This document shows positions 1-64,000 of a stretch of 64,000 bases of DNA, one piece after another; position 1 is the first letter of the stretch; the number at the start of each line of letters is the position of its first letter. The stretch comes from Bacilli bacterium (lineage in GTDB: Bacteria > Bacillota_I > Bacilli_A > RF39 > UBA660). The notes beneath the pieces are model-generated. The model made no database searches. It had not been told where the DNA came from and saw only the letters and a program-made list of their open reading frames with translations. The translations under genes and the position numbers were made by a program. The DNA is taken from assembly GCA_017541325.1 (NCBI GenBank), contig JAFXZI010000001.1, positions 5,624 to 69,623 on the forward strand. Reading direction: 5' to 3'.

Positions 1-180
1 ATTAATTACATTTGTATTGTTTAAATTTCTAGAAGGGGTTGTTGCTTCATACAAACAAAATGACATTGTATTTTCTTTTAATTTAATTAAAATTTTATGC
101 ATTTATTACTCCTCCTATCATAAATATATTAACACTTATATTTATTTTAAACAATAAAATTGACTTTATTGAAACTATAG

Positions 181-203
181 TTGACAATGTCAAAATTGAC
201 AAT
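181..203. promoter_or_regulatory. Perfect palindrome TTGACAATGTCAA followed by a second TTGACAAT copy upstream of the surface-protein gene; candidate operator/promoter element
   Basis: Read directly: ttgacaatgtcaa at 181-193 and ttgacaat at 196-203, with aattgac also at 157-164. TATAAT is at 241-246 and the RBS agaggagg at 268-275 precedes the ATG at 282. Confidence 0.3.
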
Positions 204-281
204 TATTTTTTAAATAAAAATCATTATATTGAAAAGTTTTTATAATAATGATAATATTTTATTATAAGAGGAGGATAAAAA

Positions 282-1247
282 ATGAAAAAATTAAGAAATG
301 TAGTATTTTTACTATTAGTATCAGCATTAATGTTTGGAAATGCTTTACCAGTTAATGCACAACAATCAGTTGGAAATGGTAAAATTGAATATGAAGGTGG
401 ATATGTTGAATTTACTGATCAAGCATTTATATATGACTATTCATTTCAAGTAAAACTTGCTCCAACTTTACAAAATGGTAGAGAAATCGCTGTAAGTACT
501 TTATTTAAAGGGGCTGACGACACATATAAACCTGCATCAGATGATTTAAAAGCTAGAGTTGGTGTTGTTTGGTATAATCTAAAAGAAGTTGAATATCAAC
601 CTGAAGGATATGATCACAAACTAACAGGAAAAGAATTATATGATTATATTGTTACTGTTCAAAATGCAATTGATCAAGAAGCTGAAAACGGAACAACTAT
701 AACATATGATAACGCAACTAGTTCATCAAGTTCAGAAAATGTTAATAAATTAAATGCATTAATGAGAGCTGGAGGAACTGTTAAAGTTGCTGGAAAAGAT
801 GGTCAAGCTCTATATTGTTATGGTGATACATATCATCAAAAACTTGAATTACCTACAACTTGTTATGATGAATATTATATGGTAAGTGTTGTATTTGTTT
901 ACCTTGATGATAATGGAAATGTTGTTGATCAACGTAATGTTGCTAGAGCTTACAAAGTAGATGCTGATAAATCTAAATGTCCTGTATGTAAAATTGATAA
1001 CGGAAAATATTTTAACGACAAAGGTGAAGAAGTTTCTAAGGATGAATACAATAAAGCTTGTAATTCTTGTAAAGTAGTAAATAATAAATACTACAATAAA
1101 GATGGTAAAGAAGTTACTAAACAAGAATATGAAAAACTTTGTGGAAGTCCTAAAACAGGAATTGAAAATCCATACTTAATAGTTGCTATCGTAGTAGCTG
1201 CTGGTGCTGGAATTGCTCTTGTAAGTAAAAAGAAAAAATATATTTAA
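282..1247 (+). CDS. Secreted cell-wall-anchored surface protein with a C-terminal SPKTG sorting signal (sortase B-type (S/P)PxTG), hydrophobic segment and KKKK tail
   Basis: N-terminal signal peptide (MKKLRNVVFLLLVSALMFGNALPVNA). C-terminal GSPKTG plus hydrophobic stretch plus KKKKYI. Internal KYxNxxGxEVxKxEYxKxC repeats. Strong RBS. Confidence 0.7.
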   Translation: MKKLRNVVFLLLVSALMFGNALPVNAQQSVGNGKIEYEGGYVEFTDQAFIYDYSFQVKLAPTLQNGREIAVSTLFKGADDTYKPASDDLKARVGVVWYNLKEVEYQPEGYDHKLTGKELYDYIVTVQNAIDQEAENGTTITYDNATSSSSSENVNKLNALMRAGGTVKVAGKDGQALYCYGDTYHQKLELPTTCYDEYYMVSVVFVYLDDNGNVVDQRNVARAYKVDADKSKCPVCKIDNGKYFNDKGEEVSKDEYNKACNSCKVVNNKYYNKDGKEVTKQEYEKLCGSPKTGIENPYLIVAIVVAAGAGIALVSKKKKYI

Positions 1248-1249
1248 TA

Positions 1250-1283
1250 AAAAAATAGGATGATTGATTCATCCTTTTTTTAT
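1250..1283. terminator. Bidirectional rho-independent terminator hairpin (aggatgattgattcatcct + T-run) between convergent genes
   Basis: Inverted repeat 1257-1275 followed by tttttttat. Confidence 0.6.
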
Positions 1284-2084
1284 GTCTAAATATTCAAATA
1301 GTTTTTTTATATCCTCATCTTCTATATAACATGTTCCAATGTCACTATGATTACTATCTCCATGGAAGTCACTACCGGCAGTAAACAACAAGTTATATTG
1401 AGCAGTGAAATCTCTATATTTAATAGTATCGTTCATGCTGTTTTTAGGATAGAATCCCTCTATTCCATCTATTCCCATATCAATTATTTCTTCTTCCTTA
1501 AATCTACCTTTATTCAATATAGGATGTGCCCAAACGGCTATACCATTATTTCTATGCAGTAAATCTATTGCATCTTTAGTGTCTAGTTTTGAAGATGGAA
1601 CATAAGCTTTTGAATTATTATTTATATATTTATCAAATGCTTCTTTTTCACTAATACCATACTTTTCAGAAATAGCTTTTGCAATATGAGGACGAGCAAT
1701 TATTCCTCTAACATTTTTTCTTATTTTTTCATAATCAACACTAATATTAAAATATGTATCAAGTCTTCTTATTATTTCTTTTGCTCTGTTTTCTCTTGTT
1801 TCCTTCATTTCTTTAAAATAATCTATTATTTCTTGTTTTGGTTCATCATAAAAATATCCTAAAATATGAACACTTTGACCTTTATAATATGAAGATACTT
1901 CAACTCCAACAATAACTTTAATACGATCTACATTTTTTAGTATTTCTTCTTGTGATGCATCTAGCGTATCATGATCAGTTATAAATAAATAATCCAACGA
2001 TTTTTCTTTTGCTTTATTAATTACTTCTTCTAAAGAATACACCCCATCTGAATGAGTTGTATGACAATGCATATCAGCTTTCAT
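1269..2084 (-). CDS. PHP-domain metal-dependent phosphoesterase (TrpH/YciV-like)
   Basis: N-terminal MKADMHCHTTHSDG, internal HILGYF and C-terminal AHP...GSDFHG motifs typical of the PHP family. Confidence 0.7.
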   Translation of the reverse strand: MKADMHCHTTHSDGVYSLEEVINKAKEKSLDYLFITDHDTLDASQEEILKNVDRIKVIVGVEVSSYYKGQSVHILGYFYDEPKQEIIDYFKEMKETRENRAKEIIRRLDTYFNISVDYEKIRKNVRGIIARPHIAKAISEKYGISEKEAFDKYINNNSKAYVPSSKLDTKDAIDLLHRNNGIAVWAHPILNKGRFKEEEIIDMGIDGIEGFYPKNSMNDTIKYRDFTAQYNLLFTAGSDFHGDSNHSDIGTCYIEDEDIKKLFEYLDIKKG

Positions 2085-2086
2085 TT

Positions 2087-2287
2087 TTAATCACCATAGT
2101 CCATATAATCATCATATTCTTTTTTATATAACTCATCATACGTATAATCTGCTAAAGCCTCTGTTCCTTCATCAGTATAAACTGCTTTTCTTTTTATTTC
2201 TTCTATTGTTTTTTTATCAAATTCTTGTTTTTCATTTTCCATACTATCACCTATAATTACATTATAACAAAACACAAAAAAAATCAC
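2087..2287 (-). CDS. Small acidic hypothetical protein
   Basis: ORF only; D/E/Y-rich; real start probably the internal MENEK. Confidence 0.3.
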   Translation of the reverse strand: MIFFVFCYNVIIGDSMENEKQEFDKKTIEEIKRKAVYTDEGTEALADYTYDELYKKEYDDYMDYGD

Positions 2288-2297
2288 ATTACTGTGA

Positions 2298-2951
2298 TTA
2301 TTTATTTTTAATTTTATTTACATATTCATTTATTTTTATTGACCAGGAAGTTGATTCTGCATATTTTTTATTCATTTTTTCTGGAGTATTTAATCCTTTT
2401 TTATAATAACCATAATATAAGTTATCTATAAATTTATTAATTCCAGCATCAATAGATGCAAAATGAATATATCCTTTTCCACCCTTCATACCACCAACAT
2501 TATAATATTTAGTAGATAAAGAACTACATCTATAACTACATCCTGTTTCATGTAACATAATAGCAACTGCAACATATGGATCTACTCCATATTTTAAACA
2601 TCTAGTAGCAATTAAATTTCCTTTATTTGCTAAAACACCTTTTAATGATTTATTTAATTTTTCACTAAGTTCATTTAAAGTCATACCATCATATACTTCT
2701 ACTCTAACTATGTTCTTAGCAACACCACTTATATCATCATTATTAATTACATTATCAACATTATAGGCTATATTACCTATATTTTGAACCTCTTTAGCAG
2801 TTTTAGTAGCTTTAGTAGTTTCTAATGTATTTATACTATTGGCTAAATATACTTTATCAGTATTTATATATAACCCAAAAATAATTAGTAAAACACCTAA
2901 TATTATTAAGAAATGGCTAATTTTCAATATAAACACCTTCCTCGAAAACAA
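2298..2951 (-). CDS. Membrane-anchored peptidoglycan hydrolase with a glucosaminidase (FlgJ-like) domain
   Basis: N-terminal TM helix; motif AIMLHETGCS...YYNVGGMKG resembles the glucosaminidase signature (ESGWG...NNLFGIK). Confidence 0.5.
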   Translation of the reverse strand: MFSRKVFILKISHFLIILGVLLIIFGLYINTDKVYLANSINTLETTKATKTAKEVQNIGNIAYNVDNVINNDDISGVAKNIVRVEVYDGMTLNELSEKLNKSLKGVLANKGNLIATRCLKYGVDPYVAVAIMLHETGCSYRCSSLSTKYYNVGGMKGGKGYIHFASIDAGINKFIDNLYYGYYKKGLNTPEKMNKKYAESTSWSIKINEYVNKIKNK

Positions 2952-2997
2952 TTACATTTTATCATATAATAATACATAAAATCAAATAAGAGGAAGG

Positions 2998-3654
2998 TTA
3001 CTCTTCCTCTCTTCTTTTTAAATGTCCATATATTTTTACTAAATCTTCATCCTCATAATATTTTATAGCGACATAATCTCCTTCTTTATAGTCTTCATTA
3101 TATTCGGATGAGTCATCTAATTTAGCTATTAATAAGTCTGGTCTTTTATCCATTATTCCTTCAATTGTTACATATAGATATTCATCTACTTCTTGTTCTT
3201 TGTTTTCAAGGACTGCTTCTATATCATCAGGATATCTTTCATCTCTAAATTTGTCTAAATAAACAAATTCTCTTGTTGATAAAAAATTGTTAATATTCTT
3301 ATATTCTGAATCAATTTTATTAGAAATTATATTAGTTCCTTCTACGTTTTTAATTATTTCTTCATCAATTATTTCAACATCTAATTTTATTTTTTTCATA
3401 AATTCATAATCAATAATTAAATCATCTTCTAAAAAATCTTCATTAATAAAAATACGATATTTATAATCTCTTTCAAAATTACCAACAATTCTTAAAGATA
3501 TACCTTCTTCTTTATCAATAAATAAATAACCAAAAATTGGGGAAATTAATTCTTTTCTTTTTAATTTTTTTGCAATCTTTTTACAACTTTTTCTATTCTC
3601 AATTCCAACCCATCTACGATCAAAATCTCTAAACAATTCTCCATTAACTTTCAT
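2998..3654 (-). CDS. Hypothetical cytoplasmic acidic protein
   Basis: ORF with consistent coding composition; no recognisable motif. Confidence 0.35.
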   Translation of the reverse strand: MKVNGELFRDFDRRWVGIENRKSCKKIAKKLKRKELISPIFGYLFIDKEEGISLRIVGNFERDYKYRIFINEDFLEDDLIIDYEFMKKIKLDVEIIDEEIIKNVEGTNIISNKIDSEYKNINNFLSTREFVYLDKFRDERYPDDIEAVLENKEQEVDEYLYVTIEGIMDKRPDLLIAKLDDSSEYNEDYKEGDYVAIKYYEDEDLVKIYGHLKRREEE

Positions 3655-3662
3655 CGTATCAC

Positions 3663-4088
3663 CTATTTTTCTTCTTTTATTTTTGCTTCTTTAATAGTAC
3701 TTAATTTTAATTCTTTATACTTAGTATATAGATGTATAAACATAGCATATACTACTAATTTAAATACTGTTCCTCCACTAAAGAATAATATTTTAGTGCC
3801 AGCAAAACCATCTATTTTAAATAATATATCAAAAATTACTAAACCATAACCTAATAATTCACTATGGATTTCTTTTCCTAAATAATATAATCTTGCGATT
3901 GGTATCCATACTAATAATGAACTTTTACCATATTTTAATTTGCTATGTTTCTCCATTAAAGCAGAAGTTATTATATAAAGAAAAATAGCTATTACAATCC
4001 ATATAATTAGTATAATAACAGCAAAGATAAATAAACCTTTTACTAAGCCTAATAGAAAATCCCATATTCCCATATTATCACCTAACAT
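3663..4088 (-). CDS. Small integral membrane protein (3-4 TM)
   Basis: Hydrophobic helices; no motif. Confidence 0.35.
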   Translation of the reverse strand: MLGDNMGIWDFLLGLVKGLFIFAVIILIIWIVIAIFLYIITSALMEKHSKLKYGKSSLLVWIPIARLYYLGKEIHSELLGYGLVIFDILFKIDGFAGTKILFFSGGTVFKLVVYAMFIHLYTKYKELKLSTIKEAKIKEEK

Positions 4089-4100
4089 TATTATATCATA

Positions 4101-4760
4101 TTATTTAACTAAGTTAATAAAAGTATTAGGTACATCAACTTCAAAAGTCATTTCTTTGTTTGTAATTGGATTTATTAATACTAATTTATTTGCATGAAGA
4201 GCCATTCTATTAATTGGATTTGACTTAGATTCATATTTTTTATCTCCAACAATTGGACAACCTAAATCTTTCATATGAACTCGTATTTGATTTTTTCTAC
4301 CTGTATCAATTGTAATTGCAAGCATTGTATATTTTTTATTATTCATTATAGTTCGATAATGAGTTATAGCTTCTTTTCCATCGCCTTTTTTATTTGAAGA
4401 ATAAACAAGTAGCGTTTTAGTTTCTTTTAAATATGATTTTATAATTCCTGATTCTTGTTCTGGTTTACCTTCAACTATAGCAACATATTCACGTACTTTT
4501 GCTAATTTTTCCCAATTATCTTGTAATAATCTTTTCAAAGATTCAGATTTTGCAAAAACGACAATTCCACTTGTATCTTTATCTAATCTATGAACTATAA
4601 ATATTTTTTGGTTCTTTTTTTTAACATAGTTAATTGCTTTATGAAATAATGTTTTTTCTTTTTCATTATCAGTTGAAATAGTCAATAATTTTGCAGGTTT
4701 GTTAACAACTAAAAGATCTTTATCTTCATATACAATATCTAATCTATCTTTTTTATTCAT
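4101..4760 (-). CDS. RluA-family pseudouridine synthase
   Basis: HRLDKDTSGIVVFAKS catalytic Asp motif of RluA/TruC-type synthases. Confidence 0.8.
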   Translation of the reverse strand: MNKKDRLDIVYEDKDLLVVNKPAKLLTISTDNEKEKTLFHKAINYVKKKNQKIFIVHRLDKDTSGIVVFAKSESLKRLLQDNWEKLAKVREYVAIVEGKPEQESGIIKSYLKETKTLLVYSSNKKGDGKEAITHYRTIMNNKKYTMLAITIDTGRKNQIRVHMKDLGCPIVGDKKYESKSNPINRMALHANKLVLINPITNKEMTFEVDVPNTFINLVK

Positions 4761-4815
4761 ACTATCACCAACAAGATAATTTTATCATAAAAAAATAGAG
4801 TTTTTAACTCTATTT

Positions 4816-7800
4816 TTATGTATTAATTTCAACGTTATCCCACTCTTCATCAGTAAGTAACCAGTTAACTGCACGGTGTCTTTCAATTACTACTTCAGAG
4901 TTAATAGATGGTTCTAGGCCTTTTGCTTCACAATCTACACAATACCAATCATATCTATAGATTAAATCTGCTAAATCTAGTACATCTTGAACGTCTCTAA
5001 ATAAGCATTTTTCTGTAAATTCTTTATAACTTCCACAAGATGATACGATTGAAGTTATATCATCTGGATCTACTAATACATCTGGAAAAGGTATTTCTTC
5101 AATTAAACCTAAGCACCACATTAGTATTAAATTTCCTTCAAATTGCCATGATATTTGCATAGCAAGATCCTTATCCATCTTATTGAATAATTCTCTTTCT
5201 TCATTTGTCATTGCGCTTCTTACATTAAATGTATCTAAAAGATTATTAAAGAATTTTTTAGAATTTTTTAAATATTTCTTTTTATTATTATTTACTACAT
5301 CACTAGCAAAATTACATACTATTGAAAGAACTATTGCTCGTTTTGCAACTTGATCAAATGTTTTTCCATTTACTTCATAACTGCTCATTATTGGAGGTAA
5401 ATCAATATTATAAGGTATTCCTTGTTCTTGAAGTAAACTTATAGTATTCATCTTACGATCATATGATTCTATAAATTGATTGTTTGATTCGCCTACTTGT
5501 AAGTTTTCTAATGCAATATTTGCTTGTAGTAGTTTTTCATCATTGTTAACAGCTGAAATAGCTACTAAATAACCATATAAATAAGCTGTTTTATAAAATC
5601 TTCCATTACTTAGAATATAAGTATTAACTTTGATACTGTTAGCATCACTTTCATATTTATCTAATAATGAATAATTGTTTGATTCAAAGTTCTTCTTCAT
5701 CCAGTCATCTAATTTATATAGATAATCATCATAAGTATTACATTTAAATAAGAACACTCTAAATGATAGAACTCCATAATCTTGAATATCAAATACATTA
5801 AAGTCTCTTAATACTTTAATACCAGATCCTTTTGGAAATATAAATCTAAATAGACCATGACCACTAATATTATGATAGTATTCTTCATAATCATTTGGAT
5901 TGTATTCAAAGACATCAAATTCACGTTTTTTAACAACTTCATCTCGTTTATCTGAAGGTTCACCATTTATATCAATAGCATATCTTTTTTCTTTTCCATA
6001 AACTACTATATGTTCGGTTACTATTTCTTTTTTAGGATCTAAATCTCCTTCATCAACTTCTTCTAAATTATAAGCATATTTCTTTCGAGCAGCTTCTAAT
6101 TCCTTAATTTTTTCTGGATTAAGCTCAATACCTTCATTAAAGATATCTTCAAAGTCCATTAAATAAATATTACTTACTTCATTTGGAACTATTTCTTCAT
6201 TTACAACAGGAACTTCTTCACGAAGAATATCTTTTAAATCAATTGCATATTTATTTTTAACTTCTTTTTTTACAGTTACTTCTCTAGCAAACATAGGTGC
6301 TAAATCAATGACATATTTATTTGGCTTTTCAATTTCTTTTTCTTCTATTTGATTTTTCTTGCCTTTTTTATGTTTATCTTTTTTACGTTTTTTCTTTTTT
6401 CCAGAATCTTTATTATCTTTTATAATATCAAGTTCATTATCTAAAACTGGTTCTGTTTTATTTGGTATATCTTCTTTTAAAGTTATATCTTCTTCAAATA
6501 TAGGATTCAAATCCATCTTTGGTTTATCTTCTTGTTTTTGAGTCGTTTCATTTTCAAACACATTGTTCATATTCATTATGTCTTGGTTTGAATCTTTTTT
6601 TAATACGTCTGGATTTAAAGTCATTCCACCTTCAAACACGTTGTTCATGTCCATCATGAATTGATTTGTTTTTTCTTCACTTCTTTTTAATGTTATTCCT
6701 TCTTTAAATACAGGTGTTAAATCCATCATATATTCATTCTTAACTTCATTATTCTCATATGATTTTATTCTTTTAAGTCTTTCTTTTGAATTTGGGAAAA
6801 TATTATATTTTAAGAAATCTTCATGAGACTCTTCTTCTAATACCATAATAATCTCATTAAATATTCCGCATAATATATCAATATTTTCTCCGTCCATTGG
6901 AATAAGTAAATAAGCATCTCTATTTTTCATAGACCAATATGAATTTGTACAAGGCTTATCATATCCAACATCATACTTAGTTAAATCATCCCAATAAATA
7001 GACAAGATTCTATGTATTTTTTTAGCAAAAGCTTCATCTTCTTTTACATAAACGAATTCGTCTTTTAGTCCTGAAAAATATATTTCATTATCTATTACAG
7101 ATAACATAACGATATCACTATCTACTGTATATACATATTTAAAATAATACTCAGGAACAACTATATTTTTATACTTACAATCTGTTTCAATACTAATTTG
7201 AGCAGTTGTTTTTTCTTTAGCAACGATTCTTTTAACAGAAATTGGTTCCTCTGGATCAATATCTTCGATAGACACAAAGATTGGGGGATTGATTGGGGTA
7301 ATTACTTTCATGTTAGAAAGAATCTTTGCTAAAACCTTAAAATTAGGATCTTGATTTAGTTTTTTATTATCAAATATTTTAGAATTTTGACTAAGATTAA
7401 TGGTAAAATCAATAACCATTCCATTAATTAGAGCGAAGGCATTTAATATTTTTTTATTTCCTCCATCTATAACTAAATATTTAATTGTAACCTTTTCGTA
7501 TTCTTCTTCTTTTTGATAAAGAATATTATGTCCTTTAAATTCTGATTTAGAGAATATTTTATTATACTTTCTTTTATCCGCAAAGCCACTAAACATAGCA
7601 GTTAAAGATGTAAATTCATCTATTACAAATACGAATAATGTATTATTAGCGATTCCTAATGACTCATATGATGATTTTTTTACTTCTACCCAAGTATCAG
7701 GAATTTCTATAGAAAAGCCGATATTTCTTTCTACAAAATTAATTCTTCCTGTAGTTTGCTTTTGTTGAGTAGCTTGGTTGTTTTTCTTCTTCTTTTTCTT

Positions 7801-7821
7801 CTTAGAATTATAGTTCATCAT
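4816..7821 (-). CDS. Giant cytoplasmic hypothetical protein (about 1000 aa) with K/E-rich low-complexity and a tandem Y-x-[MI]-D-[LM]-x-x-[IV]-F-x-E-[GD] short-motif repeat array; paralogous in organisation to the upstream gene
   Basis: Repeats LTPVFKEG, MDMNNVFEGG, MNMNNVFENE, MDLNPIFEED, IDLAPMFARE, IDLKDILREE, MDFEDIFNEG. Start moved to the ATG at 7821, which has the RBS AAAGGTGG. Overlaps the upstream gene by about 14 nt. Confidence 0.6.
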   Translation of the reverse strand: MMNYNSKKKKKKKNNQATQQKQTTGRINFVERNIGFSIEIPDTWVEVKKSSYESLGIANNTLFVFVIDEFTSLTAMFSGFADKRKYNKIFSKSEFKGHNILYQKEEEYEKVTIKYLVIDGGNKKILNAFALINGMVIDFTINLSQNSKIFDNKKLNQDPNFKVLAKILSNMKVITPINPPIFVSIEDIDPEEPISVKRIVAKEKTTAQISIETDCKYKNIVVPEYYFKYVYTVDSDIVMLSVIDNEIYFSGLKDEFVYVKEDEAFAKKIHRILSIYWDDLTKYDVGYDKPCTNSYWSMKNRDAYLLIPMDGENIDILCGIFNEIIMVLEEESHEDFLKYNIFPNSKERLKRIKSYENNEVKNEYMMDLTPVFKEGITLKRSEEKTNQFMMDMNNVFEGGMTLNPDVLKKDSNQDIMNMNNVFENETTQKQEDKPKMDLNPIFEEDITLKEDIPNKTEPVLDNELDIIKDNKDSGKKKKRKKDKHKKGKKNQIEEKEIEKPNKYVIDLAPMFAREVTVKKEVKNKYAIDLKDILREEVPVVNEEIVPNEVSNIYLMDFEDIFNEGIELNPEKIKELEAARKKYAYNLEEVDEGDLDPKKEIVTEHIVVYGKEKRYAIDINGEPSDKRDEVVKKREFDVFEYNPNDYEEYYHNISGHGLFRFIFPKGSGIKVLRDFNVFDIQDYGVLSFRVFLFKCNTYDDYLYKLDDWMKKNFESNNYSLLDKYESDANSIKVNTYILSNGRFYKTAYLYGYLVAISAVNNDEKLLQANIALENLQVGESNNQFIESYDRKMNTISLLQEQGIPYNIDLPPIMSSYEVNGKTFDQVAKRAIVLSIVCNFASDVVNNNKKKYLKNSKKFFNNLLDTFNVRSAMTNEERELFNKMDKDLAMQISWQFEGNLILMWCLGLIEEIPFPDVLVDPDDITSIVSSCGSYKEFTEKCLFRDVQDVLDLADLIYRYDWYCVDCEAKGLEPSINSEVVIERHRAVNWLLTDEEWDNVEINT

Positions 7822-10687
7822 ATTCACCACCTTTTCTAACTTCTTCAATATCGAAGTCATCTGAGTAAAGTGGATATTTCAAATTACCAGTTCGATATTC
7901 TTCTTTCATTAATGAATCATATTCTTTGAATGAATTATAATCCTTAATTCCTTTTCTACATAATTTAGATATTAATAATGCTAAATCTTCATCTTCTGAA
8001 GTAATTATTAAAGTATTCTCTATCTTATATTTATCTTCTTCACCAATATTTGGATGATGCTTATATAAAGCTGAAAGATATTCTAAACATTTATTTAAAT
8101 TATCTTTTCCTACTTCATCTAAACTTGTAAATACTCCGTTTTGTTTAAATAATCCTTTTAAATAATTACCAAAGTCATTTTCTCTAACACTATTATTTAT
8201 TTCTTCTAAATAATCCTCTAATAGTTGTTCACCATCAAAGTAATTAAATGAGGCATATATATATCTTGGATATGTAATTGCATCAGTACTAATAATTGTA
8301 TTTACATATTTTAATTTTTCTAAGAAATCTTTCTTATGATCATATGAAGGTAAAGAATCTTTATCTTCATGAGCTTGATTATTATTATATTCAGTTACAA
8401 ATTTAGCATAATTATCACCATTTTTTATAACTTCATATAATTCTTCTAATTTATTTATTTCATTATTCTTAACAATAAAGTTTAAGAATAACATAATTGA
8501 TTTTTGTGTTTCTATTTTTTCTACGTTTGCTAAAGCATCATAATTAGTTTTAGCTTTTAATAAATTTAGAATTTTACTGTATTCAATACGTCTTAATTCC
8601 TTTTCATATACAGCTTTTTCCATTCTAAATGTCCAAGACTCTCTAGCATCTTTTTTATCAAGTAAATATATTAATTCTGTGCTGGAATTCATCTTAACAA
8701 TATCGCCTTTTTTAATCTTATCTCCGTTTTCATTACTAATATTTGTTGCTTTATCAATTAGTAATTCAACTTTATCATCTGAAAGGCTAAGCACTTTAAA
8801 TTTAATTCTATCAAAATCTAGAGATATTCCAGGAAGTAATGTATGTTTTTCCACTTCAAGTTCTGGAATTTGAACTACCCCAAATGAATTATCATTTTGA
8901 TAATATGGAATATGTTCAACTACTAATTTCATACTGTCATTGTAATTAATACGATAATTATTAATACTATCAGTAAGAGAATTATCTATTAATCTTTCTA
9001 AGTCAATTTCAGCAAGTTCTTCTTTTTCAATTTTCTTAAGTGATTTCTTAACACTTTCTCGAATATTATCTGTTATATCTTTGCTAACTACAAACTCTTG
9101 TTTATCTTCTTTTGGTTTTTCTTCTTCTTTGGCTTCAATTTTTTCTTTTACTAATTCATATCTTGATGATTCATCTTTTAATAAATCTGTATTAGCTAAA
9201 GTATAATTTCCATGTTTAATTTCAGAAGAATTAATTGTTTTAGGAGTTAATTCTCTCTTTGCTAATTCTTTATTTACAAAATCTGTCTTGTAATTAGAGA
9301 ATATACTTTCTATATCCATCTTGTATGGATTTTCTTCTTTAGTCTTTTCAATTTTTTCTTCTTTCTTTTCTTCTCTTTTTTCCTCTTTTTTATCCTCTTT
9401 TTTATTTGGTTTTGTAACTAATTCCATCTTGTAATTAGAGAATATTTCTTCCATATTAATTTTGTATGGGTTTTCTTTTAGAGTTGTATCTACCTTTTTC
9501 TCTTGTTTTTCTTGTTTCTTTGCAGGTTTTTTAATTATTTCTGTTTTATAGTTAGAGAATAAACTTGCAATATCCATTTCATATGGATTTTCTCTTTTTT
9601 TGCGTGCAGCTTCAAGTTGTGCTTCTTTATATATTTTATCTATATCTATTCTATATTTATTCTTTTTAGCATTTTGTATTTCAGTTTTATAATTACTAAA
9701 TAATTCATCAACATTTATAGCATATGGATTTTTCTTTGGTGCTTCACTTTCAACTTGAGTATTTAGTTTATCAAATTGATCATTTATATTTTTAATAGTT
9801 TCATTATATTTTTCATCTACTTCATCTTGATGTTCTTCTTTTTCTTCTATTTTTTTCTTTTTCTCTTTCTTTTCTTTTGGTTCAGGTTCTTCTTCACCAA
9901 TTATTTCTAGTTCTTCTTGTTCTTCTTCAACTTTTTTCTCTTCAGTCTCTTCTGTAATAATTGTGAATAAACTTTCTTCATCATCTTGTTCTTTTTCGTT
10001 AGTATCGATTACTTCAACTACTTCTTCAGTGGTTTCAACTTCTTGCTCTTCTTCTTTCTCGTCTAGGCTTAATAATTCATCTAATTTATCATAGAATTTA
10101 TATATTGAACCATCTACATATTTTGCATATCTTCTTTCATTTAAATCATAACCAAAATAAGTATTATCACAGTTAAAAATTGGAATAAATTTATCTTTAA
10201 TGAATTCTGAATCAAGTATTTCTTCATGAGCAAGCATTCTTATATCAGATTCATTAAACTTAAATCCGTTTGTAGTATAAGATACAAGTCTTTTAACTTC
10301 TTCAGGGATTGTTGCATTATAAATATCAACTACATTATCTATGTAGAAATCATTTTGTTTTACGCGATCAATGTACTCTAAAAAATCTTTAATAGTAATA
10401 TTAGTTACCATTTCAACTAATAAGTTTATTTTTTCCTTATCATATTCACAAACATTTAAACCATCATTATCATATTCAGCATAATAATCATCATTTTTTT
10501 CTTCATTTACAACATTTTTAACAAGCATTTTTAAACTAGTTAACTTAAATTCAGGCAATATTAAATCAGCTACACATTCATCATCAATAAATGTGAAGCA
10601 TCTTTTATCTTTATTTAAGAAGACTTCTTTTAAATTGTTGTCTTGTATATGAACTTTTAAAATAAAATTTCCAGAGTTATTCATCAT
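7808..10687 (-). CDS. Giant cytoplasmic hypothetical protein (959 aa) with E/K-rich linker and five copies of an ENPY-x-[MI]-[DN]-[IV]-x-x-[LI]-F-S-N-Y-K-T-[ED] repeat
   Basis: Repeats NPYAINVDELFSNYKTE, NPYEMDIASLFSNYKTE, NPYKINMEEIFSNYKME, NPYKMDIESIFSNYKTD and YRIDIDKIYKEAQ. No TM or signal peptide. RBS GGGGAGGA. Confidence 0.6.
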   Translation of the reverse strand: MMNNSGNFILKVHIQDNNLKEVFLNKDKRCFTFIDDECVADLILPEFKLTSLKMLVKNVVNEEKNDDYYAEYDNDGLNVCEYDKEKINLLVEMVTNITIKDFLEYIDRVKQNDFYIDNVVDIYNATIPEEVKRLVSYTTNGFKFNESDIRMLAHEEILDSEFIKDKFIPIFNCDNTYFGYDLNERRYAKYVDGSIYKFYDKLDELLSLDEKEEEQEVETTEEVVEVIDTNEKEQDDEESLFTIITEETEEKKVEEEQEELEIIGEEEPEPKEKKEKKKKIEEKEEHQDEVDEKYNETIKNINDQFDKLNTQVESEAPKKNPYAINVDELFSNYKTEIQNAKKNKYRIDIDKIYKEAQLEAARKKRENPYEMDIASLFSNYKTEIIKKPAKKQEKQEKKVDTTLKENPYKINMEEIFSNYKMELVTKPNKKEDKKEEKREEKKEEKIEKTKEENPYKMDIESIFSNYKTDFVNKELAKRELTPKTINSSEIKHGNYTLANTDLLKDESSRYELVKEKIEAKEEEKPKEDKQEFVVSKDITDNIRESVKKSLKKIEKEELAEIDLERLIDNSLTDSINNYRINYNDSMKLVVEHIPYYQNDNSFGVVQIPELEVEKHTLLPGISLDFDRIKFKVLSLSDDKVELLIDKATNISNENGDKIKKGDIVKMNSSTELIYLLDKKDARESWTFRMEKAVYEKELRRIEYSKILNLLKAKTNYDALANVEKIETQKSIMLFLNFIVKNNEINKLEELYEVIKNGDNYAKFVTEYNNNQAHEDKDSLPSYDHKKDFLEKLKYVNTIISTDAITYPRYIYASFNYFDGEQLLEDYLEEINNSVRENDFGNYLKGLFKQNGVFTSLDEVGKDNLNKCLEYLSALYKHHPNIGEEDKYKIENTLIITSEDEDLALLISKLCRKGIKDYNSFKEYDSLMKEEYRTGNLKYPLYSDDFDIEEVRKGGEYDEL

Positions 10688-10732
10688 ATGTCCTCCCCTT
10701 TTTATTCTAATACCCCAATCTTAACAATATCA

Positions 10733-10761
10733 TTATACAATATATAAATTTAAATTGCTAT
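10733..10761 (-). promoter_or_regulatory. Candidate extended -10 promoter (TGTATAAT on the minus strand) for the giant-protein pair
   Basis: The reverse complement of 10733-10740 is tgtataat, about 45 nt upstream of the start at 10687. Confidence 0.3.
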
Positions 10762-10767
10762 AAAAAT

Positions 10768-10798
10768 TAAAAAGATATTTTAAAAAAATATCTTTTTA
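10768..10798 (-). terminator. A/T-only hairpin (aaagatatttt/aaaatatcttt) after the surface-protein gene; weak terminator
   Basis: Palindrome read directly; lacks a GC-rich stem. Confidence 0.3.
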
Positions 10799-13700
10799 TT
10801 TGTATCCTTTTTTGGCCAATATTATGTATTTTTCCATAGTCTTCTTCATATCTGATGGATAATATGATCTTTTGCTTATAGCAGATGGTGTATAGGCTGG
10901 ATCTAAGTACAAGAAATAGTACCAAGCAAACATGTCTGCGACAAATTCAAAACGGTTTGTATAAGAGTAATCTCTAAGTGGTCTATTATTAGCACTTTTA
11001 TTAGAATATTTATTATATAAATTAACAATATCTGGCATAGAACTTAGGTATTGACCATATTGTAACTTATAATAACTATCCCAAGCATGAGTTAATTCAT
11101 GAACTATTGTTTTTAAATAATATCTATCAAAAGTAGAAGGACATATTACATCAACATTTCTATATCCAATTACTCTTCCATAAGTCATTCCAGCTGATCC
11201 ACTTCCCCATGTATTTTCGAAAGATGATTTTCCAGTAAACGTTACTTTTCCAGCTCCAAAAATATATGGTGCTTTATTATATAATCTACTTGTAAAATTA
11301 TAATAATTAGTATAAATACTAGCAGGACATCCACTTTCTGTTTCAAATGGTACATGTCCAAAAGTTTGTGTTTTTACTATTGAATAAGTATTTTTTCTAT
11401 AATAATTTTTTACTATTGCATAAAGAGTAATATCAGAATTAATAGACATATAACTTCCAGGTGTATATCCAGTTAAAGAATCTTCGTTTGTTGTTGTAGA
11501 AAATAATTGAACTTCATTCCCTTTGCTTACAATATATGGAACTTTTATCTTACAAGAGTTGGCTTTATTATAGTATGAGCATCTTTCTTGGCATCCAGAA
11601 GCCGTTTTTGTACTGCATCCAAATAATCCGTCAGCTCTATTCTTTTGAAAATATGCAACAGCACTTTTTCCTGTTACTGCATAATAAGTAGCACTGGAAG
11701 AAACTAATTCAGAAGAGTTTGTTTTTAATTCTGCTTTTTGCCCGTTTTGTGATCTATTAAATCCTATAACATTCCATCCTGCTCTTGTAATACTTGGTGT
11801 ATTTATATAACAACCTCGATCAGTATTATAGTAAATACATGATTGATTAGTAAAACTTATAGTAGAAGCACCATTCTTATCAAAATAAACATTAACAGGA
11901 ACTGATGTAATAGCAAAATATTTAGCATCTTTTTTTACTGTTAAAGTCTCATTTTGAGCATGAATTGCACTATGAGAAGTACTATCAGTATTCCATCCTA
12001 TAATATTTGCATTTTTTCTACTAATGTATGGTGTTTTAATAGTACATTCTTTATCTTTGTTATAAAAAACACATGTTAATCTTGAATTAGTAATCGCATC
12101 TGCACCATTCTTATCAAAATCTAAATTAACTACTGTTTTAGTAATTGCATACAACTTTAAATTATCTTTTATTAAAGATTTAGTATTAATTTGATATTCT
12201 GCTTGAACATTATTAGGATTTGTACTCCACCCAAGGATTTCTGCACCTTCTTTTTGAATAATAGGAAGTGATACATGACATCCTTCATTATTGTTAATAA
12301 CTTTGCACTTCATCTCTTCACTTGAAATAGAATCAGCACCATTTTTATCAAATTTCATTTTTAAACTAGTATAAGCAAGTGCATAAAGAGTTATATCTTC
12401 ATCAGTATAAAAATTATTAGTTGAAGAAGACAAAGCTGTTTCATTATCTTTATTTAAGTTCCATCCTATAATTTTACCTTTATCAAAAGTAAATTCAGGA
12501 ACTTCTACATAACATTTTTCATCACCATATATGTAGCAGTTTTTAACATGTTTATTTGGAAGAATTCCATTATAATCAAAAGTTACAGTAATGGCTTTTT
12601 TAGTAATTGCATATAAATTTATATTCTTTTTTAAAGAAACTCTTTGATTAATCTTATATTCAGGTTCTTTACTATTTTTATTTTCACTCCATCCTAATAT
12701 TTCATATCCTTCTCTAGTTATGTTTGGAAGAGTTACTATACATTCATTATTAATAGAAGTACATACAGCATAATTGTTATCAATAATTGATCCATTAGCA
12801 TAATAATTCGCTACAAATTTCTTTTTATCAACAAAATCACTTTGTCGTACTGTTATTCCAAGTTCAGTACTAGTATTTCCTGCACTGTCTTTAATATATA
12901 CTCTTATTTGACGTGGTTCTTTTATTTTTATAGTGTTTTCTTTTGTAAATTCACCACCATCAAAACTATATAATAAATCTTTATCATTATCTTTTCCAAA
13001 TGCTGTAACAGTAACAGAATCAGAACTAGATTTTGTAATTTCTACACTTCCAGTAGGTATTTGATTATCTATATTATTGATATCAATTTCCCTAGTTGGA
13101 GTCATATTTCCATATTCATCACGGACAACTAAATATATTTTTTTATTCTCATTTATAACAAAATTATTAGATGTTTGATAAGTTAAACCATTATCAATTG
13201 AATAAGTGAGTTGTCCTGATTTACTTGTAGCATTTACTTTCATATTAACACTTGTATTACTTTTTTTATTAAGTCCAGTAATACTATCAATGCTTATTAA
13301 TCCTTCGCCTTTATCATCTTTTGTTTTTATATTTATATTAAATAAAGTTCCATCTGCTGAATATATTTGATGAATAAAATATGCTTTGTTAGATAGTTTT
13401 ATTTTTTTATTACAACCAACTACTCCTGAACTATTTAATCCAAGTTCACATTTTATTTCTATTTCATTTTTATCAGTTAATACATAATAATCATGAATGT
13501 CTCCATTAAATGTAGGACTTAATGAGCCATCATCAATGTAAATGTTTTTAATACTATTATCATCACTTGGTGTTATTATTTCTTTCTTTTCATTTTTTCT
13601 AGGCATTTTAATTATTAAGAATACAATTAAGATTACAATTGCAATTAATAAATAAATTATTAAATTTCTAATTATTCTTTTTCTTTTATTTTTCTTCTTT

Positions 13701-13933
13701 AAATCATCAAAAGATTGATAATTATCGATTGTTATATTAATATTATCGCTTTCAACGACGTTACTGTGATATTTATGATAATGCTTTATATTAGAATTAT
13801 TTATTTCATTTGAATTATTAAAATTATTGATTTCATTATCTCCATTACTAAAACTAGGACTATATGTATCATGATATGTTCCTATATTTGAATTAGAATT
13901 GGAATTATTGTTATCAGGGTTCTCATTCCACAT
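10796..13933 (-). CDS. Membrane-anchored surface protein: N/S-rich cytoplasmic N-terminus, one TM, Ig-like domains, about six Listeria-Bacteroides (Flg_new) repeats and a C-terminal gluzincin-like metallopeptidase domain (HELTH...EFxAD)
   Basis: TM RIIRNLIIYLLIAIVILIVFLII. Repeated ...GY.ILGW... about 70-aa units ending in ITLYA/LYAIT. C-terminal VHELTHAWD plus NRFEFVADMF, thermolysin-like HExxH plus third Glu ligand. RBS AGGAGG. Confidence 0.6.
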   Translation of the reverse strand: MWNENPDNNNSNSNSNIGTYHDTYSPSFSNGDNEINNFNNSNEINNSNIKHYHKYHSNVVESDNINITIDNYQSFDDLKKKNKRKRIIRNLIIYLLIAIVILIVFLIIKMPRKNEKKEIITPSDDNSIKNIYIDDGSLSPTFNGDIHDYYVLTDKNEIEIKCELGLNSSGVVGCNKKIKLSNKAYFIHQIYSADGTLFNINIKTKDDKGEGLISIDSITGLNKKSNTSVNMKVNATSKSGQLTYSIDNGLTYQTSNNFVINENKKIYLVVRDEYGNMTPTREIDINNIDNQIPTGSVEITKSSSDSVTVTAFGKDNDKDLLYSFDGGEFTKENTIKIKEPRQIRVYIKDSAGNTSTELGITVRQSDFVDKKKFVANYYANGSIIDNNYAVCTSINNECIVTLPNITREGYEILGWSENKNSKEPEYKINQRVSLKKNINLYAITKKAITVTFDYNGILPNKHVKNCYIYGDEKCYVEVPEFTFDKGKIIGWNLNKDNETALSSSTNNFYTDEDITLYALAYTSLKMKFDKNGADSISSEEMKCKVINNNEGCHVSLPIIQKEGAEILGWSTNPNNVQAEYQINTKSLIKDNLKLYAITKTVVNLDFDKNGADAITNSRLTCVFYNKDKECTIKTPYISRKNANIIGWNTDSTSHSAIHAQNETLTVKKDAKYFAITSVPVNVYFDKNGASTISFTNQSCIYYNTDRGCYINTPSITRAGWNVIGFNRSQNGQKAELKTNSSELVSSSATYYAVTGKSAVAYFQKNRADGLFGCSTKTASGCQERCSYYNKANSCKIKVPYIVSKGNEVQLFSTTTNEDSLTGYTPGSYMSINSDITLYAIVKNYYRKNTYSIVKTQTFGHVPFETESGCPASIYTNYYNFTSRLYNKAPYIFGAGKVTFTGKSSFENTWGSGSAGMTYGRVIGYRNVDVICPSTFDRYYLKTIVHELTHAWDSYYKLQYGQYLSSMPDIVNLYNKYSNKSANNRPLRDYSYTNRFEFVADMFAWYYFLYLDPAYTPSAISKRSYYPSDMKKTMEKYIILAKKGYK

Positions 13934-13987
13934 ATATAGTCCTCCTATTATAGATTAATTATACAACAGAAAAATAATAATCACAAA

Positions 13988-14014
13988 TAAAAAAAGAAGC
14001 TTATTTAGCTTCTT
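13988..14014 (-). terminator. rny rho-independent terminator
   Basis: Minus-strand stem agaagc-taaata-gcttct followed by TTTTTTT. Confidence 0.6.
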
Positions 14015-15551
14015 CTTGGGCACGAGTTTCACGAATTACTGTTACTTTAATAGTACCAGGATATTGCATTGTTTCTTCAATTTTTTCTTTAACATCTCGA
14101 GCTATTTTATAAGCTCCAACATCATCAATTTGTTCTGGTTTTACAATAACTCTTAATTCTCTACCAGCTTGAACAGCAAATGTATGATCTACTCCATCAA
14201 TATCATTAGCAACATTTTCAAGTTGTTCAAGTCTCTTTAAATAGTTCTCTAATGAATCGTTTCTTGCACCAGGACGTGATGCAGATAAAGCATCAGCAAT
14301 TGCTACTAAAACAGCAATAATACTTTCTGGTTCTTTATCTCCATGGTGAGATGCAATAGCATCAATTACAACTTTAGGTTCATTAGCTTTTTTAGCAAGG
14401 TCAACACCTATTTCAACGTGACTTCCTTCAATTTCATGATCTACTGCTTTACCAATATCATGAAGTAATCCTGCTCTTTTAGCTAAAGCAACATTTTCTC
14501 CAAGTTCTGAAGCTAAAAGTCCACTTAAATGAGCTACTTCAATTGAATGTTGTAAAGCATTTTGTCCATAACTTGTTCTAAAATGTAATTTACCAATAAG
14601 TTCGATTAAATCTGAATCCATTTTAGCTATTCCAAGTTCAAATAAAGCATTATTTCCGTATTCAATTATTTTTGAATGAATATCTTTACATACTTTATCA
14701 TATAGTTCTTCTATTCTTGTTGGATGAATTCTTCCATCTTTAATTAATGTTTCAAGAGTAATTCTTGCAATTTCTCTTCTTAAAGGATCAAAACTAGATA
14801 AAACAATAGTTTCTGGAGTATCATCAATAATTAAATCTACTCCTGTAATTGCTTCAATTGTTCTTATGTTTCTTCCTTCTCTTCCTATTATTCTTCCTTT
14901 CATATCATCACTAGGTAGTCCTACAGTTGTTACTGTTTGTTCATTAGCAACATCTGATGCAAATCTATGCATGCATGATACGATTAAATCATTAGCTTTT
15001 TTATCTGCTTCTAATTTAGCAGCACTTTCTCTTTCTTTAATATATAAAGCTATTTCTTTAGAGCAATTTTCTTCTACTTTTTTCATAAGTAATTCTTTAG
15101 CTTGTTCTTTTTTCAAACCAGAGATTTTACTTAATAAATCTGTTTGCTCTCTTTTAATGTTTTCCACTTCTGCTCTTACGTCTTGAATTTCTTCTTGTTT
15201 TTTAGACAATGCATCTTCTCTTTCATTTAAAGCAAGTTCTCTTTTTTGAAATAATTCGTCTCTTTTATCCATACTATTTTCTCTTTGGATAAGACGTTCT
15301 TCAACTTCTTTTGCTTCATTTTTCTTATCTTTTACTTCTTTTTCTGCTTCTAACTTTAATTTGTGTATTTCTTCTTTTGTTTCAAATAAACTATCTCTTT
15401 TAGTTTTTTCTGCTTCACGTTTAGCATCGCTAATTATTTTTTCAGCAGTTTTATTAGTAGATTTTGATTTAATATTAAAATATATAAAACATAGTCCAAA
15501 ACCAACCATTAATCCAATGACGATTAGCAGAATGGAGATTCCTAAATCCAT
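14001..15551 (-). CDS. rny: Ribonuclease Y
   Basis: N-terminal TM, coiled-coil, KH domain ([12 protein letters not shown]), HD domain ([10 protein letters not shown]...LLHDIGK). Confidence 0.9.
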
Positions 15552-15637
15552 AACACACCTCCATTCAAATATATGTTAAATTATCAATTTATAATCATAA
15601 CATCTAATTCTATTGTAGAAGTTTTTATAATTTATGT

Positions 15638-15668
15638 CAATAAAAAGAACCCAGCTAAACTGAGTTCA
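15638..15668 (-). terminator. recA terminator hairpin
   Basis: gaactcagtttagctgggttc followed by a T-run on the minus strand. Confidence 0.5.
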
Positions 15669-15673
15669 AAAAA

Positions 15674-16687
15674 CTAACTTTTTTTATTAATATTTATGTT
15701 GTAATAATCTCTAATTGCAGTTTCAATTTCGTCAGAAAGTGCCTTGTTTTCTTTAAGTAAAATTTTAACATTTTCTTTTCCTTGACCTAGTTTTTCTCCT
15801 TTATATGCAAACCAAGCACCACTTTTTTCAACAATTCCGGCATCTACTGCAAGATCGACAAGTTCTCCTTCATGAGATACTCCTTCTCCATACATAATAT
15901 CGACAGTTGCTGTTTTAAATGGAGGAGCTACTTTATTTTTAACAACTTTAATATTAGTTCTATTACCAATCATTGAGTCTCCTGCTTTAATTGTTTCACT
16001 ACGTCTAACTTCTAATCTAATTGTTGAATAGAATTTTAAAGCTCTACCTCCAGGAGTAGTTTCTGGATTACCAAACATAACTCCGACTTTTTCTCTTAAT
16101 TGATTTATAAAAATGGCTGTAGTTTTAGTTTTGTTAATATTTCCTGATAATTTTCTTAAAGCTTGTGACATAAGTCTTGCTTGAAGTCCTACATGAGAAT
16201 CTCCCATTTCACCATCTATTTCTGCTTGTGGAACAAGAGCTGCTACTGAATCGATTACAATAATACTAACTGCTTCACTTTTTACAAGGGCATCACATAT
16301 TTCTAATGCTTGTTCTCCTGTATCTGGTTGAGATAACAATAATTCATCAATATTTACTCCTAATGATTTAGCATAATTTGGATCTAGTGCATGTTCTGCA
16401 TCGATAAATGCTGCACGACCTCCTGCTTTTTGTGCTTCAGCTATTGCATGAAGTGCAAAAGTAGTTTTACCGCTTGATTCAGGTCCATATATTTCTATTA
16501 TTCTTCCTTTAGGATATCCTCCTACTCCTAAAGCAATATCTAGTGAAAGAGATCCGCTTGGAACAACTTCTACTTCCATGTGTTTACTTTCACCAAGTTT
16601 CATAATTGATCCTTTTCCAAATTGTTTTTCTATATCAGCCATTACTTGAGCTAATTTCTTATCTTTATCTGTTATTTCACTTTTCAT
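15674..16687 (-). CDS. recA: Recombinase RecA
   Basis: GPESSGKTT Walker [17 protein letters not shown]-terminus. Start set at MKSEITD; upstream MEVFY is an RBS (ggagg) artefact. Confidence 0.95.
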
Positions 16688-16757
16688 GTAAAATACCTCC
16701 ATCTATTTGCTTACAAATAAATCTTACTATATATTTTTTTAAATTGCAATACTTTTT

Positions 16758-16771
16758 CAAACATTTGTTTG
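16758..16771. promoter_or_regulatory. Candidate degenerate LexA (Cheo-like) box CAAAC-N4-GTTTG in the recA promoter region
   Basis: Palindrome caaacatttgtttg about 70 nt upstream of the recA start; differs from the GAAC-N4-GTTC consensus at one position per half-site. Confidence 0.25.
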
Positions 16772-16799
16772 AATATAAATATTTCGTTTACATACTAAA

Positions 16800-16832
16800 T
16801 AAAAAAAGCCTTTTCTCTAAGAGAAAAAGCTA
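16800..16832 (-). terminator. pgsA terminator hairpin
   Basis: Stem agctttttctc/gagaaaaggct (one mismatch) plus T-run. Confidence 0.45.
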
Positions 16833-16836
16833 TTTT

Positions 16837-17448
16837 TTATTTCTTTTTAGTTTCTTTTTCAAAAATTAAATCCTTATTTAAATTATAGTATTGTACCATT
16901 GAAATAATAGACATAATTGTTGCGAAATATAATAAGAAATCAGCTACTTGTAAATTCCACAATTCAAATGGTAAATTATTAAATAATGCTAAGACAATAC
17001 CAGTCATTAAACAAGCTGTTTTAAGTTTTCCTGATTTAATTGCTGCCACTACTTTACCTTTACTTGCTGCTTCCATCTTAATTGCGTTAACAACGATATC
17101 ACGAAGTACAATTACAACTGGAATAATAGGATTAAGATTAGTTTTAGCTGCTAAGATAATAAGTACTGAGTTAACTAATACTTTATCAGCTATTGCATCT
17201 AACATCTTTCCTAAATTTGTAATTAATCCATATTTTCTTGCAATTCTTCCATCAAAGAAATCTGTTAAACTTGCAATTATAAATAATACTCCTGCAACAA
17301 AATATTCTGATTCACATACTAATCCTTCATTTCCTACACTAAATGTTGGAAAATAGATCCCAAACATATCAAATGGGAATAATAATATAAATATTATTAC
17401 TAAACTTAATATTATTCTTGATAATGTTAGCTTATTTGGCAAATTCAT
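16837..17448 (-). CDS. pgsA: CDP-diacylglycerol--glycerol-3-phosphate 3-phosphatidyltransferase
   Basis: CDP-alcohol phosphatidyltransferase motif DFFDGRIARKYG...GKMLDAIADK. Start at ATG (MNLPNK) with RBS aaggagtg. Confidence 0.85.
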   Translation of the reverse strand: MNLPNKLTLSRIILSLVIIFILLFPFDMFGIYFPTFSVGNEGLVCESEYFVAGVLFIIASLTDFFDGRIARKYGLITNLGKMLDAIADKVLVNSVLIILAAKTNLNPIIPVVIVLRDIVVNAIKMEAASKGKVVAAIKSGKLKTACLMTGIVLALFNNLPFELWNLQVADFLLYFATIMSIISMVQYYNLNKDLIFEKETKKK

Positions 17449-17956
17449 AATTTTCACTCCTTATTTCTAATAATTCTACTGTCCTTTTTTCTTCTTTTTC
17501 ACCATTAATTATTTTTATAAATACATAAAGTACTAATAATAATAGAAGCACTACTAATAAAGCTTTAAATAAAGGTTTTAGTTTAAGTATCTTTTCAACG
17601 GTTAACTTCTCTTTTTTTGGAAGCGTATATGGAGAACGAATCTTTTTTTCTTCCTCTTCTTCTTGTTTCTTTTTAACATCTAAAATATCTTCTAAAGAAA
17701 TCTTTGATGTATGTTCAAACAAGAAATCATTAAATTCATCAACAACTTTTTCTGGATTAAGTCCTAAATATTTAGCATAATTTCTTACATATTCTTTAAG
17801 CTCTAATACATCTTTAAATGCTTTAATATTTCCACTTTCAATATTTTCAATATCATCACTAGTAAGACTTAAGTCACTAGCTGCTTCATCGACTCCTACA
17901 CCGTTTGATACACGCTGTTCTTTTAAATATTCTCCTAATTCTTTCAAACTGAACAC
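17432..17956 (-). CDS. RodZ/YmfM-like HTH-domain protein with C-terminal TM
   Basis: N-terminal XRE-like HTH (LKELGEYLKEQRVSNGVGVDEAASDL), TM near the C-terminus, conserved position upstream of pgsA-recA as in Bacillus ymfM. Confidence 0.5.
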   Translation of the reverse strand: MFSLKELGEYLKEQRVSNGVGVDEAASDLSLTSDDIENIESGNIKAFKDVLELKEYVRNYAKYLGLNPEKVVDEFNDFLFEHTSKISLEDILDVKKKQEEEEEKKIRSPYTLPKKEKLTVEKILKLKPLFKALLVVLLLLLVLYVFIKIINGEKEEKRTVELLEIRSENYEFAK

Positions 17957-17971
17957 CTCAAATCAAATAAT

Positions 17972-18319
17972 AATACTTTATAAGCCTCGTTCTGTACCCA
18001 CTAATGGGCGACAAACATTTATCTACCTTTCGGTCTTTAACTCCATTCTAATTCTTTTGTTAAAGCTCTCCTACCAATTTTGGATTTCTCACTTGTGGGG
18101 TTTACCGCGTTTCATTTCTTTATTTCTAAAGAAGTCGTTTCTGTGGCACTTTTATAGCTAATCATATCATATGTTAAAAACACTTAGATACTTTCGCAGC
18201 CGTTAGTTTTCACTACCTAGAGTTAGTCTATTCCCCTAGCACAAACACTACAATCATCACAGATTGTGTGAGCAAGGACTTTCCTCACCATATTACTATA
18301 GCGCGTTTGTCAAAGTATT
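17972..18319 (-). ncRNA. rnpB: RNase P RNA (rnpB), Bacillus type B
   Basis: Minus strand reads ...GGUGAGGAAAGUCCUUGCUCACAC...AAAGUGCCACAGAAACG...GAAACGCGGUAAACCCCACAAGUGAGAAAUCCAAAAUUGGUAGGAGAGCUUUAAC...ACAGAACGAGGCUUAU. These match the conserved P4, P10-12 and P15-18 blocks of B. subtilis RNase P RNA. Higher GC than the surroundings, no ORF, and gpsB is adjacent as in Bacillus. Confidence 0.85.
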
Positions 18320-18662
18320 AATTATCGTTACTTTCTCTATCTCCGTAAACGATTTTTTCTAGTTGAGAAAGACGTTTAATTATATCTAAATTAGTAACTT
18401 CTCTTCTTTCAGTTGCACCGCTTTTAGCTATTTCAATATTAGTTTTTAAACTACGAATTTCAGCTTTTAAACTCATTATTTCTTCTTGTAGTTCACTTAT
18501 TTCAGTATCTTTTTCTTTAATGATCTTAATAAACTCTTCATAGTCTCCAATAATAGCATCTAAGAATTGATCTACTTCTTTAGGATTAAAACCTCTTACA
18601 TCAACTTTAAAGTCTTTATCAAGAATTTCTTGTGGTGTTAATTGTATACGATTTTGAAACAT
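18318..18662 (-). CDS. gpsB: Cell-cycle protein GpsB (DivIVA-domain)
   Basis: 114 aa, N-terminal DivIVA domain LTPQEILDKDFKVDVRGFNPKEVDQFLD plus C-terminal coiled coil. Confidence 0.8.
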   Translation of the reverse strand: MFQNRIQLTPQEILDKDFKVDVRGFNPKEVDQFLDAIIGDYEEFIKIIKEKDTEISELQEEIMSLKAEIRSLKTNIEIAKSGATERREVTNLDIIKRLSQLEKIVYGDRESNDN

Positions 18663-18823
18663 AATGCACCTTCCTTTTTTAGTTCTTCTAATCTATAATC
18701 AAAACTATTATATAACATATCAGTTTTTTCTTCAATTATTTTTAGGACAGACTTTAATAAAAAGTTTTATTTTTATAGAAAAATATTTAACATTATAGTA
18801 TAATTACCTTTAGGGTGGTTGTT

Positions 18824-19405
18824 ATGAAATATCCAAACGGAGTTAAACAAAAGAATACTACCAGCAAAGAAATTAAATATGCCAATCGTGGTATGACTTT
18901 GGAAAGTGATATTAATATATCTAACAGTTACTATATTGATAAGAAAATTGCATATATTTATAAAAAACCTACACCTATTCAATTAGTTAAAGTTAATTTT
19001 CCAGAAAGAAAAAAAGCAGTTATAACTGAAGCATATTTTAAAGAACCATCTACTTTAGATTACAATGGACTATATAAAGGTTATTATATAGACTTTGATG
19101 CTAAAGAAACAAATAATAAAACATCTTTCCCACTAGGAAATATAAATAAACATCAAATAGAACATATTAGAAATATTACTAATAATAAAGGTATATGTTT
19201 TTTAATAGTTAGATTTAATAAATTAGATAAAACATATTTACTTATGGGAGATGATTTTATATATCATATAGATAATTATGATAGAAAATCTATACCAATA
19301 GATTATTTTAAAGAATATGGATATGAAATAGAATATAAATATAATCCAAGATTAGATTACATAAGTGTAATAGATAGAATATTAGGAGGGAAAAATGGCT
19401 ACTAA
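18824..19405 (+). CDS. recU: Holliday-junction resolvase RecU
   Basis: Position immediately upstream of ponA as in the Bacillus recU-ponA operon. RecU-like length and composition. RBS agggtgg before ATG 18824. Confidence 0.65.
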   Translation: MKYPNGVKQKNTTSKEIKYANRGMTLESDINISNSYYIDKKIAYIYKKPTPIQLVKVNFPERKKAVITEAYFKEPSTLDYNGLYKGYYIDFDAKETNNKTSFPLGNINKHQIEHIRNITNNKGICFLIVRFNKLDKTYLLMGDDFIYHIDNYDRKSIPIDYFKEYGYEIEYKYNPRLDYISVIDRILGGKNGY

Positions 19406-22391
19406 TAAAAAGAATAATATAAATACAAGTACTAATAGAAGAAGTTCTAAATATGAGAATGAAAAAGCAATAAAGCATAAACATTCTAGAAATACACCTA
19501 ATAAAAATTGGAATAGTTCTTCTAATAATAAAAATAATAAGATTAATAAAAGAGATAATATAAAGAGAAAGGAAACAAATAATATTCCTAGAAAAAAAGA
19601 TAAATTAGATAGAACTGGATGGATTTTCTTAGGAGTTGTCTTCTTTGTATTTGTAATCATACTACTAAAGACAATGGGAATGGTTATGACATTAATTACT
19701 GTTGTTGGTATGTTCCTTATTATATTACTAGCAATGTTCTTAAAAAGAGTTAGAAGAAAAAGAGTTGTAAGAATTATTACTAATATATTAATGATACTAA
19801 TTCTTCTTGGAGGTTTTGCAGTAATTGGAGGTATAGCTTATTTCGGATATATTATAGTTGAAGATGCTAATCCAAAATGGGATACTTCTAAACTTACATC
19901 TAAAGAAAGTACAATACTATATACTGCAGATGGAAAAGAATATGCTAATTTAAGTACTGAAAGACGTGAAAAAATATCATATTCAGAAATATCAGAAAAC
20001 TTAATAAATGCAATTATTGCTACTGAAGACTCACGTTTCTTTGATCACAATGGATTCGATCCATTACGTTTCTTTAAAGCAGGTCTTCTACAAGTAAGTG
20101 GAGATTCTGAAGCTGGTGGAGCTTCTACTCTATCAATGCAAGTTATAAAAAATAACATGACTTCTAAAGTAGCTACTGGTATCGAAGGTATTAAAAGAAA
20201 GTTCAGCGATATTTACTTAGCAGTATTTAAACTAGAAAAAGAATATACAAAAGAACAAATAATGGAATTTTATATAAATCTACACTACTTAGGTAGTAAC
20301 TCATATGGAGTTGAAGAAGCTTCTCATACTTATTTTGGTAAAAGTGCTAGTGACTTAAACTTATCTGAAGCTGCATTACTTGCAGGAATGTATCAAAGTC
20401 CAAACACATATAATCCAAAAACTAATCCAGAAGCTGCTGCTGAAAGACGTGAAACTGTACTTAAATTAATGTACAATCACGGATATATTACTAAAGAAGA
20501 AAAAGATGCTGCAAATGCAATTCCTATTAAAGATTTAATTATTAATTCAAATAGTTCTACATTTAATTCATATCAATCATATATAGATACAGTTATTGAT
20601 GAACTTGAAAATGAATGGGGAATTGATCCTTATAATACATCACTTGCTATCTACACAAATATTGATTTAAAGAAACAAGAAGGATTAGATAGAATATTTA
20701 ATGGATCAGGATTTAACTGGGAAAATGGTGTTGTTCAAGCAGGAATTGCTGCTGTTGATGTTCATACAGGAAAAATTACTGCTGTTGGCGGAAGTAGAAA
20801 TAATGAAGCTCGTACATTAAATCGTGCTACTACTGGTAAACAACAAATAGGTTCTACTGCTAAACCAATATTTGACTATGGCCCAGGAATGGAATATGAA
20901 GGTTGGTCAACATATACAATGTTTGATGATAGTCCTTATCATTATTCAAGTGGACAACCAATACGTGACTCTGACCGTAGATATATGGGAAATATAACTT
21001 TAAGAACAGCTCTTGCACAATCAAGAAATATTCCTGCTCTTAAAGCATTCCAAAAAGTTTCTAATGATAAAAAATATAAATTTGTTACTAGTTTAGGTAT
21101 TACTCCTGAAACTACTGAAGGAAGTACTTATATGCATGAAGCCCATTCAATTGGTGCCTTCAATGGTTCAAATCCATTAGAGATGGCTGCTGCTTATGCT
21201 GCATTTGCTAATGGTGGAATTTACTATAAACCATATACAATAAATAAAATAGTATATCGTGATACTGGAGAAACAGTTGAATATGAAGCAGAAGGAGTTC
21301 AAGTAATGAGTTCTGCTACTGCATATATGATTACATACTGTTTAAGATATGCTGTTACTGATGGTTTATCTAAAGGTGCCTCTGTTCCAGGAATTAAAGT
21401 AGCTGCTAAAACAGGAACAACAAACTATACTTCAGAAATAGCTAAAAAGAACAACTTACCTTCTTATGCAGTTAAAGATGCATGGATTATTGGATATGAT
21501 CCTGATACTGCTGTTGGTATGTGGTATGGTTATGATAAGATTTACGATGGTAAGAAAACAAATTATTACTTAAAATCTGTAACATCTGGATTTAAAGTAA
21601 ATGTTCAAACAGAAAGAAATAGATTATATGTAACTGCTGGTAAAGTATTATTTACAAGTAATGGTAAAGACTTTAAAGTACCAAATACAGTTGTTAGAGT
21701 TGCAGTAGAAAAAGGAAGTAATCCAGCAAAACTTGCTAGTTCTTCTACTCCTTCTGGAAAAGTTACTTATGAATACTTTAGAAAAGGTACTGAACCTACA
21801 GAAGTATCAACTGCATATAGTAAACTTGGAAATGTAACAGGACTTACTGCTACATATGATGCTGCTACAAAGAATGTAAGACTTTCATGGAAAGCTGCTG
21901 CTAAGAGTAATGATGCTGATGTAACTTATGGAGATTTTGGATATAAGATTTATAAAGATAATAAATATGTAACATTTACAACAAATACATATTATAACTA
22001 CACAGGATCTGATTCAGAAGGAACTTATAAAGTAGTTACTTCATATAGAAACTATAGTGATATTGATTCAAGTGGTGCTACTGCTAAAATAGGAGTTTCT
22101 GAAACTGATACTTACTCTTATACAGCTACTGCTCATATCGTTGAAGGAAGTTATGATACAGATAATAAATGTTTAACTAAAGGTGCTAATTTAACAGATT
22201 GTGTTACAGTAACTCGTAGTGATGGACAAGTTATTACAAGTGGATATACAGTATCTCTATCAATAAAAGATGCTGATGGAGATGAGGTAACTCTTGATGA
22301 TGGTGGCACACCAAAGACTATTACATATACTATTAGATATCATGGAAAAACATTCTATGCTGTAGTACATGGTGTTAAAGCAAATGAATAA
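19395..22391 (+). CDS. ponA: Class A penicillin-binding protein 1A (glycosyltransferase GT51 + transpeptidase) with a about 300-aa beta-rich C-terminal extension
   Basis: EDSRFFDHNGFDP GT51 motif, STAKP (SxxK), KTGT. K/N-rich cytoplasmic tail and TM. FN3-like C-terminal repeats. Confidence 0.9.
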   Translation: MATNKKNNINTSTNRRSSKYENEKAIKHKHSRNTPNKNWNSSSNNKNNKINKRDNIKRKETNNIPRKKDKLDRTGWIFLGVVFFVFVIILLKTMGMVMTLITVVGMFLIILLAMFLKRVRRKRVVRIITNILMILILLGGFAVIGGIAYFGYIIVEDANPKWDTSKLTSKESTILYTADGKEYANLSTERREKISYSEISENLINAIIATEDSRFFDHNGFDPLRFFKAGLLQVSGDSEAGGASTLSMQVIKNNMTSKVATGIEGIKRKFSDIYLAVFKLEKEYTKEQIMEFYINLHYLGSNSYGVEEASHTYFGKSASDLNLSEAALLAGMYQSPNTYNPKTNPEAAAERRETVLKLMYNHGYITKEEKDAANAIPIKDLIINSNSSTFNSYQSYIDTVIDELENEWGIDPYNTSLAIYTNIDLKKQEGLDRIFNGSGFNWENGVVQAGIAAVDVHTGKITAVGGSRNNEARTLNRATTGKQQIGSTAKPIFDYGPGMEYEGWSTYTMFDDSPYHYSSGQPIRDSDRRYMGNITLRTALAQSRNIPALKAFQKVSNDKKYKFVTSLGITPETTEGSTYMHEAHSIGAFNGSNPLEMAAAYAAFANGGIYYKPYTINKIVYRDTGETVEYEAEGVQVMSSATAYMITYCLRYAVTDGLSKGASVPGIKVAAKTGTTNYTSEIAKKNNLPSYAVKDAWIIGYDPDTAVGMWYGYDKIYDGKKTNYYLKSVTSGFKVNVQTERNRLYVTAGKVLFTSNGKDFKVPNTVVRVAVEKGSNPAKLASSSTPSGKVTYEYFRKGTEPTEVSTAYSKLGNVTGLTATYDAATKNVRLSWKAAAKSNDADVTYGDFGYKIYKDNKYVTFTTNTYYNYTGSDSEGTYKVVTSYRNYSDIDSSGATAKIGVSETDTYSYTATAHIVEGSYDTDNKCLTKGANLTDCVTVTRSDGQVITSGYTVSLSIKDADGDEVTLDDGGTPKTITYTIRYHGKTFYAVVHGVKANE

Positions 22392-22396
22392 AATAA

Positions 22397-22428
22397 AAAG
22401 AATAGATATTAATCTATTCTTTTTTTAT
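22397..22428. terminator. Bidirectional terminator between ponA and nth
   Basis: agaatagatattaatctattct plus tttttttat. Confidence 0.6.
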
Positions 22429-23035
22429 GTCTACATATATCTTTTAATTTGCAATTGCTACATTCTGGTTTAATTGCTTTACAATTATATCTTCCAAATA
22501 ATACTAATTGATGATGCCTTTTACTCCAATCTTCTTTTTTAAACTTTTTCATTAGTTTTTTTTCTACTTCAAGAACAGTATCATCTTCTTTAGCAAGACC
22601 TAGTCTTTTACTTACTCTTTCAACATGAGTATCAACAGCAATCGCTGGAACATTAAATAAATTAGATAATACTACATTAGTACTCTTTCTTCCAACTCCT
22701 GGAAGAGACTCTAAATATGATCTATCATTTGGAACAATTCCATTATAATCATTAATTAATCTTTTGGCTATTTCTTTGATATAGACAGCTTTTTTGGTAA
22801 AAGTACCAATTGGTCTAATTATATTTTCTATATCTTTTATATCAGCATCTTTTAAAGAATCTAAATCATATTTATCAAAGAGAACTTTAGTAACTTCATT
22901 TACTCTTTTATCTGTTGTTTGAGCAGATAAAACTACCGCTATTAAAAGTTCATAATCTTTACTATAATTTAATTCACAAAAAGCATTAGGATATAATTCT
23001 TCTAAATATTCTTCTATTCTATTTATTTTCATCAT
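22409..23035 (-). CDS. nth: Endonuclease III
   Basis: HhH-GPD motif LPGVGRKSTNVVL and a C-terminal 4Fe-4S Cys cluster CSNCKLKDIC. Start ambiguous (23032/23035/23053). Confidence 0.85.
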   Translation of the reverse strand: MMKINRIEEYLEELYPNAFCELNYSKDYELLIAVVLSAQTTDKRVNEVTKVLFDKYDLDSLKDADIKDIENIIRPIGTFTKKAVYIKEIAKRLINDYNGIVPNDRSYLESLPGVGRKSTNVVLSNLFNVPAIAVDTHVERVSKRLGLAKEDDTVLEVEKKLMKKFKKEDWSKRHHQLVLFGRYNCKAIKPECSNCKLKDICRHKKRID

Positions 23036-23681
23036 CAAGCCAATTATAATCAAATACTTCTATTTGTTTACTTTCTTCTTTTTTACGAAAATCCATTCTA
23101 TTTTTTTCAACGTCTTCTTTTGTTTTAATTCCTTTTTTAGACCATTCAAATAAAATCTTATCTATATATCTTAAATTACTAACTCCATTTAATACTGCTT
23201 CTTCTAAAGCACAACGAATCAACTCTTCTGTGAAGTTATTTTCTATCCATGCTCTAACTATTTCATATTCCATTGGACTTAAAGTTCTTCCAAACTCTCT
23301 TTCGATATCTGTAAAAATATTAGTATCTTCTTCTTTTTCTTCTACTTCTTCATCCATTAATAATAAACTAACTTTATTATAAAAATCTTCTAATGAAATA
23401 TATTCTTCAGTAATACCTTTATCATTTTTAATATTTTTAAAATCAATTAACTTTTTAGAAGTTAATTCTCCTATAGAAGTCATAATATCTTTTGCTTGAA
23501 TACCTAAATCTTTATTAATTTGATTAACATCAAAAGTAATATTATCTCCTTTATTATAGAAATACATTAATATTATAAAATCTATTTCATTTAACTCTAA
23601 TTTATCTTTTAGACGATAAATATACATAGGTATTACTAAGACTTTACTTTTTAAAATATCTACTAATATTTTATTTTTCAT
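23019..23681 (-). CDS. dnaD: DnaD-domain replication initiation/membrane attachment protein
   Basis: C-terminal DnaD domain (YIDKILFEWSKKGIKTKEDV); conserved nth-dnaD synteny; RBS AGGTGA. Confidence 0.7.
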   Translation of the reverse strand: MKNKILVDILKSKVLVIPMYIYRLKDKLELNEIDFIILMYFYNKGDNITFDVNQINKDLGIQAKDIMTSIGELTSKKLIDFKNIKNDKGITEEYISLEDFYNKVSLLLMDEEVEEKEEDTNIFTDIEREFGRTLSPMEYEIVRAWIENNFTEELIRCALEEAVLNGVSNLRYIDKILFEWSKKGIKTKEDVEKNRMDFRKKEESKQIEVFDYNWLDDENK

Positions 23682-23689
23682 AATATCAC

Positions 23690-24775
23690 CTACTTGTAAT
23701 TATCAATAATATAATTAGATATTGCTTGATAATTATTATCTAATTTATCACAAAGAATCTTATTAATCAAATCATCATATATATCAGTTATTAAATGAGA
23801 TGGACCAACATTTAATAATCCAATTATTTGATTAGCAGTTATATTAACATCTTTACGGGTATGAATAGGTAGATTTTCATAAGCATTAGTTATAACTCCT
23901 CTATCCATATTTTTGAGACTACCTGCAATACTACTAACATATGGTCCATATTTATATAAAACTAATTTAGAAGTTAAATCTTCTTTCATAGCAGCTTGTA
24001 TATCGTTTATAAGCTCCTTTTCGTTCTTTGTAAAAGGATAATTACCATTTATACCTATAGTTGACCATATTCCTATTAAATCACTATTTAAGATGCATTT
24101 ACTGAAGTCTAGTTCTAATTCTTTATCTAATTCTAATTCAAGTATTAATTTAACTCCTTTAGAAGCATTAGGACTACTAAATATTTTATTTAGTTCATCT
24201 TTTTTTCTACTATAGGATAATCTTTTTATTTCTCCTTTAGTTCTTTTAATAGCATCTATTACCGCTAGATCCATATCAAAATCAAGAACTGTATAAAAAC
24301 GTATTGCTCTTAAGATACGTAAAGGATCCTCCATAAACTTAGTTATAGGATCTCCTATACTTCTAATAATCTTTTTATCTATATCATCTTTTACTTCTAA
24401 TAAATCAACTATATTACCATTTACATCCATACATAAACTATTAATGGTAAAATCTCTTCTTAATAAATCTTGTTTTAAATCTGTAATATACTCTATTTCA
24501 GCAGGTTTACGATTGTTATAATAACTAATTTCTTTTCTAAAAGTCATAATATCAAAAGTATATTTCTTTATATATAATCTAACTGCACTATAACCATCTA
24601 CTGGAAGATTAACATTTACAAATATTTCTTTTATATCTTTAGGAGTAGCATCTGTACAAATGTCTACATCATTAGTATCTAGTCCTAAGAGATAATCTCT
24701 TACAAAACCTCCAACTATATAAGCTTTAAATCCACTTTTAGTTATCTCTTCGAGTACTTTTAAAGCAATATCCAT
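23690..24775 (-). CDS. cca: CCA-adding tRNA nucleotidyltransferase
   Basis: PolyA polymerase head domain GGFVRDYLLGLDTNDVDICTDA; RLSYSRKKDEL. Confidence 0.8.
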   Translation of the reverse strand: MDIALKVLEEITKSGFKAYIVGGFVRDYLLGLDTNDVDICTDATPKDIKEIFVNVNLPVDGYSAVRLYIKKYTFDIMTFRKEISYYNNRKPAEIEYITDLKQDLLRRDFTINSLCMDVNGNIVDLLEVKDDIDKKIIRSIGDPITKFMEDPLRILRAIRFYTVLDFDMDLAVIDAIKRTKGEIKRLSYSRKKDELNKIFSSPNASKGVKLILELELDKELELDFSKCILNSDLIGIWSTIGINGNYPFTKNEKELINDIQAAMKEDLTSKLVLYKYGPYVSSIAGSLKNMDRGVITNAYENLPIHTRKDVNITANQIIGLLNVGPSHLITDIYDDLINKILCDKLDNNYQAISNYIIDNYK

Positions 24776-24802
24776 GAATAATCAACTCCTAACATAATTA
24801 TA

Positions 24803-24836
24803 CCAAATAAAAGGAATACTTAGATTAGTATTCCTC
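24803..24836 (-). terminator. hup terminator
   Basis: ggaatacttagattagtattcc hairpin plus T-run on the minus strand. Confidence 0.55.
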
Positions 24837-24860
24837 TTTTTTAACATCTTTTGTCAGTAA

Positions 24861-25136
24861 TTATTTATTAACTGTTTCTTTTAAAGCAGTTCCAGCTTTA
24901 AATGTAACAGCTTTACGAGCAGCGATATGAACAGTAGCTCCAGTTTGTGGGTTACGTCCTTCTCTAGCAGCTCTCTTAGATACTCCGAATGTTCCGAATC
25001 CTGCTACTGGTACTTTATCTCCTTTTTTAAGAGCTCCAGTAATAGCAGCAAATGTAGCATCGATAGCACGAGTAGCATCAGCTTTTGTTAATCCTGTAGT
25101 TTTAGCTACAGCTTCAACTAATTCAACTTTTTTCAT
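24861..25136 (-). CDS. hup: DNA-binding protein HU
   Basis: MKKVELVEAVAKTTGLTKADATRAID...GFGTFGVSKRAAREGRNPQTG. Start set at the internal ATG with RBS ggaggt. Confidence 0.9.
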   Translation of the reverse strand: MKKVELVEAVAKTTGLTKADATRAIDATFAAITGALKKGDKVPVAGFGTFGVSKRAAREGRNPQTGATVHIAARKAVTFKAGTALKETVNK

Positions 25137-25218
25137 AAATTTTACCTCCAATTTGTTAAGCACAGTATGCTTACATCTTAAAATTACCATATTTTATATA
25201 GTTTTGCAATAATTTTCC

Positions 25219-26235
25219 TTATTTTTTACGCTTTTTAGGTAGTTCTATCTTAGTATTATCTTTCATATTAATAAGATTATGTTCTAACCTTAAAATATAT
25301 AGGTATACTTCCTTCTTTTTTTCTATATAAAACCATGATTCTTTACCAGGATTTTTATCATAAAAGACAATATCTTCTTCATCTAAATGTTCTAATATAT
25401 TCTTAAATAATTCTACTTCTATTATTTCCTTTTTCTTAAATGATGGAACTTTTTTTCTTTCTACTATAAAACTTCCATATTTCTTCTTTATAGCTTTTAA
25501 TCTTCTCTTATATTCATCATAATTAGATAAGTTAAATAAAGACGCATAAGATAAAATAGTAAGAGGTATTACAGAAAAGAAACAAACAAATGATAACATA
25601 AACAAGTAAGAATTAAATTTAGTTCTTTCTTTATGAATAATACCTACTTTTTTACCTTTAGTTTCCTTGTCCTCTTTATTTTTCTCTATTTCAGATAAAG
25701 GAACTGTTATTTTATTAGTTGATTCTACATCTATATATTCAGGTTCTAATTTATCTAAAGTAATATAATTATCTGTTTCAAGATTAAAATCTATATAAAT
25801 TCTATTTTTAATACCATCTATAATACCAAATGTTTCATATAAAAATACATCAAGAGGTAATTCTACTACTGTATCAATTTTTATCATATCTTGATCAATT
25901 GTTTCTGATTCTCTCGATTCAGTAACTTTTATTTTTCTATTAATAACAGTTTTACCATCTTCTACAAGTCTTAGATTAGCTGTTACACGATATTTATAAA
26001 TTGAATCAACAACTTTATCTGTCTTTAAATAATAATAATGTCTTAAAACAGGTTTATAATCTTTATTACCTATATATTTTAAAGTTGATTCAGCTTTATA
26101 AGAAATTGGTTTTTCTTCTATAATTACATCTCTTGGAAAGCAATCTAATATAACCCATATCAAAATAATCATTACTATTGTAGATAAAGTTGCAAGTGTT
26201 ATTCTAAAACCTTTTCTTAATAATATATTATTCAT
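25219..26235 (-). CDS. Hypothetical bitopic membrane protein, last gene of the signal-peptidase/TasA-like cluster
   Basis: Two hydrophobic helices (residues about 14-31 and about 205-228); no motif. Confidence 0.4.
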   Translation of the reverse strand: MNNILLRKGFRITLATLSTIVMIILIWVILDCFPRDVIIEEKPISYKAESTLKYIGNKDYKPVLRHYYYLKTDKVVDSIYKYRVTANLRLVEDGKTVINRKIKVTESRESETIDQDMIKIDTVVELPLDVFLYETFGIIDGIKNRIYIDFNLETDNYITLDKLEPEYIDVESTNKITVPLSEIEKNKEDKETKGKKVGIIHKERTKFNSYLFMLSFVCFFSVIPLTILSYASLFNLSNYDEYKRRLKAIKKKYGSFIVERKKVPSFKKKEIIEVELFKNILEHLDEEDIVFYDKNPGKESWFYIEKKKEVYLYILRLEHNLINMKDNTKIELPKKRKK

Positions 26236-26243
26236 ATTTCCTC

Positions 26244-27368
26244 CTATTTAAATAAATCAGATATAATTATAGAAGGCCATCCTAAATATTTAACTTTACC
26301 CCTAATTATTCCTTCTATATTCTCTTCTTTTACATCCCACTCATCTACTGTGTTATTATTATCACCTTTTGTTTTTATTATATATTTATTATTAATATAA
26401 TCAATTGATACTATTCTATGAACTATATATACATTATTATTTTTATAATAAATAATATCTCCTTTTTTTAATTTATCACAGGATTTAATCTTTTCAACTA
26501 TAACAATATCTCCTTTATCAAAACTGTTTTTCATACTAGGAGATAGTATAGTAACAGGTTTATATTTAAATACTCCTATAACAAAAAGAATAAGTATAAA
26601 AACAAATATAAATAATAATATCATCGATCCATTTTTATCCTTCTTTATATCTCTTTTAGTTATTACTCTATTTTCTAACATTATTTTATTAGATATAGAT
26701 AAATATATAAAGTATGAAATAACTAAATATAATAAACATAATAATAAAGCATGTATATTTGTAATAATTGGTGAAAATATTATAATCGCTTCTAATATTC
26801 CACGATAAATATAACTAGATAAATAACCAACATTATATGCTAGATAAGATAATGTTATATTCATAATTATTACAGGTATAAATGACCTTAAAATATAATT
26901 AAATAAATCTAGATGACTAGCATTAATAAAGAAAAATAAATCTATATTAATTATAATGAAGAAAATTGTAATAAATATTACATTAAATTTAGATCTATTA
27001 TAATTTAATAATCTATATCTTGAGTATTCTTGTAAAAATACAATTGAATATAAAGATAAGAAATTAGTAATAATACCTTTTATACTTGTAGAATATCCAT
27101 TATGTGAAAAACCAAAGATTAAACCTAATAAATAATATATGAGTACATAACCAAGCATTATTATAATTACATCCTGATTCTTACTATACTTACTTCTATT
27201 CCTATTTTTAATACCAGATGTAATTATAGTAATTAATACAGTTAAAAGAAGTACAATAATTGGATTGATTATATAAATATAATCATTAGATATATTACTC
27301 TCTGGAAATATAATATTAATAATCATATAGATAAATAATATAATGTATACAGGTATTATCTTTTTCAT
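26244..27368 (-). CDS. SipW/Sec11-type (ER/archaeal-type) signal peptidase I fused to an N-terminal about 260-aa polytopic membrane domain
   Basis: C-terminal ILSPSMKNSFDKGDIVIV...IVHRIV...KTKGDNNNTVDEWDV matches the Sec11/SipW Ser-His type boxes (SxSM, IVHRV, KGDNN). Six to seven predicted TM helices precede it. Confidence 0.65.
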   Translation of the reverse strand: MKKIIPVYIILFIYMIINIIFPESNISNDYIYIINPIIVLLLTVLITIITSGIKNRNRSKYSKNQDVIIIMLGYVLIYYLLGLIFGFSHNGYSTSIKGIITNFLSLYSIVFLQEYSRYRLLNYNRSKFNVIFITIFFIIINIDLFFFINASHLDLFNYILRSFIPVIIMNITLSYLAYNVGYLSSYIYRGILEAIIIFSPIITNIHALLLCLLYLVISYFIYLSISNKIMLENRVITKRDIKKDKNGSMILLFIFVFILILFVIGVFKYKPVTILSPSMKNSFDKGDIVIVEKIKSCDKLKKGDIIYYKNNNVYIVHRIVSIDYINNKYIIKTKGDNNNTVDEWDVKEENIEGIIRGKVKYLGWPSIIISDLFK

Positions 27369-27403
27369 ATACTCATCCTCTATTTTAAATTATATCATAA
27401 CAA

Positions 27404-27428
27404 ATAAAAAAAGTACCATAAGGTACTT
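27404..27428 (-). terminator. Terminator hairpin after the TasA-like gene
   Basis: agtaccataaggtact plus T-run on the minus strand. Confidence 0.5.
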
Positions 27429-27432
27429 TATT

Positions 27433-27963
27433 TTATTTCTTTTGTTGATAATTTAATGTTCCTGTTAATGTAACTGTTTTAATATCTGTTGTATCAGGAA
27501 TTTGTGACGTCTCTGATGAACTAGCATAAGTAATTGTAACTGTAAATGTTATTGATTGACCAGATTCTAGTACATCATCAGCTTTAATTCCTTCATATTC
27601 GTAAATTACATTAGGATTATCAGTTCCATCATTAGCAGTTACTGCAGTTGTAATTGAACTTAAAACAGCATCTAATGAACCTTTATTTTCTACTGTAATT
27701 TTATATGTAACACTATCACCTACAGTATAAAATACTGGCGAAATAGTTGCTACTGTTCCTGTATTATTAACTGATCCAGCTTCTGCTGTTCCAGAACTAG
27801 CTAATTCTTCTATACTAGTAATTTTAACATCCCATGAATCGCTAATAGTAGCTGTACCATTGATATTAAGTTGTTGAGAAAGTAATGCATAAGCAGTTGA
27901 CATAAAAACAAGAGCGACTACCATAACAATAATTAATATATCTTTTTTCTTTCTTGTATCCAT
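27433..27963 (-). CDS. Secreted beta-rich T/S/V-rich protein, candidate SipW-cognate substrate (TasA/camelysin-like)
   Basis: K-rich n-region plus long hydrophobic signal (RKKKDILIIVMVVALVFMSTAYA); small Thr/Ser/Val-rich mature part; immediately upstream of the SipW-type peptidase. RBS AGGAGG before MDTRKKK. Confidence 0.4.
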   Translation of the reverse strand: MDTRKKKDILIIVMVVALVFMSTAYALLSQQLNINGTATISDSWDVKITSIEELASSGTAEAGSVNNTGTVATISPVFYTVGDSVTYKITVENKGSLDAVLSSITTAVTANDGTDNPNVIYEYEGIKADDVLESGQSITFTVTITYASSSETSQIPDTTDIKTVTLTGTLNYQQKK

Positions 27964-28082
27964 CTCATATCCTCCTATAATAAATATAATATAATGAATT
28001 TTTTTTGTCAAACAAATCAACTGTTTTTTATTTACTTTTATTCAAATAATTTCTACAATTATATTAGATGATAGGAGTCAAT

Positions 28083-28832
28083 ATGAAAAAGAAAGAAAAG
28101 GATAAAAAATCTAATAGTTTAGAATTAATTATATTTATTATATGTGTTGTTTTAATCGCAGGATTTTTCTTAATTATGATTGGAATAAAAGGTAGGTTAG
28201 GAGAAAAAAATAAAGAGACAAATTCTAAAGAAAAAGAAGAAATTGAACATGTTGATTTATCTTTTGCTCAAGATATTCTAGATAGAATTGAATATCCAAT
28301 AATACTTCATCCAGGAAATGATAGTTTTGATGCGATGGCATATTACTATTCAAACAATAAGATCCTTGCTAAAAATATGACAATGGAATCTAAAGTATTA
28401 ATATCAGTATTAAATACTGAGGGAGATTGTAGCGGAGATAAATGTTATATAAAAGAAGATGAAGTAATAAAAAAATATAACGAATTATTTGGCAGTGAAG
28501 TTGCATATAATTTTCCCAAAAGTAAATATATGACTTTAGAAGATGGATATATAGTATTAAATAAAGATTGGAAGTCATCATCAAATGGATTTGTATTTAC
28601 TAAAATAACTGATGCTACGATGACAGATAAAGAATTAAAAATATATGTAAAAGTTGCTTTCCAATATGATACTACTTTATTCTATGATTATAATTTAACT
28701 AATATTATTGAAGAATTATCTACATGTACTTCAAATGATGACTTAGATTATTATGATAATTTATATCAATATGTATATACTTTTAAAATAGAAGATGGAA
28801 ATTATACTTTCTATAGTGTAAACAAAAAATAA
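28083..28832 (+). CDS. Membrane-anchored hypothetical protein
   Basis: N-terminal TM, acidic extracytoplasmic domain; RBS taggagt. Confidence 0.4.
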   Translation: MKKKEKDKKSNSLELIIFIICVVLIAGFFLIMIGIKGRLGEKNKETNSKEKEEIEHVDLSFAQDILDRIEYPIILHPGNDSFDAMAYYYSNNKILAKNMTMESKVLISVLNTEGDCSGDKCYIKEDEVIKKYNELFGSEVAYNFPKSKYMTLEDGYIVLNKDWKSSSNGFVFTKITDATMTDKELKIYVKVAFQYDTTLFYDYNLTNIIEELSTCTSNDDLDYYDNLYQYVYTFKIEDGNYTFYSVNKK

Positions 28833-28860
28833 TCCACAAAAACTGTGGATTATTTTTTAT
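28830..28860. terminator. Bidirectional terminator
   Basis: atccacaaaaactgtggat plus ttttttat. Confidence 0.6.
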
Positions 28861-29305
28861 TACTTTCATATATTAAAGCTTCATATAATATATCGACAAT
28901 ATAATTACTATCTAAAATATTATATTTATTTTTTATTTCATCTATTACTTCATCACTATATGATAAATCTAAGTACTTAAGAACTGGTACTTTTTTATTA
29001 TTAAATTTTTCTAAATAATTAAGAGTATATATATTATCTAAATATAAAATAGTTTTCTTACCAATAAATTTTTTAAAATCTTTAACTATTTCATCTGTAC
29101 TATCTTTATAAATAAAACTATCTTTATCATATTTAATTAAATCTAATACAAATGGATTATCGATATTATTGTTACGATAATCAAATCTATCTATTAATTC
29201 TAACCCTCTTAATCTTAATGCAGATAGTTGAGCAATATCTCCATTTTTAACAGCAGTAGGTATAACTTCAACAATTATATATTCTTTTTTTAATAAATCG
29301 TTCAT
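28850..29305 (-). CDS. Hypothetical protein
   Basis: ORF in a tight minus-strand array. Confidence 0.35.
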   Translation of the reverse strand: MNDLLKKEYIIVEVIPTAVKNGDIAQLSALRLRGLELIDRFDYRNNNIDNPFVLDLIKYDKDSFIYKDSTDEIVKDFKKFIGKKTILYLDNIYTLNYLEKFNNKKVPVLKYLDLSYSDEVIDEIKNKYNILDSNYIVDILYEALIYESNKK

Positions 29306-29838
29306 TAATACTCACTTATATCTAATTTGATATTACTACCAACATCATTTATTTCTACTACTGCAATCCATGATTTAGTTATATCTGTATCATAAATTCT
29401 TTTATCTATTTTAATTATTACTTTATCATTATCTTTATAAACATCAGTAATTCTATTTGATACAACATTTCCTTTATTTTCTAAACAAAGTACAACTAAA
29501 GTATTTTCTAAATAGAATTCTTCATTACTAAATAAATCTAATTTTTTATTTAACCATTCATTTTTTTGTTTATTAACTTTTTCTTCTTTAAATGTTTTTA
29601 ACTCTTCCATATTTCTAATAACAGTTAATTCATCTAAATCATCTATTTTCTTCTTTGGTTTAATACTATTAATACCATAATTAATATGTTCAATATGAGA
29701 TTCTAGTTTTTCTACTCTATCATTAATTGCAGCTTTAACTTCAAGCATTACTTTTCCAAGCATAATAGCGCAGCAAATTATGCAAAATAATGATAAAACT
29801 TCTTTTGATAATCTATTCCTCATAGTGCTCAACTCCAA
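29305..29838 (-). CDS. Hypothetical N-terminally membrane-anchored protein
   Basis: TM LSLFCIICCAIMLGKVML. Confidence 0.35.
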   Translation of the reverse strand: MELSTMRNRLSKEVLSLFCIICCAIMLGKVMLEVKAAINDRVEKLESHIEHINYGINSIKPKKKIDDLDELTVIRNMEELKTFKEEKVNKQKNEWLNKKLDLFSNEEFYLENTLVVLCLENKGNVVSNRITDVYKDNDKVIIKIDKRIYDTDITKSWIAVVEINDVGSNIKLDISEY

Positions 29839-29909
29839 ATATTATTATAAATCATAAATATTATATTAACAATAATATTATTTTTATTAATATATAAAAA
29901 GAATGATTA

Positions 29910-30350
29910 TTAAGAATCATTCCTATTTAATAATTTTTGTATTGATTTTGTAGCTAAATCATCATATGATTTTGGCTCTATTGTACTATCTATAAAATCA
30001 GTAAAACCAGTAGGCATTAAACCATACTTAGATAATACTGAATCAATATCAAATATTCTTTGTTCAAGTACATATTCTTCATCTAGTCCACGACCAAATA
30101 TTTCATAAAACTTATCTTCTGTTTTTACTCTTAAATCATATAAATCAATTAATTGATCATATCGATCTTTTTCAATAAAACCTCTTTTATATAATCTTTC
30201 AATTTTACATACCATCATCAAGTCTGTTAATGTATAGTCTGGATAATCTGCTCTTAACGCACGAAGAACATAATCATAATCATCAAATTTACAACCAAGT
30301 TGTGTAGAATCTAATGATCTTATAGATACAAATATATTTGCTTTTTCCAT
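29910..30350 (-). CDS. Small acidic cytoplasmic protein (immunity-protein-like), first of three
   Basis: 146 aa, D/E/Y-rich, no TM. Confidence 0.4.
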   Translation of the reverse strand: MEKANIFVSIRSLDSTQLGCKFDDYDYVLRALRADYPDYTLTDLMMVCKIERLYKRGFIEKDRYDQLIDLYDLRVKTEDKFYEIFGRGLDEEYVLEQRIFDIDSVLSKYGLMPTGFTDFIDSTIEPKSYDDLATKSIQKLLNRNDS

Positions 30351-30356
30351 AACCCT

Positions 30357-30824
30357 CTACTCCTTTATTTCTTTTTGTCTATTTTCTAATTTAATATCTG
30401 CAATCGCAGATGCAACAGCATATCCTGGATCAAAAGGAAGATACTTAGCTTCTGTTAAGTCTCTTGCATCTATAAAACGACGATTAATATCATCTAAATG
30501 TTGATAAATAAAATAATGTGTTTCATAATTTATTTCATCGTTTGTATTTCCTAATAAACCATTGTAATGTCCAGCTAAAGTTACTCTAAATGCTTGTTGT
30601 GCTCTTTCCGAAGCATTTAATCCTGGTAACTCTCTTTTAAGTTTATTAGTATATACATTCATATAACCTAAATATGTAGCAATTACATCTTTAGCATCTT
30701 CTGCATACCATTTCTCTTCTAAATCCATTTCAGAATAATTAGGAAATATATCTCTAAAATAAGACAGCACTTGTTCTCTGTCAAACGGATTATCTAATTG
30801 ATCAAAACTTTTAAACTCAACCAT
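30357..30824 (-). CDS. Small acidic protein, paralogue of the adjacent 30844..31317 gene
   Basis: Shared motifs YFxxxxPxYxExxxxEKWY, RVxxxGxxxxH, and IKxxNR near the C-terminus. Confidence 0.45.
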   Translation of the reverse strand: MVEFKSFDQLDNPFDREQVLSYFRDIFPNYSEMDLEEKWYAEDAKDVIATYLGYMNVYTNKLKRELPGLNASERAQQAFRVTLAGHYNGLLGNTNDEINYETHYFIYQHLDDINRRFIDARDLTEAKYLPFDPGYAVASAIADIKLENRQKEIKE

Positions 30825-30843
30825 ATATGTACCCCTATAATTA

Positions 30844-31317
30844 TTAATTATTGTCTTCTTTTTTCATTGATCTATTATCCGCTTTTATTTCACCAACAAT
30901 AGATGTTAATTCTTCACTAGAATCAAATGGTATAGAATTATAATTACAATAGAACCATCTATCTAAATATTTTTTATTAACAGTATCTAAATTCTCTAAT
31001 ATAAAATCCCAAGATATATCTTCATTTTCTTCAACCATACTATAATAATGATCAGTTAGTAGTCCTCTATATGCTACTCTTACTATTCTTGCTTCATCTG
31101 ATATATCACCAGAAGATATAATTCTTTCAACTTGATAGTCCATTTCAGCTAGATGTTCATCTATAAAAAGTTTATCCCATTCTGTATACCATTTTTCATC
31201 AAAGGATAATTCAAAATAATCAGGATGTAATAAATCAAAATATTCTTGTACTCTTTCACGTTCATCGCCATATAAAAATATTTCAGTTCTTTCATCTAAA
31301 TCAGCCATTTCAATCAC
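30844..31317 (-). CDS. Small acidic protein, paralogue of 30357..30824
   Basis: See the paralogue; tightly packed behind ispG. Confidence 0.45.
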   Translation of the reverse strand: MIEMADLDERTEIFLYGDERERVQEYFDLLHPDYFELSFDEKWYTEWDKLFIDEHLAEMDYQVERIISSGDISDEARIVRVAYRGLLTDHYYSMVEENEDISWDFILENLDTVNKKYLDRWFYCNYNSIPFDSSEELTSIVGEIKADNRSMKKEDNN

Positions 31318-31365
31318 CGATTTCTATAATAACACAAAACCTTTAAAAGTAAAGGAAAAATATAG

Positions 31366-32430
31366 TTAATCCTTCTTTATTAATTCCATTATTTCTTCTT
31401 TTAAAACCTCTACTATTTTATCTTGTGGTACCCTTTTAATTATTTCTCCATGTGAGAAAATAATTCCTTCTTTAATTCCACCAGCAATACCTATATCTGC
31501 TTCTTTAGCTTCTCCAGGTCCATTTACTGCACACCCCATAACAGCAACTGTAATATCTGCATTAATTCCTTTTAAAAACTCTTCTATTTCTTTAGCAATT
31601 GGTATTAAATCTATTTGTGTTCTTCCACAAGTTGGACAAGATATTAATCTAGGAATATCATTCTTCATTCCTAAATCTTTTAATATCTCTTTAGCAACTA
31701 TAACTTCATCTACTGGATCACTTGATAAAGAAACTCTTAAAGTATCTCCTATTCCTTTATTAAGAAGGATTCCAATACCTATACTAGATTTAATAGTACC
31801 ACTAAAATCTGTTCCAGCTTCTGTTATTCCTATATGTAATGGATAAGTAAATGTTTTACTAGCTAGTTCATAAGCTTTTATACATAAATCAAGATTAGAT
31901 GCTTTTAATGATAAACAAATATCATAAAAGTTTAATTCTTCTAAAATATCTATATGTTTTTTTGCACTTTCTATCATAGCTTCAGCAGTTGGATGACCTC
32001 CATATTTTATTAATAATTCTTTTTCTAAAGATCCTGCATTTACTCCAATTCTTATTGGTATATTTTTTTCTTTACAAGCATTAACTACTTTTATAACATT
32101 TTCTTTTTTTCCAATATTTCCAGGATTAATTCTTATTTTATCTACTCCACTTTTTATAGCTTCAAGTGCAATTCTATAATCAAAATGAATATCAGCAACT
32201 ATTGGTATATGAATATGTTTTTTTATTTCTTTAATAGCTTTAGCATCTTCTATATCTAAACATGCTACTCTAATTATTTCACACCCAGCATTTTCTAACT
32301 CTAATATTTGCTTTACTGTAGAATCTACATCTTTTGTTTTAGTATTACACATCGATTGAATACTTATTTTATTATTACCACCAATTAGTACATCTCCAAC
32401 TTTTATTACTTTTGTCTTTTTTCTTTTCAT
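31366..32430 (-). CDS. ispG: 4-hydroxy-3-methylbut-2-enyl diphosphate synthase (flavodoxin)
   Basis: GcpE family: [13 protein letters not shown]-terminal CPTCGR 4Fe-4S motif. Start set at MKRKK with RBS ggaga. Confidence 0.9.
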
Positions 32431-32499
32431 ATTTACATCTCCATTCATATTAATAAATATATTTTTCTACTACATGATATAATTATACTAGGTGATACC

Positions 32500-32925
32500 G
32501 TGAAAAAGAATAATAAAAAATTATTTGAATATAAAAAAGACTTAATACTAACTATTGTTGTAACAGTTTCATTAGTTTTATTAAGTTGTGCAGTTAGTTT
32601 TATTACCTATAGTCCTGATTGCCATGGCGGAGAAATGTGTTTTGGAACTGACAGTGAATGGATGGAAATATTTGTACCAGTACAAGTTTTTGCTCTTGTA
32701 TTTCTAATCTATAGAATAGTAAAAATGAGAGACAAATATTTTAAAAAATCTAAACATTTAGTACTTAGTATTTTTATTATTTCGGCTTTATTATTCATAA
32801 CACCAATAGGTGCAACAATAATAGTAATGGGTGCTGCATACGGAATAGGATTCGGATTAATATCAATACTCTTATTACTAGTATCATTAATAAAATTTTA
32901 TATAGAAAGAAACAAAAAAAGATAG
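32500..32925 (+). CDS. Small integral membrane protein
   Basis: Four hydrophobic helices. Confidence 0.4.
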   Translation: MKKNNKKLFEYKKDLILTIVVTVSLVLLSCAVSFITYSPDCHGGEMCFGTDSEWMEIFVPVQVFALVFLIYRIVKMRDKYFKKSKHLVLSIFIISALLFITPIGATIIVMGAAYGIGFGLISILLLLVSLIKFYIERNKKR

Positions 32926-32946
32926 ATTATTCTATCTTTTTTTAAT
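32916..32946. terminator. Bidirectional terminator
   Basis: aaagatagattattctatcttt plus T-run. Confidence 0.55.
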
Positions 32947-33470
32947 TAATTTCTTTCTATTCTATATATATGAGGTAAAGAATCCTCATCCTCATCAATT
33001 CTCAAAAATTTTTCAAAGATGTCGTTAGGAATAGCTGATTCATATTCTGGATTAAATGCTATAGAATACCCAGTCATATCGCCACGAATTATTCCTCTTA
33101 CCAAATAATTATCTTTATTATTTAATCTATACCTTTCTATAACTGCAAGATAACTTAGCGCTGCATCTTTTCCTTTTGTAGCAGCTTGTCCCATTATCTC
33201 ACTTCCTAAACGCTTATGAACATATCTAAATGCATCTCTATGATCAAAAGATAAAAATGATTTATAATTATTTTTTTTAAACATTTTATTAACATCTATA
33301 CAATCCCAATCAATTGCTTCCACATTTTCAAAATCAGAACAATCTCTAAAAATATGACTAGGATGACAAATATAAATAGAATGATTATCCCATACAGAAA
33401 GCATATTATCCATCACTTTACTAAAACTACTTTTATCATTTATATCCAATCTAATATAACTTTTACTCAC
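32946..33470 (-). CDS. Hypothetical protein, divergent partner of the ART-like gene
   Basis: 174 aa, no motif recognised. Confidence 0.35.
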   Translation of the reverse strand: MSKSYIRLDINDKSSFSKVMDNMLSVWDNHSIYICHPSHIFRDCSDFENVEAIDWDCIDVNKMFKKNNYKSFLSFDHRDAFRYVHKRLGSEIMGQAATKGKDAALSYLAVIERYRLNNKDNYLVRGIIRGDMTGYSIAFNPEYESAIPNDIFEKFLRIDEDEDSLPHIYRIERN

Positions 33471-33593
33471 AATAACACCTCTTTAAGTTATTTATTATAT
33501 AGTAATATTTTTTATGTTGTAAATATAAAATGAAAATTTGTTGATTTATAAAAAAAACGTGTTAAAATAACACACAACGGGGGTTGATATAGT

Positions 33594-34151
33594 ATGGATT
33601 ACTATTATCATGGAACAAATCAAGTTCACAGTAAAGGTTTAGACATCATGATTGATATAATTGAATCTGGCGGAATTAAAAGCAACAATAAAAGATCAGG
33701 ATCATCTTTTGGTATATATAATGGTGATGATTATATTAGTGTTGGTAAATGGAATCGTGATGAAAATATAGACTTTGATAAAATTGGGGTATCATGTTTT
33801 TATGGTTGGATATTTTGGTGCCCAGCATTTATTATTGATTCTAGTATTAATGCAATACATGCTGAAAAACATGATGAACCAGTAGATCCTAGCAAAGGAA
33901 GATATTCTTGTTTTATAGATGAATATCATGTAAGAGATGAAATAGGATTAGATAAAATTAGAGGGATAGCATTACCATTTTCATTAATTTCAGGAAATAA
34001 AGATTATCTTTTAAAAACTTTAAAGATACTTCAATATGCAAAGTTATATGGATGGAATGTTTATGAATCAGATTCTTCACTAATAGATAGAGTTGATAAA
34101 GAAGATGTATATGACGATATGAGTTATAGCAAAAAAGGAACTAATAGTTAG
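33594..34151 (+). CDS. Standalone H-Y-E class (PARP/diphtheria-toxin-like) ADP-ribosyltransferase-domain protein, putative
   Basis: N-terminal YYYHGTNQVHSKGLDIMIDIIESGGIKS resembles the diphtheria toxin SYHGTKPGYVDSIQKGI His motif. FGIYNGDDY resembles the PARP GIYFAD Tyr motif. CFIDEYHV resembles the PARP LYNEYIVY catalytic Glu motif. Confidence 0.45.
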   Translation: MDYYYHGTNQVHSKGLDIMIDIIESGGIKSNNKRSGSSFGIYNGDDYISVGKWNRDENIDFDKIGVSCFYGWIFWCPAFIIDSSINAIHAEKHDEPVDPSKGRYSCFIDEYHVRDEIGLDKIRGIALPFSLISGNKDYLLKTLKILQYAKLYGWNVYESDSSLIDRVDKEDVYDDMSYSKKGTNS

Positions 34152-34163
34152 TTCCTTTTTTTA
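34135..34163 (+). terminator. Terminator of the ART-like gene
   Basis: ggaactaatagttagttcc plus ttttttt. Confidence 0.55.
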
Positions 34164-34168
34164 TAATA

Positions 34169-34717
34169 TTAATTAAAAAAGAATATATAGACAAACAATA
34201 AAATAAGTATTAGAAAAAATATAGTTATGAAAGAAATAATACCTTTATCAATTTTGCTTTTAGCAACATTATATCTATATTTAGATTGACTAATAAAAAA
34301 TAATACAGAAAGAATTAAATAAAAAGTAGGTATTAATAATTTCGTTCCACTAGTTGGATCAGCTAAACCAACTATTACTAAAAATAAAAGGCAAACACCA
34401 GGAGATATTATAATATTAAGCAATGAATACATATATAGATTTTTTCTAAAGTTTCTATATGCATTATTAACTATATTAGAATCATAAGAATTATTTTTTA
34501 TTAATCTATCATCAACACTATTTTCTTCACTTACTTTTTTCTCATATTCTTTATTTGTTTCATCTTTAATATCGTTATAATTTTTAACATAATCATCTAT
34601 ATTTTTTTTGTTTTCTTTTTCTAAAGAATCTAGAGAATCTGTTCCATATCCACAATTAATACACATACCATTTAGTAAATAAGCACCACAATTAGGACAT
34701 TTATCATTTTTCTTCAT
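34169..34717 (-). CDS. Zinc-ribbon (CPNCG...CINCGY) membrane protein
   Basis: N-terminal double CxxC ribbon, three C-terminal TM helices. Confidence 0.4.
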   Translation of the reverse strand: MKKNDKCPNCGAYLLNGMCINCGYGTDSLDSLEKENKKNIDDYVKNYNDIKDETNKEYEKKVSEENSVDDRLIKNNSYDSNIVNNAYRNFRKNLYMYSLLNIIISPGVCLLFLVIVGLADPTSGTKLLIPTFYLILSVLFFISQSKYRYNVAKSKIDKGIISFITIFFLILILLFVYIFFFN

Positions 34718-34784
34718 ATTACTACCTCTATATTTAGTATATTACATTTTGATTATATCATATTAGTTGTTTCTATTATTTGAC

Positions 34785-34820
34785 ACAAAAAAACGAACTA
34801 TAAAGTTCGTTTATTTTTAT
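34785..34820. terminator. Bidirectional hairpin (aacgaactataaagttcgtt) with flanking A/T-runs near the presumed element boundary
   Basis: Perfect 8-bp stem read directly. Confidence 0.4.
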
Positions 34821-35033
34821 ATGGGGCCATGATTTAACGTGTTTACGAAAAATCAGCACAAATCTATGAAATTGAGTTTGACTCAATTACTTGAATAAAA
34901 TATATCACAACATTTTGACATTTGCAAATATTTTTTCAATGTTCCTTATTCTCGAAAAAATTACTAGTGTAAGATAGGATAACTCTATTTTTAAAAACTA
35001 ATAAATAATGATATAATGATTATGGTGAATAAT

Positions 35034-36068
35034 ATGGGATTTATTAAAGATTTACTTGGAAATAATGATAAAAGAAAGATTATTGGTTATGGACATAAAG
35101 ATGAAGGCATGTTTGGAAGTTTATCAATTTATTCGAAAGATTTTAATGAACAATATGCTGAAAAAGTAGCTATTTTTTTACATAAAATGAAACGTGCTGA
35201 ATTAAAAGATAAAAATGAAGATTATATGAGTACTTTAAGATATTGGTATACGATTCCTTATCCACATGATCTGCATTTGCTACTCATAAAAGAAGGATAT
35301 TATACCAAGTCTGATATAAATAATATTTTAAATGCTAAAACGATTCCACAATTAAAAGATTTAGCAAAAGAATTAAATATCACTATAAAAGGTAAAAAAG
35401 ATGAACTAGTTAGCCAATTAGAAAGTCAAATGAGTGATAATAATAAGAATGAATTATTAAATAAATCAAGACTCTATATTCTATCAGACAAAGGAAATAG
35501 TTATTTGAATCAACACTCTGATTTTGTTACTTTAGCTGAACACTATATGTGGAATATAACACAAAAAGACCTTGATGATTTTAGAAGAAATAATCCAAAC
35601 TATTCAGTATATGAAATAGCTGAATCTATTCTTTTAAAAAGAATAAGTCATAGTCTGTCTATTGGTTTGAATAATTATTCATCCTCAACATGTCATTGCC
35701 TAGCCGAACTATATAATGAATTAGGTAATTCTAGAGAATCTCTAAAATTTTATATAGGATTATTATTGTTAGATATTAATATGACACATTTTCAGAATGA
35801 GGAGTTTTATGAAAGCTATGTTAATTCTGTAAAAGATGCATATAGCAACGAATCATATGGAGTTCTTCCACCGGGAATAATCAAAACAGTTTTAGATAAT
35901 AAGCGATTAATAGATGAAAAAATCATTCAAGAGGCATATGATTCTGTTAAAAATTGTAGTAAAATATATTTAACTAGTACTGAATTTGATAATATGATAC
36001 ATGATTTAATAGAAACTGATAAAATCGATGAGAAAAAGTATTTAAAATTAATAGTCAATAGATTATGA
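35034..36068 (+). CDS. SAP-domain-containing hypothetical protein (element cargo)
   Basis: LKDLAKELNITIKGKKDELVSQLESQ matches the SAP motif; RBS ggtga before MGFIKD. Confidence 0.4.
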   Translation: MGFIKDLLGNNDKRKIIGYGHKDEGMFGSLSIYSKDFNEQYAEKVAIFLHKMKRAELKDKNEDYMSTLRYWYTIPYPHDLHLLLIKEGYYTKSDINNILNAKTIPQLKDLAKELNITIKGKKDELVSQLESQMSDNNKNELLNKSRLYILSDKGNSYLNQHSDFVTLAEHYMWNITQKDLDDFRRNNPNYSVYEIAESILLKRISHSLSIGLNNYSSSTCHCLAELYNELGNSRESLKFYIGLLLLDINMTHFQNEEFYESYVNSVKDAYSNESYGVLPPGIIKTVLDNKRLIDEKIIQEAYDSVKNCSKIYLTSTEFDNMIHDLIETDKIDEKKYLKLIVNRL

Positions 36069-36084
36069 AAGAGAGGTATATTGA

Positions 36085-37428
36085 ATGAGTTTGAGATTTA
36101 GAAGAAGTATCAAAATATGTAAGGGATTAAGAGTAAATCTTAATAAGAACTCTGTTGGTTTAAGTGTAGGTCCTAGAGGTCTAGGATATACTGTAAATTC
36201 AAAAGGAAGAAAAACAGTTCATGCTGGAATTCCTGGAACAGGTTTATCATATGTAGCTTCGAATAATGTTAGTTCATCAAAGCCTTCACAAACATCTAGA
36301 CAAGTAAGCAATTCAAGTTCAAATACTAAATATGTAGAAACAAAGATTGATTTTAGACTTGAAGATGACGGAAAATGGAGATTTTTTTACCCAGATGGTA
36401 GCGAAGTTTTTGATCAATCCCTAATAAACAGAATTAAAAGACATCCAAGCTTTATTGAACAAAAGAATAGAATTTTAAATGACAGAAACGAGAGAATTTC
36501 TCAAGAAGTAGAAGACTTTAATTCTGGTATTGAAGAATTAATCAATATTTATAAAATGGCTGCGTATCCAATTCTTGAAGATCAAGAATATGAAAATGCT
36601 ATGAATCAGATTAAACTAGAAACTTATAAAGAAGTTGAATATAAAATCCCTAAACCAACTATAGAGAATATTACTCAAGCACTAAATAAAGAAGCACAAA
36701 ATAAGATAAAAGGTATTAAGTTTTGGGAACTAAAGAAAAAAAGAAATGAATATGTTCAAGCTAATATAGATGAACGATTTGCTAATGCTACTAAAGGTTG
36801 GGAAGCAAACAAGGAAGAATTTGATAAAAACGAAAAAGAAAAAGCATCTAGCATCAATCAAGAATATAAGAAAGAATATGATGAAGCAATAGCACATTCT
36901 AAAAATATTATTAATGGTGATGAAGAAACAATTAATGATGAAATTGAAACATTCTTAAGTGAAATAGAATTGCCTCTAGAATTTAATGTTAATTTTTCAT
37001 ATTCTAAATCTAATAATACTTTATTGATTGATTTAGATTTACCAGAAATCGAAGATATGCCATCTGAAACAGCAACTCAATTAGCAAGTGGCATGAAAAA
37101 AATGAAGCCTAAAACAAAACAAGAGTTGAAAGATGATTATAAACAATTTGTTTTTGGATTTGCTTTATTTTTAACAAGTCATTTATTTAATATTAGTCCA
37201 AAGATACTAACAATTGTTATTTCTGGATATACTCAAAGAAGAGATAAAAATGGAGAAATAAATGATGACTACATTTATTCAATTATTTTTGAAAGAGAAA
37301 AATTCAAAAAATATAATCCTTTAGAAGAAAATTTAATATATATTTGTAACAATTTTAAAAATAGATGTAACGTTGATATGTATAGTAATTTTAAAGCTAT
37401 TGAACCATATACATCAGTTGAAGAATAA
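36085..37428 (+). CDS. DUF4236-domain protein with a long acidic C-terminal region
   Basis: N-terminal MSLRFRRSIKICKGLRVNLNKNSVGLSVGPRGLGYTVNSKGRKTVHAGIPGTGLSY matches the DUF4236 signature (MGFRFRKS...G.R.N.SKSG.S.S.G..G...G.PGTGLSY). Confidence 0.6.
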   Translation: MSLRFRRSIKICKGLRVNLNKNSVGLSVGPRGLGYTVNSKGRKTVHAGIPGTGLSYVASNNVSSSKPSQTSRQVSNSSSNTKYVETKIDFRLEDDGKWRFFYPDGSEVFDQSLINRIKRHPSFIEQKNRILNDRNERISQEVEDFNSGIEELINIYKMAAYPILEDQEYENAMNQIKLETYKEVEYKIPKPTIENITQALNKEAQNKIKGIKFWELKKKRNEYVQANIDERFANATKGWEANKEEFDKNEKEKASSINQEYKKEYDEAIAHSKNIINGDEETINDEIETFLSEIELPLEFNVNFSYSKSNNTLLIDLDLPEIEDMPSETATQLASGMKKMKPKTKQELKDDYKQFVFGFALFLTSHLFNISPKILTIVISGYTQRRDKNGEINDDYIYSIIFEREKFKKYNPLEENLIYICNNFKNRCNVDMYSNFKAIEPYTSVEE

Positions 37429-37467
37429 ATATTTATTACGAATAGCAGATATACAAGAATAAACTAT

Positions 37468-37500
37468 AACAGACTAAGATTTCTCTTAGTCTGTTTTTTA
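37468..37500. terminator. Bidirectional terminator (10-bp perfect stem cagactaaga/tcttagtctg)
   Basis: Read directly; T-run follows. Confidence 0.65.
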
Positions 37501-37812
37501 TCGTTCTTTATCGATTTTATCTTTTGCTTTTCTTTGTATGTCTTTCATGACAGGTTCACTCCAATTAGTATATGGTTCAGGTCCTGCTAACAAAGTGTTA
37601 GTTTCAGAATCTAGTTTTATATATTTGGTAATTTTAAGTTCTAGCATAACATCTTTAATTGTTTCTATATCATCTGAACAATACTTTTGAACATCTTGAG
37701 GAGTTATATCATCATTGAATAAAACAATACTCAAAAATCCTTTAGCGTTTAATGATAAATCTTTATCAGTTAAATACTTCATAATCGACTTATACATAGT
37801 ATAATGTTTCAT
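37498..37812 (-). CDS. Hypothetical small protein downstream of the relaxase
   Basis: ORF only. Confidence 0.35.
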   Translation of the reverse strand: MKHYTMYKSIMKYLTDKDLSLNAKGFLSIVLFNDDITPQDVQKYCSDDIETIKDVMLELKITKYIKLDSETNTLLAGPEPYTNWSEPVMKDIQRKAKDKIDKER

Positions 37813-37817
37813 TTTTT

Positions 37818-39131
37818 TTATTTTGTCCTTTCAACATTTTTGTTTTTATCAGTTTTAAATAGTCCAAAATCTTCTAGTTTTTCTAGAATAGCTCTAGGAA
37901 TTAGACCATTAATTACTTCAGTAGTAATAATTGTTTTTATTTTTTGAATAGCATCTTTTAAAGCAGATACTAATGCTTGTAAGTTAAAGTTTTCTTTCTT
38001 TAAGTTTTCACTAGATTTTACTAATAAGTCATTACTATTTGTTAAATCTTTTATTGTAGAATCTTGATCTTTGATAGTTTCTTTTAATTGTCTAACTTCT
38101 TTTTTATGATTCTTTAAGTCGTCTTTATATTCATTTACTATATTAGTAATCTCATTAGTAGATAGAATACTATTAGTACTTTTTCTAGAATCAACGATAT
38201 AGTCATTAATCTTTTCTATATCTTCTTTTGAAATAGTGAAGTTATTCTTATTTAAAGTTTGTGATTTAAGATTATTAACCAATTCATAAACTTCTTTTGA
38301 TTTTTCATTTATCTTATTAGCATCTTCATTTAGTTTTTCTAATGCTTCTTGACTCTTCCTTATATTTCTAGTTGATTGTTGATAATGAGCCATATCATTA
38401 ACATTAATATCTTGATTTCTACCTTCTTGTTTTAATTTTAAAGTGTAGTTAAGATTATAAGTTTCATTAAACTCTTTAATACATAGTTCTCTCATTTGAT
38501 CTTGTATTTTTAATAAAGAGTCTTTAGTAAAAACTGATGCTTTTCCAACTTGAACAGACATTCCATTTTTATTCCCTTGCTTATAAGCAATTCCCATAAT
38601 ATGCATATGAGGAGAAGCTTCATCATAGTGAATAACAGCATTTGAAATTTTAAAATTTGGAATTATCTTTTCTAAATCTTTGATTTGTTTTTTAAAAACA
38701 ATTGTCATTTTTCTTTTGTCTTCTTCAGAAATAGTACTCCAATAATACATGTCGCCAATCTCTAAAATGATAGGGATAGCTAAGTCATGTTTGTTATCAT
38801 CAGAGATATGTTTGAAGTAATTTTCAATCTTTCGGTCGTTTCTTTTTTGCTTAGAATTGAATTCGATTCTAGCTTCTTCAAATAGTTCTAAGTAAGTATT
38901 TTTAACATCTTCAACTAGATTATTTGTACCAACAATTACTTCAATTCGTTCAGGATTATTTTCGTATTTTCTTAAATTATGGTTGTCTGCTTTTGTTAAT
39001 TGTGCCTGAGTTTGAATTGCATTATTTGGTTTTGATTTGCTATCGTACTTACTATTTTTTGCTAATCTTCTTCCTTCTAAAGACTTATTTTTGTCGACTC
39101 CAACATGAAATGAATAACTTAGTTCTTGCAT
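37818..39131 (-). CDS. MobV-family relaxase (Mob/Pre plasmid recombination enzyme, TnpZ-like)
   Basis: HYDEASPHMH (HxDExxPHxH) metal-binding motif III, N-terminal MQELSYSFHV motif I-like, long C-terminal coiled coil. Confidence 0.75.
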   Translation of the reverse strand: MQELSYSFHVGVDKNKSLEGRRLAKNSKYDSKSKPNNAIQTQAQLTKADNHNLRKYENNPERIEVIVGTNNLVEDVKNTYLELFEEARIEFNSKQKRNDRKIENYFKHISDDNKHDLAIPIILEIGDMYYWSTISEEDKRKMTIVFKKQIKDLEKIIPNFKISNAVIHYDEASPHMHIMGIAYKQGNKNGMSVQVGKASVFTKDSLLKIQDQMRELCIKEFNETYNLNYTLKLKQEGRNQDINVNDMAHYQQSTRNIRKSQEALEKLNEDANKINEKSKEVYELVNNLKSQTLNKNNFTISKEDIEKINDYIVDSRKSTNSILSTNEITNIVNEYKDDLKNHKKEVRQLKETIKDQDSTIKDLTNSNDLLVKSSENLKKENFNLQALVSALKDAIQKIKTIITTEVINGLIPRAILEKLEDFGLFKTDKNKNVERTK

Positions 39132-39386
39132 AGATTTCTCCTTTCATTAGAGCCTTTTTATGTTGAAAGGTTGAGACGATTTTGATTGTGTCAAAATGAC
39201 TAACTCCCTATATATTTTGACAATCCCTTAGGTATCATCAAAATATGGGAGCTAAGACTAGTCGCCTTAGGATCCACTAATGACTTCTTCGTAATAGAGA
39301 ATCATCTCTAAAACTTCATCAGTCATTTTAGAAATTGCTATCGCCACTTTCATTTCTTACGAAACAAAACGTGCCACGCAATTTAT
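39132..39386 (-). promoter_or_regulatory. Candidate oriT (RSA-like) region upstream of the MobV gene
   Basis: Inverted repeat gtcaaaat(g)...atattttgac at about 39190-39225 and agtcattttag repeat at about 39320; position analogous to Tn4451 RSA. Confidence 0.3.
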
Positions 39387-41234
<1,848 letters not shown>

Positions 41235-41402
41235 TCAAAAGTATTCTACGAGTAAATACTTCTAACTCTCATTTGTTTATCATTATAAATTTTTTCCAAT
41301 ATTCTTTTTCTTTGTTTCTTCATTGATGTACCTCCATTTCTAGAGAATACCTCTTTCATTGGTTATTTATAATAATCATTTTGCAAATGAAAGTCAATAG
41401 TA

Positions 41403-41684
41403 TTAACCCAAGTATGCATGTTTTAGTTGAGAACTTAGTTCTGAAAAAGGGAATTGGTTCTCATAAGAATTGATAAAAAAGTAATCTTTACCATTTAGAA
41501 ATAGAAAAACATTATTATTTATTTCTATTTTATGTGGTTCTAGATAAGCCATATTAGTCGGTTCTAGCCTTATTAAAGCTCCTTTCTGCACCTTTACCTT
41601 AATAGATGCATATTTGACTGCCCAATTTATTTTCTTTTCTAAATCGGGGCTTAAATTGATTTCTTGTCTGATTTCATTAATCAT
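41403..41684 (-). CDS. Small hypothetical protein between the recombinase and tRNA-His; terminated by the nested hairpin at 41243-41283
   Basis: ORF; downstream hairpin gagagt...agtatt...aatact...actctc plus T-run. Confidence 0.35.
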   Translation of the reverse strand: MINEIRQEINLSPDLEKKINWAVKYASIKVKVQKGALIRLEPTNMAYLEPHKIEINNNVFLFLNGKDYFFINSYENQFPFSELSSQLKHAYLG

Positions 41685-41775
41685 AATCGTCTCATTCCTT
41701 TCTTAAACACAAAAAAACTCAATTTTAGCAATTGAGTCTATCTGTAAGTCGAAAAATTTCGACGATTTTCATAAA

Positions 41776-41852
41776 TGGGGCGGAATAAGGGGATCGAACC
41801 CTTGCATACCGGAGCCACAATCCGGCGTGTTAACCACTTCACCAATACCGCC
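41776..41852 (-). tRNA. tRNA-His (anticodon GTG), CCA encoded, with G-1
   Basis: Minus strand reads G-GCGGTAT...anticodon stem CCGGA/TCCGG with loop TTGTGGC (GTG anticodon), T-arm AAGGGTTCGATCCCTT, acceptor ATTCCGC-C-CCA. Confidence 0.85.
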
Positions 41853-41952
41853 ATTTCTAATTGACTACTTTATAATAGTATAAAATGTCTTAAAAATCAA
41901 GTCTTTGATTTATTTATATGTTTACATATATTTTTTTATTTGATATATTATA

Positions 41953-41972
41953 TATGAATATATGTTCATATG
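41953..41972. promoter_or_regulatory. ArsR/SmtB-type operator candidate: palindrome ATATGAA-N6-TTCATAT immediately upstream of the arsR-family gene
   Basis: atatgaatatatgttcatat read directly; 12 nt upstream of the RBS gtgagga. Confidence 0.45.
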
Positions 41973-41983
41973 TGAGGATAAAT

Positions 41984-42310
41984 ATGATAGATAGAGATAA
42001 ATTTTTAAAAGCTAAAAAGAATATGTTAGATGAAGATACTATCTTTAATGTATCTAACTTATACAAAGTATTTAGTGATGAAACTAGACTTAAAATACTA
42101 AATATTCTTCTAGATAATGAATTATGTGTATATGATATTGCAGAACTTTTAGATATGACTCACTCCTCTATTTCTCATCAATTAAAAGTACTTAGAGATA
42201 TGAAATTAGTTAAAGCTCATAAACATGGTAAAAACGTCTATTACACATTAATAGATGACCATATAGAAAGAATAATTAAGATAGGAGTTGAACATGTTAA
42301 TGAAAAATAA
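41984..42310 (+). CDS. ArsR/SmtB-family metalloregulator (CadC-like)
   Basis: ELCVYDIAELLDMTHSSISHQLKVLRDMKLV HTH with metal-site residues. Start set at MIDRDKF with RBS; overlaps the ATPase gene. Confidence 0.75.
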   Translation: MIDRDKFLKAKKNMLDEDTIFNVSNLYKVFSDETRLKILNILLDNELCVYDIAELLDMTHSSISHQLKVLRDMKLVKAHKHGKNVYYTLIDDHIERIIKIGVEHVNEK

Positions 42311-44114
42311 AGAAATAATTAAGTTTATATTTGCACTTTTATTCTTTATATTTAGTATAGTATTTAAAGAATACGTTCTTTTATACACAATCATTGGATA
42401 TTTAATAATTAGTTTTGAAATGATTATTGAACTAAAAGATAAAATACCTAAAGGTAAAATATTTGATGAAGAATTCTTAATGATTATCGCAACTATTGGT
42501 GCCTTTATTCTAAAAGATTATCATGAAGGATTTATGGTAATGCTTCTATATCAACTTGGAGAAATAATAAATGATCATGCTGTAGATAAATCTAAAGAAG
42601 AAATAATTAAACTTATGGATTTAGATACTGATACAGTTACTTTATCAACAAAAGATGGATTAACTGAAATAGAACCTAATAAAGTTAAAATAGGAGATAT
42701 TATTCTTGTTAAAGCGGGAGAAAAAATACCTTTAGATGGATATGTTTTTGAAGGAAGTTCAAATATAGATACTTCTAGTATTACTGGAGAACATAAACCA
42801 AGGTCAGTAAAAATTAAAGATCCTGTATTAAGTGGATGTATTAATTTAGATGGTACATTAAAAATAAAAGTTACTGAGATTTATAAGAATTCTACTGCAA
42901 ATAAAATAATAGATTTAATAGAAAAAGCTGATAAGAAAAAATCAAATACTGAAAAGGTAGTAGATAAATTTGCTAGTATTTATACTCCTATTGTTGTTGC
43001 TCTTGCACTACTATTATTCTTAGTTCCAGGATTTATTACTAAAGACTTCTCTTTATGGGGACATCGTGCTTTAGTATTTCTAGTAGCGTCTTGTCCATGT
43101 GCTTTAGTAATATCTATTCCACTTGCTTATTTTGTAGGTATGGGTGCTTGTAGTAAATCTGGAATACTTATGAAAAATAGTAATACATTAGATAAATTAT
43201 TAAAAATAGATGAAATAATATTTGATAAAACAGGAACTATTACTGAAGGAGTATTTGAAGTAGTTAAAGTTAAAGGATATGGAATTAAAGCTAGTGAATT
43301 ATTAGAGATTGCAGCAACATGTGAAAGTCTAAATAATCATCCAATTGCGCTATCTATATTAAATAGATATGGAAAAGATGTAGATAATTCTAAAATAAAG
43401 AATTATAAAATAGTAGACGGAGGTATTACTCTTTCAATAGATAAAGATAAATATATTATAGGTAATTATAATCTATTAAATAAAAATAAAATAGATTTTG
43501 AAAGATGTTTAGATATTGGTACTATTGTATATATTTCAAGAAATAAAGAATATTTAGGATATATTCTTATAAATGATAAGATTAAGAAAAATAGTAAAAA
43601 GACCATTTCTTTATTACGTGAAAAAGGATTTAATGAATTAGTAGTTTTATCTGGAGATAACGAAGAAATAGTTAATGATGTTGTAAAACGTGTTGGAATA
43701 AAAAGATATATGTCAGAATTATTACCAATAGATAAAGTTAATTATTTAAAAACTGCTCATAAAGAAAAAAAGAAAACTATGTTTGTTGGAGATGGAATAA
43801 ATGATGCTCCTGCTCTACTTACAAGTGATATAGGTGTATCTATGGGTGGAATTGGTTCAGATGCATCTATAGAAGCATCTGATATGGTTATAATGAATGA
43901 TGATTTAACTAAGATTCATACAGCTCATAATATAGCTTCTTTTACTAAAAAAATAGTTATAGAAAATATAGTGCTTGTCTTATTAATTAAACTATTAGTT
44001 CTTACTCTTGCAACATTTGGATATGCCAATATGATTGCAGCAGTTTTTGCAGATGTAGGTGTTACACTTATAACAATATTAAATACATTTAGAATATTAA
44101 AAAAGAGAGATTAA
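42288..44114 (+). CDS. P1B-type heavy-metal (Cd/Zn/Co-type) translocating ATPase lacking an N-terminal HMA domain
   Basis: CPC motif (SCPCAL) in TM6, DKTGTIT phosphorylation site, GDGINDAPAL, TGEHKP. Confidence 0.85.
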   Translation: MNMLMKNKEIIKFIFALLFFIFSIVFKEYVLLYTIIGYLIISFEMIIELKDKIPKGKIFDEEFLMIIATIGAFILKDYHEGFMVMLLYQLGEIINDHAVDKSKEEIIKLMDLDTDTVTLSTKDGLTEIEPNKVKIGDIILVKAGEKIPLDGYVFEGSSNIDTSSITGEHKPRSVKIKDPVLSGCINLDGTLKIKVTEIYKNSTANKIIDLIEKADKKKSNTEKVVDKFASIYTPIVVALALLLFLVPGFITKDFSLWGHRALVFLVASCPCALVISIPLAYFVGMGACSKSGILMKNSNTLDKLLKIDEIIFDKTGTITEGVFEVVKVKGYGIKASELLEIAATCESLNNHPIALSILNRYGKDVDNSKIKNYKIVDGGITLSIDKDKYIIGNYNLLNKNKIDFERCLDIGTIVYISRNKEYLGYILINDKIKKNSKKTISLLREKGFNELVVLSGDNEEIVNDVVKRVGIKRYMSELLPIDKVNYLKTAHKEKKKTMFVGDGINDAPALLTSDIGVSMGGIGSDASIEASDMVIMNDDLTKIHTAHNIASFTKKIVIENIVLVLLIKLLVLTLATFGYANMIAAVFADVGVTLITILNTFRILKKRD

Positions 44115-44130
44115 ATAATCTCTCTTTTAT
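44100..44130. terminator. Bidirectional terminator between the ATPase gene and glmS
   Basis: aagagagat-taaat-aatctctctt plus T-run. Confidence 0.6.
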
Positions 44131-44133
44131 TAT

Positions 44134-45945
44134 CTACTCTACTGTAACTGATTTAGCTAAGTTTCTAGGTTTATCTATATCACATTTTCTTAAATCTGCT
44201 ACATGATAAGCTATTAATTGAAGTGGTACAACTGTAAGAAGTGGTACTAAATAATTATCTACTTTTGGTAGTACTACTTTTTGATCAATAAAATCATAAT
44301 CACCATCTAATTCATTAGTAGTTATTAATATTACTTTTGCACCTCTTGCAACTACTTCTTTAATATTACTAATTGTTTTTAAAGAAAGTTCTGGATCAGT
44401 CATAATAGCTATTACTGGAGTACCTTCTTCTATCAAAGAAATAGTTCCATGTTTTAATTCTCCAGCTTGATAAGCTTCACTATGCATATAAGATATTTCT
44501 TTTAATTTTAAACTTCCTTCTAAACTGATAGCATAATCTATTCCTCTACCTATATAGAACAAGTCTTTATCTTCATAAATATATTTAGCTATATCTATAT
44601 AGTTTTTGTCTTTTGCTATTACTTCATCTATTAATTTAGGTACTGTACTTAATGATTGTAATAATTCTTGTAATCTTTCTCCTGTTATTAGATTTCTTTC
44701 TAACATAAGTTTTAAATTAATAAGTTCTAACATTGCTACTTGTAGTAAATATGCTTTAGTAGTTGCAACTGCTATTTCAACTCCTGCTCTTATATATAAT
44801 ACATTTTTAGATTCTCTAGCTATAGTAGAACCAACTACATTAACAATACCTAATGTATCTATTCCATCTTCATTAGCTTTACGAAGAGATGCTATAGTAT
44901 CAGCAGTTTCTCCTGATTGAGAAATAAGAATAACTAAAGTTTTATCATTATAAAATTCTTTTTTATAACGATATTCACTAGCTATTTCAACATCTACTTT
45001 TATACCAGCATAATTTTCTATTAAATGTTTACCTATTAATCCAGCATGCATTGCAGATCCACAAGCAACTATATGAATATTATCATATTTACTAAAATCA
45101 GGCATTTTATTTATAAATGAATCTATGCTTTCTACATATTCATTTATAGTATCTTTAAGTACTTTTCCTTCTTCATAGATTTCTTTAAGCATAAAGTGAG
45201 GAAAACCATTTTTCTCAGCTTCTTCTACGTTCCAATATACGGTATTAATATTTTTTCTTATCGGTTCAAGGTTTTCATTATAAATATCTACTCCATTATT
45301 TGTAATTTTTACAATATCATAGTTATTAAGTAAGAAATAATTTTTTGTAAAATTAATAATCGCTGCAACATCTGAAGCAATTAAATTTTCTTCTTCTCCT
45401 ACTCCAATAATTAATGGACTATCTTTACGAGTAGCATATAAAGTATCTAATTCATCATCAAAAATAATTCCTAAAGCATAACTTCCTTTTATATAGGAAG
45501 ACATTTCTTTAATTACTTCTAAATTAGACCAAATATCTTTACTTTTTAAATAATCAAGTAAAGCTGCGACTATTTCAGTATCAGTTTCACTTACAAATGA
45601 ATAACCTTCTTTAATTAACATTTCTTTAAGTTCTAGATAGTTTTCAATAATACCATTATGTATTATTGTAACGCTTCCAGAACGATGTGGATGAGCATTA
45701 ATAGTAGTTGCATTTCCATGAGTAGCCCATCTTGTATGAGCTATACCTATATTACTTAATAAATCTTCATCTATCATATTTTCTAAAGCACTAATTTTTC
45801 CAGTAGTTTTAAGTATTTCAACTTTATCAGTAACAAATGCAATTCCTGCAGAATCATATCCTCTATATTCTAAAGTTTTTAATCCATCTATTAATACTCT
45901 TTCTATATTAACTTTTTTTCCGACATATCCAAATATTCCGCACAT
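44134..45945 (-). CDS. glmS: Glutamine--fructose-6-phosphate aminotransferase
   Basis: MCGIFGYVG N-terminal nucleophile; two SIS domains. Start set at MCGIF; MEVFY is an RBS artefact. Confidence 0.95.
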   Translation of the reverse strand: MCGIFGYVGKKVNIERVLIDGLKTLEYRGYDSAGIAFVTDKVEILKTTGKISALENMIDEDLLSNIGIAHTRWATHGNATTINAHPHRSGSVTIIHNGIIENYLELKEMLIKEGYSFVSETDTEIVAALLDYLKSKDIWSNLEVIKEMSSYIKGSYALGIIFDDELDTLYATRKDSPLIIGVGEEENLIASDVAAIINFTKNYFLLNNYDIVKITNNGVDIYNENLEPIRKNINTVYWNVEEAEKNGFPHFMLKEIYEEGKVLKDTINEYVESIDSFINKMPDFSKYDNIHIVACGSAMHAGLIGKHLIENYAGIKVDVEIASEYRYKKEFYNDKTLVILISQSGETADTIASLRKANEDGIDTLGIVNVVGSTIARESKNVLYIRAGVEIAVATTKAYLLQVAMLELINLKLMLERNLITGERLQELLQSLSTVPKLIDEVIAKDKNYIDIAKYIYEDKDLFYIGRGIDYAISLEGSLKLKEISYMHSEAYQAGELKHGTISLIEEGTPVIAIMTDPELSLKTISNIKEVVARGAKVILITTNELDGDYDFIDQKVVLPKVDNYLVPLLTVVPLQLIAYHVADLRKCDIDKPRNLAKSVTVE

Positions 45946-45961
45946 ATAAAAAACCTCCACT

Positions 45962-46106
45962 CGAAAAAAACTAGTGAAGATATATTTTTTGTTATAATCT
46001 CTATTTTATTTTTTGTTATATATCTAACGACTCACCATGCCGCAGTAGTACCCGCCGAATCTTTCGATTACCTACCGACCTCGTCAACATTATGTCCTGG
46101 CGCTTA
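45962..46106 (-). ncRNA. glmS ribozyme (GlcN6P-dependent self-cleaving riboswitch) in the glmS 5' leader
   Basis: Minus strand reads A/GCGCCAGGACAUAAUGUUGACGAGGUCGGUAGGUAAUCGAAAGAUUCGGCGGGUACUACUGCGGCAUGG, matching the conserved AGCGCCAG...GACGAGG...AUCGAA..UUCGGCGG core. GC-rich island in an AT-rich leader. Confidence 0.8.
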
Positions 46107-46171
46107 ATATAATTTACAACCTTTCTCGTTATATCTAATTTAAGTTTATAATAGATAGATTTTCACTACAA

Positions 46172-46197
46172 TAAAAAAAAGTCATATTTGACTTTTT
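46172..46197 (-). terminator. Terminator of the AAA+ gene upstream of the glmS ribozyme
   Basis: aaagtcatatttgacttt palindrome plus T-run. Confidence 0.55.
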
Positions 46198-46206
46198 TAT
46201 GTAAAA

Positions 46207-47868
46207 CTATTCATAGAAATCATCATCTCTATTATCTATATCATCTCTATTTTCTAAATCTAAATCAAAATTAGTACTAGCATTCATCATTTGTCTATTA
46301 CTAGTTAATATTCCATCTATCGCAGTATTATCAACTCTTCTAGGAGTATTAATATTACTTCTACGATTATCTGAAATCATACTAGGATCAACATAAACTA
46401 CATTTTGTTGTGGTTGTACATATGTTGGTTGTTGTACAGAACTTGGTTGTTGATATACTTGTTGCGTTTGAACTGGTTCAACATACGTAGATTGTTGTAC
46501 AGGACTCGGTTGTTGATATACTTGTTCTGGTTGAACTGGTTCAGTATACGTAGGTTGTGTAACTTGCGCAGGTTGTTGATATGCTTGTTGTTGAACTGGT
46601 TCGGTATACGTAGGTTGTGTAACTTGCGTTGGTTGTTGGTACATTTGTTGTTGTACTGGTCCAGCAACTGTATTTTGTTGTTGCATTTGTGCTTGTTGTT
46701 GATAAATTTGTTCAATTAATTCTGGACTTGCAAATGAATCTTGTGCTGATTGAACTGGTGCAGATTGCACAACTGGTTGTGGTTGTTGTATAGGCATTGG
46801 ATTTGGTGCAACTTGTTGTGTTGGTTGTTGTGGTTGATTATTACCTATTCCACTTAGATCAATACCAGCAAGTAAAGATGCATCAAATTGCGGAGTTGGT
46901 TTGTTATTTATATTATGTTCAGCATCTGTTGCATATGTATTCTTTTGTAATACAATTCCTTCTTTAACAATACCATTTTCCTCATTATATATATCTTTAA
47001 ATTTATCTTTAAATATTGGTAATTCTTTTTTAATAACATCTGGATAAACTAAATGAGTTGATTCAATAGCTTTTTCAAAATCATAAATATTAACTTCACT
47101 TCTATTATCAAATACTGCAAAAGAGAATGCAGATTTAAGAAGTGTTAAAGATACGTCTGGGTATCTTGCATTAGCTTCAAATACACGTTTATATTCAGAT
47201 GTAATATCAACTAGTGACTCCATAATTAATCTTTGTTGATATTTAGAATATTTAAGTCTTACTCCTGTAGTTTTTTCTATTTTAGGAAGAGTTCCAACTA
47301 AAATCTCTATTGTTTCTTCTCTAGTTGGTTCTGGTACTTCTACTTTTTGGAAACGTCTTACAAACGCTTTATCACGTAAAATATAACGTTCATATTCAGC
47401 AGTAGTAGTTGCACCAACTACTTTAATACTACCTCTACCTAATCCCTCTTTAAAGATATTGGCAAAGTCTACACTAGACTCATCAGTAGCACCAATTAAC
47501 ATATGTATTTCATCGATAAATAAAATAGTTTTTTCTCTTTCTTTAAGTTCGTCTATCATAAGTTGTACTTTACTTTCACCATTAGGCATAGTACCTAAAA
47601 GTGAAGCAGTTTTTATATTTATTACAGTATATCCTTTTAAAGCATCAGGAACTTCTCCTCTTTGAATACGATAAGCAAGTCCTTCTACAATAGCAGTTTT
47701 ACCTGTACCAGGATATCCTATTAATATTGCAGATTTTTCTGGGGTAAGTAATAAAAGCAAAAGTGCTTTAAGTTGTTCATCTCTACCAATAGCTGGATTA
47801 GTATAATATGTCTTTTTAGTATAGTCTTCACCGTAACGCTCTAATATACTAAATTTCTCTTCTGGCAT
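46207..47868 (-). CDS. Single-domain ClpA/ClpB-D1-like AAA+ ATPase with a C-terminal Pro/Gln-rich tandem-repeat tail
   Basis: GYPGTGKTAIVEGLAYRI Walker A, ILFIDEIHMLIGA Walker B, sensor region. C-terminal repeats QQPTQVTQPTYTEPVQ (x4-5). Confidence 0.7.
   Translation of the reverse strand: MPEEKFSILERYGEDYTKKTYYTNPAIGRDEQLKALLLLLLTPEKSAILIGYPGTGKTAIVEGLAYRIQRGEVPDALKGYTVINIKTASLLGTMPNGESKVQLMIDELKEREKTILFIDEIHMLIGATDESSVDFANIFKEGLGRGSIKVVGATTTAEYERYILRDKAFVRRFQKVEVPEPTREETIEILVGTLPKIEKTTGVRLKYSKYQQRLIMESLVDITSEYKRVFEANARYPDVSLTLLKSAFSFAVFDNRSEVNIYDFEKAIESTHLVYPDVIKKELPIFKDKFKDIYNEENGIVKEGIVLQKNTYATDAEHNINNKPTPQFDASLLAGIDLSGIGNNQPQQPTQQVAPNPMPIQQPQPVVQSAPVQSAQDSFASPELIEQIYQQQAQMQQQNTVAGPVQQQMYQQPTQVTQPTYTEPVQQQAYQQPAQVTQPTYTEPVQPEQVYQQPSPVQQSTYVEPVQTQQVYQQPSSVQQPTYVQPQQNVVYVDPSMISDNRRSNINTPRRVDNTAIDGILTSNRQMMNASTNFDLDLENRDDIDNRDDDFYE
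46440..46700. repeat. Tandem about 51-nt repeats encoding the P/Q-rich repeat tail of the AAA+ protein
   Basis: ggttgttgatatacttgt...ggttgaactggttc...atacgtaggttgtgtaacttgcg repeated about 4 times; spurious antisense ORFs arise here. Confidence 0.7.
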
Positions 47869-47983
47869 ACTTATCCCTCCTTTTTATTCTAAAATAAGTA
47901 TATCATATTTTACATTTTAATAAATCCTTTTTTTGAGGAAGATTTTATTATATAACATCTTTTAGACATAGAAAAGAGATAAT

Positions 47984-48310
47984 TTAAGCAATTACCTCTT
48001 TATTTTGTAAGTTCTCATCTATCCAATCTTTAAATTCTTTAGATCCATCAAATAAATAATAGGAAATCTCTGGCAATTCATAACTATGTAATTCTTTGAT
48101 TCTTTTTTCTATTTTAGGGAACATATCTAAAGTAGTTTTCATAGATACTAAATACTCTTTTACATCTGGATAATCATTTTCCCAAACATATATACTTTCA
48201 ATTTCAGTTATATGAACACAACTTACTAAATGTTCATAAATAAGTGTTTTTCCTAAATTCCTTGCTTCTTCTAAATCTTCAAAGCAAGTTTCTACTACTA
48301 TATTACTCAT
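47984..48310 (-). CDS. cutA: Divalent-cation tolerance protein CutA
   Basis: 108 aa; CutA1-like sequence with conserved aromatic residues and length. Confidence 0.7.
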   Translation of the reverse strand: MSNIVVETCFEDLEEARNLGKTLIYEHLVSCVHITEIESIYVWENDYPDVKEYLVSMKTTLDMFPKIEKRIKELHSYELPEISYYLFDGSKEFKDWIDENLQNKEVIA

Positions 48311-51300
48311 TTTCTTCTCCTAAATTTTCTTTTGCTACTGTAAGCATTAATTTAATTCTATTTATTTGATTAGTGTGACTAGCACCTGGATCATAATCTA
48401 TCGCAACTATATTAGATTTTGGATATAGTTTTCTAATCTTTTTAATAACAGCTTTACCTACGATATGATTAGGTAGACAAGCAAAAGGTTGTACACATAC
48501 AATGTTTTCTATTCCTTCATTAATTAATTCTACCATTTCACCAGTTAGGAACCATCCTTCACCAGTTTGATTACCAGTAGAAAGTATTCCGTCTACATTA
48601 TGCTCTAGTTTATGAATATCAGCAGGCATTCTATAACGTGTACCTTTTGTTTCCTGGATAATTACTTTATCATAACGTTCCAAGAATTTCAAAGCTTGTG
48701 TATAAATAAATGGTGTCATTCTTCCTGTTTTAAGTAATCTTGCTTTGATAATTGAATTAATTGCACAGTATTTAATAAATCCCATTAAATCAGGACTAAC
48801 TACTTCTGCACCTTCTGCTTCTAGTTTAGCAATTAAGTTATCATTTCCATAACGATGGTACTTAATTAATATTTCTCCAACTATTCCTACTTTAGGAAGA
48901 GTTTTCTTCTCTATTTTTATCTTTTTAAAATCTTCAAAAATATCATGAACATTTTTCTTATATTCAGAATACTTTCCACGTCTTACTGCATCAAGTGTAA
49001 TTTTTTCCCATTTCTCATATACTTTTTGCGAATCTCCTGGATGCTTTTCATATGGACGAGTTGCATGTAAAAGTCTCATTAAAAGATCTCCATACTCTAC
49101 TGCTTGAAGTGCTTTATTAGCAAAAGATAAAGTTACTTTAAATGCTTGTTCTTTTTCAAGTCCACTTAAATTAAATGATAGGATTGATACTTTTTCTAGT
49201 CCTGCATCTCTAAGTCCTTTTCTAATAAGTCCAATATAGTTAGTAGCACGACATCCTCCACCAGTTTGAGTAATAATTACACTAGTATTATCAAGATCAT
49301 ACTCTCCACTCTTTAAGGCATGTATTAATTGTCCTATTACGATAATTGCTGGATAACAAGCATCATTATTAACATATTTAAGTCCAGTTTCTACAGTCTC
49401 TTCATTACTTTCTCTTAAATAAACTGCATTATATCCTTCACTTTGAAGTACTGCTTCAAAATATGGCATATGAAATGGTGCCATATCTGGGAATAATAAA
49501 GTATGTTTTTTATCACTTTCTTTAAAATAATTCTTATTATATTTATATGGCTTATAATCAAGTTCTTCTGCACGTTTATTCATTGATGCGATTAATGAAC
49601 GAATTCTAATTTTTGCAGCTCCTAAGTTATTTATTTCATCGATTTTTATTGTTGTATATAACTTATTATTTTTCTTTAATATTTCTTCGGCTTGATCAGT
49701 TATAATTGCATCTAACCCACATCCAAACGAATTTAAGTTAACAAGTTCAATATTTGGTCTTTGACTTACAACGTCAGCAGCACGATATACTCTAGAGTGA
49801 TATGCCCATTGATCAACTACACGTAATTTTGTCTCAAGTTTATTTAAATGACATATTGAGTCTTCAGTTAGTACTGCAAGTCCAAGTGAATTAATCATAG
49901 TATCAATTCCATGGTTAACTTCTTTATCTAAATGATAAGGTCTTCCTGCAAGAACGATTGCTTTTTCTTTATGTTCATCTATATATTTTAAGAACTCTTC
50001 TCCTTTATTTCTTACATCTTGTTTAAATTTAGCTTGTTCTTTAAAAGCTGCACTAATTGCATCTTTAAGTTCTTTCTTAGTAAATTTATATTCCTTAAAT
50101 TCAGGAAGTTCTAGTATTCTAAGAAGCATTCCTTTTTCATCCATAGGTAAAAATGGATTCATATATTTAATAGTTTTATCCTCTAGTTCATCTACATTAA
50201 GTTTAATTGCTTCACTATAAGATTGTACTATTGGACAGTTATAATTATTATCACTTTCTTTAAATTCTTTAGTCTCGTACATTATACAAGGATAGAATAT
50301 TGTCTTAATTCCTTTTTCAAGTAAATTAATAATATGTCCATGAACAAGTTTAGCTGGATAACAAACTGATTCCGATGGCATAGATTCTATTCCTTTTTCA
50401 TAGATTCTACGATTAGAATGATCTGATATAACTACTCTAAATCCAAGTTTAGTAAATAAAGTAAACCAAAGTGGATAATCTTCATACATATTAAGAACTC
50501 TTGGTATTCCAATTACTCCTCTTTTAGCATCTTCTTCTTTTATTGGTTCATAATTAAATAATCTATCATATTTCCATGAATACATGTTAGGTAGGCTAGA
50601 ATTACTTCCATTATTACCACTACCACGTTCACATCTATTTCCAGAAATAAATCTCTTTTTACCAAACATATTTATAGTAAGTGCACAATGGTTCTCACAA
50701 ATTTGACAACGACTAAAGAATGTTTTTACTTTCATCTCTTCAATCTCTTTAGGAGAAAGAATTGTACTTTTAACATCTTGGTCATCATATTGTTTATAGT
50801 TTTCAAGTGCGATTAAGGCAACTCCATAAGCACCCATTAGTCCAGCAATATCTGGTCTTATTACTTCTTTACCAGTAATATTTTCAAAGGCTTTTAAAAC
50901 TCCGTCATTCAAAAATGTTCCACCTTGTACAACTATCTTTTTACCAAGAGTTTCTACATCTCTAATCTTCATTACTTTTTGAATAGCATTTCTAATTACA
51001 GAATAAGAAAGTCCTGCAAAAATATCTCCAAGAGGTCTACCTTCTTTTTGAGTTTGTTTAATTTTTGAATTCATAAATACTGTACAACGAGAACCAAGAT
51101 CAATTGGATTTTTAGCATGCACTGCATAATCTACAAACTCTGATACAGTAATATTTAATGACTTAGCAAGGGTTTCAATAAATGAACCACATCCTGATGA
51201 ACAAGCTTCATTAAGCATGATAGAATCTACTGCTCCATCTTTTATCTTAATATATTTCATATCTTGTCCACCAATATCAATAATACTTTCTACTCCTGGT

Positions 51301-52535
51301 AGAAAATAGTTAGCAGCTTCATAATGAGCCATAGTCTCAATCTCAGATATATCTAAATTAAATGCAGTTTTAATTAATAATTCTCCATATCCAGTAGATC
51401 CACTACTACGAATAACAGTTTTTTCTGGTAATTTAGAATACAAATCAAGTAACATATCTTTTACTGTATCAACTGGGGTACCCTTATTACTACGATAATT
51501 CTCATATAAAAGGTTTCCATCATAATCGATAGCAACTACTTTAGCAGTAGTACTACCAGCATCTATTCCTATAAATACATCTCCTGTATACGTATCTAAA
51601 TCTCTTCTTTTAACTGAGTCTTTTTGATGTCTTTTTAAGAATTTTTGGTAATCTTTTTCATCTTTAAATAATGGTTCTAAGTTTCCTGATTCACTTTCTT
51701 TAAACTTAGATAATTTTTTTAATAATGTTTTTAACTCATCTACAGTAAGAGTTTTTTTCTTATCTTTATTTAAAATAGCACCAATACATACAAATACTCT
51801 TGCATCATCTGGTATTATTATTTCTTCATCTTTTAAATTTAATGTTTTTATAAATCTCTCTCTTAACATAGAAAGATAATTAAGTGGTCCACCTAAAAAA
51901 ATAACATTTCCTTTAATAGGTTTTCCACAAGCAAGTCCACTTATAGTTTGATTAACTACTGCTTGCATAATAGAAAGTGCTACATCTTCTTTTTTAGCAC
52001 CTTCATTTAAAAGAGGTTGAATATCAGTTTTTGCAAAAACTCCACAACGAGAAGCAATTGGATATATTGTTTCTCCAGTAGTTGCTAGTTCATTTAATCC
52101 TTCAGTTGTAGTATTAAGAAGAACAGCCATTTGATCTAAGAATGCTCCTGTACCACCAGCACAAGAACCATTCATTCTTTGTTCTATAGTTTGATCAAAA
52201 TAAATAATTTTTGCATCTTCTCCACCAAGTTCTATTGCAACATCAGTAGATGGAGCATATTCTTTTATAGCATTTTTACATGCAATAACTTCTTGAACAA
52301 AAGAAACATCCAAAAACTTAGCAAGAGCTATTGCACCACTTCCTGTAAAAGTAATAGTAAATTTATTTCCATTACCAAAAGAATCTATAACAGTACTTAA
52401 AAGAGAATTAATAGTCTTTTTAGTATCTGAAAAGTGTCTTTGGTAATCTGTATATAATATATTTTTCTTATTGTCCATTACTACTACTTTAACTGTAGTA
52501 GAACCAACATCTAATCCAATATTAAGTACTTTCAT
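48303..52535 (-). CDS. Giant fusion protein: two BadF/BadG/BcrA/BcrD-type ATPase (CoA-substrate-specific enzyme activase) domains plus 2-hydroxyacyl-CoA dehydratase (HgdB/HadC-like) domains
   Basis: Two LGLDVGSTT/IGIDAGSTTAKVV actin-fold ATPase N-termini, Cys clusters (CQICENHC, CERG). 1410 aa. Start set at MKVLNIG with RBS aagagg. Confidence 0.7.
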   Translation of the reverse strand: MKVLNIGLDVGSTTVKVVVMDNKKNILYTDYQRHFSDTKKTINSLLSTVIDSFGNGNKFTITFTGSGAIALAKFLDVSFVQEVIACKNAIKEYAPSTDVAIELGGEDAKIIYFDQTIEQRMNGSCAGGTGAFLDQMAVLLNTTTEGLNELATTGETIYPIASRCGVFAKTDIQPLLNEGAKKEDVALSIMQAVVNQTISGLACGKPIKGNVIFLGGPLNYLSMLRERFIKTLNLKDEEIIIPDDARVFVCIGAILNKDKKKTLTVDELKTLLKKLSKFKESESGNLEPLFKDEKDYQKFLKRHQKDSVKRRDLDTYTGDVFIGIDAGSTTAKVVAIDYDGNLLYENYRSNKGTPVDTVKDMLLDLYSKLPEKTVIRSSGSTGYGELLIKTAFNLDISEIETMAHYEAANYFLPGVESIIDIGGQDMKYIKIKDGAVDSIMLNEACSSGCGSFIETLAKSLNITVSEFVDYAVHAKNPIDLGSRCTVFMNSKIKQTQKEGRPLGDIFAGLSYSVIRNAIQKVMKIRDVETLGKKIVVQGGTFLNDGVLKAFENITGKEVIRPDIAGLMGAYGVALIALENYKQYDDQDVKSTILSPKEIEEMKVKTFFSRCQICENHCALTINMFGKKRFISGNRCERGSGNNGSNSSLPNMYSWKYDRLFNYEPIKEEDAKRGVIGIPRVLNMYEDYPLWFTLFTKLGFRVVISDHSNRRIYEKGIESMPSESVCYPAKLVHGHIINLLEKGIKTIFYPCIMYETKEFKESDNNYNCPIVQSYSEAIKLNVDELEDKTIKYMNPFLPMDEKGMLLRILELPEFKEYKFTKKELKDAISAAFKEQAKFKQDVRNKGEEFLKYIDEHKEKAIVLAGRPYHLDKEVNHGIDTMINSLGLAVLTEDSICHLNKLETKLRVVDQWAYHSRVYRAADVVSQRPNIELVNLNSFGCGLDAIITDQAEEILKKNNKLYTTIKIDEINNLGAAKIRIRSLIASMNKRAEELDYKPYKYNKNYFKESDKKHTLLFPDMAPFHMPYFEAVLQSEGYNAVYLRESNEETVETGLKYVNNDACYPAIIVIGQLIHALKSGEYDLDNTSVIITQTGGGCRATNYIGLIRKGLRDAGLEKVSILSFNLSGLEKEQAFKVTLSFANKALQAVEYGDLLMRLLHATRPYEKHPGDSQKVYEKWEKITLDAVRRGKYSEYKKNVHDIFEDFKKIKIEKKTLPKVGIVGEILIKYHRYGNDNLIAKLEAEGAEVVSPDLMGFIKYCAINSIIKARLLKTGRMTPFIYTQALKFLERYDKVIIQETKGTRYRMPADIHKLEHNVDGILSTGNQTGEGWFLTGEMVELINEGIENIVCVQPFACLPNHIVGKAVIKKIRKLYPKSNIVAIDYDPGASHTNQINRIKLMLTVAKENLGEENE

Positions 52536-52584
52536 AAACATAACCTCTTTGTATATTTTAACAAAATTAATAAAAAATAACAAT

Positions 52585-52700
52585 AAACAAAAAGGAACTG
52601 TCCCCCCTGAAGGACAGTTCCATAAAAAAGAATAAAAAGGGGTTGGCTAGTGTGATACTAGCGACCAATTCGCCATTTCGAATTGGTGATACTTATACTA
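52585..52700. other. Cluster of GC-rich stem-loops in an AT-rich divergent intergenic region (possible leader, attenuator or sRNA)
   Basis: Perfect 10-bp stem ggaactgtcc-cccctgaa-ggacagttcc (52597-52624) followed on the minus strand by a T-run; further stems gctagt-gtgat-actagc and ccaattcg-ccattt-cgaattgg. Confidence 0.35.
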
Positions 52701-52778
52701 ATCGAAAAGACTTGATTTGTCAACAAAAAAATGCATTTTTTTAACAAAAAATATGATATACTTTTATTGGTGATGGTT

Positions 52779-53420
52779 ATGGCAAAAGTTAAAATACCAA
52801 AATATACTTTAGGAGAAGAAATAACAAACGCAATCACCCATGGAATAGGTGCTATTCTAGGTATTGTTGCTTTAATTCTTTTATTATTAAAAGCTACTAC
52901 TTGGGTAGCTGTATTATCATCTTGTGTCTATGCGTTTTTTACTATTTTATTATATGTAATATCTTGTATTTACCACGCATTAAGTCCTAGGCTTACTGGT
53001 AAAAAAGTATTAAGAGTAATAGATCATTGTAACGTACTACTAATGCTTGCTGGAACATATACTCCAATTTGTTTATGCCTACTTACTAATCCCCTTAATT
53101 GGATAGTATTTCTAATAGTATGGTCAATAACAATTGTATCAGTAGTATTTACAGCAATTAATTTAGAAAAATATGCTTGGATGTCTATAGTATCTAATTT
53201 AGTTCTAGGATGGGGAAGCTTACTAATAATTAAAACACTAATAGAACTATGTACTTTAAAAGGAGTAATAATACTAATATTAGGCGGAGTCGCTTATTCA
53301 TTAGGTGCTGTTCTTTACTTAATAGGAAAAAAGAAAAAATATATGCATTCAGTATTTCATGTATTTGTCTTAATTGCTAGTATATTTCATTTCTTATTTA
53401 TATATTGGTATTGTATTTAA
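52779..53420 (+). CDS. Hemolysin-III family membrane protein (PAQR/YqfA-like)
   Basis: EEITNAITHGIG...YHALSPR...IDHCNVLLMLAGTYTP; 7 TM. Start set at MAKVKIP with RBS ggtgatgg. Confidence 0.75.
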   Translation: MAKVKIPKYTLGEEITNAITHGIGAILGIVALILLLLKATTWVAVLSSCVYAFFTILLYVISCIYHALSPRLTGKKVLRVIDHCNVLLMLAGTYTPICLCLLTNPLNWIVFLIVWSITIVSVVFTAINLEKYAWMSIVSNLVLGWGSLLIIKTLIELCTLKGVIILILGGVAYSLGAVLYLIGKKKKYMHSVFHVFVLIASIFHFLFIYWYCI

Positions 53421-53453
53421 AAAAAAAAGAGATTAATAAATCTCTTTTTTTAT

Positions 53454-54203
53454 TTAAGAAGAATATTCTACTTTTTTATTTACAAAAATATAATTATTAT
53501 TAACTCTTTTAAATGTTAGTGTTACTTCTTCATCAAAGAAACTATTACCACTAAGACTATAATCTAAGTAATACTTAATTTTAAGTCTTCCATCTTCTGT
53601 ATAAGCATCTTTTAATACAGCTTTAGGAAAATCATATTCTTCATCATCTAAAGATGTATCATCTTTAAGTTCTAAATAATAATATAATAATGAATCTGGA
53701 TCATATACATAAGTTAAGAAATTATTTAATTCAATTTCTTTATCAAATCCAAATAGTTCATCATATCTTGCTATTACTACCCCTCTATGAATACCATATG
53801 TTCTATTAGTACATACAAATACTTCTGGTATTTCTATGGTTACATCATCACAGTCAATGTTCATAAATTCTCTATTAGAAATAGTTTTAAATACTACAAA
53901 TAATTTTTCTTCATTTGATAAATCACTTTCTTTGTCATATTTATTTTTATTAATATAAATACTATCTTTATCTGTATCTAACTTAGAAAATACTTCAAAT
54001 AAAGTTTGAACATCAGGGTCTTTTAATAATTCATTTTCTTCTTCTTTTTCTTCTGGATCATCTTGAAAACCTTCATATTCAACTTTATCTCTATTAGAAC
54101 TAATAGAATAAATAACTAATATAAAAGTTAATCCAATCGCAAAAAATAAAACTACAAAGGCAATATTTTTCTTATCTATATCCATATATTCACCTTCTAT
54201 CAT
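53454..54203 (-). CDS. Hypothetical membrane-anchored acidic protein
   Basis: N-terminal TM; acidic domain. Confidence 0.35.
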   Translation of the reverse strand: MIEGEYMDIDKKNIAFVVLFFAIGLTFILVIYSISSNRDKVEYEGFQDDPEEKEEENELLKDPDVQTLFEVFSKLDTDKDSIYINKNKYDKESDLSNEEKLFVVFKTISNREFMNIDCDDVTIEIPEVFVCTNRTYGIHRGVVIARYDELFGFDKEIELNNFLTYVYDPDSLLYYYLELKDDTSLDDEEYDFPKAVLKDAYTEDGRLKIKYYLDYSLSGNSFFDEEVTLTFKRVNNNYIFVNKKVEYSS

Positions 54204-54243
54204 ATAAATTGTATCAAAAAAAAGAGGATTATTAAACCTCTTT

Positions 54244-55317
54244 TTATAATGATAATACTTTTCTAAATACTTCTCTTCTTTCTTCTACTGTATCTCCTAT
54301 TCTTTCTATTTCAGAATCAGATAAAGAAACAGGTTTAGAAGTACCTTTAAATTGTTCTAATATTCTTTTATATTCATCATCGTAGGCAAGTCTTTCCGCA
54401 ATTGGTCTTACTTGTGGATAATTATCAAGAAGTTCAAAAAGGTTTGGATCAAGTCCATCATATACTTCTTGTGTTTCTTGGGCTACATCTTGATCTTTAA
54501 ATAACAAATCATCATTAAATGGGAAAAGTGGTGCCCAAACATCCCCTTTTTTATGAACAAATTCATTTTTATGATCTATACCAAATATTCTTTCACTATC
54601 ATAAACTTTACTAGGTACAAGTCCTGTAATTTTTGCAACTGTTTTTTCAAGGACTACATTTCCTTCTGCTTTACCTAATCTAGCAAGTATTTCTGGTCTT
54701 AATCTTTGAGTATATTTAACTCCTGGAATTTTAGGTATTTGAAATCCAATATTATTAGGGTTTCTATCAACTTGTAAAGTAAAGGCATCAGCTAAAAACA
54801 ATTTAGTTAAAAAAGATTCTATATTCTTATAATCTTCACTAGCTACTCCATCTCTAAAGAAGGATAATAGGTTTTGTAAATTATAATTTCCATATCCAGT
54901 TAATCCACATATTTCAGGGTCATATAATTCACTAACTAGATAATAGTTGTTATCTTTAGTTTGAAAGTTTGTTGATAAAAGTCCTGTCTTTCTCTCTTCT
55001 TGTGATGGTTTTACTTTAGCATCTAATGTACGTACATGAGCAACCTCATAGTCTAGTGTATCAAGTCCGATAATATCACGAGCAAATTCAGTAAAGAATA
55101 ACTCACTAAATAAACGTAAGTCTCCTCTTACTTTAAAGTATTTTACTTCTCTATTAATTACATACCAAGTAGGTTTTTCTTTTAAATAGGCGTCATTTAA
55201 TTCAACCAAACCTCTTAATGTATATAACGGAATTATACCCTCACGATAGTGAGTTATTAAGGCATCATTAAATTGCATAACTAGTCCCCCCCTCATTGTT
55301 TGTACATTATACCACAA
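54244..55317 (-). CDS. Hypothetical protein with a Brenner-type phosphotransferase motif (possible atypical kinase fold)
   Basis: LQVDRNPNNIGFQI fits h-x-D-x-x-x-x-N-h-h of APH/choline-kinase-like catalytic loops; no glycine-rich loop recognised. Confidence 0.3.
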   Translation of the reverse strand: MWYNVQTMRGGLVMQFNDALITHYREGIIPLYTLRGLVELNDAYLKEKPTWYVINREVKYFKVRGDLRLFSELFFTEFARDIIGLDTLDYEVAHVRTLDAKVKPSQEERKTGLLSTNFQTKDNNYYLVSELYDPEICGLTGYGNYNLQNLLSFFRDGVASEDYKNIESFLTKLFLADAFTLQVDRNPNNIGFQIPKIPGVKYTQRLRPEILARLGKAEGNVVLEKTVAKITGLVPSKVYDSERIFGIDHKNEFVHKKGDVWAPLFPFNDDLLFKDQDVAQETQEVYDGLDPNLFELLDNYPQVRPIAERLAYDDEYKRILEQFKGTSKPVSLSDSEIERIGDTVEERREVFRKVLSL

Positions 55318-55348
55318 AATAAGGATTTTTGCAAATAAAAAGGAAGAT

Positions 55349-55504
55349 TACTCATCTTCCCATGTACCTAATTTCTTTTGAAAAGTATCATCTTCTATGT
55401 CTTTTTCATCATCACCATTATCTTGTTTTAAACCAAAAGTTTCATCTACTTGATCGGTAACAATCATATATTCCATAAATTTATCTAAATCGAATGGTTC
55501 CATA
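55349..55504 (-). CDS. Small acidic 51-aa ORF (MEPFDLDKFMEYMIVTDQVDETFGLKQDNGDDEKDIEDDTFQKKLGTWEDE) not in the ORF track
   Basis: Translated by hand from the minus strand; directly abuts the upstream gene stop. Confidence 0.25.
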
Positions 55505-55975
55505 TTATAAAGCAAATATTACTGTAATAAGTCCAAATACTAAAAATAATCCAAGGAATATATATAAAAATATTGATGATACTAATAAATCTTTTCTTCT
55601 TTTATTATTTTGCTTTTCTAGTTTTATTTGAATACTTCTAAGTTCTTCATTTTTCATATCAGTATCATTATTTATTAATACTTCTGAACTCATCTTATAA
55701 TTTATTCTATGAATTCTTTCTGATTTAATAGCAAAGAATAAAGCTAGAATAAGAATCACTACAAGTATTAAACTAAATATAGTTACTAAAGTAGGAACTA
55801 CATCTAATTTGATTAATTCAAACATAACATAAAAAACTATAAGTAATAAAAATCCTACAATATTAATATGTGATCTACTTTTAGAAAAAATAGTTCTTTC
55901 TCTTTTTACTTCTAAATTAAGTAAGTACTCTTGTTGATTAAAAACATCTTCTTTTTGAATTTCTCTTTTAAACAT
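55505..55975 (-). CDS. Hypothetical membrane protein (3 TM)
   Basis: Hydrophobic helices. Confidence 0.35.
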   Translation of the reverse strand: MFKREIQKEDVFNQQEYLLNLEVKRERTIFSKSRSHINIVGFLLLIVFYVMFELIKLDVVPTLVTIFSLILVVILILALFFAIKSERIHRINYKMSSEVLINNDTDMKNEELRSIQIKLEKQNNKRRKDLLVSSIFLYIFLGLFLVFGLITVIFAL

Positions 55976-55992
55976 ATACCATCACCCTTATC

Positions 55993-56021
55993 TATATTAT
56001 AAATAAAAAAAAGACTTATTT
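55993..56021 (-). terminator. Terminator of the adhesin-like gene
   Basis: aagacttatttaaagtctt plus T-run on the minus strand. Confidence 0.55.
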
Positions 56022-56030
56022 AAAGTCTTT

Positions 56031-57812
56031 TTATTTTCTATACTTACGATCATCTAAGTATAATTGTTGTTCAACGAATACAACATCAGAGTCAGTATGA
56101 GGTGGAGTGATAATATCATCATCTTTCTCATCTTCTTTTTCTCCTTCGTCTCCTGTATTCTTTGTATAGAATAGAGTTACTTCTATTTCGTCGGCACCGA
56201 ATATTCCAGAAGTTTCTCCATCAGCATCAACGTATTCATATCCGTCAAATGTTCTTGTTAAATCAGCTTCCCAAGTAGCTTTATATTTACCTGATAAAGT
56301 TTCAGTAGTTAAAACATCTCCAGTATCTATATCAACATAGTAAACTGTAACTGTTCCTATTAGAGCTCTATAGTAATAAGTAATAGTTTGTTCTTCTGGA
56401 GTAACAAATCCAGTTGCTTCTCCGTCGTATTCTCCAGTATATTCATAGTTCTCTATAGTAGTATCAGAAGTTGTATAACTATCTCCGATACCTTTTTCAA
56501 TTGTTTCAGATTTTAATACTGTTCCATCTTCTTCATCTACGTGATTAACAACAACAGTACTATTATTAATTGTATTTGTAACAGTTATTTCATCATTATC
56601 ATCATTAGAAGTAGCTTCTGAACTAGTATAGTACTCTACTGATATTTCATTAACTGTATATTCAATTAATGTTCCATCTTCCTCAAATCTTGGTAATGAA
56701 ACTGTTTTAGTCCATAAATTATCAGTATCTTCAGATTCATCTTCTTCAGTTAAAGTATAAGTACCAACTAAAGTTTCTCCATTATATACTTCAAATGTAA
56801 CTGATTTACGATAATCTGTTTTGAAATCAACCCAGATTTTATTTAATTTAACATCAACCATTATTCTGTTAAATTTTGCATATAATTTAAATTCAACAGC
56901 TTTTCCTGGTTCAGTAGTAATCTCTGGTACTTTAAAAGTTTTGTCAGTAACAGGATTTCCATCTTTATCTACCCATCCAGCAAATTCATATCCTGGTTTA
57001 GATGGTTCTTCACTAATCATTTGAACATCTTCAAATGACCATTCACCTTCTTTAAAGATACTCTTATCTTCATTGTAATAAGTTACTTTAACTCCTGGTT
57101 GATACCAAGCATAAGCATTTACTGTTTGAGTTGTATTATAGTCACCATATACTCCATTGTATACATCTGATTCACCACAAGTTCCACCATCACAATATTT
57201 ATCCTCATCTACTTTCCAATATAAGAAAGAATAATTACTTGGAACATCTTCTGGAACCTTAAAAGTATGTTTATAACCTGATGCTACTGCATCAGTATTT
57301 GTAGCACTATGACTTCCATGAGCAACATTATCTATATTATTAAATATAATAATAGGTGCTTTATAGGCTTTCCAAACCATATAATAGTTATAAACTTGCA
57401 CTTGAGGATCCCCATAAGCGCAAGATAATTCTATTTTTAACTTTGCAGGGTTTCCAGCATCATACATAGATTCTGGAACTGGATTTCCATCTTCATCGTA
57501 CCATCCTACAAATTCGTATTTTGTTCCTCCACTCGTCCATGTAGGATAATATGTTAAACTTTGACTTTTTGTTGTCCAAGAAGCAGTTTCCCATCTTTCT
57601 TCTTTTATATTATATTTAATATTTAATTTGTTATGTCTTACTGGTTTAGGATTTCTACTATTAACAGTGTTACCATCAGTATCTCTTTCTTTAAAATTAA
57701 CTGTAATATCACATGAATATGTTTCTTCAGTAGATTCTTGAGCAGATACTATAGTAATTCCTAAGAACATTACAGCAAAAGCAAAAAATAATATATTAAA
57801 AAATTTCTTCAT
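56031..57812 (-). CDS. Secreted adhesin-like protein with Listeria-Bacteroides (Flg_new) repeats and two MucBP-like domains; no sorting signal
   Basis: Signal peptide. YEFVGWYDEDGNPV and YEFAGWVDKDGNPV repeats. MucBP-like VVVNHVDEEDGTVL...YEYTG and VTVYYVDIDTGDVL...YEYVD. Acidic C-terminus. Confidence 0.55.
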   Translation of the reverse strand: MKKFFNILFFAFAVMFLGITIVSAQESTEETYSCDITVNFKERDTDGNTVNSRNPKPVRHNKLNIKYNIKEERWETASWTTKSQSLTYYPTWTSGGTKYEFVGWYDEDGNPVPESMYDAGNPAKLKIELSCAYGDPQVQVYNYYMVWKAYKAPIIIFNNIDNVAHGSHSATNTDAVASGYKHTFKVPEDVPSNYSFLYWKVDEDKYCDGGTCGESDVYNGVYGDYNTTQTVNAYAWYQPGVKVTYYNEDKSIFKEGEWSFEDVQMISEEPSKPGYEFAGWVDKDGNPVTDKTFKVPEITTEPGKAVEFKLYAKFNRIMVDVKLNKIWVDFKTDYRKSVTFEVYNGETLVGTYTLTEEDESEDTDNLWTKTVSLPRFEEDGTLIEYTVNEISVEYYTSSEATSNDDNDEITVTNTINNSTVVVNHVDEEDGTVLKSETIEKGIGDSYTTSDTTIENYEYTGEYDGEATGFVTPEEQTITYYYRALIGTVTVYYVDIDTGDVLTTETLSGKYKATWEADLTRTFDGYEYVDADGETSGIFGADEIEVTLFYTKNTGDEGEKEDEKDDDIITPPHTDSDVVFVEQQLYLDDRKYRK

Positions 57813-57959
57813 TTTTTTCCTCTCCTTAATCTTTGAAAATTTTATTTTTGTTTTTTATGAATTAAGAAGAGTACTAATCTATCTTCTGTAATTCAACCAA
57901 AACATTTCCCCTAAATAATCCTCGCCAAACATTTTTATAATAGACTCGCTATAGAACTT

Positions 57960-58080
57960 GCACTATTCCATAGAAGGGTCTCTCTTTACAAGCTTCGATA
58001 GAATATACTTATTTAATTTCTTATTAAAGTTTTAGCATGCTTTAATAAGTTGAATTCAGAAAGGGTCTCTTTCATAAGTA
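57960..58080 (-). promoter_or_regulatory. Two direct repeats AGAAGGGTCTCT(C)TT about 93 nt apart in the 400-nt leader of the adhesin-like gene
   Basis: tagaagggtctctcttta (about 57966-57984) and cagaaagggtctctttca (about 58059-58077); unusually GC-rich for this intergenic region. Confidence 0.3.
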
Positions 58081-58230
58081 CCTATTACATCTATGTCTTC
58101 GATTGACTCACTATAATAATTGTTTTTATTTTTTTTGTCAAATAAAAAAATGAATTTTGTCAAAGAATTAATAATAAATTCTAATTTTTATTAGTACATA
58201 GTATAATGAAGATATAGGGAGTGATTAAAT

Positions 58231-58656
58231 ATGATTATTATTGATTCTGTTGATAGAGTATTACCTTCAATAGATGCTTTAGATGAATTAAAAATTCCAT
58301 ATACTGTTGAAGATGATGGAAGAGTATTAATTGATGTGTCTGATGAAAGATATAGCGTTCGTAGAAATGCTGATGTAAAGGGTGAAGACGGAAGTTATCG
58401 TCTTGATGAAAAGTATCATTTTTTATCAAACGGACTAGTTGATAAAACTACGCATCGTTCATTAGCTTTCGGAGATCTATTAGAAACTGAAAATGGAGAC
58501 TATGTTTGTAACTCTGAATTTAGGGTTTTATCAATGGCAAAAATATCAACAGCTGATATTGTACTAGCTAGTCAAAACGATATAGAAGATTTATATTATT
58601 TTTATGATAAAATAATTGAATATACTGATAAACCAACATTAGAAAATAAAAAGTAG
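58231..58656 (+). CDS. Hypothetical acidic protein
   Basis: ORF, RBS gggagtg. Confidence 0.4.
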   Translation: MIIIDSVDRVLPSIDALDELKIPYTVEDDGRVLIDVSDERYSVRRNADVKGEDGSYRLDEKYHFLSNGLVDKTTHRSLAFGDLLETENGDYVCNSEFRVLSMAKISTADIVLASQNDIEDLYYFYDKIIEYTDKPTLENKK

Positions 58657-58714
58657 ACCCAGTCTACTTTTTTATTTTTATAAAAGAAAAAAACTAGAGT
58701 TTGATAACTCTAGT
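58651..58714. terminator. Pair of convergent terminators (gtagacccagtctac+T-run for the plus gene; ctagagtttgataactctag+T-run for the sortase gene)
   Basis: Read directly. Confidence 0.6.
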
Positions 58715-58715
58715 T

Positions 58716-59465
58716 TTATGCTATTCTCTTTGCAATAACTAATAAGTATTTATTTTCATAGTTCTTATATTTTTCATGATGTGAACAAGTTTGAAGTATA
58801 AGTATTTGATCTGTTTTATCAACATTTACTCCAGTATCATACCAAGAATTCTTTTTTAAATATTTTAAATGTTTTAACCATTCTTCATCAGTATTAAATT
58901 TTAGTTTTGTATAAGTCCAATCTGATGTTTCTACATATATAGAAAATATTAAATATTTATATGTTTTTTCTTCATCTTTTAAATAAATATATTTATGAGT
59001 TTTATAGAAGTCTTTTTCATAGTATTTTTCTAACTCTTTAAATGGTACATCATGAATACTAGAATTATGACTATAAATAAGATTTTTTCTTCCTGCATTT
59101 ATCTTTACTCTATAGTCTAAAAATACTGATCCACGAGTATCTTTATTCTTAGATAAATCTCTATTTAAATAGTATTCATTATCTTTAGCTTGAACAATTG
59201 GTTCTTGTATATCTGTATCAGGAATATATAAAACTCCTTTAATATCTTTATTATTATATTTTTTTACAAAAGTACATACTTCTGGAAAGTCATTTTCTTC
59301 TTTAGTTATTCCAGGTTGGTTACTTGATTTAGACTTATGTTTTGTCTCTTCTTTTAGTTTTACTTCTTCTTTTGTATCGTTCCATAGATTAGTACATTTT
59401 AATTCATATACAAGGAGTAATGAAACAATAAAAATTAATGTAAATAATATTCTTTTTTTCTTCAT
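58716..59465 (-). CDS. srtB: Class B sortase
   Basis: N-terminal TM anchor, His in LIYSHN, catalytic ILILQTCS (TLxTC) motif, about 250 aa. Confidence 0.8.
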   Translation of the reverse strand: MKKKRILFTLIFIVSLLLVYELKCTNLWNDTKEEVKLKEETKHKSKSSNQPGITKEENDFPEVCTFVKKYNNKDIKGVLYIPDTDIQEPIVQAKDNEYYLNRDLSKNKDTRGSVFLDYRVKINAGRKNLIYSHNSSIHDVPFKELEKYYEKDFYKTHKYIYLKDEEKTYKYLIFSIYVETSDWTYTKLKFNTDEEWLKHLKYLKKNSWYDTGVNVDKTDQILILQTCSHHEKYKNYENKYLLVIAKRIA

Positions 59466-59631
59466 AGCTTTTCTCCTTTTAACTATATTATATATGTTTA
59501 TTGATAAAAATCAGAACTATTTTAATTTACAGATACACACTCTATATTCGTAAACCAAAATTGTAAAATCTAGTAAAAATATGTATATTTTTTGATATAT
59601 TTTTGTAAAATATTAGTAAAATTTGTGTAAA

Positions 59632-61233
59632 TCATTTACTTCCTGACTTTTTACCATAATAGTGTTCTTTGTTATATCTTTCATTAAATTCTTTCCAAGT
59701 ACGAATAAACGTGAATTCTTCATCTTCGTTTGCATTTAAATATGCTTCTGGAACAGAACCTTCTTCATAGATAAAATCAGCATCTAAAATAACTAAATCA
59801 CCTTTTTTAAGATGAACTCCAGCTCCTACTCTTGGCGCTAGTCCAAGCGCTTCATCAGTAGGATCTAAATCTTCACTCCAATAGATTCTATTATCTCTTC
59901 TAAGTAGTCCTACATTTCTTGCTTCTATATCCATCCATTCAAGTCCAATTTCTCTCATTCTACTATAAAGTTGATATAGTTCTTCTTCACTTACATCAGC
60001 TTCAGTTAATGTATCTACTCTTTCTGTTACTTCAACATATGCATTTTCATATTTCTTTCCATTTTTAAATCCAAAGTCTTTTCTCATCAATGGACTTATT
60101 ATATACGGATTATTTGGAAATTTTGAATTACCTCTTCCACGTCCAATTTTAACTACTTTTTCTCCAACTTGATAGACGTCTGTAAATCCACCTCTTCCAA
60201 TTCTTCTTATATCCGAAAAATTAACTCCTTCATTTTTACAAACTTCTTCAAAAACCATTCCTAAAATATCAATAATTACTTCTCTATCTGGATTAGATTC
60301 TAGTCTTCTTGCATCTTCTTTACTAATCTCATTCATCGAAAAATATATACCTTCAACTAATTCTTTAAAATGTTCATTAACATATTCATCTCTTTTTTTC
60401 TCAAGTTCAGGAATCCCATCTATATCCTTAAATATTACATCAAACATATATCCAGGAGGATAATCATTTACTATTGAATCAAAGTGATCAACCGCATACT
60501 TTACTGCTTTATCTTTTTTTTCCGGATCATCACAAATTTTAACAACTTTTAAGATTTGATATGGAGTTACAGTTGGTAAAACTTCATCTACTCTTTCTTC
60601 TATTCTTCCCTTTATTCTTTCTTTACCTTCTAAAACGGATACTTTCATATATAGATTTACTAAATTATCAACAGCATCCATGAATTTATCCAAGTTTTCC
60701 ATTAAAGGAGGTCTGCCTCTTACAAAGCCATAAGCACAACCACTGTTTATAGCATCGACAATTTCCATTGCCATTTTAGAATCCATTTTTATATTTAACT
60801 TTTTCAAGAACAAACTTGCCATCTCTACATTTTGCATACACATGTCTTTTACCATGTAAATAATATCAGCAGGATCTAATTCTCTACTTGCTAAAAATTC
60901 TATTAATTCTTTATCATAAAAACTTTTATCTTCAACTCTTGAAAAAATGGCTGAATACATTAATCCATTATCATATAAATCACAACTATATAATCCTTCT
61001 TTTAAAGCCTCATTATATCCAGGGTAAGATTTTACTCTTAAATTATTCAACCAATTAACATTATGAGAATTAGTATGTCTTACTATTTCGGGTATAAGTG
61101 CTACAAATTCTCTTTTTTCTTTTTCAAAATATATTTTTCTACTTTCATCTCTAACAAAATCAAAAATAGGAAAATAATTACGCATCATATCACATTCAAC
61201 TAACATATCATAAAATCTACTCGTTAATGACAT
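59632..61233 (-). CDS. Hypothetical protein with a C-terminal protein-kinase-like region
   Basis: IGRGGFTDVYQVGEKVVKIG resembles the GxGxFGxVY glycine loop plus VAVK lysine. Followed by MDIEARNVGL (D-x-x-x-x-N) and VILDADF (DFG-like). Confidence 0.35.
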   Translation of the reverse strand: MSLTSRFYDMLVECDMMRNYFPIFDFVRDESRKIYFEKEKREFVALIPEIVRHTNSHNVNWLNNLRVKSYPGYNEALKEGLYSCDLYDNGLMYSAIFSRVEDKSFYDKELIEFLASRELDPADIIYMVKDMCMQNVEMASLFLKKLNIKMDSKMAMEIVDAINSGCAYGFVRGRPPLMENLDKFMDAVDNLVNLYMKVSVLEGKERIKGRIEERVDEVLPTVTPYQILKVVKICDDPEKKDKAVKYAVDHFDSIVNDYPPGYMFDVIFKDIDGIPELEKKRDEYVNEHFKELVEGIYFSMNEISKEDARRLESNPDREVIIDILGMVFEEVCKNEGVNFSDIRRIGRGGFTDVYQVGEKVVKIGRGRGNSKFPNNPYIISPLMRKDFGFKNGKKYENAYVEVTERVDTLTEADVSEEELYQLYSRMREIGLEWMDIEARNVGLLRRDNRIYWSEDLDPTDEALGLAPRVGAGVHLKKGDLVILDADFIYEEGSVPEAYLNANEDEEFTFIRTWKEFNERYNKEHYYGKKSGSK

Positions 61234-61289
61234 ACAAATCCTCCTATTCTCTTAATAATTATAACATAAAAAAAGTATGTTATTACATA

Positions 61290-62069
61290 CTAATTTATAA
61301 TCAATCCACTAGTTTTAGTTTTTTTCTTTACTCCAAACTTTGCTTCTTTATAAGTTACAGGTAATCCTAGTTCTATTCTTGTATTAAAAGAATATCCTTT
61401 AGTATCAACTCTTTTTCTTATAAGTTTTAATTCTCTGTTAAATCCCATATTTACTAAAAATTCATATGTAGGTGGATCTAAATAAAAACCATTATTCTTA
61501 TATCCGCTAGTATAAGCTTTTCTAAGCATTGTTCTTGCATAAAAAAGTTCATCGCTTCCTCTACAATTTTTTAAAGTATTAACCATATATCTCCAAGCAC
61601 GTATTTCAGATATTCTTTTATCTGGATCACTATCATAATTTATTAGTTTTCTACTTCTTAAAGTATCTAGATCATTTTCTTCAAATGGTAAAGGTACTAT
61701 GTACTTTTGGCTTAATAGAAAATCTTTATTAGCACATCTTAAAATAATAGGTTCTATTTTATCAGTTCCTTCAATTGATGTTTGAAGATTACGTGCTCTT
61801 TCTATTTCTTGCCTTAATACCATTAAAGTAAATATTTTAATAAAAGGATCATCTCTTCCTTCTAATAATCCATTATCTACAATAATATTTCCAGTCTCAC
61901 GAGAATATCCAGCTACTCCATCGTAACCGATTGGTCCCATTGTAAAACTTTTTACATATGAGCCTAGATTTGGTTCTCTCTCCATCATTATAGAAAAAGC
62001 ATCTTCTATAAAAGTATCATCTAAGTCTTTCCCATTATATTCTCTTAATAATCTATATAATTTGTCCAT
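61290..62069 (-). CDS. Hypothetical protein
   Basis: ORF only. Confidence 0.35.
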   Translation of the reverse strand: MDKLYRLLREYNGKDLDDTFIEDAFSIMMEREPNLGSYVKSFTMGPIGYDGVAGYSRETGNIIVDNGLLEGRDDPFIKIFTLMVLRQEIERARNLQTSIEGTDKIEPIILRCANKDFLLSQKYIVPLPFEENDLDTLRSRKLINYDSDPDKRISEIRAWRYMVNTLKNCRGSDELFYARTMLRKAYTSGYKNNGFYLDPPTYEFLVNMGFNRELKLIRKRVDTKGYSFNTRIELGLPVTYKEAKFGVKKKTKTSGLIIN

Positions 62070-62162
62070 AACTCCTCCTATATTTTCAAGGACATCTTTA
62101 ACAACTTTATTATAACAAAATTATTACAATATAAAAACTTCTATATTAATTTATAGAAGTTT

Positions 62163-64000
62163 TTATTCTTCAGTTTCATGAATAATTATATATCTAGATA
62201 CTGTACCAATTTCTACATTATTATCATATAATGCAAAATCTAATCTATAAGTACCAGTTGTTAAAGTATCTTTTAAGTTCCAATTTAGATTAATTTCTTC
62301 AGTTGGTGCTTTAGTAATATAGTACTCTTTATTATTAGTTGTGTGTTCTATTGGACTTGATACATAATCACCTAAATCTACTAAAGTATAAGTAGTATCA
62401 TATATTTCATTATAATTTCTTCTATACATTCTAATTCTAATATTAGGATTTGTAAGAAGAGATGTATAACTAATTTTACCAGTAAGTTTATTAGTCTCTC
62501 CTGTTTTTAATACTATTGATGTATCATCTAAATCTACTTTTAATCCATATGTACTATTTATAATAGATGAATCTATATTTTTATGAACAAGGTGCGTTGT
62601 ACTATAATAAATACCATCTATTGATCCAAATGCAGTTACTTCAAATGTATAACTTCCTGTTGGAAGTAAAGAGTTTTCTAAATTAACTTGAATTAATTGT
62701 TCAATACTACCTACTTTATCAGCAAGTTTAATTCTCGCAACTCCATTGATATCTGGATAATATTTAACTCCATTTACTAAGTAGTAAACTCCTGTTAAGG
62801 CATTACCACTTACATAATTACCTTCTCCATTTTTAACTTTAATAGAGATACCTAATTTATAATCAAAGTACTCTGTATTATAAATATTAACAGATCCTTG
62901 TTTTAATGTTTTAGGTGCAATTTGTAACGTCATATTACCATACTTAGTAACATATAATGGATTACTATCTAGTTCACCATCTATTTCTAAACTAGTATCA
63001 ACATCATCATATAAACTGAATTTTAAATTATCACGTTCAATACCTAATACTGAGGTAATAGTATTATTACCAGATTTAAGTTCAAACGACATTGTTTTAT
63101 TTACTTGATTCCCAGTTATCTCTGTATCTTTAAAGTCAAAGATAAAGATAAATTCTTCTTCAGTTAATCCATTTCTTGCATATTGGGCATTCATCTGGGC
63201 ATCATTATAATTTACTCCTGTTCCAGATGTTCCCATACTCTTAAACAAAGACAAGTTATACGATGTTTCTCCAACAGTATTAATATCTCCTAAAGCATTT
63301 TGATAGTCTTGTTGAGTTACTACATAGTAATAATAAACTGGATTACCATCATTATTATCTATCATAGTTATTTTTGTATTTTCTGGAAGAGCATAAGTAC
63401 TAGTTATAGTACGATAACAAGTTCCAGAAGTACATTTCTTTTGATAGTATTCATCATCCGTTACAAATAATGCAAAGTATGTACTAAACTTAGATTTATC
63501 TGTAATATTTGTTGCGGTAGATGGGAAAATACTATATTTATCTCCTGGAGTCATCGCTCCCTCATAGTTAATATCTGTATATAAGTCTGTAGAAATATTA
63601 ACATTAATAACAACCCTTGTCGTTTCACTCTCAAGAGCATTTTTCTTTTCGATTGCCATCATTTGAATAACTACTGTACCTAACTCCTGGTCAATAGTTA
63701 AGTTCTTAGAGTGATATAGTTGGAATAACATAGAAGGAACGTCGTTAGTATTATCTCCAACATAATAATTTGTTCCTGTATAAGTTGATCCATTACTTAT
63801 GAAAGTAGTTGTACCATTAGTTAACCATCCTGTATTAGATGATGACATAGTAAGACCATAATTACTATTAGCCTCATTCTCTGTTTGAGCAATTTTTGCA
63901 ATTTCATTAACTGGTTTTAAACTAATTCCTTGTTCAAGTCCTGCAGAATCAAATCCTAGAATTTGGAATGATGTATTAGGATTAGGGAATTCAAGGAAAG
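62163..64000 (-). CDS. Large beta-rich T/S/N/Y-rich hypothetical protein, 5'-truncated by the window edge
   Basis: Reading frame continues without a stop from 63848 to the window end. Composition typical of a secreted or surface beta-sandwich protein. Confidence 0.5.
   Translation of the reverse strand, partial: FLEFPNPNTSFQILGFDSAGLEQGISLKPVNEIAKIAQTENEANSNYGLTMSSSNTGWLTNGTTTFISNGSTYTGTNYYVGDNTNDVPSMLFQLYHSKNLTIDQELGTVVIQMMAIEKKNALESETTRVVINVNISTDLYTDINYEGAMTPGDKYSIFPSTATNITDKSKFSTYFALFVTDDEYYQKKCTSGTCYRTITSTYALPENTKITMIDNNDGNPVYYYYVVTQQDYQNALGDINTVGETSYNLSLFKSMGTSGTGVNYNDAQMNAQYARNGLTEEEFIFIFDFKDTEITGNQVNKTMSFELKSGNNTITSVLGIERDNLKFSLYDDVDTSLEIDGELDSNPLYVTKYGNMTLQIAPKTLKQGSVNIYNTEYFDYKLGISIKVKNGEGNYVSGNALTGVYYLVNGVKYYPDINGVARIKLADKVGSIEQLIQVNLENSLLPTGSYTFEVTAFGSIDGIYYSTTHLVHKNIDSSIINSTYGLKVDLDDTSIVLKTGETNKLTGKISYTSLLTNPNIRIRMYRRNYNEIYDTTYTLVDLGDYVSSPIEHTTNNKEYYITKAPTEEINLNWNLKDTLTTGTYRLDFALYDNNVEIGTVSRYIIIHETEE

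Follow-up and report, generated by a model that had tools for sequence, protein, structure and literature searches.

Organization of the locus

Two adjacent genes, designated A and B, lie within the 64,000-nucleotide stretch of DNA analyzed here (the window), with a third gene, X, upstream of A (Table 1). A preliminary description had reported consecutive genes for proteins of about 1000 residues that overlap by about 14 nt, and both open reading frames are found where it placed them; the overlap holds with the B start at 7821, from which the B ATG overlaps the last 14 nt of A (7808-7821). The first ATG of the B reading frame is at 7860 and would give a 1014 aa product, but the start at 7821 is preferred because it has a Shine-Dalgarno sequence, AAAGGTGGTG at 7834..7825, just 3 nt upstream. 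This sequence sits within the conserved K-G-G-E codons of A. A metagenomic protein of 958 aa (P0001) is identical to A and starts at the second A ATG, at 10684. The region upstream of A contains an AT-rich hairpin after the X stop codon (10796..10771), an extended -10-like sequence TGTATAAT at 10739..10732, and the A Shine-Dalgarno sequence AAGGGGAGGA at 10700..10691, and a scan of the region gives a promoter-like site at 10733..10704 and no terminator. The surroundings of the pair in the window include recA and rny, a neighborhood that is not conserved among the loci.

Table 1. Features of the A-B locus. Positions are those of the window and residues (aa) those of the encoded proteins.
Feature	Position	Strand	Basis and remarks
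Gene A	7808..10687	-	ORF, 959 aa; first gene of bicistronic pair
A N-terminal domain, aa 1-95	10403-10687	-	Conserved; low-confidence model
A SUKH (SMI1/KNR4)-like alpha+beta domain, aa 96-205	10073..10402	-	AlphaFold, pLDDT 70-87
A disordered E/K-rich linker, aa 206-535	9083..10072	-	pLDDT below 50; composition
A repeat array	9161..9730	-	Copies at 9680-9730, 9611-9661, 9539-9589, 9422-9472, 9281-9331, 9161-9211
A C-terminal region, aa 585-931	7895..8935	-	Most conserved portion of A; pLDDT about 75-94
A beta-sandwich, aa 585-690	8618-8935	-	AlphaFold model
A all-helical domain, aa 694-931	7895-8608	-	AlphaFold model
A/B junction	7808..7834	-	Read from sequence; A stop codon 7810..7808
Gene B	4816..7821	-	ORF, 1001 aa
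B PsbP/DcrB/Eag (DUF1795)-like domain, aa 25-175	7297..7749	-	AlphaFold and Foldseek
B alpha/beta domain, fold without assignment, aa 205-335	6817-7209	-	AlphaFold model
B disordered linker, aa 351-629	5935-6771	-	pLDDT below 50
B repeat array, first five copies	within 5941..6738	-	6688-6738, 6616-6666, 6538-6588, about 6478-6528, 6271-6321
B repeat array, last four copies	within 5941..6738	-	6205-6255, 6121-6171, 6034-6084, about 5941-5991
B second PsbP-like domain, aa 630-780	5482..5934	-	AlphaFold and Foldseek
B DUF4272 domain, aa 789-997	4831..5457	-	Pfam PF14094, E 2.8e-52
Putative control region upstream of A	10691..10796	-	Read from sequence; consensus resemblances only
Gene X	10796..13933	-	ORF, 1045 aa; type-II membrane protein, Listeria-Bacteroides repeats

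Lysine and glutamate together make up 27.6% of A and 20.4% of B. The Kyte-Doolittle maxima over 19-residue stretches are 1.21 for A and 1.56 for B, compared with 3.33 for a neighboring membrane protein; no such stretch in either is hydrophobic enough to span a membrane and there is no export signal, in agreement with the initial reading that transmembrane segments and signal peptides are absent. The AlphaFold models of both proteins have globular ends and a disordered middle, in line with the shared layout first described (globular ends, an E/K-rich middle with motif copies, and distinct C-terminal domains).

Domain composition of proteins A and B

Protein A falls into a family of 16 homologue clusters, none of which contains a Pfam domain. 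The segment from aa 96 to 205 has an alpha+beta fold similar to that of the SUKH (SMI1/KNR4) proteins, embedded in a far larger protein; unlike the SUKH immunity proteins, A lies outside any toxin-immunity neighborhood. The Foldseek match to 3d5p_A (SMI1/KNR4) has a probability of 1.0, with a target-normalized TM score of 0.50 and an rmsd of 3.5 Å over 103 columns, and is a weak one (E 0.13, rank 13) that was placed at aa 96-205 by size and secondary structure. Pfam SMI1_KNR4-type models give no match at E values up to 1 in A or any of its 14 orthologues. The patterns IPEEVKRL..YTTNG... and IPIF..DN.Y.GYD in this segment are ones that we take to resemble the SUKH family.

The linker of A differs in both length and content among orthologues, and long helices are predicted in the AlphaFold model at about aa 270-309, 339-365 and 535-581. 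An exhaustive profile search with the conserved C-terminal region (aa 585-931) recovers just 24 proteins. The only fold matches here are weak and FHA-like (Xrs2, E 2.8e-3; TIFA, E 0.05-0.5; TM 0.28 or less by Foldseek), and both these and the SUKH-like assignment are weak fold matches on models of mean pLDDT about 61. FHA domains are beta-sandwiches of 11 strands that bind phosphothreonine through Gly-Arg, Ser-x-x-His and Asn residues, and the alignment of A aa 585-690 has no invariant Arg, Ser-x-x-His or Asn-Gly; its invariant columns are K586, L587, E590, H591, P593, Y594, I606, P607, P618, K628, K658, E682, W684 and E689. The helical domain at the C-terminus has no Foldseek match in the PDB.

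Protein B has 11 homologue clusters, all of which contain PF14094. B reaches 177 bits with this DUF4272 model, for which the gathering cut-off is 27, over model positions 1-208 of 208, and the model matches 12 of 12 B orthologues and gives no match in A. A word-indexed search with the domain yields just four matches, Foldseek finds none in the PDB, and no paper mentioning DUF4272, PF14094 or IPR025368 was found in the literature searched. Standalone DUF4272 proteins encoded on Bacillus and Rhizobium plasmids share 33-35% identity with the C-terminal 210 aa of B. Typical members of the family have a single domain and a length of about 210 aa, or 391 aa in Bacillus pseudomycoides, and their contexts are unrelated and uninformative.

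Two further domains of B have the PsbP/DcrB/DUF1795 fold that is also found in Tsi3, an immunity protein, and in the Eag chaperones SciW and EagT6, and the second of these domains is missing from the most basal B homologue (L015). This alpha-beta-alpha sandwich gives eight Foldseek matches in the PDB at E 1e-3 or less, among them one to PsbP (2xb3; E 6.4e-6, TM 0.58), and DcrB (6e8a), SciW (6xrr), EagT6 (6xrf) and Tsi3 (3wa5) are matched with probabilities of 0.96-1.0. A fold search of BFVD with B adds further PsbP-like phage lipoproteins and nothing else. At the sequence level there is no significant match to PsbP, DcrB or DUF1795; a single orthologue matches the Pfam PsbP model, at E 0.35, and no other match was seen. 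Eag chaperones, which act in type VI secretion with effectors whose N-termini bear transmembrane helices, hold hydrophobic client helices according to the titles of their PDB entries, and a PsbP-like domain of B is therefore a plausible receptor for short hydrophobic motifs. Unlike the Eag chaperones, the B domains are located inside a 1000-aa cytoplasmic protein of a Gram-positive lineage, and secretion and effector genes are absent nearby.

A and B had been proposed to be paralogues, a view that is not upheld. Their globular parts are unrelated and their predicted folds differ, profile-profile comparison of the A C-terminal domains with the B family gives a probability of 0.1, and BLASTP of A against B aligns the repeat region only (E 0.019). 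The likeness in layout stems from an exchangeable linker module that both proteins, otherwise different, have acquired by insertion. No characterized family had been recognized for either, and the sole library match is indeed the DUF4272 domain at the B C-terminus: NCBIfam, PADLOC and PHROGs have no match for any of the three proteins A, B and X, the PDB has none by sequence, whether searched with profiles or with single proteins, and permissive Pfam scans of all A and B orthologues gave DUF4272 plus noise only. Enzyme families in Pfam, NCBIfam and PADLOC likewise have no match to A or B. The suggestion that the pair is scaffold-like is compatible with this all-adaptor domain content, as a matter of fit and short of proof.

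Gene X

The product of X has a membrane span at aa 88-108 (13610-13672) and a C-terminal metalloprotease-like motif, with HELTH at aa 945 (11087-11101) and EFVADMF at aa 996 (10928-10948). Anthrax lethal factor-like (ATLF, peptidase M34) domains have HExxH and a Glu ligand downstream of it; their Pfam model matches X weakly (E 0.11, 12.6 bits against a cut-off of 27.4), and X has no sequence match in the PDB. X is 45% identical along its whole length to the gene upstream of A in L002; it is positioned upstream of A in 10 crown-clade loci and is missing from L013, L015 and L019. X is possibly a third component of the A-B system.

The HExxH domain of X, encoded just upstream of the pair in the crown clade, and the presence of folds that include SUKH, SciW, EagT6 and Tsi3 would also fit a scenario in which a polymorphic-toxin or secretion system has A and B as its immunity proteins or chaperones, giant fusions of SUKH, Eag/Tsi3-like and DUF4272 domains that neutralize or escort an effector, which could be X itself. 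This we regard as very unlikely. Immunity genes of polymorphic toxins typically have, directly upstream, a toxin gene whose C-terminal toxin domain is variable; toxin, LXG, Rhs or secretion genes adjoin the pair in none of the 13 loci, and the pair occurs without X in three of them. X is conserved over its full length, with a C-terminus that is not polymorphic. Its catalytic-type domain lies outside the cell, whereas neither A nor B has a signal for export. There is no immunity-family match in PADLOC or Pfam, and the stable chromosomal context fits vertical inheritance. An origin of the pair in a phage or defence island was also rejected, as its stable chromosomal context is among housekeeping genes.

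Motif arrays in the linkers

The linker of A contains the motif N-P-Y-x-[MI]-[DN]-[IVM]-x-x-[LI]-F-S-N-Y-K-T-E in five clear copies, starting at aa 320, 343, 367, 406 and 453, and one degenerate copy at aa 493. The five clear ones conform to N-[PK]-Y-x-[MI]-[DN]-[IVM]-x-x-[LI]-[FY], followed in four by S-N-Y-K-[TM]-[ED]. At the DNA level the copies are 70-79% identical (family D3). They are irregularly spaced, 23-47 aa apart, with a pLDDT under 35 all through the array. In B the motif is N-x-Y-x-[MI]-D-[LMF]-x-x-[IVM]-F, with six clear copies starting at aa 362, 386, 412, 432, 501 and 551 and three degenerate ones at aa 523, 580 and 611; the corresponding DNA repeat families are D4-D6 and D18. 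An earlier count gave five to seven copies per protein; B has nine in all if the degenerate ones are included.

The motif is strongly over-represented in both linkers. With the core pattern [YF]x[MIVL][DN][LIMVF]xx[ILVM][FY], five matches are observed in the A linker versus 0.001 expected from 20,000 shuffles, and shuffling of the B linker gives 0.003 expected versus four observed, or 0.05 versus six with a looser pattern. A and B contain nine of the ten core matches that the window has in its open reading frame segments of 150 aa or more. The four NPY...SNYK copies of A differ with pS 0.70 (saturated) and pN 0.22, a pN/pS ratio of 0.32 compared with about 1.0 for the spacers, and these old copies retain N-P-Y, D and F-S-N-Y-K despite a change in serine codon family (AGT versus TCT). 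The motif in A is under purifying selection. The core is present too in L001 and L003, and this conservation in orthologues, with the selection within A, shows that the repeats are more than compositional low complexity.

The A and B copies of the window have no common DNA repeat family beyond low-complexity tracts, and recent conversion thus fails to explain the core that they have in common. A possible derivation of the A repeats from the DUF4272 segment I-P-Y-N-I-D-L-P-P-I-M-S-S-Y-E-V (BLASTP E 1.0), or mimicry of it, was dropped because this segment is outside the top 25 window matches of a position matrix of the A copies.

Distribution and turnover of the repeat families

The A-B pair is rare and uncharacterized: of 1.84 billion representatives, just 24 clusters make up the whole family, and each comes from uncultured Bacilli/Erysipelotrichaceae of the gut. 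The two genes overlap or abut in 13 of 13 loci examined, to which a metagenome contig scan contributed two partial loci only. A and B of the window are 41-48% identical to their L001 and L003 orthologues over their full length, and 57-60% identical over the conserved C-terminal domains. Basal members, with about 30% identity, retain the pair even if they differ in gene X and the flanking genes. The basal proteins are 567-631 aa long and are without the long repeat-bearing linker, from which we conclude that the arrays are lineage-specific expansions. Both proteins are free of repeats in L004, L019, L013 and L015, as is A in L007.

Four unrelated repeat families are found across the genomes, with a single family per genome wherever A or B has repeats. 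Type i is present in the window, in L003 and in L001, where B has one copy only. Type ii is present in L006, in L002 (where B has a single copy) and in L007 (in B only), type iii in L016, and type iv in L008. The families of A and B match in all seven genomes with repeats in both proteins, in two of which B has a single copy. Set against a tree of the conserved domains, this distribution needs several independent turnovers, and the repeat families have been replaced in parallel in both genes. The dispensability of the arrays and the parallel swap of families are new beyond the initial reading of this DNA. Copy numbers in A and B are unequal (for example, 15 versus 1 in L002), and array lengths also differ greatly.

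Matching of this kind could arise if the linkers are functionally neutral spacers, disordered and permissive, with repeats that originate by slippage or duplication and spread between the adjacent, co-oriented genes by gene conversion, and with the globular ends alone of importance; the A-B family match would then reflect recombination and not a common partner. DNA repeat families do span both genes in L008 and L006, at 61-88% identity, the arrays are missing from basal and some crown members, copy number is highly variable, and AlphaFold gives the window arrays no structure. Three observations argue against neutrality and make it a rather unlikely explanation: the A copies are old yet conserved, with the pN/pS of the motif well below that of the spacers; both genes keep the core in lineages with 57-60% identity over the conserved domains; and the A and B copies of the window are not members of a common DNA repeat family.

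The repeat types also differ in their predicted physical character. Types ii and iii form regular arrays with periods of 20-34 aa, heptad-like hydrophobic spacing and a high helical moment. The helical hydrophobic moment is weak for type i (0.17-0.47), whereas type ii, at about 0.5, is a clear amphipathic helix, and the four families may for this reason not use one binding mode. Membrane-binding amphipathic helices were rejected as an account of the motifs, which are acidic or neutral and in type i have a low helical moment. The regularity of types ii and iii, and the long helices predicted in A, would suit folded or semi-rigid rods (helical hairpins, solenoids or single alpha-helices) that space the N- and C-terminal domains, with A and B rods packing side by side. 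In type i, however, spacing is irregular, the moment is low and pLDDT is poor, and the A and B arrays within one genome are of very different lengths, such that rods appear improbable.

In a further scenario the motifs bring in a housekeeping hub (the sliding clamp of DNA replication, FtsZ/FtsA or a chaperone, for example), and the pair would be a multivalent recruiter in replication or cell division. The clamp-binding consensus is Q-L-[SD]-L-F and the FtsZ C-terminal peptide is D-I-P-x-F-L (D-[IL]-P-x-F-[LM]-[RK]), both of which D-I-x-S-L-F loosely recalls, and recA and rny are in the window context. We give this scenario very little credence. The clamp-motif Gln is present in no copy and the D-Phi-x-x-Phi-F spacing is one residue off the FtsZ tail motif, and mimicry of either by the copies was rejected on these motif grounds. 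Sister lineages have unrelated motif families although the hubs are invariant, and the recA/rny neighborhood is not conserved.

A possible adaptor complex

The reading that we favor, tentatively and at a little short of an even chance, is that A and B are the two subunits of a cytoplasmic, non-enzymatic adaptor or scaffold, confined to a small clade of uncultured gut Bacilli, with co-evolving multivalent motifs for one common partner. Translational coupling would yield A and B in a fixed proportion, and their globular ends would be of a protein-binding type, with an expandable disordered tether between them. The motif of about 17 aa, with its hydrophobic core Y-x-Phi-D-Phi-x-x-Phi-F in charged sequence, would act as a docking element, or 'sticker'. 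The stickers may recognize one common partner. This could be the stickers themselves or a groove in a conserved domain of A or B, with the helix-holding PsbP/Eag-like domains of B as first candidates, and such contacts would join A and B in a higher-order assembly. The analysis shows that the genes are coupled and always occur together, which folds their domains are predicted to have, that the motif copies are real, old and under selection, and that repeat families were replaced in parallel in the two genes. We infer the binding by the motifs, the identity of the bound partner and the formation of the assembly.

Several findings point in this direction. The coupling of the genes in 13 of 13 loci and the retention of the pair in basal members suggest a single A-B complex, and SMI1/KNR4, PsbP, DcrB, SciW, EagT6 and Tsi3, which bind proteins or peptides rather than catalyze, suggest adaptor-type content. 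The motifs look functional because they exceed the number expected by chance, have a pN/pS of 0.32 in A, and keep their core in L001 and L003; the use of one repeat family per genome through several turnovers argues for a partner common to the A and B motifs. Counted against the sticker model are the dispensability of the arrays in some lineages and the unmatched copy numbers of A and B. DNA exchange between adjacent genes alone could also make the families match, and types ii and iii could fold into rods instead of serving as linear motifs.

A more specific form of the adaptor model, which we consider unlikely, is a hitherto undescribed two-component bacterial scaffold in which homotypic stickers on the disordered arms of A and B recognize each other, the family being reinvented time and again and copied between the genes, which would keep the partners matched. 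If true, nature would here offer an example of an interaction code that evolves in concert, and in the cytoplasm of gut Bacilli the stickers could build a multivalent network, either a condensate or a mesh resembling a cytoskeleton.

Some features of the pair have parallels in other bacteria. The C-terminal scaffold of RNase E and the C-terminal linker and tail of FtsZ are disordered, compositionally biased, length-variable regions with short, conserved interaction motifs, placed between folded domains or behind them, and A and B likewise carry motifs in a disordered region of variable length, without homology to either. We know of no case for RNase E or FtsZ in which a motif family is shared by two partners and replaced in both together. 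HMW1, HMW2 and P65 of the Mycoplasma terminal organelle are large acidic cytoskeletal proteins, and A and B are like them in being large and cytoplasmic, with acidic low-complexity or repeat regions, and in belonging to low-GC Bacillota-related lineages. However, A and B have no detected sequence or domain relationship to these proteins and nothing ties them to a polar organelle, and, unlike Mycoplasma, the host is walled, with PBP and sortase genes in the related locus L001.

Should the matched arrays serve as interaction elements, the locus would be a compact natural experiment in the evolution of multivalent linear-motif codes, in which four motif families, two partner genes and array-free ancestral forms make the idea directly testable. 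It would also provide a first functional handle on DUF4272 and on a family confined to uncultured Bacilli of the gut. Should the arrays prove neutral, the locus still records gene conversion from one linker to that of the neighboring gene, and the ease with which disordered linkers grow. Either way, the two genes can carry a better annotation than 'hypothetical': their translation is coupled, and their products contain SUKH-like, PsbP-like and DUF4272 domains.

An overlapping gene pair in the Bacillota chromosome

Two long ORFs, A and B, lie on the minus strand between positions 4816 and 10687. B is predicted to start at the ATG at 7821, behind the Shine-Dalgarno sequence AAAGGTGGTG, and so shares 14 nt with the end of A, the overlap that the preliminary description had estimated. 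A metagenomic protein identical to A is 958 residues long and begins at the second ATG. An AT-rich hairpin past the stop codon of the preceding gene, an extended -10-like element TGTATAAT and a strong Shine-Dalgarno sequence are present upstream of A, such that A-B looks like a separate bicistronic unit. The extreme C-terminus of A (L-K-Y-P-x-Y-S-x-x-F-x-I-E-E-x-R-x-G-G-E-Y-D-E-[FLY]; 7811-7894) is nearly invariant among its orthologues; the same bases also form the start codon and ribosome-binding site of B, which probably accounts for part of this conservation. At its start B has seven consecutive lysines (MMNYNSKKKKKKK; residues 7-13, positions 7780-7803), and B orthologues keep a basic N-terminus with the consensus MMNxKKKKxK. 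The window (26% GC) also carries recA and rny, and its class B RNase P RNA, glmS ribozyme and tRNA-His, all ordinary housekeeping RNAs, confirm that it is Bacillota chromosomal DNA.

Features of the window and domains of the A and B proteins
Feature	Position	Strand	Description
Gene A	10687..7808	(-)	959 aa
A N-terminal domain	first in order		poorly modelled (AlphaFold)
A alpha+beta domain	aa 96-205		resembles SMI1/KNR4 (SUKH) structure 3d5p_A; probability 1.0, TM 0.50
A disordered linker	aa 206-535		AlphaFold
A beta-sandwich	aa 585-690		weak FHA-like matches
A all-helical domain	aa 694-931		confident model
B Shine-Dalgarno	7834..7825	(-)	inside A's conserved K-G-G-E codons
Gene B	best start ATG 7821	(-)	1001 aa
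B PsbP/DcrB/DUF1795-fold domains (two)	aa 25-175, 630-780		best match E 6e-6
B alpha/beta domain	aa 205-335
B disordered linker	aa 351-629
B DUF4272 domain	aa 789-997		PF14094
Gene X	10796-13933	(-)	1045-aa type-II membrane protein, upstream of A
Class B RNase P RNA	17976-18318	(-)
tRNA-His	41776-41851	(-)
glmS ribozyme	45969-46115	(-)	upstream of 608-aa ORF

Domains and distribution

DUF4272 is the sole library match in either protein; NCBIfam, PADLOC, PHROGs and PDB sequence searches returned nothing, A has no characterised homologue, and the literature searched contains no mention of DUF4272 or its accession numbers. The pLDDT of AlphaFold models made from alignments of orthologues averages about 61, with values of 70-90 in the globular parts and below 35 in the linkers. 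The A beta-sandwich is without the defining phosphothreonine-binding residues, the all-helical domain has no fold match in the PDB, and no recognisable catalytic family is present in A or B. Among the structures that match the B PsbP-fold domains are Eag chaperones (SciW, EagT6) and the immunity protein Tsi3; fold resemblance is all that suggests that A and B are immunity or chaperone proteins of a toxin system, a role that the gene neighbourhoods contradict.

The preliminary description saw a scaffold-like pair of no known family, a reasonable view, and its statement that neither protein has a transmembrane segment or signal peptide is borne out, as no hydrophobic stretch fits either. Its suggestion that the two are paralogous is wrong: profile-profile comparison of the conserved C-terminal domains of A with the B family gives a probability of 0.1, and the BLASTP alignment of A and B is limited to the repeat region (E 0.019). 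What A and B have in common architecturally is a linker of one kind, carried by proteins that are unrelated to each other.

The family is very small, with 16 (A) and 11 (B) homologue clusters in a collection of 5.8 billion proteins, and only 24 proteins were found by an exhaustive profile search of 1.84 billion representatives with the C-terminal 400 residues of A. Where a source is named, it is an uncultured Erysipelotrichaceae, Bacilli or Bacillota genome, assembled from a rumen, rabbit, goat or chicken sample.

Repeats in the A and B linkers

In A the motif N-[PK]-Y-x-[MI]-[DN]-[IVM]-x-x-[LI]-[FY] occurs five times, with S-N-Y-K-[TM]-[ED] after four of the copies, and once more in degenerate form. 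In B it is N-x-Y-x-[MI]-D-[LMF]-x-x-[IVM]-F, with nine copies of which six are clear and three degenerate. The first observation of the pair and its repeats is confirmed: 4-6 core matches were found against 0.001-0.05 expected in shuffled linkers, and A and B hold nine of the ten core matches among all long ORF segments in the window. The copies are only 63-81% identical as DNA. Among the four best A copies synonymous sites are saturated (pS 0.70) and replacement sites conserved (pN 0.22; ratio 0.32), whereas the ratio in the adjacent spacers is about 1, a pattern indicating old copies held by purifying selection. Recent slippage and compositional low complexity are both rejected as their origin. 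Clamp-binding or FtsZ-tail peptide mimicry was also rejected, since the motif itself does not fit.

A segment at the start of the B DUF4272 domain (I-P-Y-N-I-D-L-P-P-I-M-S-S-Y-E-V; aa 801-816, about 5374-5421) resembles the A repeat N-P-Y-K-M-D-I-E-S-I-F-S-N-Y-K-T. BLASTP aligns the two (E 1.0), but the segment is not among the high-ranking hits of a position matrix made from A's copies, so that the resemblance may be due to chance.

Parallel turnover of repeat families

The linkers can expand: basal A homologues are 567-631 residues long and essentially without a linker, and one basal B (524 aa) is without the second PsbP-like domain. The crown clade carries four unrelated repeat families, and wherever both A and B have repeats these are of the same family. 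Arrays are absent from loci L004 and L019.

Repeat families in A and B of the window and related loci (L numbers)
Type	Motif	Loci (copies)
i	Y-x-[MI]-D-[IL]-x-x-[IL]-F	window (A 5-6, B 9), L003 (A 3-4, B 6), L001 (A 6, B 1 relic)
ii	I-[GN]-K-E-A-x-x-I-L-x-K-L	L002 (A ~15, B 1), L006 (A 8, B 3), L007 (A 0, B 3)
iii	K-E-N-x-x-F-x-x-F-[LI]-x-x-Y-[DE]	L016 (A ~16, B ~9); relics elsewhere
iv	[DE]-E-F-x-x-V-L-D-E-H-A-I-D-E-E-I-K-H-E-I-D	L008 (A 4-5, B 5)

A conserved-domain tree shows type i as the mark of one clade and type ii as ancestral in the other, its place taken by types iii and iv in sub-lineages. An alternative in which the arrays are structural rods suits types ii and iii better than the type i of the window. 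In L008 and L006, DNA repeat families with copies from both A and B (61-88% identity) show that sequence has moved between the genes, and in L003 the motif flanks F-[RK]-D-[LV]-D-L-[RK]-[LI]-K are also common to both. We know of no earlier description of parallel motif-family turnover in two coupled partner genes.

P0002, an A orthologue (65% identical), has at residues ~385-530 three type i copies and four copies of a longer unit (K-T-D-Y-L-L-G-K-D-K-L-F-D-N-Y-P-D-Y-E-L-G-x-x-K-F-E-I-D-K-D-D-I-K-E-P-K), which shows array turnover even between close relatives. In L005, a genome-collection locus, a stretch of the A linker is masked (X/N; ~9130-9200). Assembly of this repeat-rich linker was probably difficult, and arrays may therefore be under-represented or collapsed in metagenome assemblies.

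Gene neighbours

A DUF4272 gene directly follows A, overlapping or abutting it, in 13 of the 13 loci with a readable A-downstream region. Gene X is upstream of A in the crown clade (10 loci), in two different genomic contexts whose X proteins share 45% identity. X, a type-II membrane protein of roughly 1000 aa in these loci, crosses the membrane once (aa 88-108 in the window). It combines an Asn-rich cytoplasmic tail with Listeria-Bacteroides repeats and, at the C-terminus, a zinc-protease-like motif, HELTH...EFVADMF, which bears a weak resemblance to the anthrax lethal factor family (Pfam ATLF E 0.11). X is missing from three deeper-branching loci (L013, L015 and L019), where A-B adjoins the same aldehyde dehydrogenase gene as in many crown loci. 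The conserved core is therefore A-B, and X may be a later-recruited partner or merely a linked neighbour. In a single case (L009), a standalone 209-aa DUF4272 gene lies 20 nt downstream of a reverse transcriptase (110-2292; full-length match to the PADLOC retron type XIII model, E 9e-197), a neighbourhood that may provide a lead to the role of DUF4272.

A proposed docking role for the arrays

The gene coupling, the strict co-occurrence and a domain content entirely of adaptor type all point towards a non-enzymatic complex of two subunits, which would work in outline like known disordered, motif-bearing scaffolds but belongs to none of them. The main rival explanation treats the linker as a neutral spacer prone to recombination, in which A and B match through gene conversion and nothing else. 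It is supported by the fact that the arrays can be dispensed with and that DNA has passed between A and B; against it stand the retention of the motif despite synonymous-site saturation and, in the window, the lack of recent DNA similarity between A and B. How old the copies are, and that selection acts on their motif, both argue for some function of the arrays. Every repeat family places a short hydrophobic core within charged sequence, and A and B have stayed matched through several turnovers; from these we infer, as the simplest functional reading, that the arrays would be multivalent docking elements all directed at a single target. Either the partner's array or some conserved groove within A-B itself could serve as this target, for which the PsbP/Eag-like domains of B are candidates because relatives of the same fold hold hydrophobic helices, according to PDB entry titles.

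Follow-up and report, generated by a model that had tools for sequence, protein, structure and literature searches.

Does a signal peptidase of the Sec11/SipW type that is fused to a large membrane domain, and whose gene adjoins that of a small secreted TasA-like protein, belong to a dedicated system for building extracellular fibres? The question is raised by a 64-kb stretch of DNA (the window) from the MAG of an uncultured low-GC Bacilli gut bacterium, in which all three open reading frames concerned were found on the minus strand (Table 1). As judged from sequence comparisons, the locus very probably represents a compact module of the AbpX type (TasA superfamily) for an extracellular fibre or matrix. 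A gene set of this type, consisting of an AbpX subunit, a polytopic signal peptidase and a DUF5305 protein, is already known (bioRxiv 10.64898/2026.01.04.697558); as such AbpX loci have been reported there, the locus is one more example and not a new kind. The analysis covered homology, architecture, topology, the integrity of catalytic residues and conserved synteny, and we infer from the genes alone the cleavage of the subunit, its polymerisation and the role of the N-terminal domain of the peptidase.

Table 1. Predicted features of the locus, in the order of transcription
Feature	Position	Strand	Basis
Sigma-70-like promoter TTGACA-17-TATATT, upstream of subunit gene	27983..28011	-	Consensus match only
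AbpX-like (TasA-superfamily) fibre/matrix subunit precursor, 176 aa	27433..27963	-	Profile homology
Signal peptide, aa 1-26: MDTRKKKD n-region, hydrophobic core, T-A-Y-A c-region	27886..27963	-	Hydropathy peak 9-27
Predicted N-terminal donor strand, L27-I40, LLSQQLNINGTATI	27844..27885	-	Aligns with AbpX W2-I12
Intrinsic terminator-like hairpin and T-run, between subunit and peptidase genes	27410..27429	-	Folding energy
N-terminal polytopic domain of peptidase, aa 1-245, eight TM helices, unnamed family	26634..27368	-	AF2 and profile
Anchor helix (246-264) and Sec11/SipW-type signal peptidase I catalytic domain (S278, H317, D336, D342)	26244..26633	-	TIGR02228
DUF5305-family signal peptidase accessory, 338 aa: TM 12-30, extracytoplasmic domain, TM 211-229, cytoplasmic C-terminal domain	25219..26235	-	PF17231

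The peptidase is encoded by a single uninterrupted reading frame of 374 aa (26244-27368, minus strand). Over residues 250-366, its C-terminal part matched TIGR02228 (sigpep_I_arch) with 81.0 bits (cutoff 51.85), and PF10502 matched as well. The motifs SPSM (S276-M279), IVHRIV (H317) and KGDNN (K334-N338), from which an ER/archaeal-type signal peptidase I had been predicted, were all confirmed, and S278, H317, D336 and D342 (KGDNNNTVD) were invariant in 32 sequences; the catalytic pair is Ser-His, not Ser-Lys. It is clear that the domain is an ER/archaeal-type signal peptidase of the Sec11/SipW class. Orthology to SipW itself was rejected, with NF046067 giving 56.4 bits against a cutoff of 190 and the protein having 374 aa and nine helices. 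An AF2 model of the whole peptidase had a pLDDT of 87.8 and a pTM of 0.81, and in a Foldseek search of the PDB its best matches were human SEC11A/C (7p2p and 7p2q, E 2e-5), with all matches confined to the catalytic domain.

The fusion of the peptidase to a membrane domain had been proposed with the reservation that a frameshift might have joined two unrelated frames. A frameshift or fusion artefact was rejected, since no break interrupts the reading frame and more than 160 homologues, of 370-400 aa, have the same full-length architecture; within the peptidase family the fusion is universal and goes back to the ancestor. Instead of the six or seven additional TM helices expected, the model gave eight (5-23, 27-49, 60-85, 96-123, 127-149, 152-179, 182-198 and 207-232), or nine with the anchor. 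Loops with positive-inside character at 50-59, 119-127 and 233-245, together with the nine helices, would place the catalytic domain outside the cell. The extension had also been called atypical, which holds relative to B. subtilis, but otherwise it belongs to a large cross-domain family already noted in the preprint cited above. A profile search with the N-terminal domain retrieved 1,651 cluster representatives, nearly all of about 380 aa among the 150 matches listed.

The residues G82, E114, R117, Y175 and P200 of this domain were invariant in an alignment of 32 sequences. Residues 1-245 had no Pfam or NCBIfam match in the window protein and its 31 homologues (Pfam at E <= 1), and a comparison of the domain profile with PDB sequences gave noise alone (best E 0.5). 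The suggestion of an exosortase or CPBP identity thus found no backing in the HMM search of the 32 members, and rhomboid identity was rejected with it: not one His, Cys or Ser of the domain is invariant, and it therefore lacks the catalytic residues of CPBP (EExxxR/FxxxH/HxxxN), of exosortase (Cys/Arg/His) and of rhomboid (Ser/His). An internal 4+4 TM duplication was not detected when the halves were compared by hhalign (probability 2.8%). Most likely the eight extra helices have no catalytic role, and we hypothesise by analogy that they may form a built-in docking or scaffold domain for the cognate signal peptide, the DUF5305 protein or both.

Upstream of the peptidase lies the gene of the proposed substrate. 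When a profile of 78 homologues of this protein was compared with PDB sequences, the best match was 9sj2_C (E 3.5e-5), that is AbpX of Pyrodictium abyssi, an archaeal TasA-superfamily protein that forms fibrils and whose structure was recently solved (PDB 9sj2, 9rhp; bioRxiv 10.64898/2026.01.04.697558). The AbpX fragment scored 42 bits with a broader HMM of the subunit family, and when the window clade and the AbpX-proximal clade were aligned with hhalign, the probability was 99.1%, with an E of 1e-18 over 158 columns. No direct pairwise match between the window subunit and AbpX was seen; by these profiles, which link the two transitively, the subunit is an AbpX homologue. Its AF2 model (pLDDT 87), computed from an alignment of database proteins, contains a beta-sandwich at 46-174, for which Foldseek found generic beta-sandwiches in the PDB (best E 2.4e-3), with TasA and AbpX absent from the top 50. 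The mature protein has a pI of 4.05 with 12% D+E (family median pI 4.1-4.3), and we counted it as sharing the acidity of the AbpX family (pI about 4, Asp/Glu about 15%). At E <= 1 the subunit did not match PF12389 (Peptidase_M73, TasA/camelysin), and in 4/57 members of the subunit family there were weak matches, the best of 6.7e-5. The expected substrate of the TasA/camelysin class is therefore borne out as far as the TasA superfamily is concerned, but the closest family is AbpX.

The signal peptide had been described as K-rich and long; it does have a K-rich n-region and a hydrophobic core, but with a predicted 26 residues it is not unusually long. Y25 and A26 were nearly invariant (57-78 homologues), and from the -3/-1 rule and an alignment that places L28 opposite residue 2 of mature AbpX, cleavage is predicted at AYA26↓L27, within a motif shared across the family, (G/A)(Y/F)A↓(A/L)(F/L/W). 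In AbpX, residues W2-I12 are the donor strand, and an aromatic amino acid at position 2 and an acidic one at position 4 are critical for calcium-mediated complementation (bioRxiv 10.64898/2026.01.04.697558). The putative donor strand of the window subunit departs from this pattern, with Leu28 and Gln30 at these positions; across the family at large, position 2 holds F, L, W or I, and at position 4 T, Q, S or G predominate, with D/E in a few cases. The alternation L32/I34/G36/A38 was conserved among the homologues, and the region was unstructured in the monomer model (pLDDT 66-78).

The third gene has its start codon 8 nt past the peptidase stop, with an AGGAGG of its own. The score of its product with PF17231, 28.3 bits, was just below the gathering threshold of 29, its positional orthologues scored 34.9, 69.1 and 114.1 bits, and the orthologue in a species of 74% identity is recorded as PF17231. 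A jackhmmer search seeded with the window protein reached 71 neighbours. The protein had been taken as bitopic, yet it has two TM segments, and its architecture agrees with the description of DUF5305 given for the AbpX loci (bioRxiv 10.64898/2026.01.04.697558). It is the known DUF5305 protein associated with signal peptidases.

We then scanned a genome collection with a query alignment of seven sequences. In species-representative genomes, the DUF5305 gene was directly downstream of the peptidase in 62/66 loci and the subunit gene directly upstream in 50/61; the triad was complete in 49/56. These loci span Bacillota, Chloroflexi, Saccharibacteria-labelled MAGs, Thermoproteota, Bathyarchaeia and Archaeoglobaceae. 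Synteny conserved to this extent supports the dedicated fibre or matrix module of the original prediction. The window locus has a single subunit gene, with no further paralogues found in the window, and no minor-subunit gene; unlike many related loci, it also lacks a gene for a tip or anchor.

The promoter ahead of the subunit gene fits 11/12 consensus positions and is the best site in the region. It lies inside an alternative, TTG-extended reading frame, so that the ATG at 27963, preceded by an AGGAGG ribosome-binding site, is favoured as the true start. The internal terminator predicted after the subunit gene was also confirmed: the hairpin at 27429-27410 had a dG of -11.2 kcal/mol (z -4.38), and 0/200 shuffled sequences were equally stable. 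Five terminator-like sites were found in the region against 0.5 expected, and a similar hairpin and T-run occurred in 11/49 related loci.

The closest known systems are the AbpX loci, in which fibrils are donor-strand-complemented and the subunit gene is accompanied by a 'ten-TM' signal peptidase I and a DUF5305 accessory (bioRxiv 10.64898/2026.01.04.697558; PMC12518558). They share with the window locus an acidic subunit of the TasA superfamily whose N-terminal donor strand follows directly on the cleavage site, an adjacent dedicated Sec11/SipW-type peptidase with a large polytopic domain, an adjoining DUF5305 gene, and the gene order with operon-like spacing. They differ in that the window peptidase has nine predicted TM helices and no C-terminal one, while archaeal members of 435 aa have a tenth, in the Leu/Gln at the donor-strand positions that are aromatic/acidic in AbpX, and in the one-subunit gene content and the low-GC Bacilli host. 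The B. subtilis tapA-sipW-tasA operon likewise has a dedicated ER-type (Ser-His) peptidase adjoining a TasA-superfamily subunit, with a cleavage motif of small-aromatic-Ala followed by Ala/Leu-aromatic/aliphatic, and the PGD...N.G..DA core motif of TasA is present in the window subunit. However, SipW has about 190 aa and two TM helices, there is no TapA in the window, DUF5305 is absent from B. subtilis, the subunit has no PF12389 match and the gene order differs, the last as had been predicted.

In the haloarchaeal Tafi system (tafA-G), a dedicated S26 peptidase and a DUF5305 protein (TafG) are encoded next to donor-strand-exchange pilins, and deletion of the peptidase TafD blocks subunit processing and fibre formation (PMC11821415). 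Unlike the window peptidase, TafD has an N-terminal peptidase domain and four TM helices, and it carries an additional domain at the C-terminus; the substrates of Tafi use the Tat pathway, and within the superfamily its pilins cluster separately. The eukaryotic signal peptidase complex (SEC11A/C, SPCS1-3) contains the closest solved catalytic domain, and it offers a parallel in the extra helices and beta-sandwich accessory around the catalytic subunit (SPCS1/2/3), an analogy already drawn for DUF5305 (bioRxiv 10.64898/2026.01.04.697558). In the window protein, however, the extra helices are fused in cis and have no detectable SPCS homology, and the proposed substrates are a single protein family, not a whole secretome.

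On this basis the following course of events can be proposed. The strong promoter would drive synthesis of the 176-aa precursor, and the terminator, being leaky, may keep subunit transcripts above those of the processing genes. Sec would export the precursor, which its signal peptide would keep anchored in the membrane. The nine-TM peptidase, with Ser278/His317 on the outer face, would cut after (G/A)-(Y/F)-A with the help of the two-pass DUF5305 protein, and cleavage at AYA26↓L27 would free the amphipathic strand LLSQQLNINGTATI. By homology to P. abyssi AbpX and B. subtilis TasA, the freed strand could insert into the beta-sandwich of a neighbour (donor-strand complementation), giving rise to fibrils. 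The eight extra helices might act in cis for docking or as a scaffold, comparable to the non-catalytic subunits of the eukaryotic complex.

The assignment of the peptidase to the subunit has to be weighed against the view that the enzyme is a general, housekeeping or broad-specificity type I signal peptidase and that the adjacency carries no functional meaning. In favour of this view, the window encodes no second S26 peptidase, and the locus, whose position is conserved in related genomes, lies amid core housekeeping genes (HU, CCA-adding enzyme, DnaD, Nth, PBP1A). But the triad order is kept over phyla and both prokaryotic domains, far beyond local synteny, the distinctive cleavage motif of the subunits occurs in no other ORF of the window, and a LepB-type enzyme may sit elsewhere in the genome, of which the window is a small part; we regard a housekeeping role as quite improbable. 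It is even harder to believe, and in our opinion hardly credible, that the module is a sporulation or spore-surface system and not a vegetative biofilm matrix. In the closest spore-forming relatives the pair does lie between spoVIF and spoIVA, and TasA was first described as the spore-associated CotN (PDB 5of1 is entitled 'Spore coat-associated protein N'). The SpoIVA/SpoVIF adjacency was nevertheless seen in 7-8/86 loci, all from close relatives, the window contains no homologue of spoIVA, spoVIF or der, and the family has members in archaea and in genomes labelled Saccharibacteria, neither of which form spores.

The N-terminal domain could also have an enzymatic or transport function of its own (for instance as an intramembrane protease, as a sortase-like transpeptidase by which subunits are anchored or polymerised, or as a lipid/glycan carrier), which would make the protein bifunctional. 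It is a large domain that the AF2 model shows as well folded, some of its polar residues in or close to the membrane are invariant (E114, R117, Y175, Y188), it is retained in more than 1,300 clusters (E <= 1e-10), and, as no chaperone or usher is encoded, polymerisation wants explaining. These points are offset by the lack of invariant His, Cys or Ser and of any Pfam, NCBIfam or PDB family match, and AbpX and TasA self-assemble in vitro without enzymes, which for TasA was reportedly found by Boehning et al. in 2022. A second activity of this kind is unlikely. Returning to a docking or scaffold domain, a more far-reaching version can be considered, in which the N-terminal domain and DUF5305 would constitute a self-contained prokaryotic 'signal peptidase complex' that recognises the signal peptide within the membrane and couples cleavage to donor-strand insertion. 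Beyond processing, it would be an assembly platform for a fibre built without chaperone or usher, and, since the calcium-binding donor-strand residues are lost in the window clade, this platform and not calcium would control polymerisation. Taken as a whole, this proposal is speculative, with some chance of being right but a better one of being wrong.

It is becoming apparent that TasA-like fibres form an ancient matrix scaffold shared between bacteria and archaea, and the locus shows their AbpX branch, marked by a DUF5305 partner and an unusual signal peptidase with a polytopic domain, to be common among low-GC gut Bacilli. More than 1,600 clusters make up the family, without annotation, that the conserved membrane domain defines, and the role of this domain, once found, would show how a signal peptidase becomes dedicated to a substrate and perhaps how cleavage is coupled to assembly. 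The window locus, as a minimal three-gene version, is a good candidate for heterologous reconstitution. A divergent membrane protein of 254 aa (28068-28832) was also considered as a component of the system; its conservation is limited to the closest relatives, and it was therefore left out of the parts.

The region from 25219 to 27963, with a G+C content of about 22–26%, holds three co-oriented ORFs on the minus strand. The original prediction saw here a SipW/Sec11-type signal peptidase fused to a polytopic membrane domain and placed beside a small secreted protein, and this observation was correct. The internal terminator that it described is also present, and 11 of 49 related loci have a comparable hairpin with a T-run.

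Features of the three-gene cluster and its flank
Feature	Coordinates	Strand	Details
Sigma-70-like site TTGACA-17-TATATT	28011-27983	-	best of the region; just 5' of the subunit gene
Subunit gene	27433-27963	-	176 aa; AGGAGG RBS 8 nt ahead of ATG
Hairpin and T-run terminator	27429-27410	-	dG -11.2 kcal/mol, z -4.4; between subunit and peptidase genes
Peptidase gene	26244-27368	-	374 aa; own Shine-Dalgarno sequence
Third gene (DUF5305-like)	25219-26235	-	338 aa; start codon 8 nt past the peptidase stop
Gene for a 254-aa protein	28068-28832	+	divergent; one N-terminal TM helix
Long A/T-rich hairpin	28824-28858		15-bp stem, T-runs; between convergent genes 28068-28832 (+) and 28850-29305 (-)
Three tandem genes	29910-31317	-	small acidic proteins, 146-157 aa

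Synteny was examined with HMMs made from the window proteins, which were run against all ORFs of the retrieved loci, and only loci with enough flank were counted. A DUF5305-like gene lies directly downstream of the peptidase in 62 of 66 loci; in 50 of 61 the gene immediately upstream, on the same strand, encodes a homologue of the 176-aa protein, and the complete set of three genes is found in 49 of 56. The third protein of the window scored 28.3 bits against PF17231, just below the cutoff of 29, and its positional orthologues scored 35–114 bits; its layout (TM helix, outer domain, TM helix, cytoplasmic domain) is that of the DUF5305 family, with two TM helices, and not bitopic as had been predicted. 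On one contig (L090, 3108-4113), whose subunit protein is identical to that of the window, DUF5305 is split into ORFs of 69 and 222 aa, which may reflect a frameshift, a pseudogene variant or an error of assembly.

The 176-aa protein, of which NCBI holds an identical copy as a hypothetical protein of "MAG: Bacilli bacterium", gave only weak direct Pfam matches to Ig-like families (DUF11, CARDB). It had been assigned to the TasA/camelysin class; when a profile of 78 homologues was compared with PDB sequences, the best match was AbpX (9sj2_C, E 3.5e-5), followed by 9rhp, "Archaeal bundling protein X", whereas TasA (8aur, 5of1) was far weaker (E 0.2–0.5). The AbpX fragment displayed in that alignment, used as a query, directly matched subunit ORFs adjoining polytopic peptidases in loci of Desulfovirgula, Chloroflexi and archaea (E 1e-13 to 1e-7), and a profile–profile comparison of the window subunit clade with the AbpX-proximal set gave 99.1% probability over 158 columns. 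At the profile level, these three results argue for an AbpX-type subunit. In the profile alignment, W2 of mature AbpX stands opposite L28 of the window protein, which is consistent with cleavage behind (Y/F)25-A26, a nearly invariant pair (AYA|LL in the window protein). The mature subunit is acidic (pI 4.05). Its AF2 model begins with a signal helix (3-28), continues with a linker of low confidence (29-45), presumably the donor strand, and has a confident beta-sandwich (46-174), for which Foldseek found only generic sandwiches in the PDB.

The catalytic domain of the peptidase (residues 250-366) matched TIGR02228, the archaeal/ER-type SPase I, with 81 bits (cutoff 51.85), while its score with the Bacillus SipW equivalog was 56 bits, below the cutoff of 190. 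A set of 32 diverse homologues shows no variation at the catalytic residues Ser278 (SPSM), His317 (VHRI), Asp336 and Asp342, and the closest structures by Foldseek were human SEC11A and SEC11C (7p2p, 7p2q; E 2e-5).

In the AF2 model of the peptidase, which has high confidence (pLDDT 87.8, pTM 0.81), a canonical anchor helix (246-264) is preceded by eight helices, rather than the six or seven expected from the sequence. The loops 50-59, 119-127 and 233-245 are rich in K/R and the loops 86-95 and 199-206 are uncharged, a pattern that together with the modelled helices predicts a nine-TM, N-in/C-out protein with an extracellular catalytic domain. Residues 1-245 had no Pfam or NCBIfam match when the window protein and 31 homologues were each scanned, the exosortase and CPBP families suggested earlier included; their profile gave only noise against PDB sequences, and no internal duplication was detectable. 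Within this N-domain G82, E114, R117, Y175 and P200 are invariant, and G86, P165, Y188 and P203 are at least 90% conserved. The outer face carries the loops G82-G86 and P200-P203, which together form a small sheet of two strands in the model; judging from modelled secondary structure and charge pattern, E114, R117, Y175 and Y188 probably sit towards the cytoplasmic helix ends. The homologue alignment contains no invariant His, Cys or Ser in the N-domain, and this speaks against a chemistry of the CPBP, exosortase or rhomboid type. We hypothesize that the N-domain could be a built-in docking scaffold for the signal peptide or an accessory protein.

The fusion had been considered atypical; it was correctly recognized, and it belongs to a family that is large, spans bacteria and archaea and has recently been noted. 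Over 160 proteins of 370–400 aa align with the window peptidase end to end. When a profile of the N-domain only was searched against 1.84 billion representatives, there were 1,651 matching proteins at E ≤ 0.001, and 1,315 of them reached E ≤ 1e-10. Among the best 150 of the 1,651, almost all have a length of about 380 aa and match at their N-terminus, and thus carry the N-domain fused to a peptidase; shorter matches look like fragments. By these sequence comparisons the fusion is a conserved family and no accident. In a scan of species-representative genomes, with lineages judged from record titles, the full-length peptidase was found in gut Bacilli, "Tenericutes"-labelled MAGs, Clostridia, Chloroflexi and Saccharibacteria-labelled MAGs, and among archaea in Thermoproteota, Bathyarchaeia and Archaeoglobaceae. 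The Thermoproteota and Bathyarchaeia proteins (435–436 aa) have an additional C-terminal TM helix, which is missing from the window protein; this ends in a 10-residue helix. The full triad occurs in two loci titled Saccharibacteria (L054, L058; one Saccharibacteria contig is 203 kb long) and in L036, one of several contigs with the module titled Bacteroidota (L008, L011, L036, L055, Muribaculaceae, and L063, Paludibacteraceae); taxonomy here is by record title only, and the Bacteroidota labels may reflect mis-binned low-GC Bacillota contigs. Five Clostridium-like loci (L076, L078, L080, L084, L086), recovered through the catalytic domain only, have classical short SipW-type peptidases of 193–217 aa without the polytopic domain, two each in L076, L078 and L086.

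AbpX, a member of the TasA superfamily, builds fibrils in which subunits polymerise through donor-strand complementation; a DUF5305 protein has been described as a putative accessory subunit of the SPase, to which it is in some cases fused, and it recalls the eukaryotic signal peptidase complex (PMC12518558, in Nature Communications; 10.64898/2026.01.04.697558, a January 2026 preprint). In the related Tafi system, deletion of the dedicated peptidase TafD blocked processing and fibre formation (PMC11821415), and TafG is a DUF5305 protein (PMC11821415; PMC12337348). None of these four sources proposes a function for the polytopic domain, and a full-text literature search returned no further paper mentioning it. 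By homology, the subunit precursor would be exported via Sec and cleaved by the peptidase–DUF5305 pair at AYA26|L27, and this would release the donor strand for self-assembly. The predicted dedicated fibre module was essentially right, with its details corrected to an AbpX-type subunit, a two-TM DUF5305 protein, eight extra helices and a cross-domain family. The window copy differs from the description in the preprint in having nine TM helices in the peptidase instead of ten, Leu/Gln at donor-strand positions 2/4 where AbpX has aromatic/acidic residues, a terminator that separates the subunit gene from that of the peptidase, and a gene set that is minimal, with neither a tip nor an anchor gene.

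Related loci encode one to seven subunit copies. Some gut Bacilli have four to seven tandem paralogues upstream of the polytopic peptidase (L066 33-4848, L024 18-4887, L015 2131-4838), which suggests that the fibre subunit has diversified antigenically or functionally. Many loci also encode a protein of 500–850 aa with a subunit-like start and adhesin-type repeats (for example DUF285 and Listeria-Bacteroides); the window has a single subunit gene, and no such protein was found in it. Large proteins of this kind lie downstream of DUF5305 in L028 (7018-9270), L056 (4600-7155), L036 (6951-9314) and similar loci. That of L056 has a subunit-like domain followed by DUF285 and Listeria-Bacteroides repeats and is therefore a probable tip adhesin, and residues 471-640 of the L028 protein gave weak, sub-threshold Hint/intein-like matches.

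In spore-forming relatives (L001-L007; for example L001 5576-9846) the peptidase–DUF5305 pair lies between der-spoVIF and spoIVA-HU. In the window, where the segment compared is 24861-28020, the backbone of HU, CCA-adding enzyme, DnaD and Nth is retained, but homologues of spoIVA, spoVIF and der were found nowhere in the 64 kb, which may mean a non-sporulating lineage or a rearrangement. The 254-aa protein had no family match; its gene is a conserved neighbour of the subunit gene in the closest relatives (L087-L091) alone and is missing from the remaining loci, so that the protein is unlikely to be a general component. The A/T-rich hairpin beside its gene probably acts as a terminator for both convergent genes. 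The three small acidic proteins had no Pfam match; the two compared, encoded at 30357-30824 and 30844-31317, share 27% identity (E 1e-18) and an EEKWY motif and are thus paralogues, and the block is kept at the same position in other metagenome contigs with the module locus.

Follow-up and report, generated by a model that had tools for sequence, protein, structure and literature searches.

The locus examined here raises two linked questions, namely what kind of protein is encoded by a small ORF carrying the motifs of an ADP-ribosyltransferase (ART), and whether this ORF works together with the gene lying back to back with it. Enzymes with the ART fold are at the root of toxins and toxin-antitoxin systems, of phage defence and counter-defence, and of the inactivation of antibiotics and the repair of RNA. 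In the initial annotation of the window, i.e. of the whole 64,000-nt stretch of DNA analysed (G+C content about 25%), the 185-aa product was described as a PARP/diphtheria-toxin-like ART with an H-Y-E triad formed by H6, Y42 and E110, and the two genes were proposed to constitute a toxin/immunity or anti-phage pair beside a mobile element. Both ORFs are present as first described, separated by a divergent spacer of 123 nt, and the features of the locus are the following:

32946..33470, minus strand: gene of 174 aa with a GTG start, the divergent neighbour; an ORF, not a conserved partner
33494..33523, minus strand: promoter-like site for the 174-aa gene, a consensus match (TTTACA, 18-nt spacer, TATAAT, 11/12)
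33541..33568, plus strand: promoter-like site 5' of the ART-like gene, a consensus match (TTGATT, 16-nt spacer, TG-TAAAAT)
33594..34151, plus strand: gene of the ART-fold protein, 185 aa with an ATG start, from an uncurated family whose active site shows an H-Y-[D]E pattern
33609..33611, plus strand: codon of His6 in ART motif I (YYHGT), located where strand 1 ends
33732..33734, plus strand: codon of Tyr47, the proposed motif II aromatic residue at the start of strand 47-51 (D-Y-I-S)
33918..33923, plus strand: codons of Asp109-Glu110 (F-I-D-E-Y-H-V); E110, with which strand 110-114 starts, is the proposed catalytic Glu

Promoter-like sites occur in the window DNA no more frequently than in shuffled sequence.

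The three motifs quoted for the 185-aa protein are found at residues 5-8 (YHGT), 40-47 (GIYNGDDY) and 107-113 (FIDEYHV), and the residue numbering given for H6, Y42 and E110 is right. Alignment of 145 members to the family HMM, however, changes the choice of the tyrosine. While H6 is a His in 136 of the 145 members (94%), D109 an Asp in 138 (95%) and E110 a Glu in 143 (99%), position 42 is simply aromatic (F in 53 members, Y in 52 and W in 13), and the conserved tyrosine lies at position 47, which is occupied by Y in 114 members, H in 17, F in 7 and W in 4 (Y 79%, H 12%, either of the two 91%) and is followed by [IV] and then by [SC]. In the alignment of the closest homologues (A1), the invariant residues are H6-G7-T8, N43, G44, D46, Y47, S49, D109, E110 and H112, and in the broader alignment of 66 sequences (A2) the sole invariant columns are D109 and E110. 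H6, D109 and E110 are near-invariant even though the members share only about 20% identity. Since the motifs are conserved over the 145 aligned members, they are genuine family signatures, with Y47 as the conserved Tyr; of the triad chosen at the outset, H6 and E110 stand and Y42 gives way to Y47.

The family to which the protein belongs is a sizeable one. Alignment A1 comprises 23 homologous clusters with 47-97% identity to the 185-aa protein, all of them without annotation, and when 1.84 billion cluster representatives were searched exhaustively with a profile, 222 family proteins were obtained at E <= 1e-3 (approximately 222 family clusters, as counted at 50% identity). Nearly all of the 222 members are standalone proteins of about 170-215 aa, and a search for fused domains in the longer ones found none, only insertions and one partial duplication. 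The N-terminus of the 185-aa protein, MDYYYHGT, is already strand 1, leaving no room for a signal peptide. The family as a whole has an acidic character, its median pI being about 5.3. Named relatives retrieved in a genome scan with A1 come from metagenome-assembled genomes (MAGs) that were obtained from goat, sheep and rumen samples and belong to uncultured Bacilli, Erysipelotrichaceae and Firmicutes, and one weak match was obtained in a Muribaculaceae MAG. No model in Pfam, NCBIfam, PADLOC or PHROGs matches either the 185-aa or the 174-aa protein, and in PADLOC nothing was found even at E <= 1 for these two or for three further neighbour proteins. Likewise, neither the ART family nor the 174-aa family was found in phage, plasmid and IMG/VR collections, searched by DNA and by protein. 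A profile search of a 5.8-billion-protein set with A2 returned only unannotated family members and no bridge to Pfam-annotated DarT. The family is therefore described in no curated library, and it is a new family inside a well-known superfamily.

In regard to the fold, a structure model of the 185-aa protein, built on 24 fairly similar sequences, was compared with known structures, and ARTs accounted for 17 of the top 20 matches, so that the ART fold put forward initially was indeed obtained. Further structural matches were, in order, TreX, LT, CteC, pertussis toxin, Scabin, OspC3, CARDS, MTX and PARP4. Foldseek gave the same ranking as the other structure comparison, with weak E-values (best 4.9e-3). 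The split beta-sheet core of the ART fold is present in the model, and H6 provides the conserved His at the end of strand 1 that is shared by the superfamily. According to the DSSP assignment of the model, H6 lies just after strand 3-5, and strands 47-51 and 110-114 begin with Y47 and E110, respectively. Such a strand arrangement is that of the H-Y-E triad, and also that of the H-H-h triad in Tpt1 and DUF952, while the logic of the ART clades comprises the H-Y-E, H-H-h and H-x-[S/T] patterns (PMC8120803). Because of this strand topology, we infer that Y47 may be equivalent to the Tyr of PARP and diphtheria toxin and to the His of Tpt1. Compared with the Tpt1 lobe, the model has about 20 additional residues ahead of the Glu strand, and it is extended at the C-terminus by a helix-strand-helix (residues 129-170) that may act as a substrate cap. 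The predicted structure supports an ART fold that is Tpt1/DarT-like rather than PARP/diphtheria-toxin-like. The ART fold and the H-Y-E reading of the first description are thereby supported, but the assignment to the PARP/diphtheria toxin group agrees neither with the sequence models nor with the closest structural similarity.

Sequence comparisons add little to this placement. Profile searches against PDB sequences gave nothing with A1 and only spurious AAA-ATPase and VPS4 fragments with A2. The sole recurring sub-threshold Pfam match is DarT, seen in 10 of 66 and 3 of 75 members (13 of 141, best E 0.01), and the 185-aa protein of the window has no match at all to Pfam DarT (PF14487). When the family was aligned by hhalign with the NAD lobe of Tpt1, represented by a small alignment made from PDB chain sequences, motif I alone was aligned ('YYHGT...IIESGGIKS' with 'LFHGT...ILKDGIKK'), with a probability of 9%. 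At the level of sequence, the family stands apart from known ARTs, and its links to them are at noise level.

The surroundings of the pair in the window are as follows:

31366..32448, left of the pair: ispG, identified from its translation
Left of the pair: gene of a 141-aa membrane protein
First gene right of the pair: 182-aa zinc-ribbon membrane protein
35016..36068, right of the pair: SAP-domain protein
36085..37428, right of the pair: DUF4236 protein (phrog_38135, E 8e-75)
Right of the pair, between the DUF4236 gene and the relaxase gene: ORF of 104 aa
37818..39131, right of the pair: Mob_Pre relaxase
39387..41207, right of the pair: large serine recombinase
41776..41851, right of the pair: tRNA-His, next to which the probable element ends

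The proximity to a mobile element, as first noted, is borne out by the relaxase and the recombinase to the right, and positions 34800-41750 probably represent an integrative mobilisable element that ends beside tRNA-His. A weak direct repeat of 24 nt (34771-34794 and 41695-41718, 79% identity) may mark the ends of this element, in which case about 0.6 kb would separate the ART-like gene from the left end of the element, although the repeat is too weak to be relied on for placing the pair inside or outside of it.

Several other features were observed elsewhere in the window. On the minus strand at 30357-31317, an ORF of 155 aa and its direct neighbour of 157 aa are paralogous (28% identity over 136 aa, E 3e-17) and have no Pfam match, and three other small ORFs at 28850-30350 show no detectable relation to them. 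Three successive very large ORFs of 1014, 959 and 1045 aa occupy 4816-13933 of the minus strand. The same strand holds a class B RNase P RNA (17976-18318, 258 bits) and a glmS ribozyme (45969-46115, 64 bits), the latter immediately upstream of the glmS gene (44134..45960). These two are ordinary housekeeping RNAs, consistent with a low-GC Firmicute chromosome.

At the 17 other distinct loci of the ART family, the neighbours of the ART-like gene differ between lineages. They include a P-type cation ATPase together with UDG or a GT8 glycosyltransferase, as well as VanY, Fic, 3HCDH, a serpin, an HTH protein, an acyltransferase and PfkB, and at one locus (L004) the ART-like gene lies beside Ldh and EndoU_bacteria genes. 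At two of the loci with close homologues, a conflict-type gene comes next: an orphan 120-aa EndoU_bacteria toxin-domain gene follows the ART-like gene in L004 (6636-6998), and a Fic/DOC gene follows it in L012 (6649-7845), with neither association recurring. No macrodomain or ARH gene was found among the called and Pfam-scanned neighbours of ART-family loci, and no macrodomain gene in the window. In a distant branch, the ART-like genes occupy a fixed chromosomal slot in the order transketolase, UPF0154, Mur-ligase-like gene, ART-like genes, tgt and metallophosphoesterase. A role in tRNA, which the adjacency to tgt could imply, was considered and rejected, as this housekeeping block is conserved in one lineage only and differs in others.

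In this distant branch, between the Mur-ligase-like gene and tgt, head-to-tail arrays of paralogues were found with six copies in L008 (1971-5600) and with three copies each in L010 (3788-5636) and L011 (3171-5019). L006 and L007 (4926-6753) hold a single-domain gene and, after it, a 378-aa gene in which two domains are fused. No second gene was found interleaved in these arrays of up to six paralogues. The copies mostly retain the His and the Asp-Glu pair; in L008, two copies have Tyr in place of His, and in one of them D-E is also changed to D-C. Not every member of the family need therefore be an enzyme.

The 174-aa neighbour presents a different picture. Its structure is modelled confidently and has no recognisable fold relatives; macro, ARH and NADAR folds and known immunity folds were not found in it, in agreement with the initial statement that no macro or ARH-type fold is recognisable from its sequence. 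Its homologues elsewhere follow either a gene of the RhuM family, with integrase and AbiEii genes close by, or a 248-aa gene of unknown function. At three loci (L019 5138-6375, L021 2071-3308 and L020 1-803), the ORF directly upstream of a 124-aa homologue itself matches the HMM of the 174-aa family (E about 1e-16), and in L019 and L021 this upstream ORF overlaps the gene called RhuM, which suggests a RhuM-plus-partner gene that was frameshifted or originally fused. Two further proteins of this family (P0029 and P0030) carry N-terminal extensions, that of P0029 looking Kae1/TsaD-like.

Whether the two genes form a functional module, with the 185-aa ART as the toxin and the 174-aa protein as its antitoxin or immunity protein, can be judged from their joint distribution. 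Several features of the locus would fit such a module: the genes lie side by side in divergent orientation and each has a promoter-like site in the spacer, mobile-element genes lie nearby, the arrangement is stable in two further samples of the same species, and relatives of the 174-aa protein are found in island-like surroundings beside AbiEii, integrase and RhuM genes. However, when HMMs of both families were run on every ORF of 25 sequences (24 fetched loci and the window), the families were found together only in the window and in two loci (L023 and L024) that are the window locus again, from the same species and with 99.3% and 97.5% nucleotide identity, and that are for this reason not independent evidence. 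A homologue of the 174-aa protein is absent from all 17 other distinct ART-family loci, including L004, L012 and L013, whose ART proteins are 76-78% identical to that of the window and which share no neighbouring genes with it, and an ART-family gene is in turn absent from the loci of the 174-aa family. The lack of any PADLOC match for either protein, the lack of a macro, ARH, NADAR or known immunity fold in the 174-aa model and the array structure, in which up to six ART paralogues are never interrupted by a second gene, also speak against the module. As the families co-occur only in this species and are absent from the phage, plasmid and IMG/VR sets, the toxin/immunity or anti-phage pairing proposed at first is not supported and appears quite improbable, and the 174-aa gene is probably an unrelated accessory gene, adjacent to the ART-like gene only in this species.

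Other explanations concern the activity of the 185-aa protein itself. It could be a DarT-like nucleic-acid ADP-ribosyltransferase that modifies bases of ssDNA or RNA and is harmless owing to low expression or to an unlinked hydrolase, but there is only a small chance of this: the window protein has no DarT match, its relatives stay far under the threshold, a DarG-type macrodomain gene adjoins none of the examined loci, and the acidic pI of the family is unexpected in a DNA-binding enzyme. A constitutively lethal DNA toxin of the DarT type is unlikely in particular, because the proteins are standalone and acidic and often form tandem, diversifying arrays in housekeeping regions. Polymorphic toxin systems have arrays of immunity genes, and the arrays of fast-diverging small cytoplasmic paralogues in variable contexts resemble them; on these grounds the protein could be a non-catalytic sensor or immunity-type protein that binds NAD+ or ADP-ribose, with the arrays as poly-immunity loci diversifying against incoming toxins. 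The EndoU_bacteria gene after the ART-like gene of L004 and the loss of H or E in some array copies would agree with such a role, yet we consider it improbable, since conservation of H, D and E in 94-99% of members at about 20% identity is expected of an enzyme and not of a binding-only protein, most array copies keep the catalytic-type residues, and no ART-fold immunity family is known to us. Finally, it is very improbable that the protein is a Tpt1/KptA-type RNA 2'-phosphotransferase or an enzyme ADP-ribosylating 5'-phosphate ends. Its sequence opens directly with strand 1 of the NAD lobe, so that the N-terminal winged-helix lobe is missing. Most of the RH-R-R catalytic tetrad of Tpt1 resides in that N-terminal lobe (PMC8120803). 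Furthermore, the Arg that is invariant in Tpt1 lobes (R-x-Y-V-H, four residues before the second His) corresponds by manual offset to N43, the third motif position is hydrophobic in Tpt1 and an invariant Glu here, and the neighbourhood of tgt is the lineage-specific housekeeping block described above.

The explanation that we favour is that the 185-aa protein is a cytoplasmic, single-domain, standalone ART-fold enzyme, which would probably act as an NAD+-dependent ADP-ribosyltransferase or possibly as an NADase. Its fold, the conservation of its residues and the lack of a partner follow from the results above, and we infer its use of NAD+, its catalysis and its acceptor along the following lines. 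NAD+ would sit in the cleft between both sheets, where His6, at the end of strand 1, would touch the ribose hydroxyls and Tyr47, at the start of strand 47-51, would stack against the nicotinamide. Glu110, which opens strand 110-114, would then with the help of Asp109 stabilise an oxocarbenium-like transition state, after which ADP-ribose would pass to an acceptor or to water, the latter amounting to NADase activity. The enzyme would act alone, with no dedicated antitoxin or reversing enzyme and with the 174-aa gene unrelated to it. Tolerance of one to six copies with no adjacent antidote, together with the acidic character of the family, argues indirectly for a protein or small-molecule acceptor or a conditional activity, and we lean towards an acceptor of this kind or towards conditional regulation of the enzyme.

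A further-reaching possibility, which we put forward only tentatively, is that an active ART family is tolerated without antitoxin in AT-rich gut Bacilli, and that the paralogues of its arrays of up to six copies ADP-ribosylate different small molecules, as in Arr-like detoxification, or different foreign or host proteins. If true, the arrays would be a diversified modification arsenal and not a toxin system. The family would add a new case of an ART that is tolerated by the cell without an antidote. The practical gain is modest but genuine, consisting of a definable family for curation and a corrected set of residues for mutagenesis (H6, Y47 and E110), and this kind of enzyme is well known.

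Among known systems, the C-terminal NAD+-binding lobe of Tpt1/KptA (PDB 7yw4, 6e3a, 7kw8) is one of the closest. The 185-aa protein differs from it in lacking the N-terminal RNA-binding lobe and the RH-R-R tetrad, in having an invariant Glu after Asp where Tpt1/KptA is hydrophobic at the third motif position, and in adding the insert of about 20 residues and the C-terminal helix-strand-helix, and the similarity in sequence is not significant. The ssDNA ADP-ribosyltransferase DarT (PF14487; PDB 8baq, 7omv-7omy, 7yk3) is also among the closest systems, but the 185-aa protein has no PF14487 match, loci of its family have no neighbouring DarG macrodomain antitoxin, the family is acidic and not basic, and its genes form tandem arrays in housekeeping regions instead of a toxin-antitoxin pair. 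With the catalytic domains of diphtheria toxin and PARP, the classical H-Y-E ARTs by the published clade definition (PMC8120803), the 185-aa protein shares the logic of the motifs, i.e. an aromatic-H-G-[ST] motif, an aromatic-x-[ST] strand and a Glu-Tyr opening the catalytic strand. The rifampin ADP-ribosyltransferase Arr and DUF952/CC0527 set a precedent for small ARTs that stand alone and require no antitoxin (PMC8120803). Next to these systems, the family would form a new branch of the ART superfamily, close to its Tpt1/DarT base.
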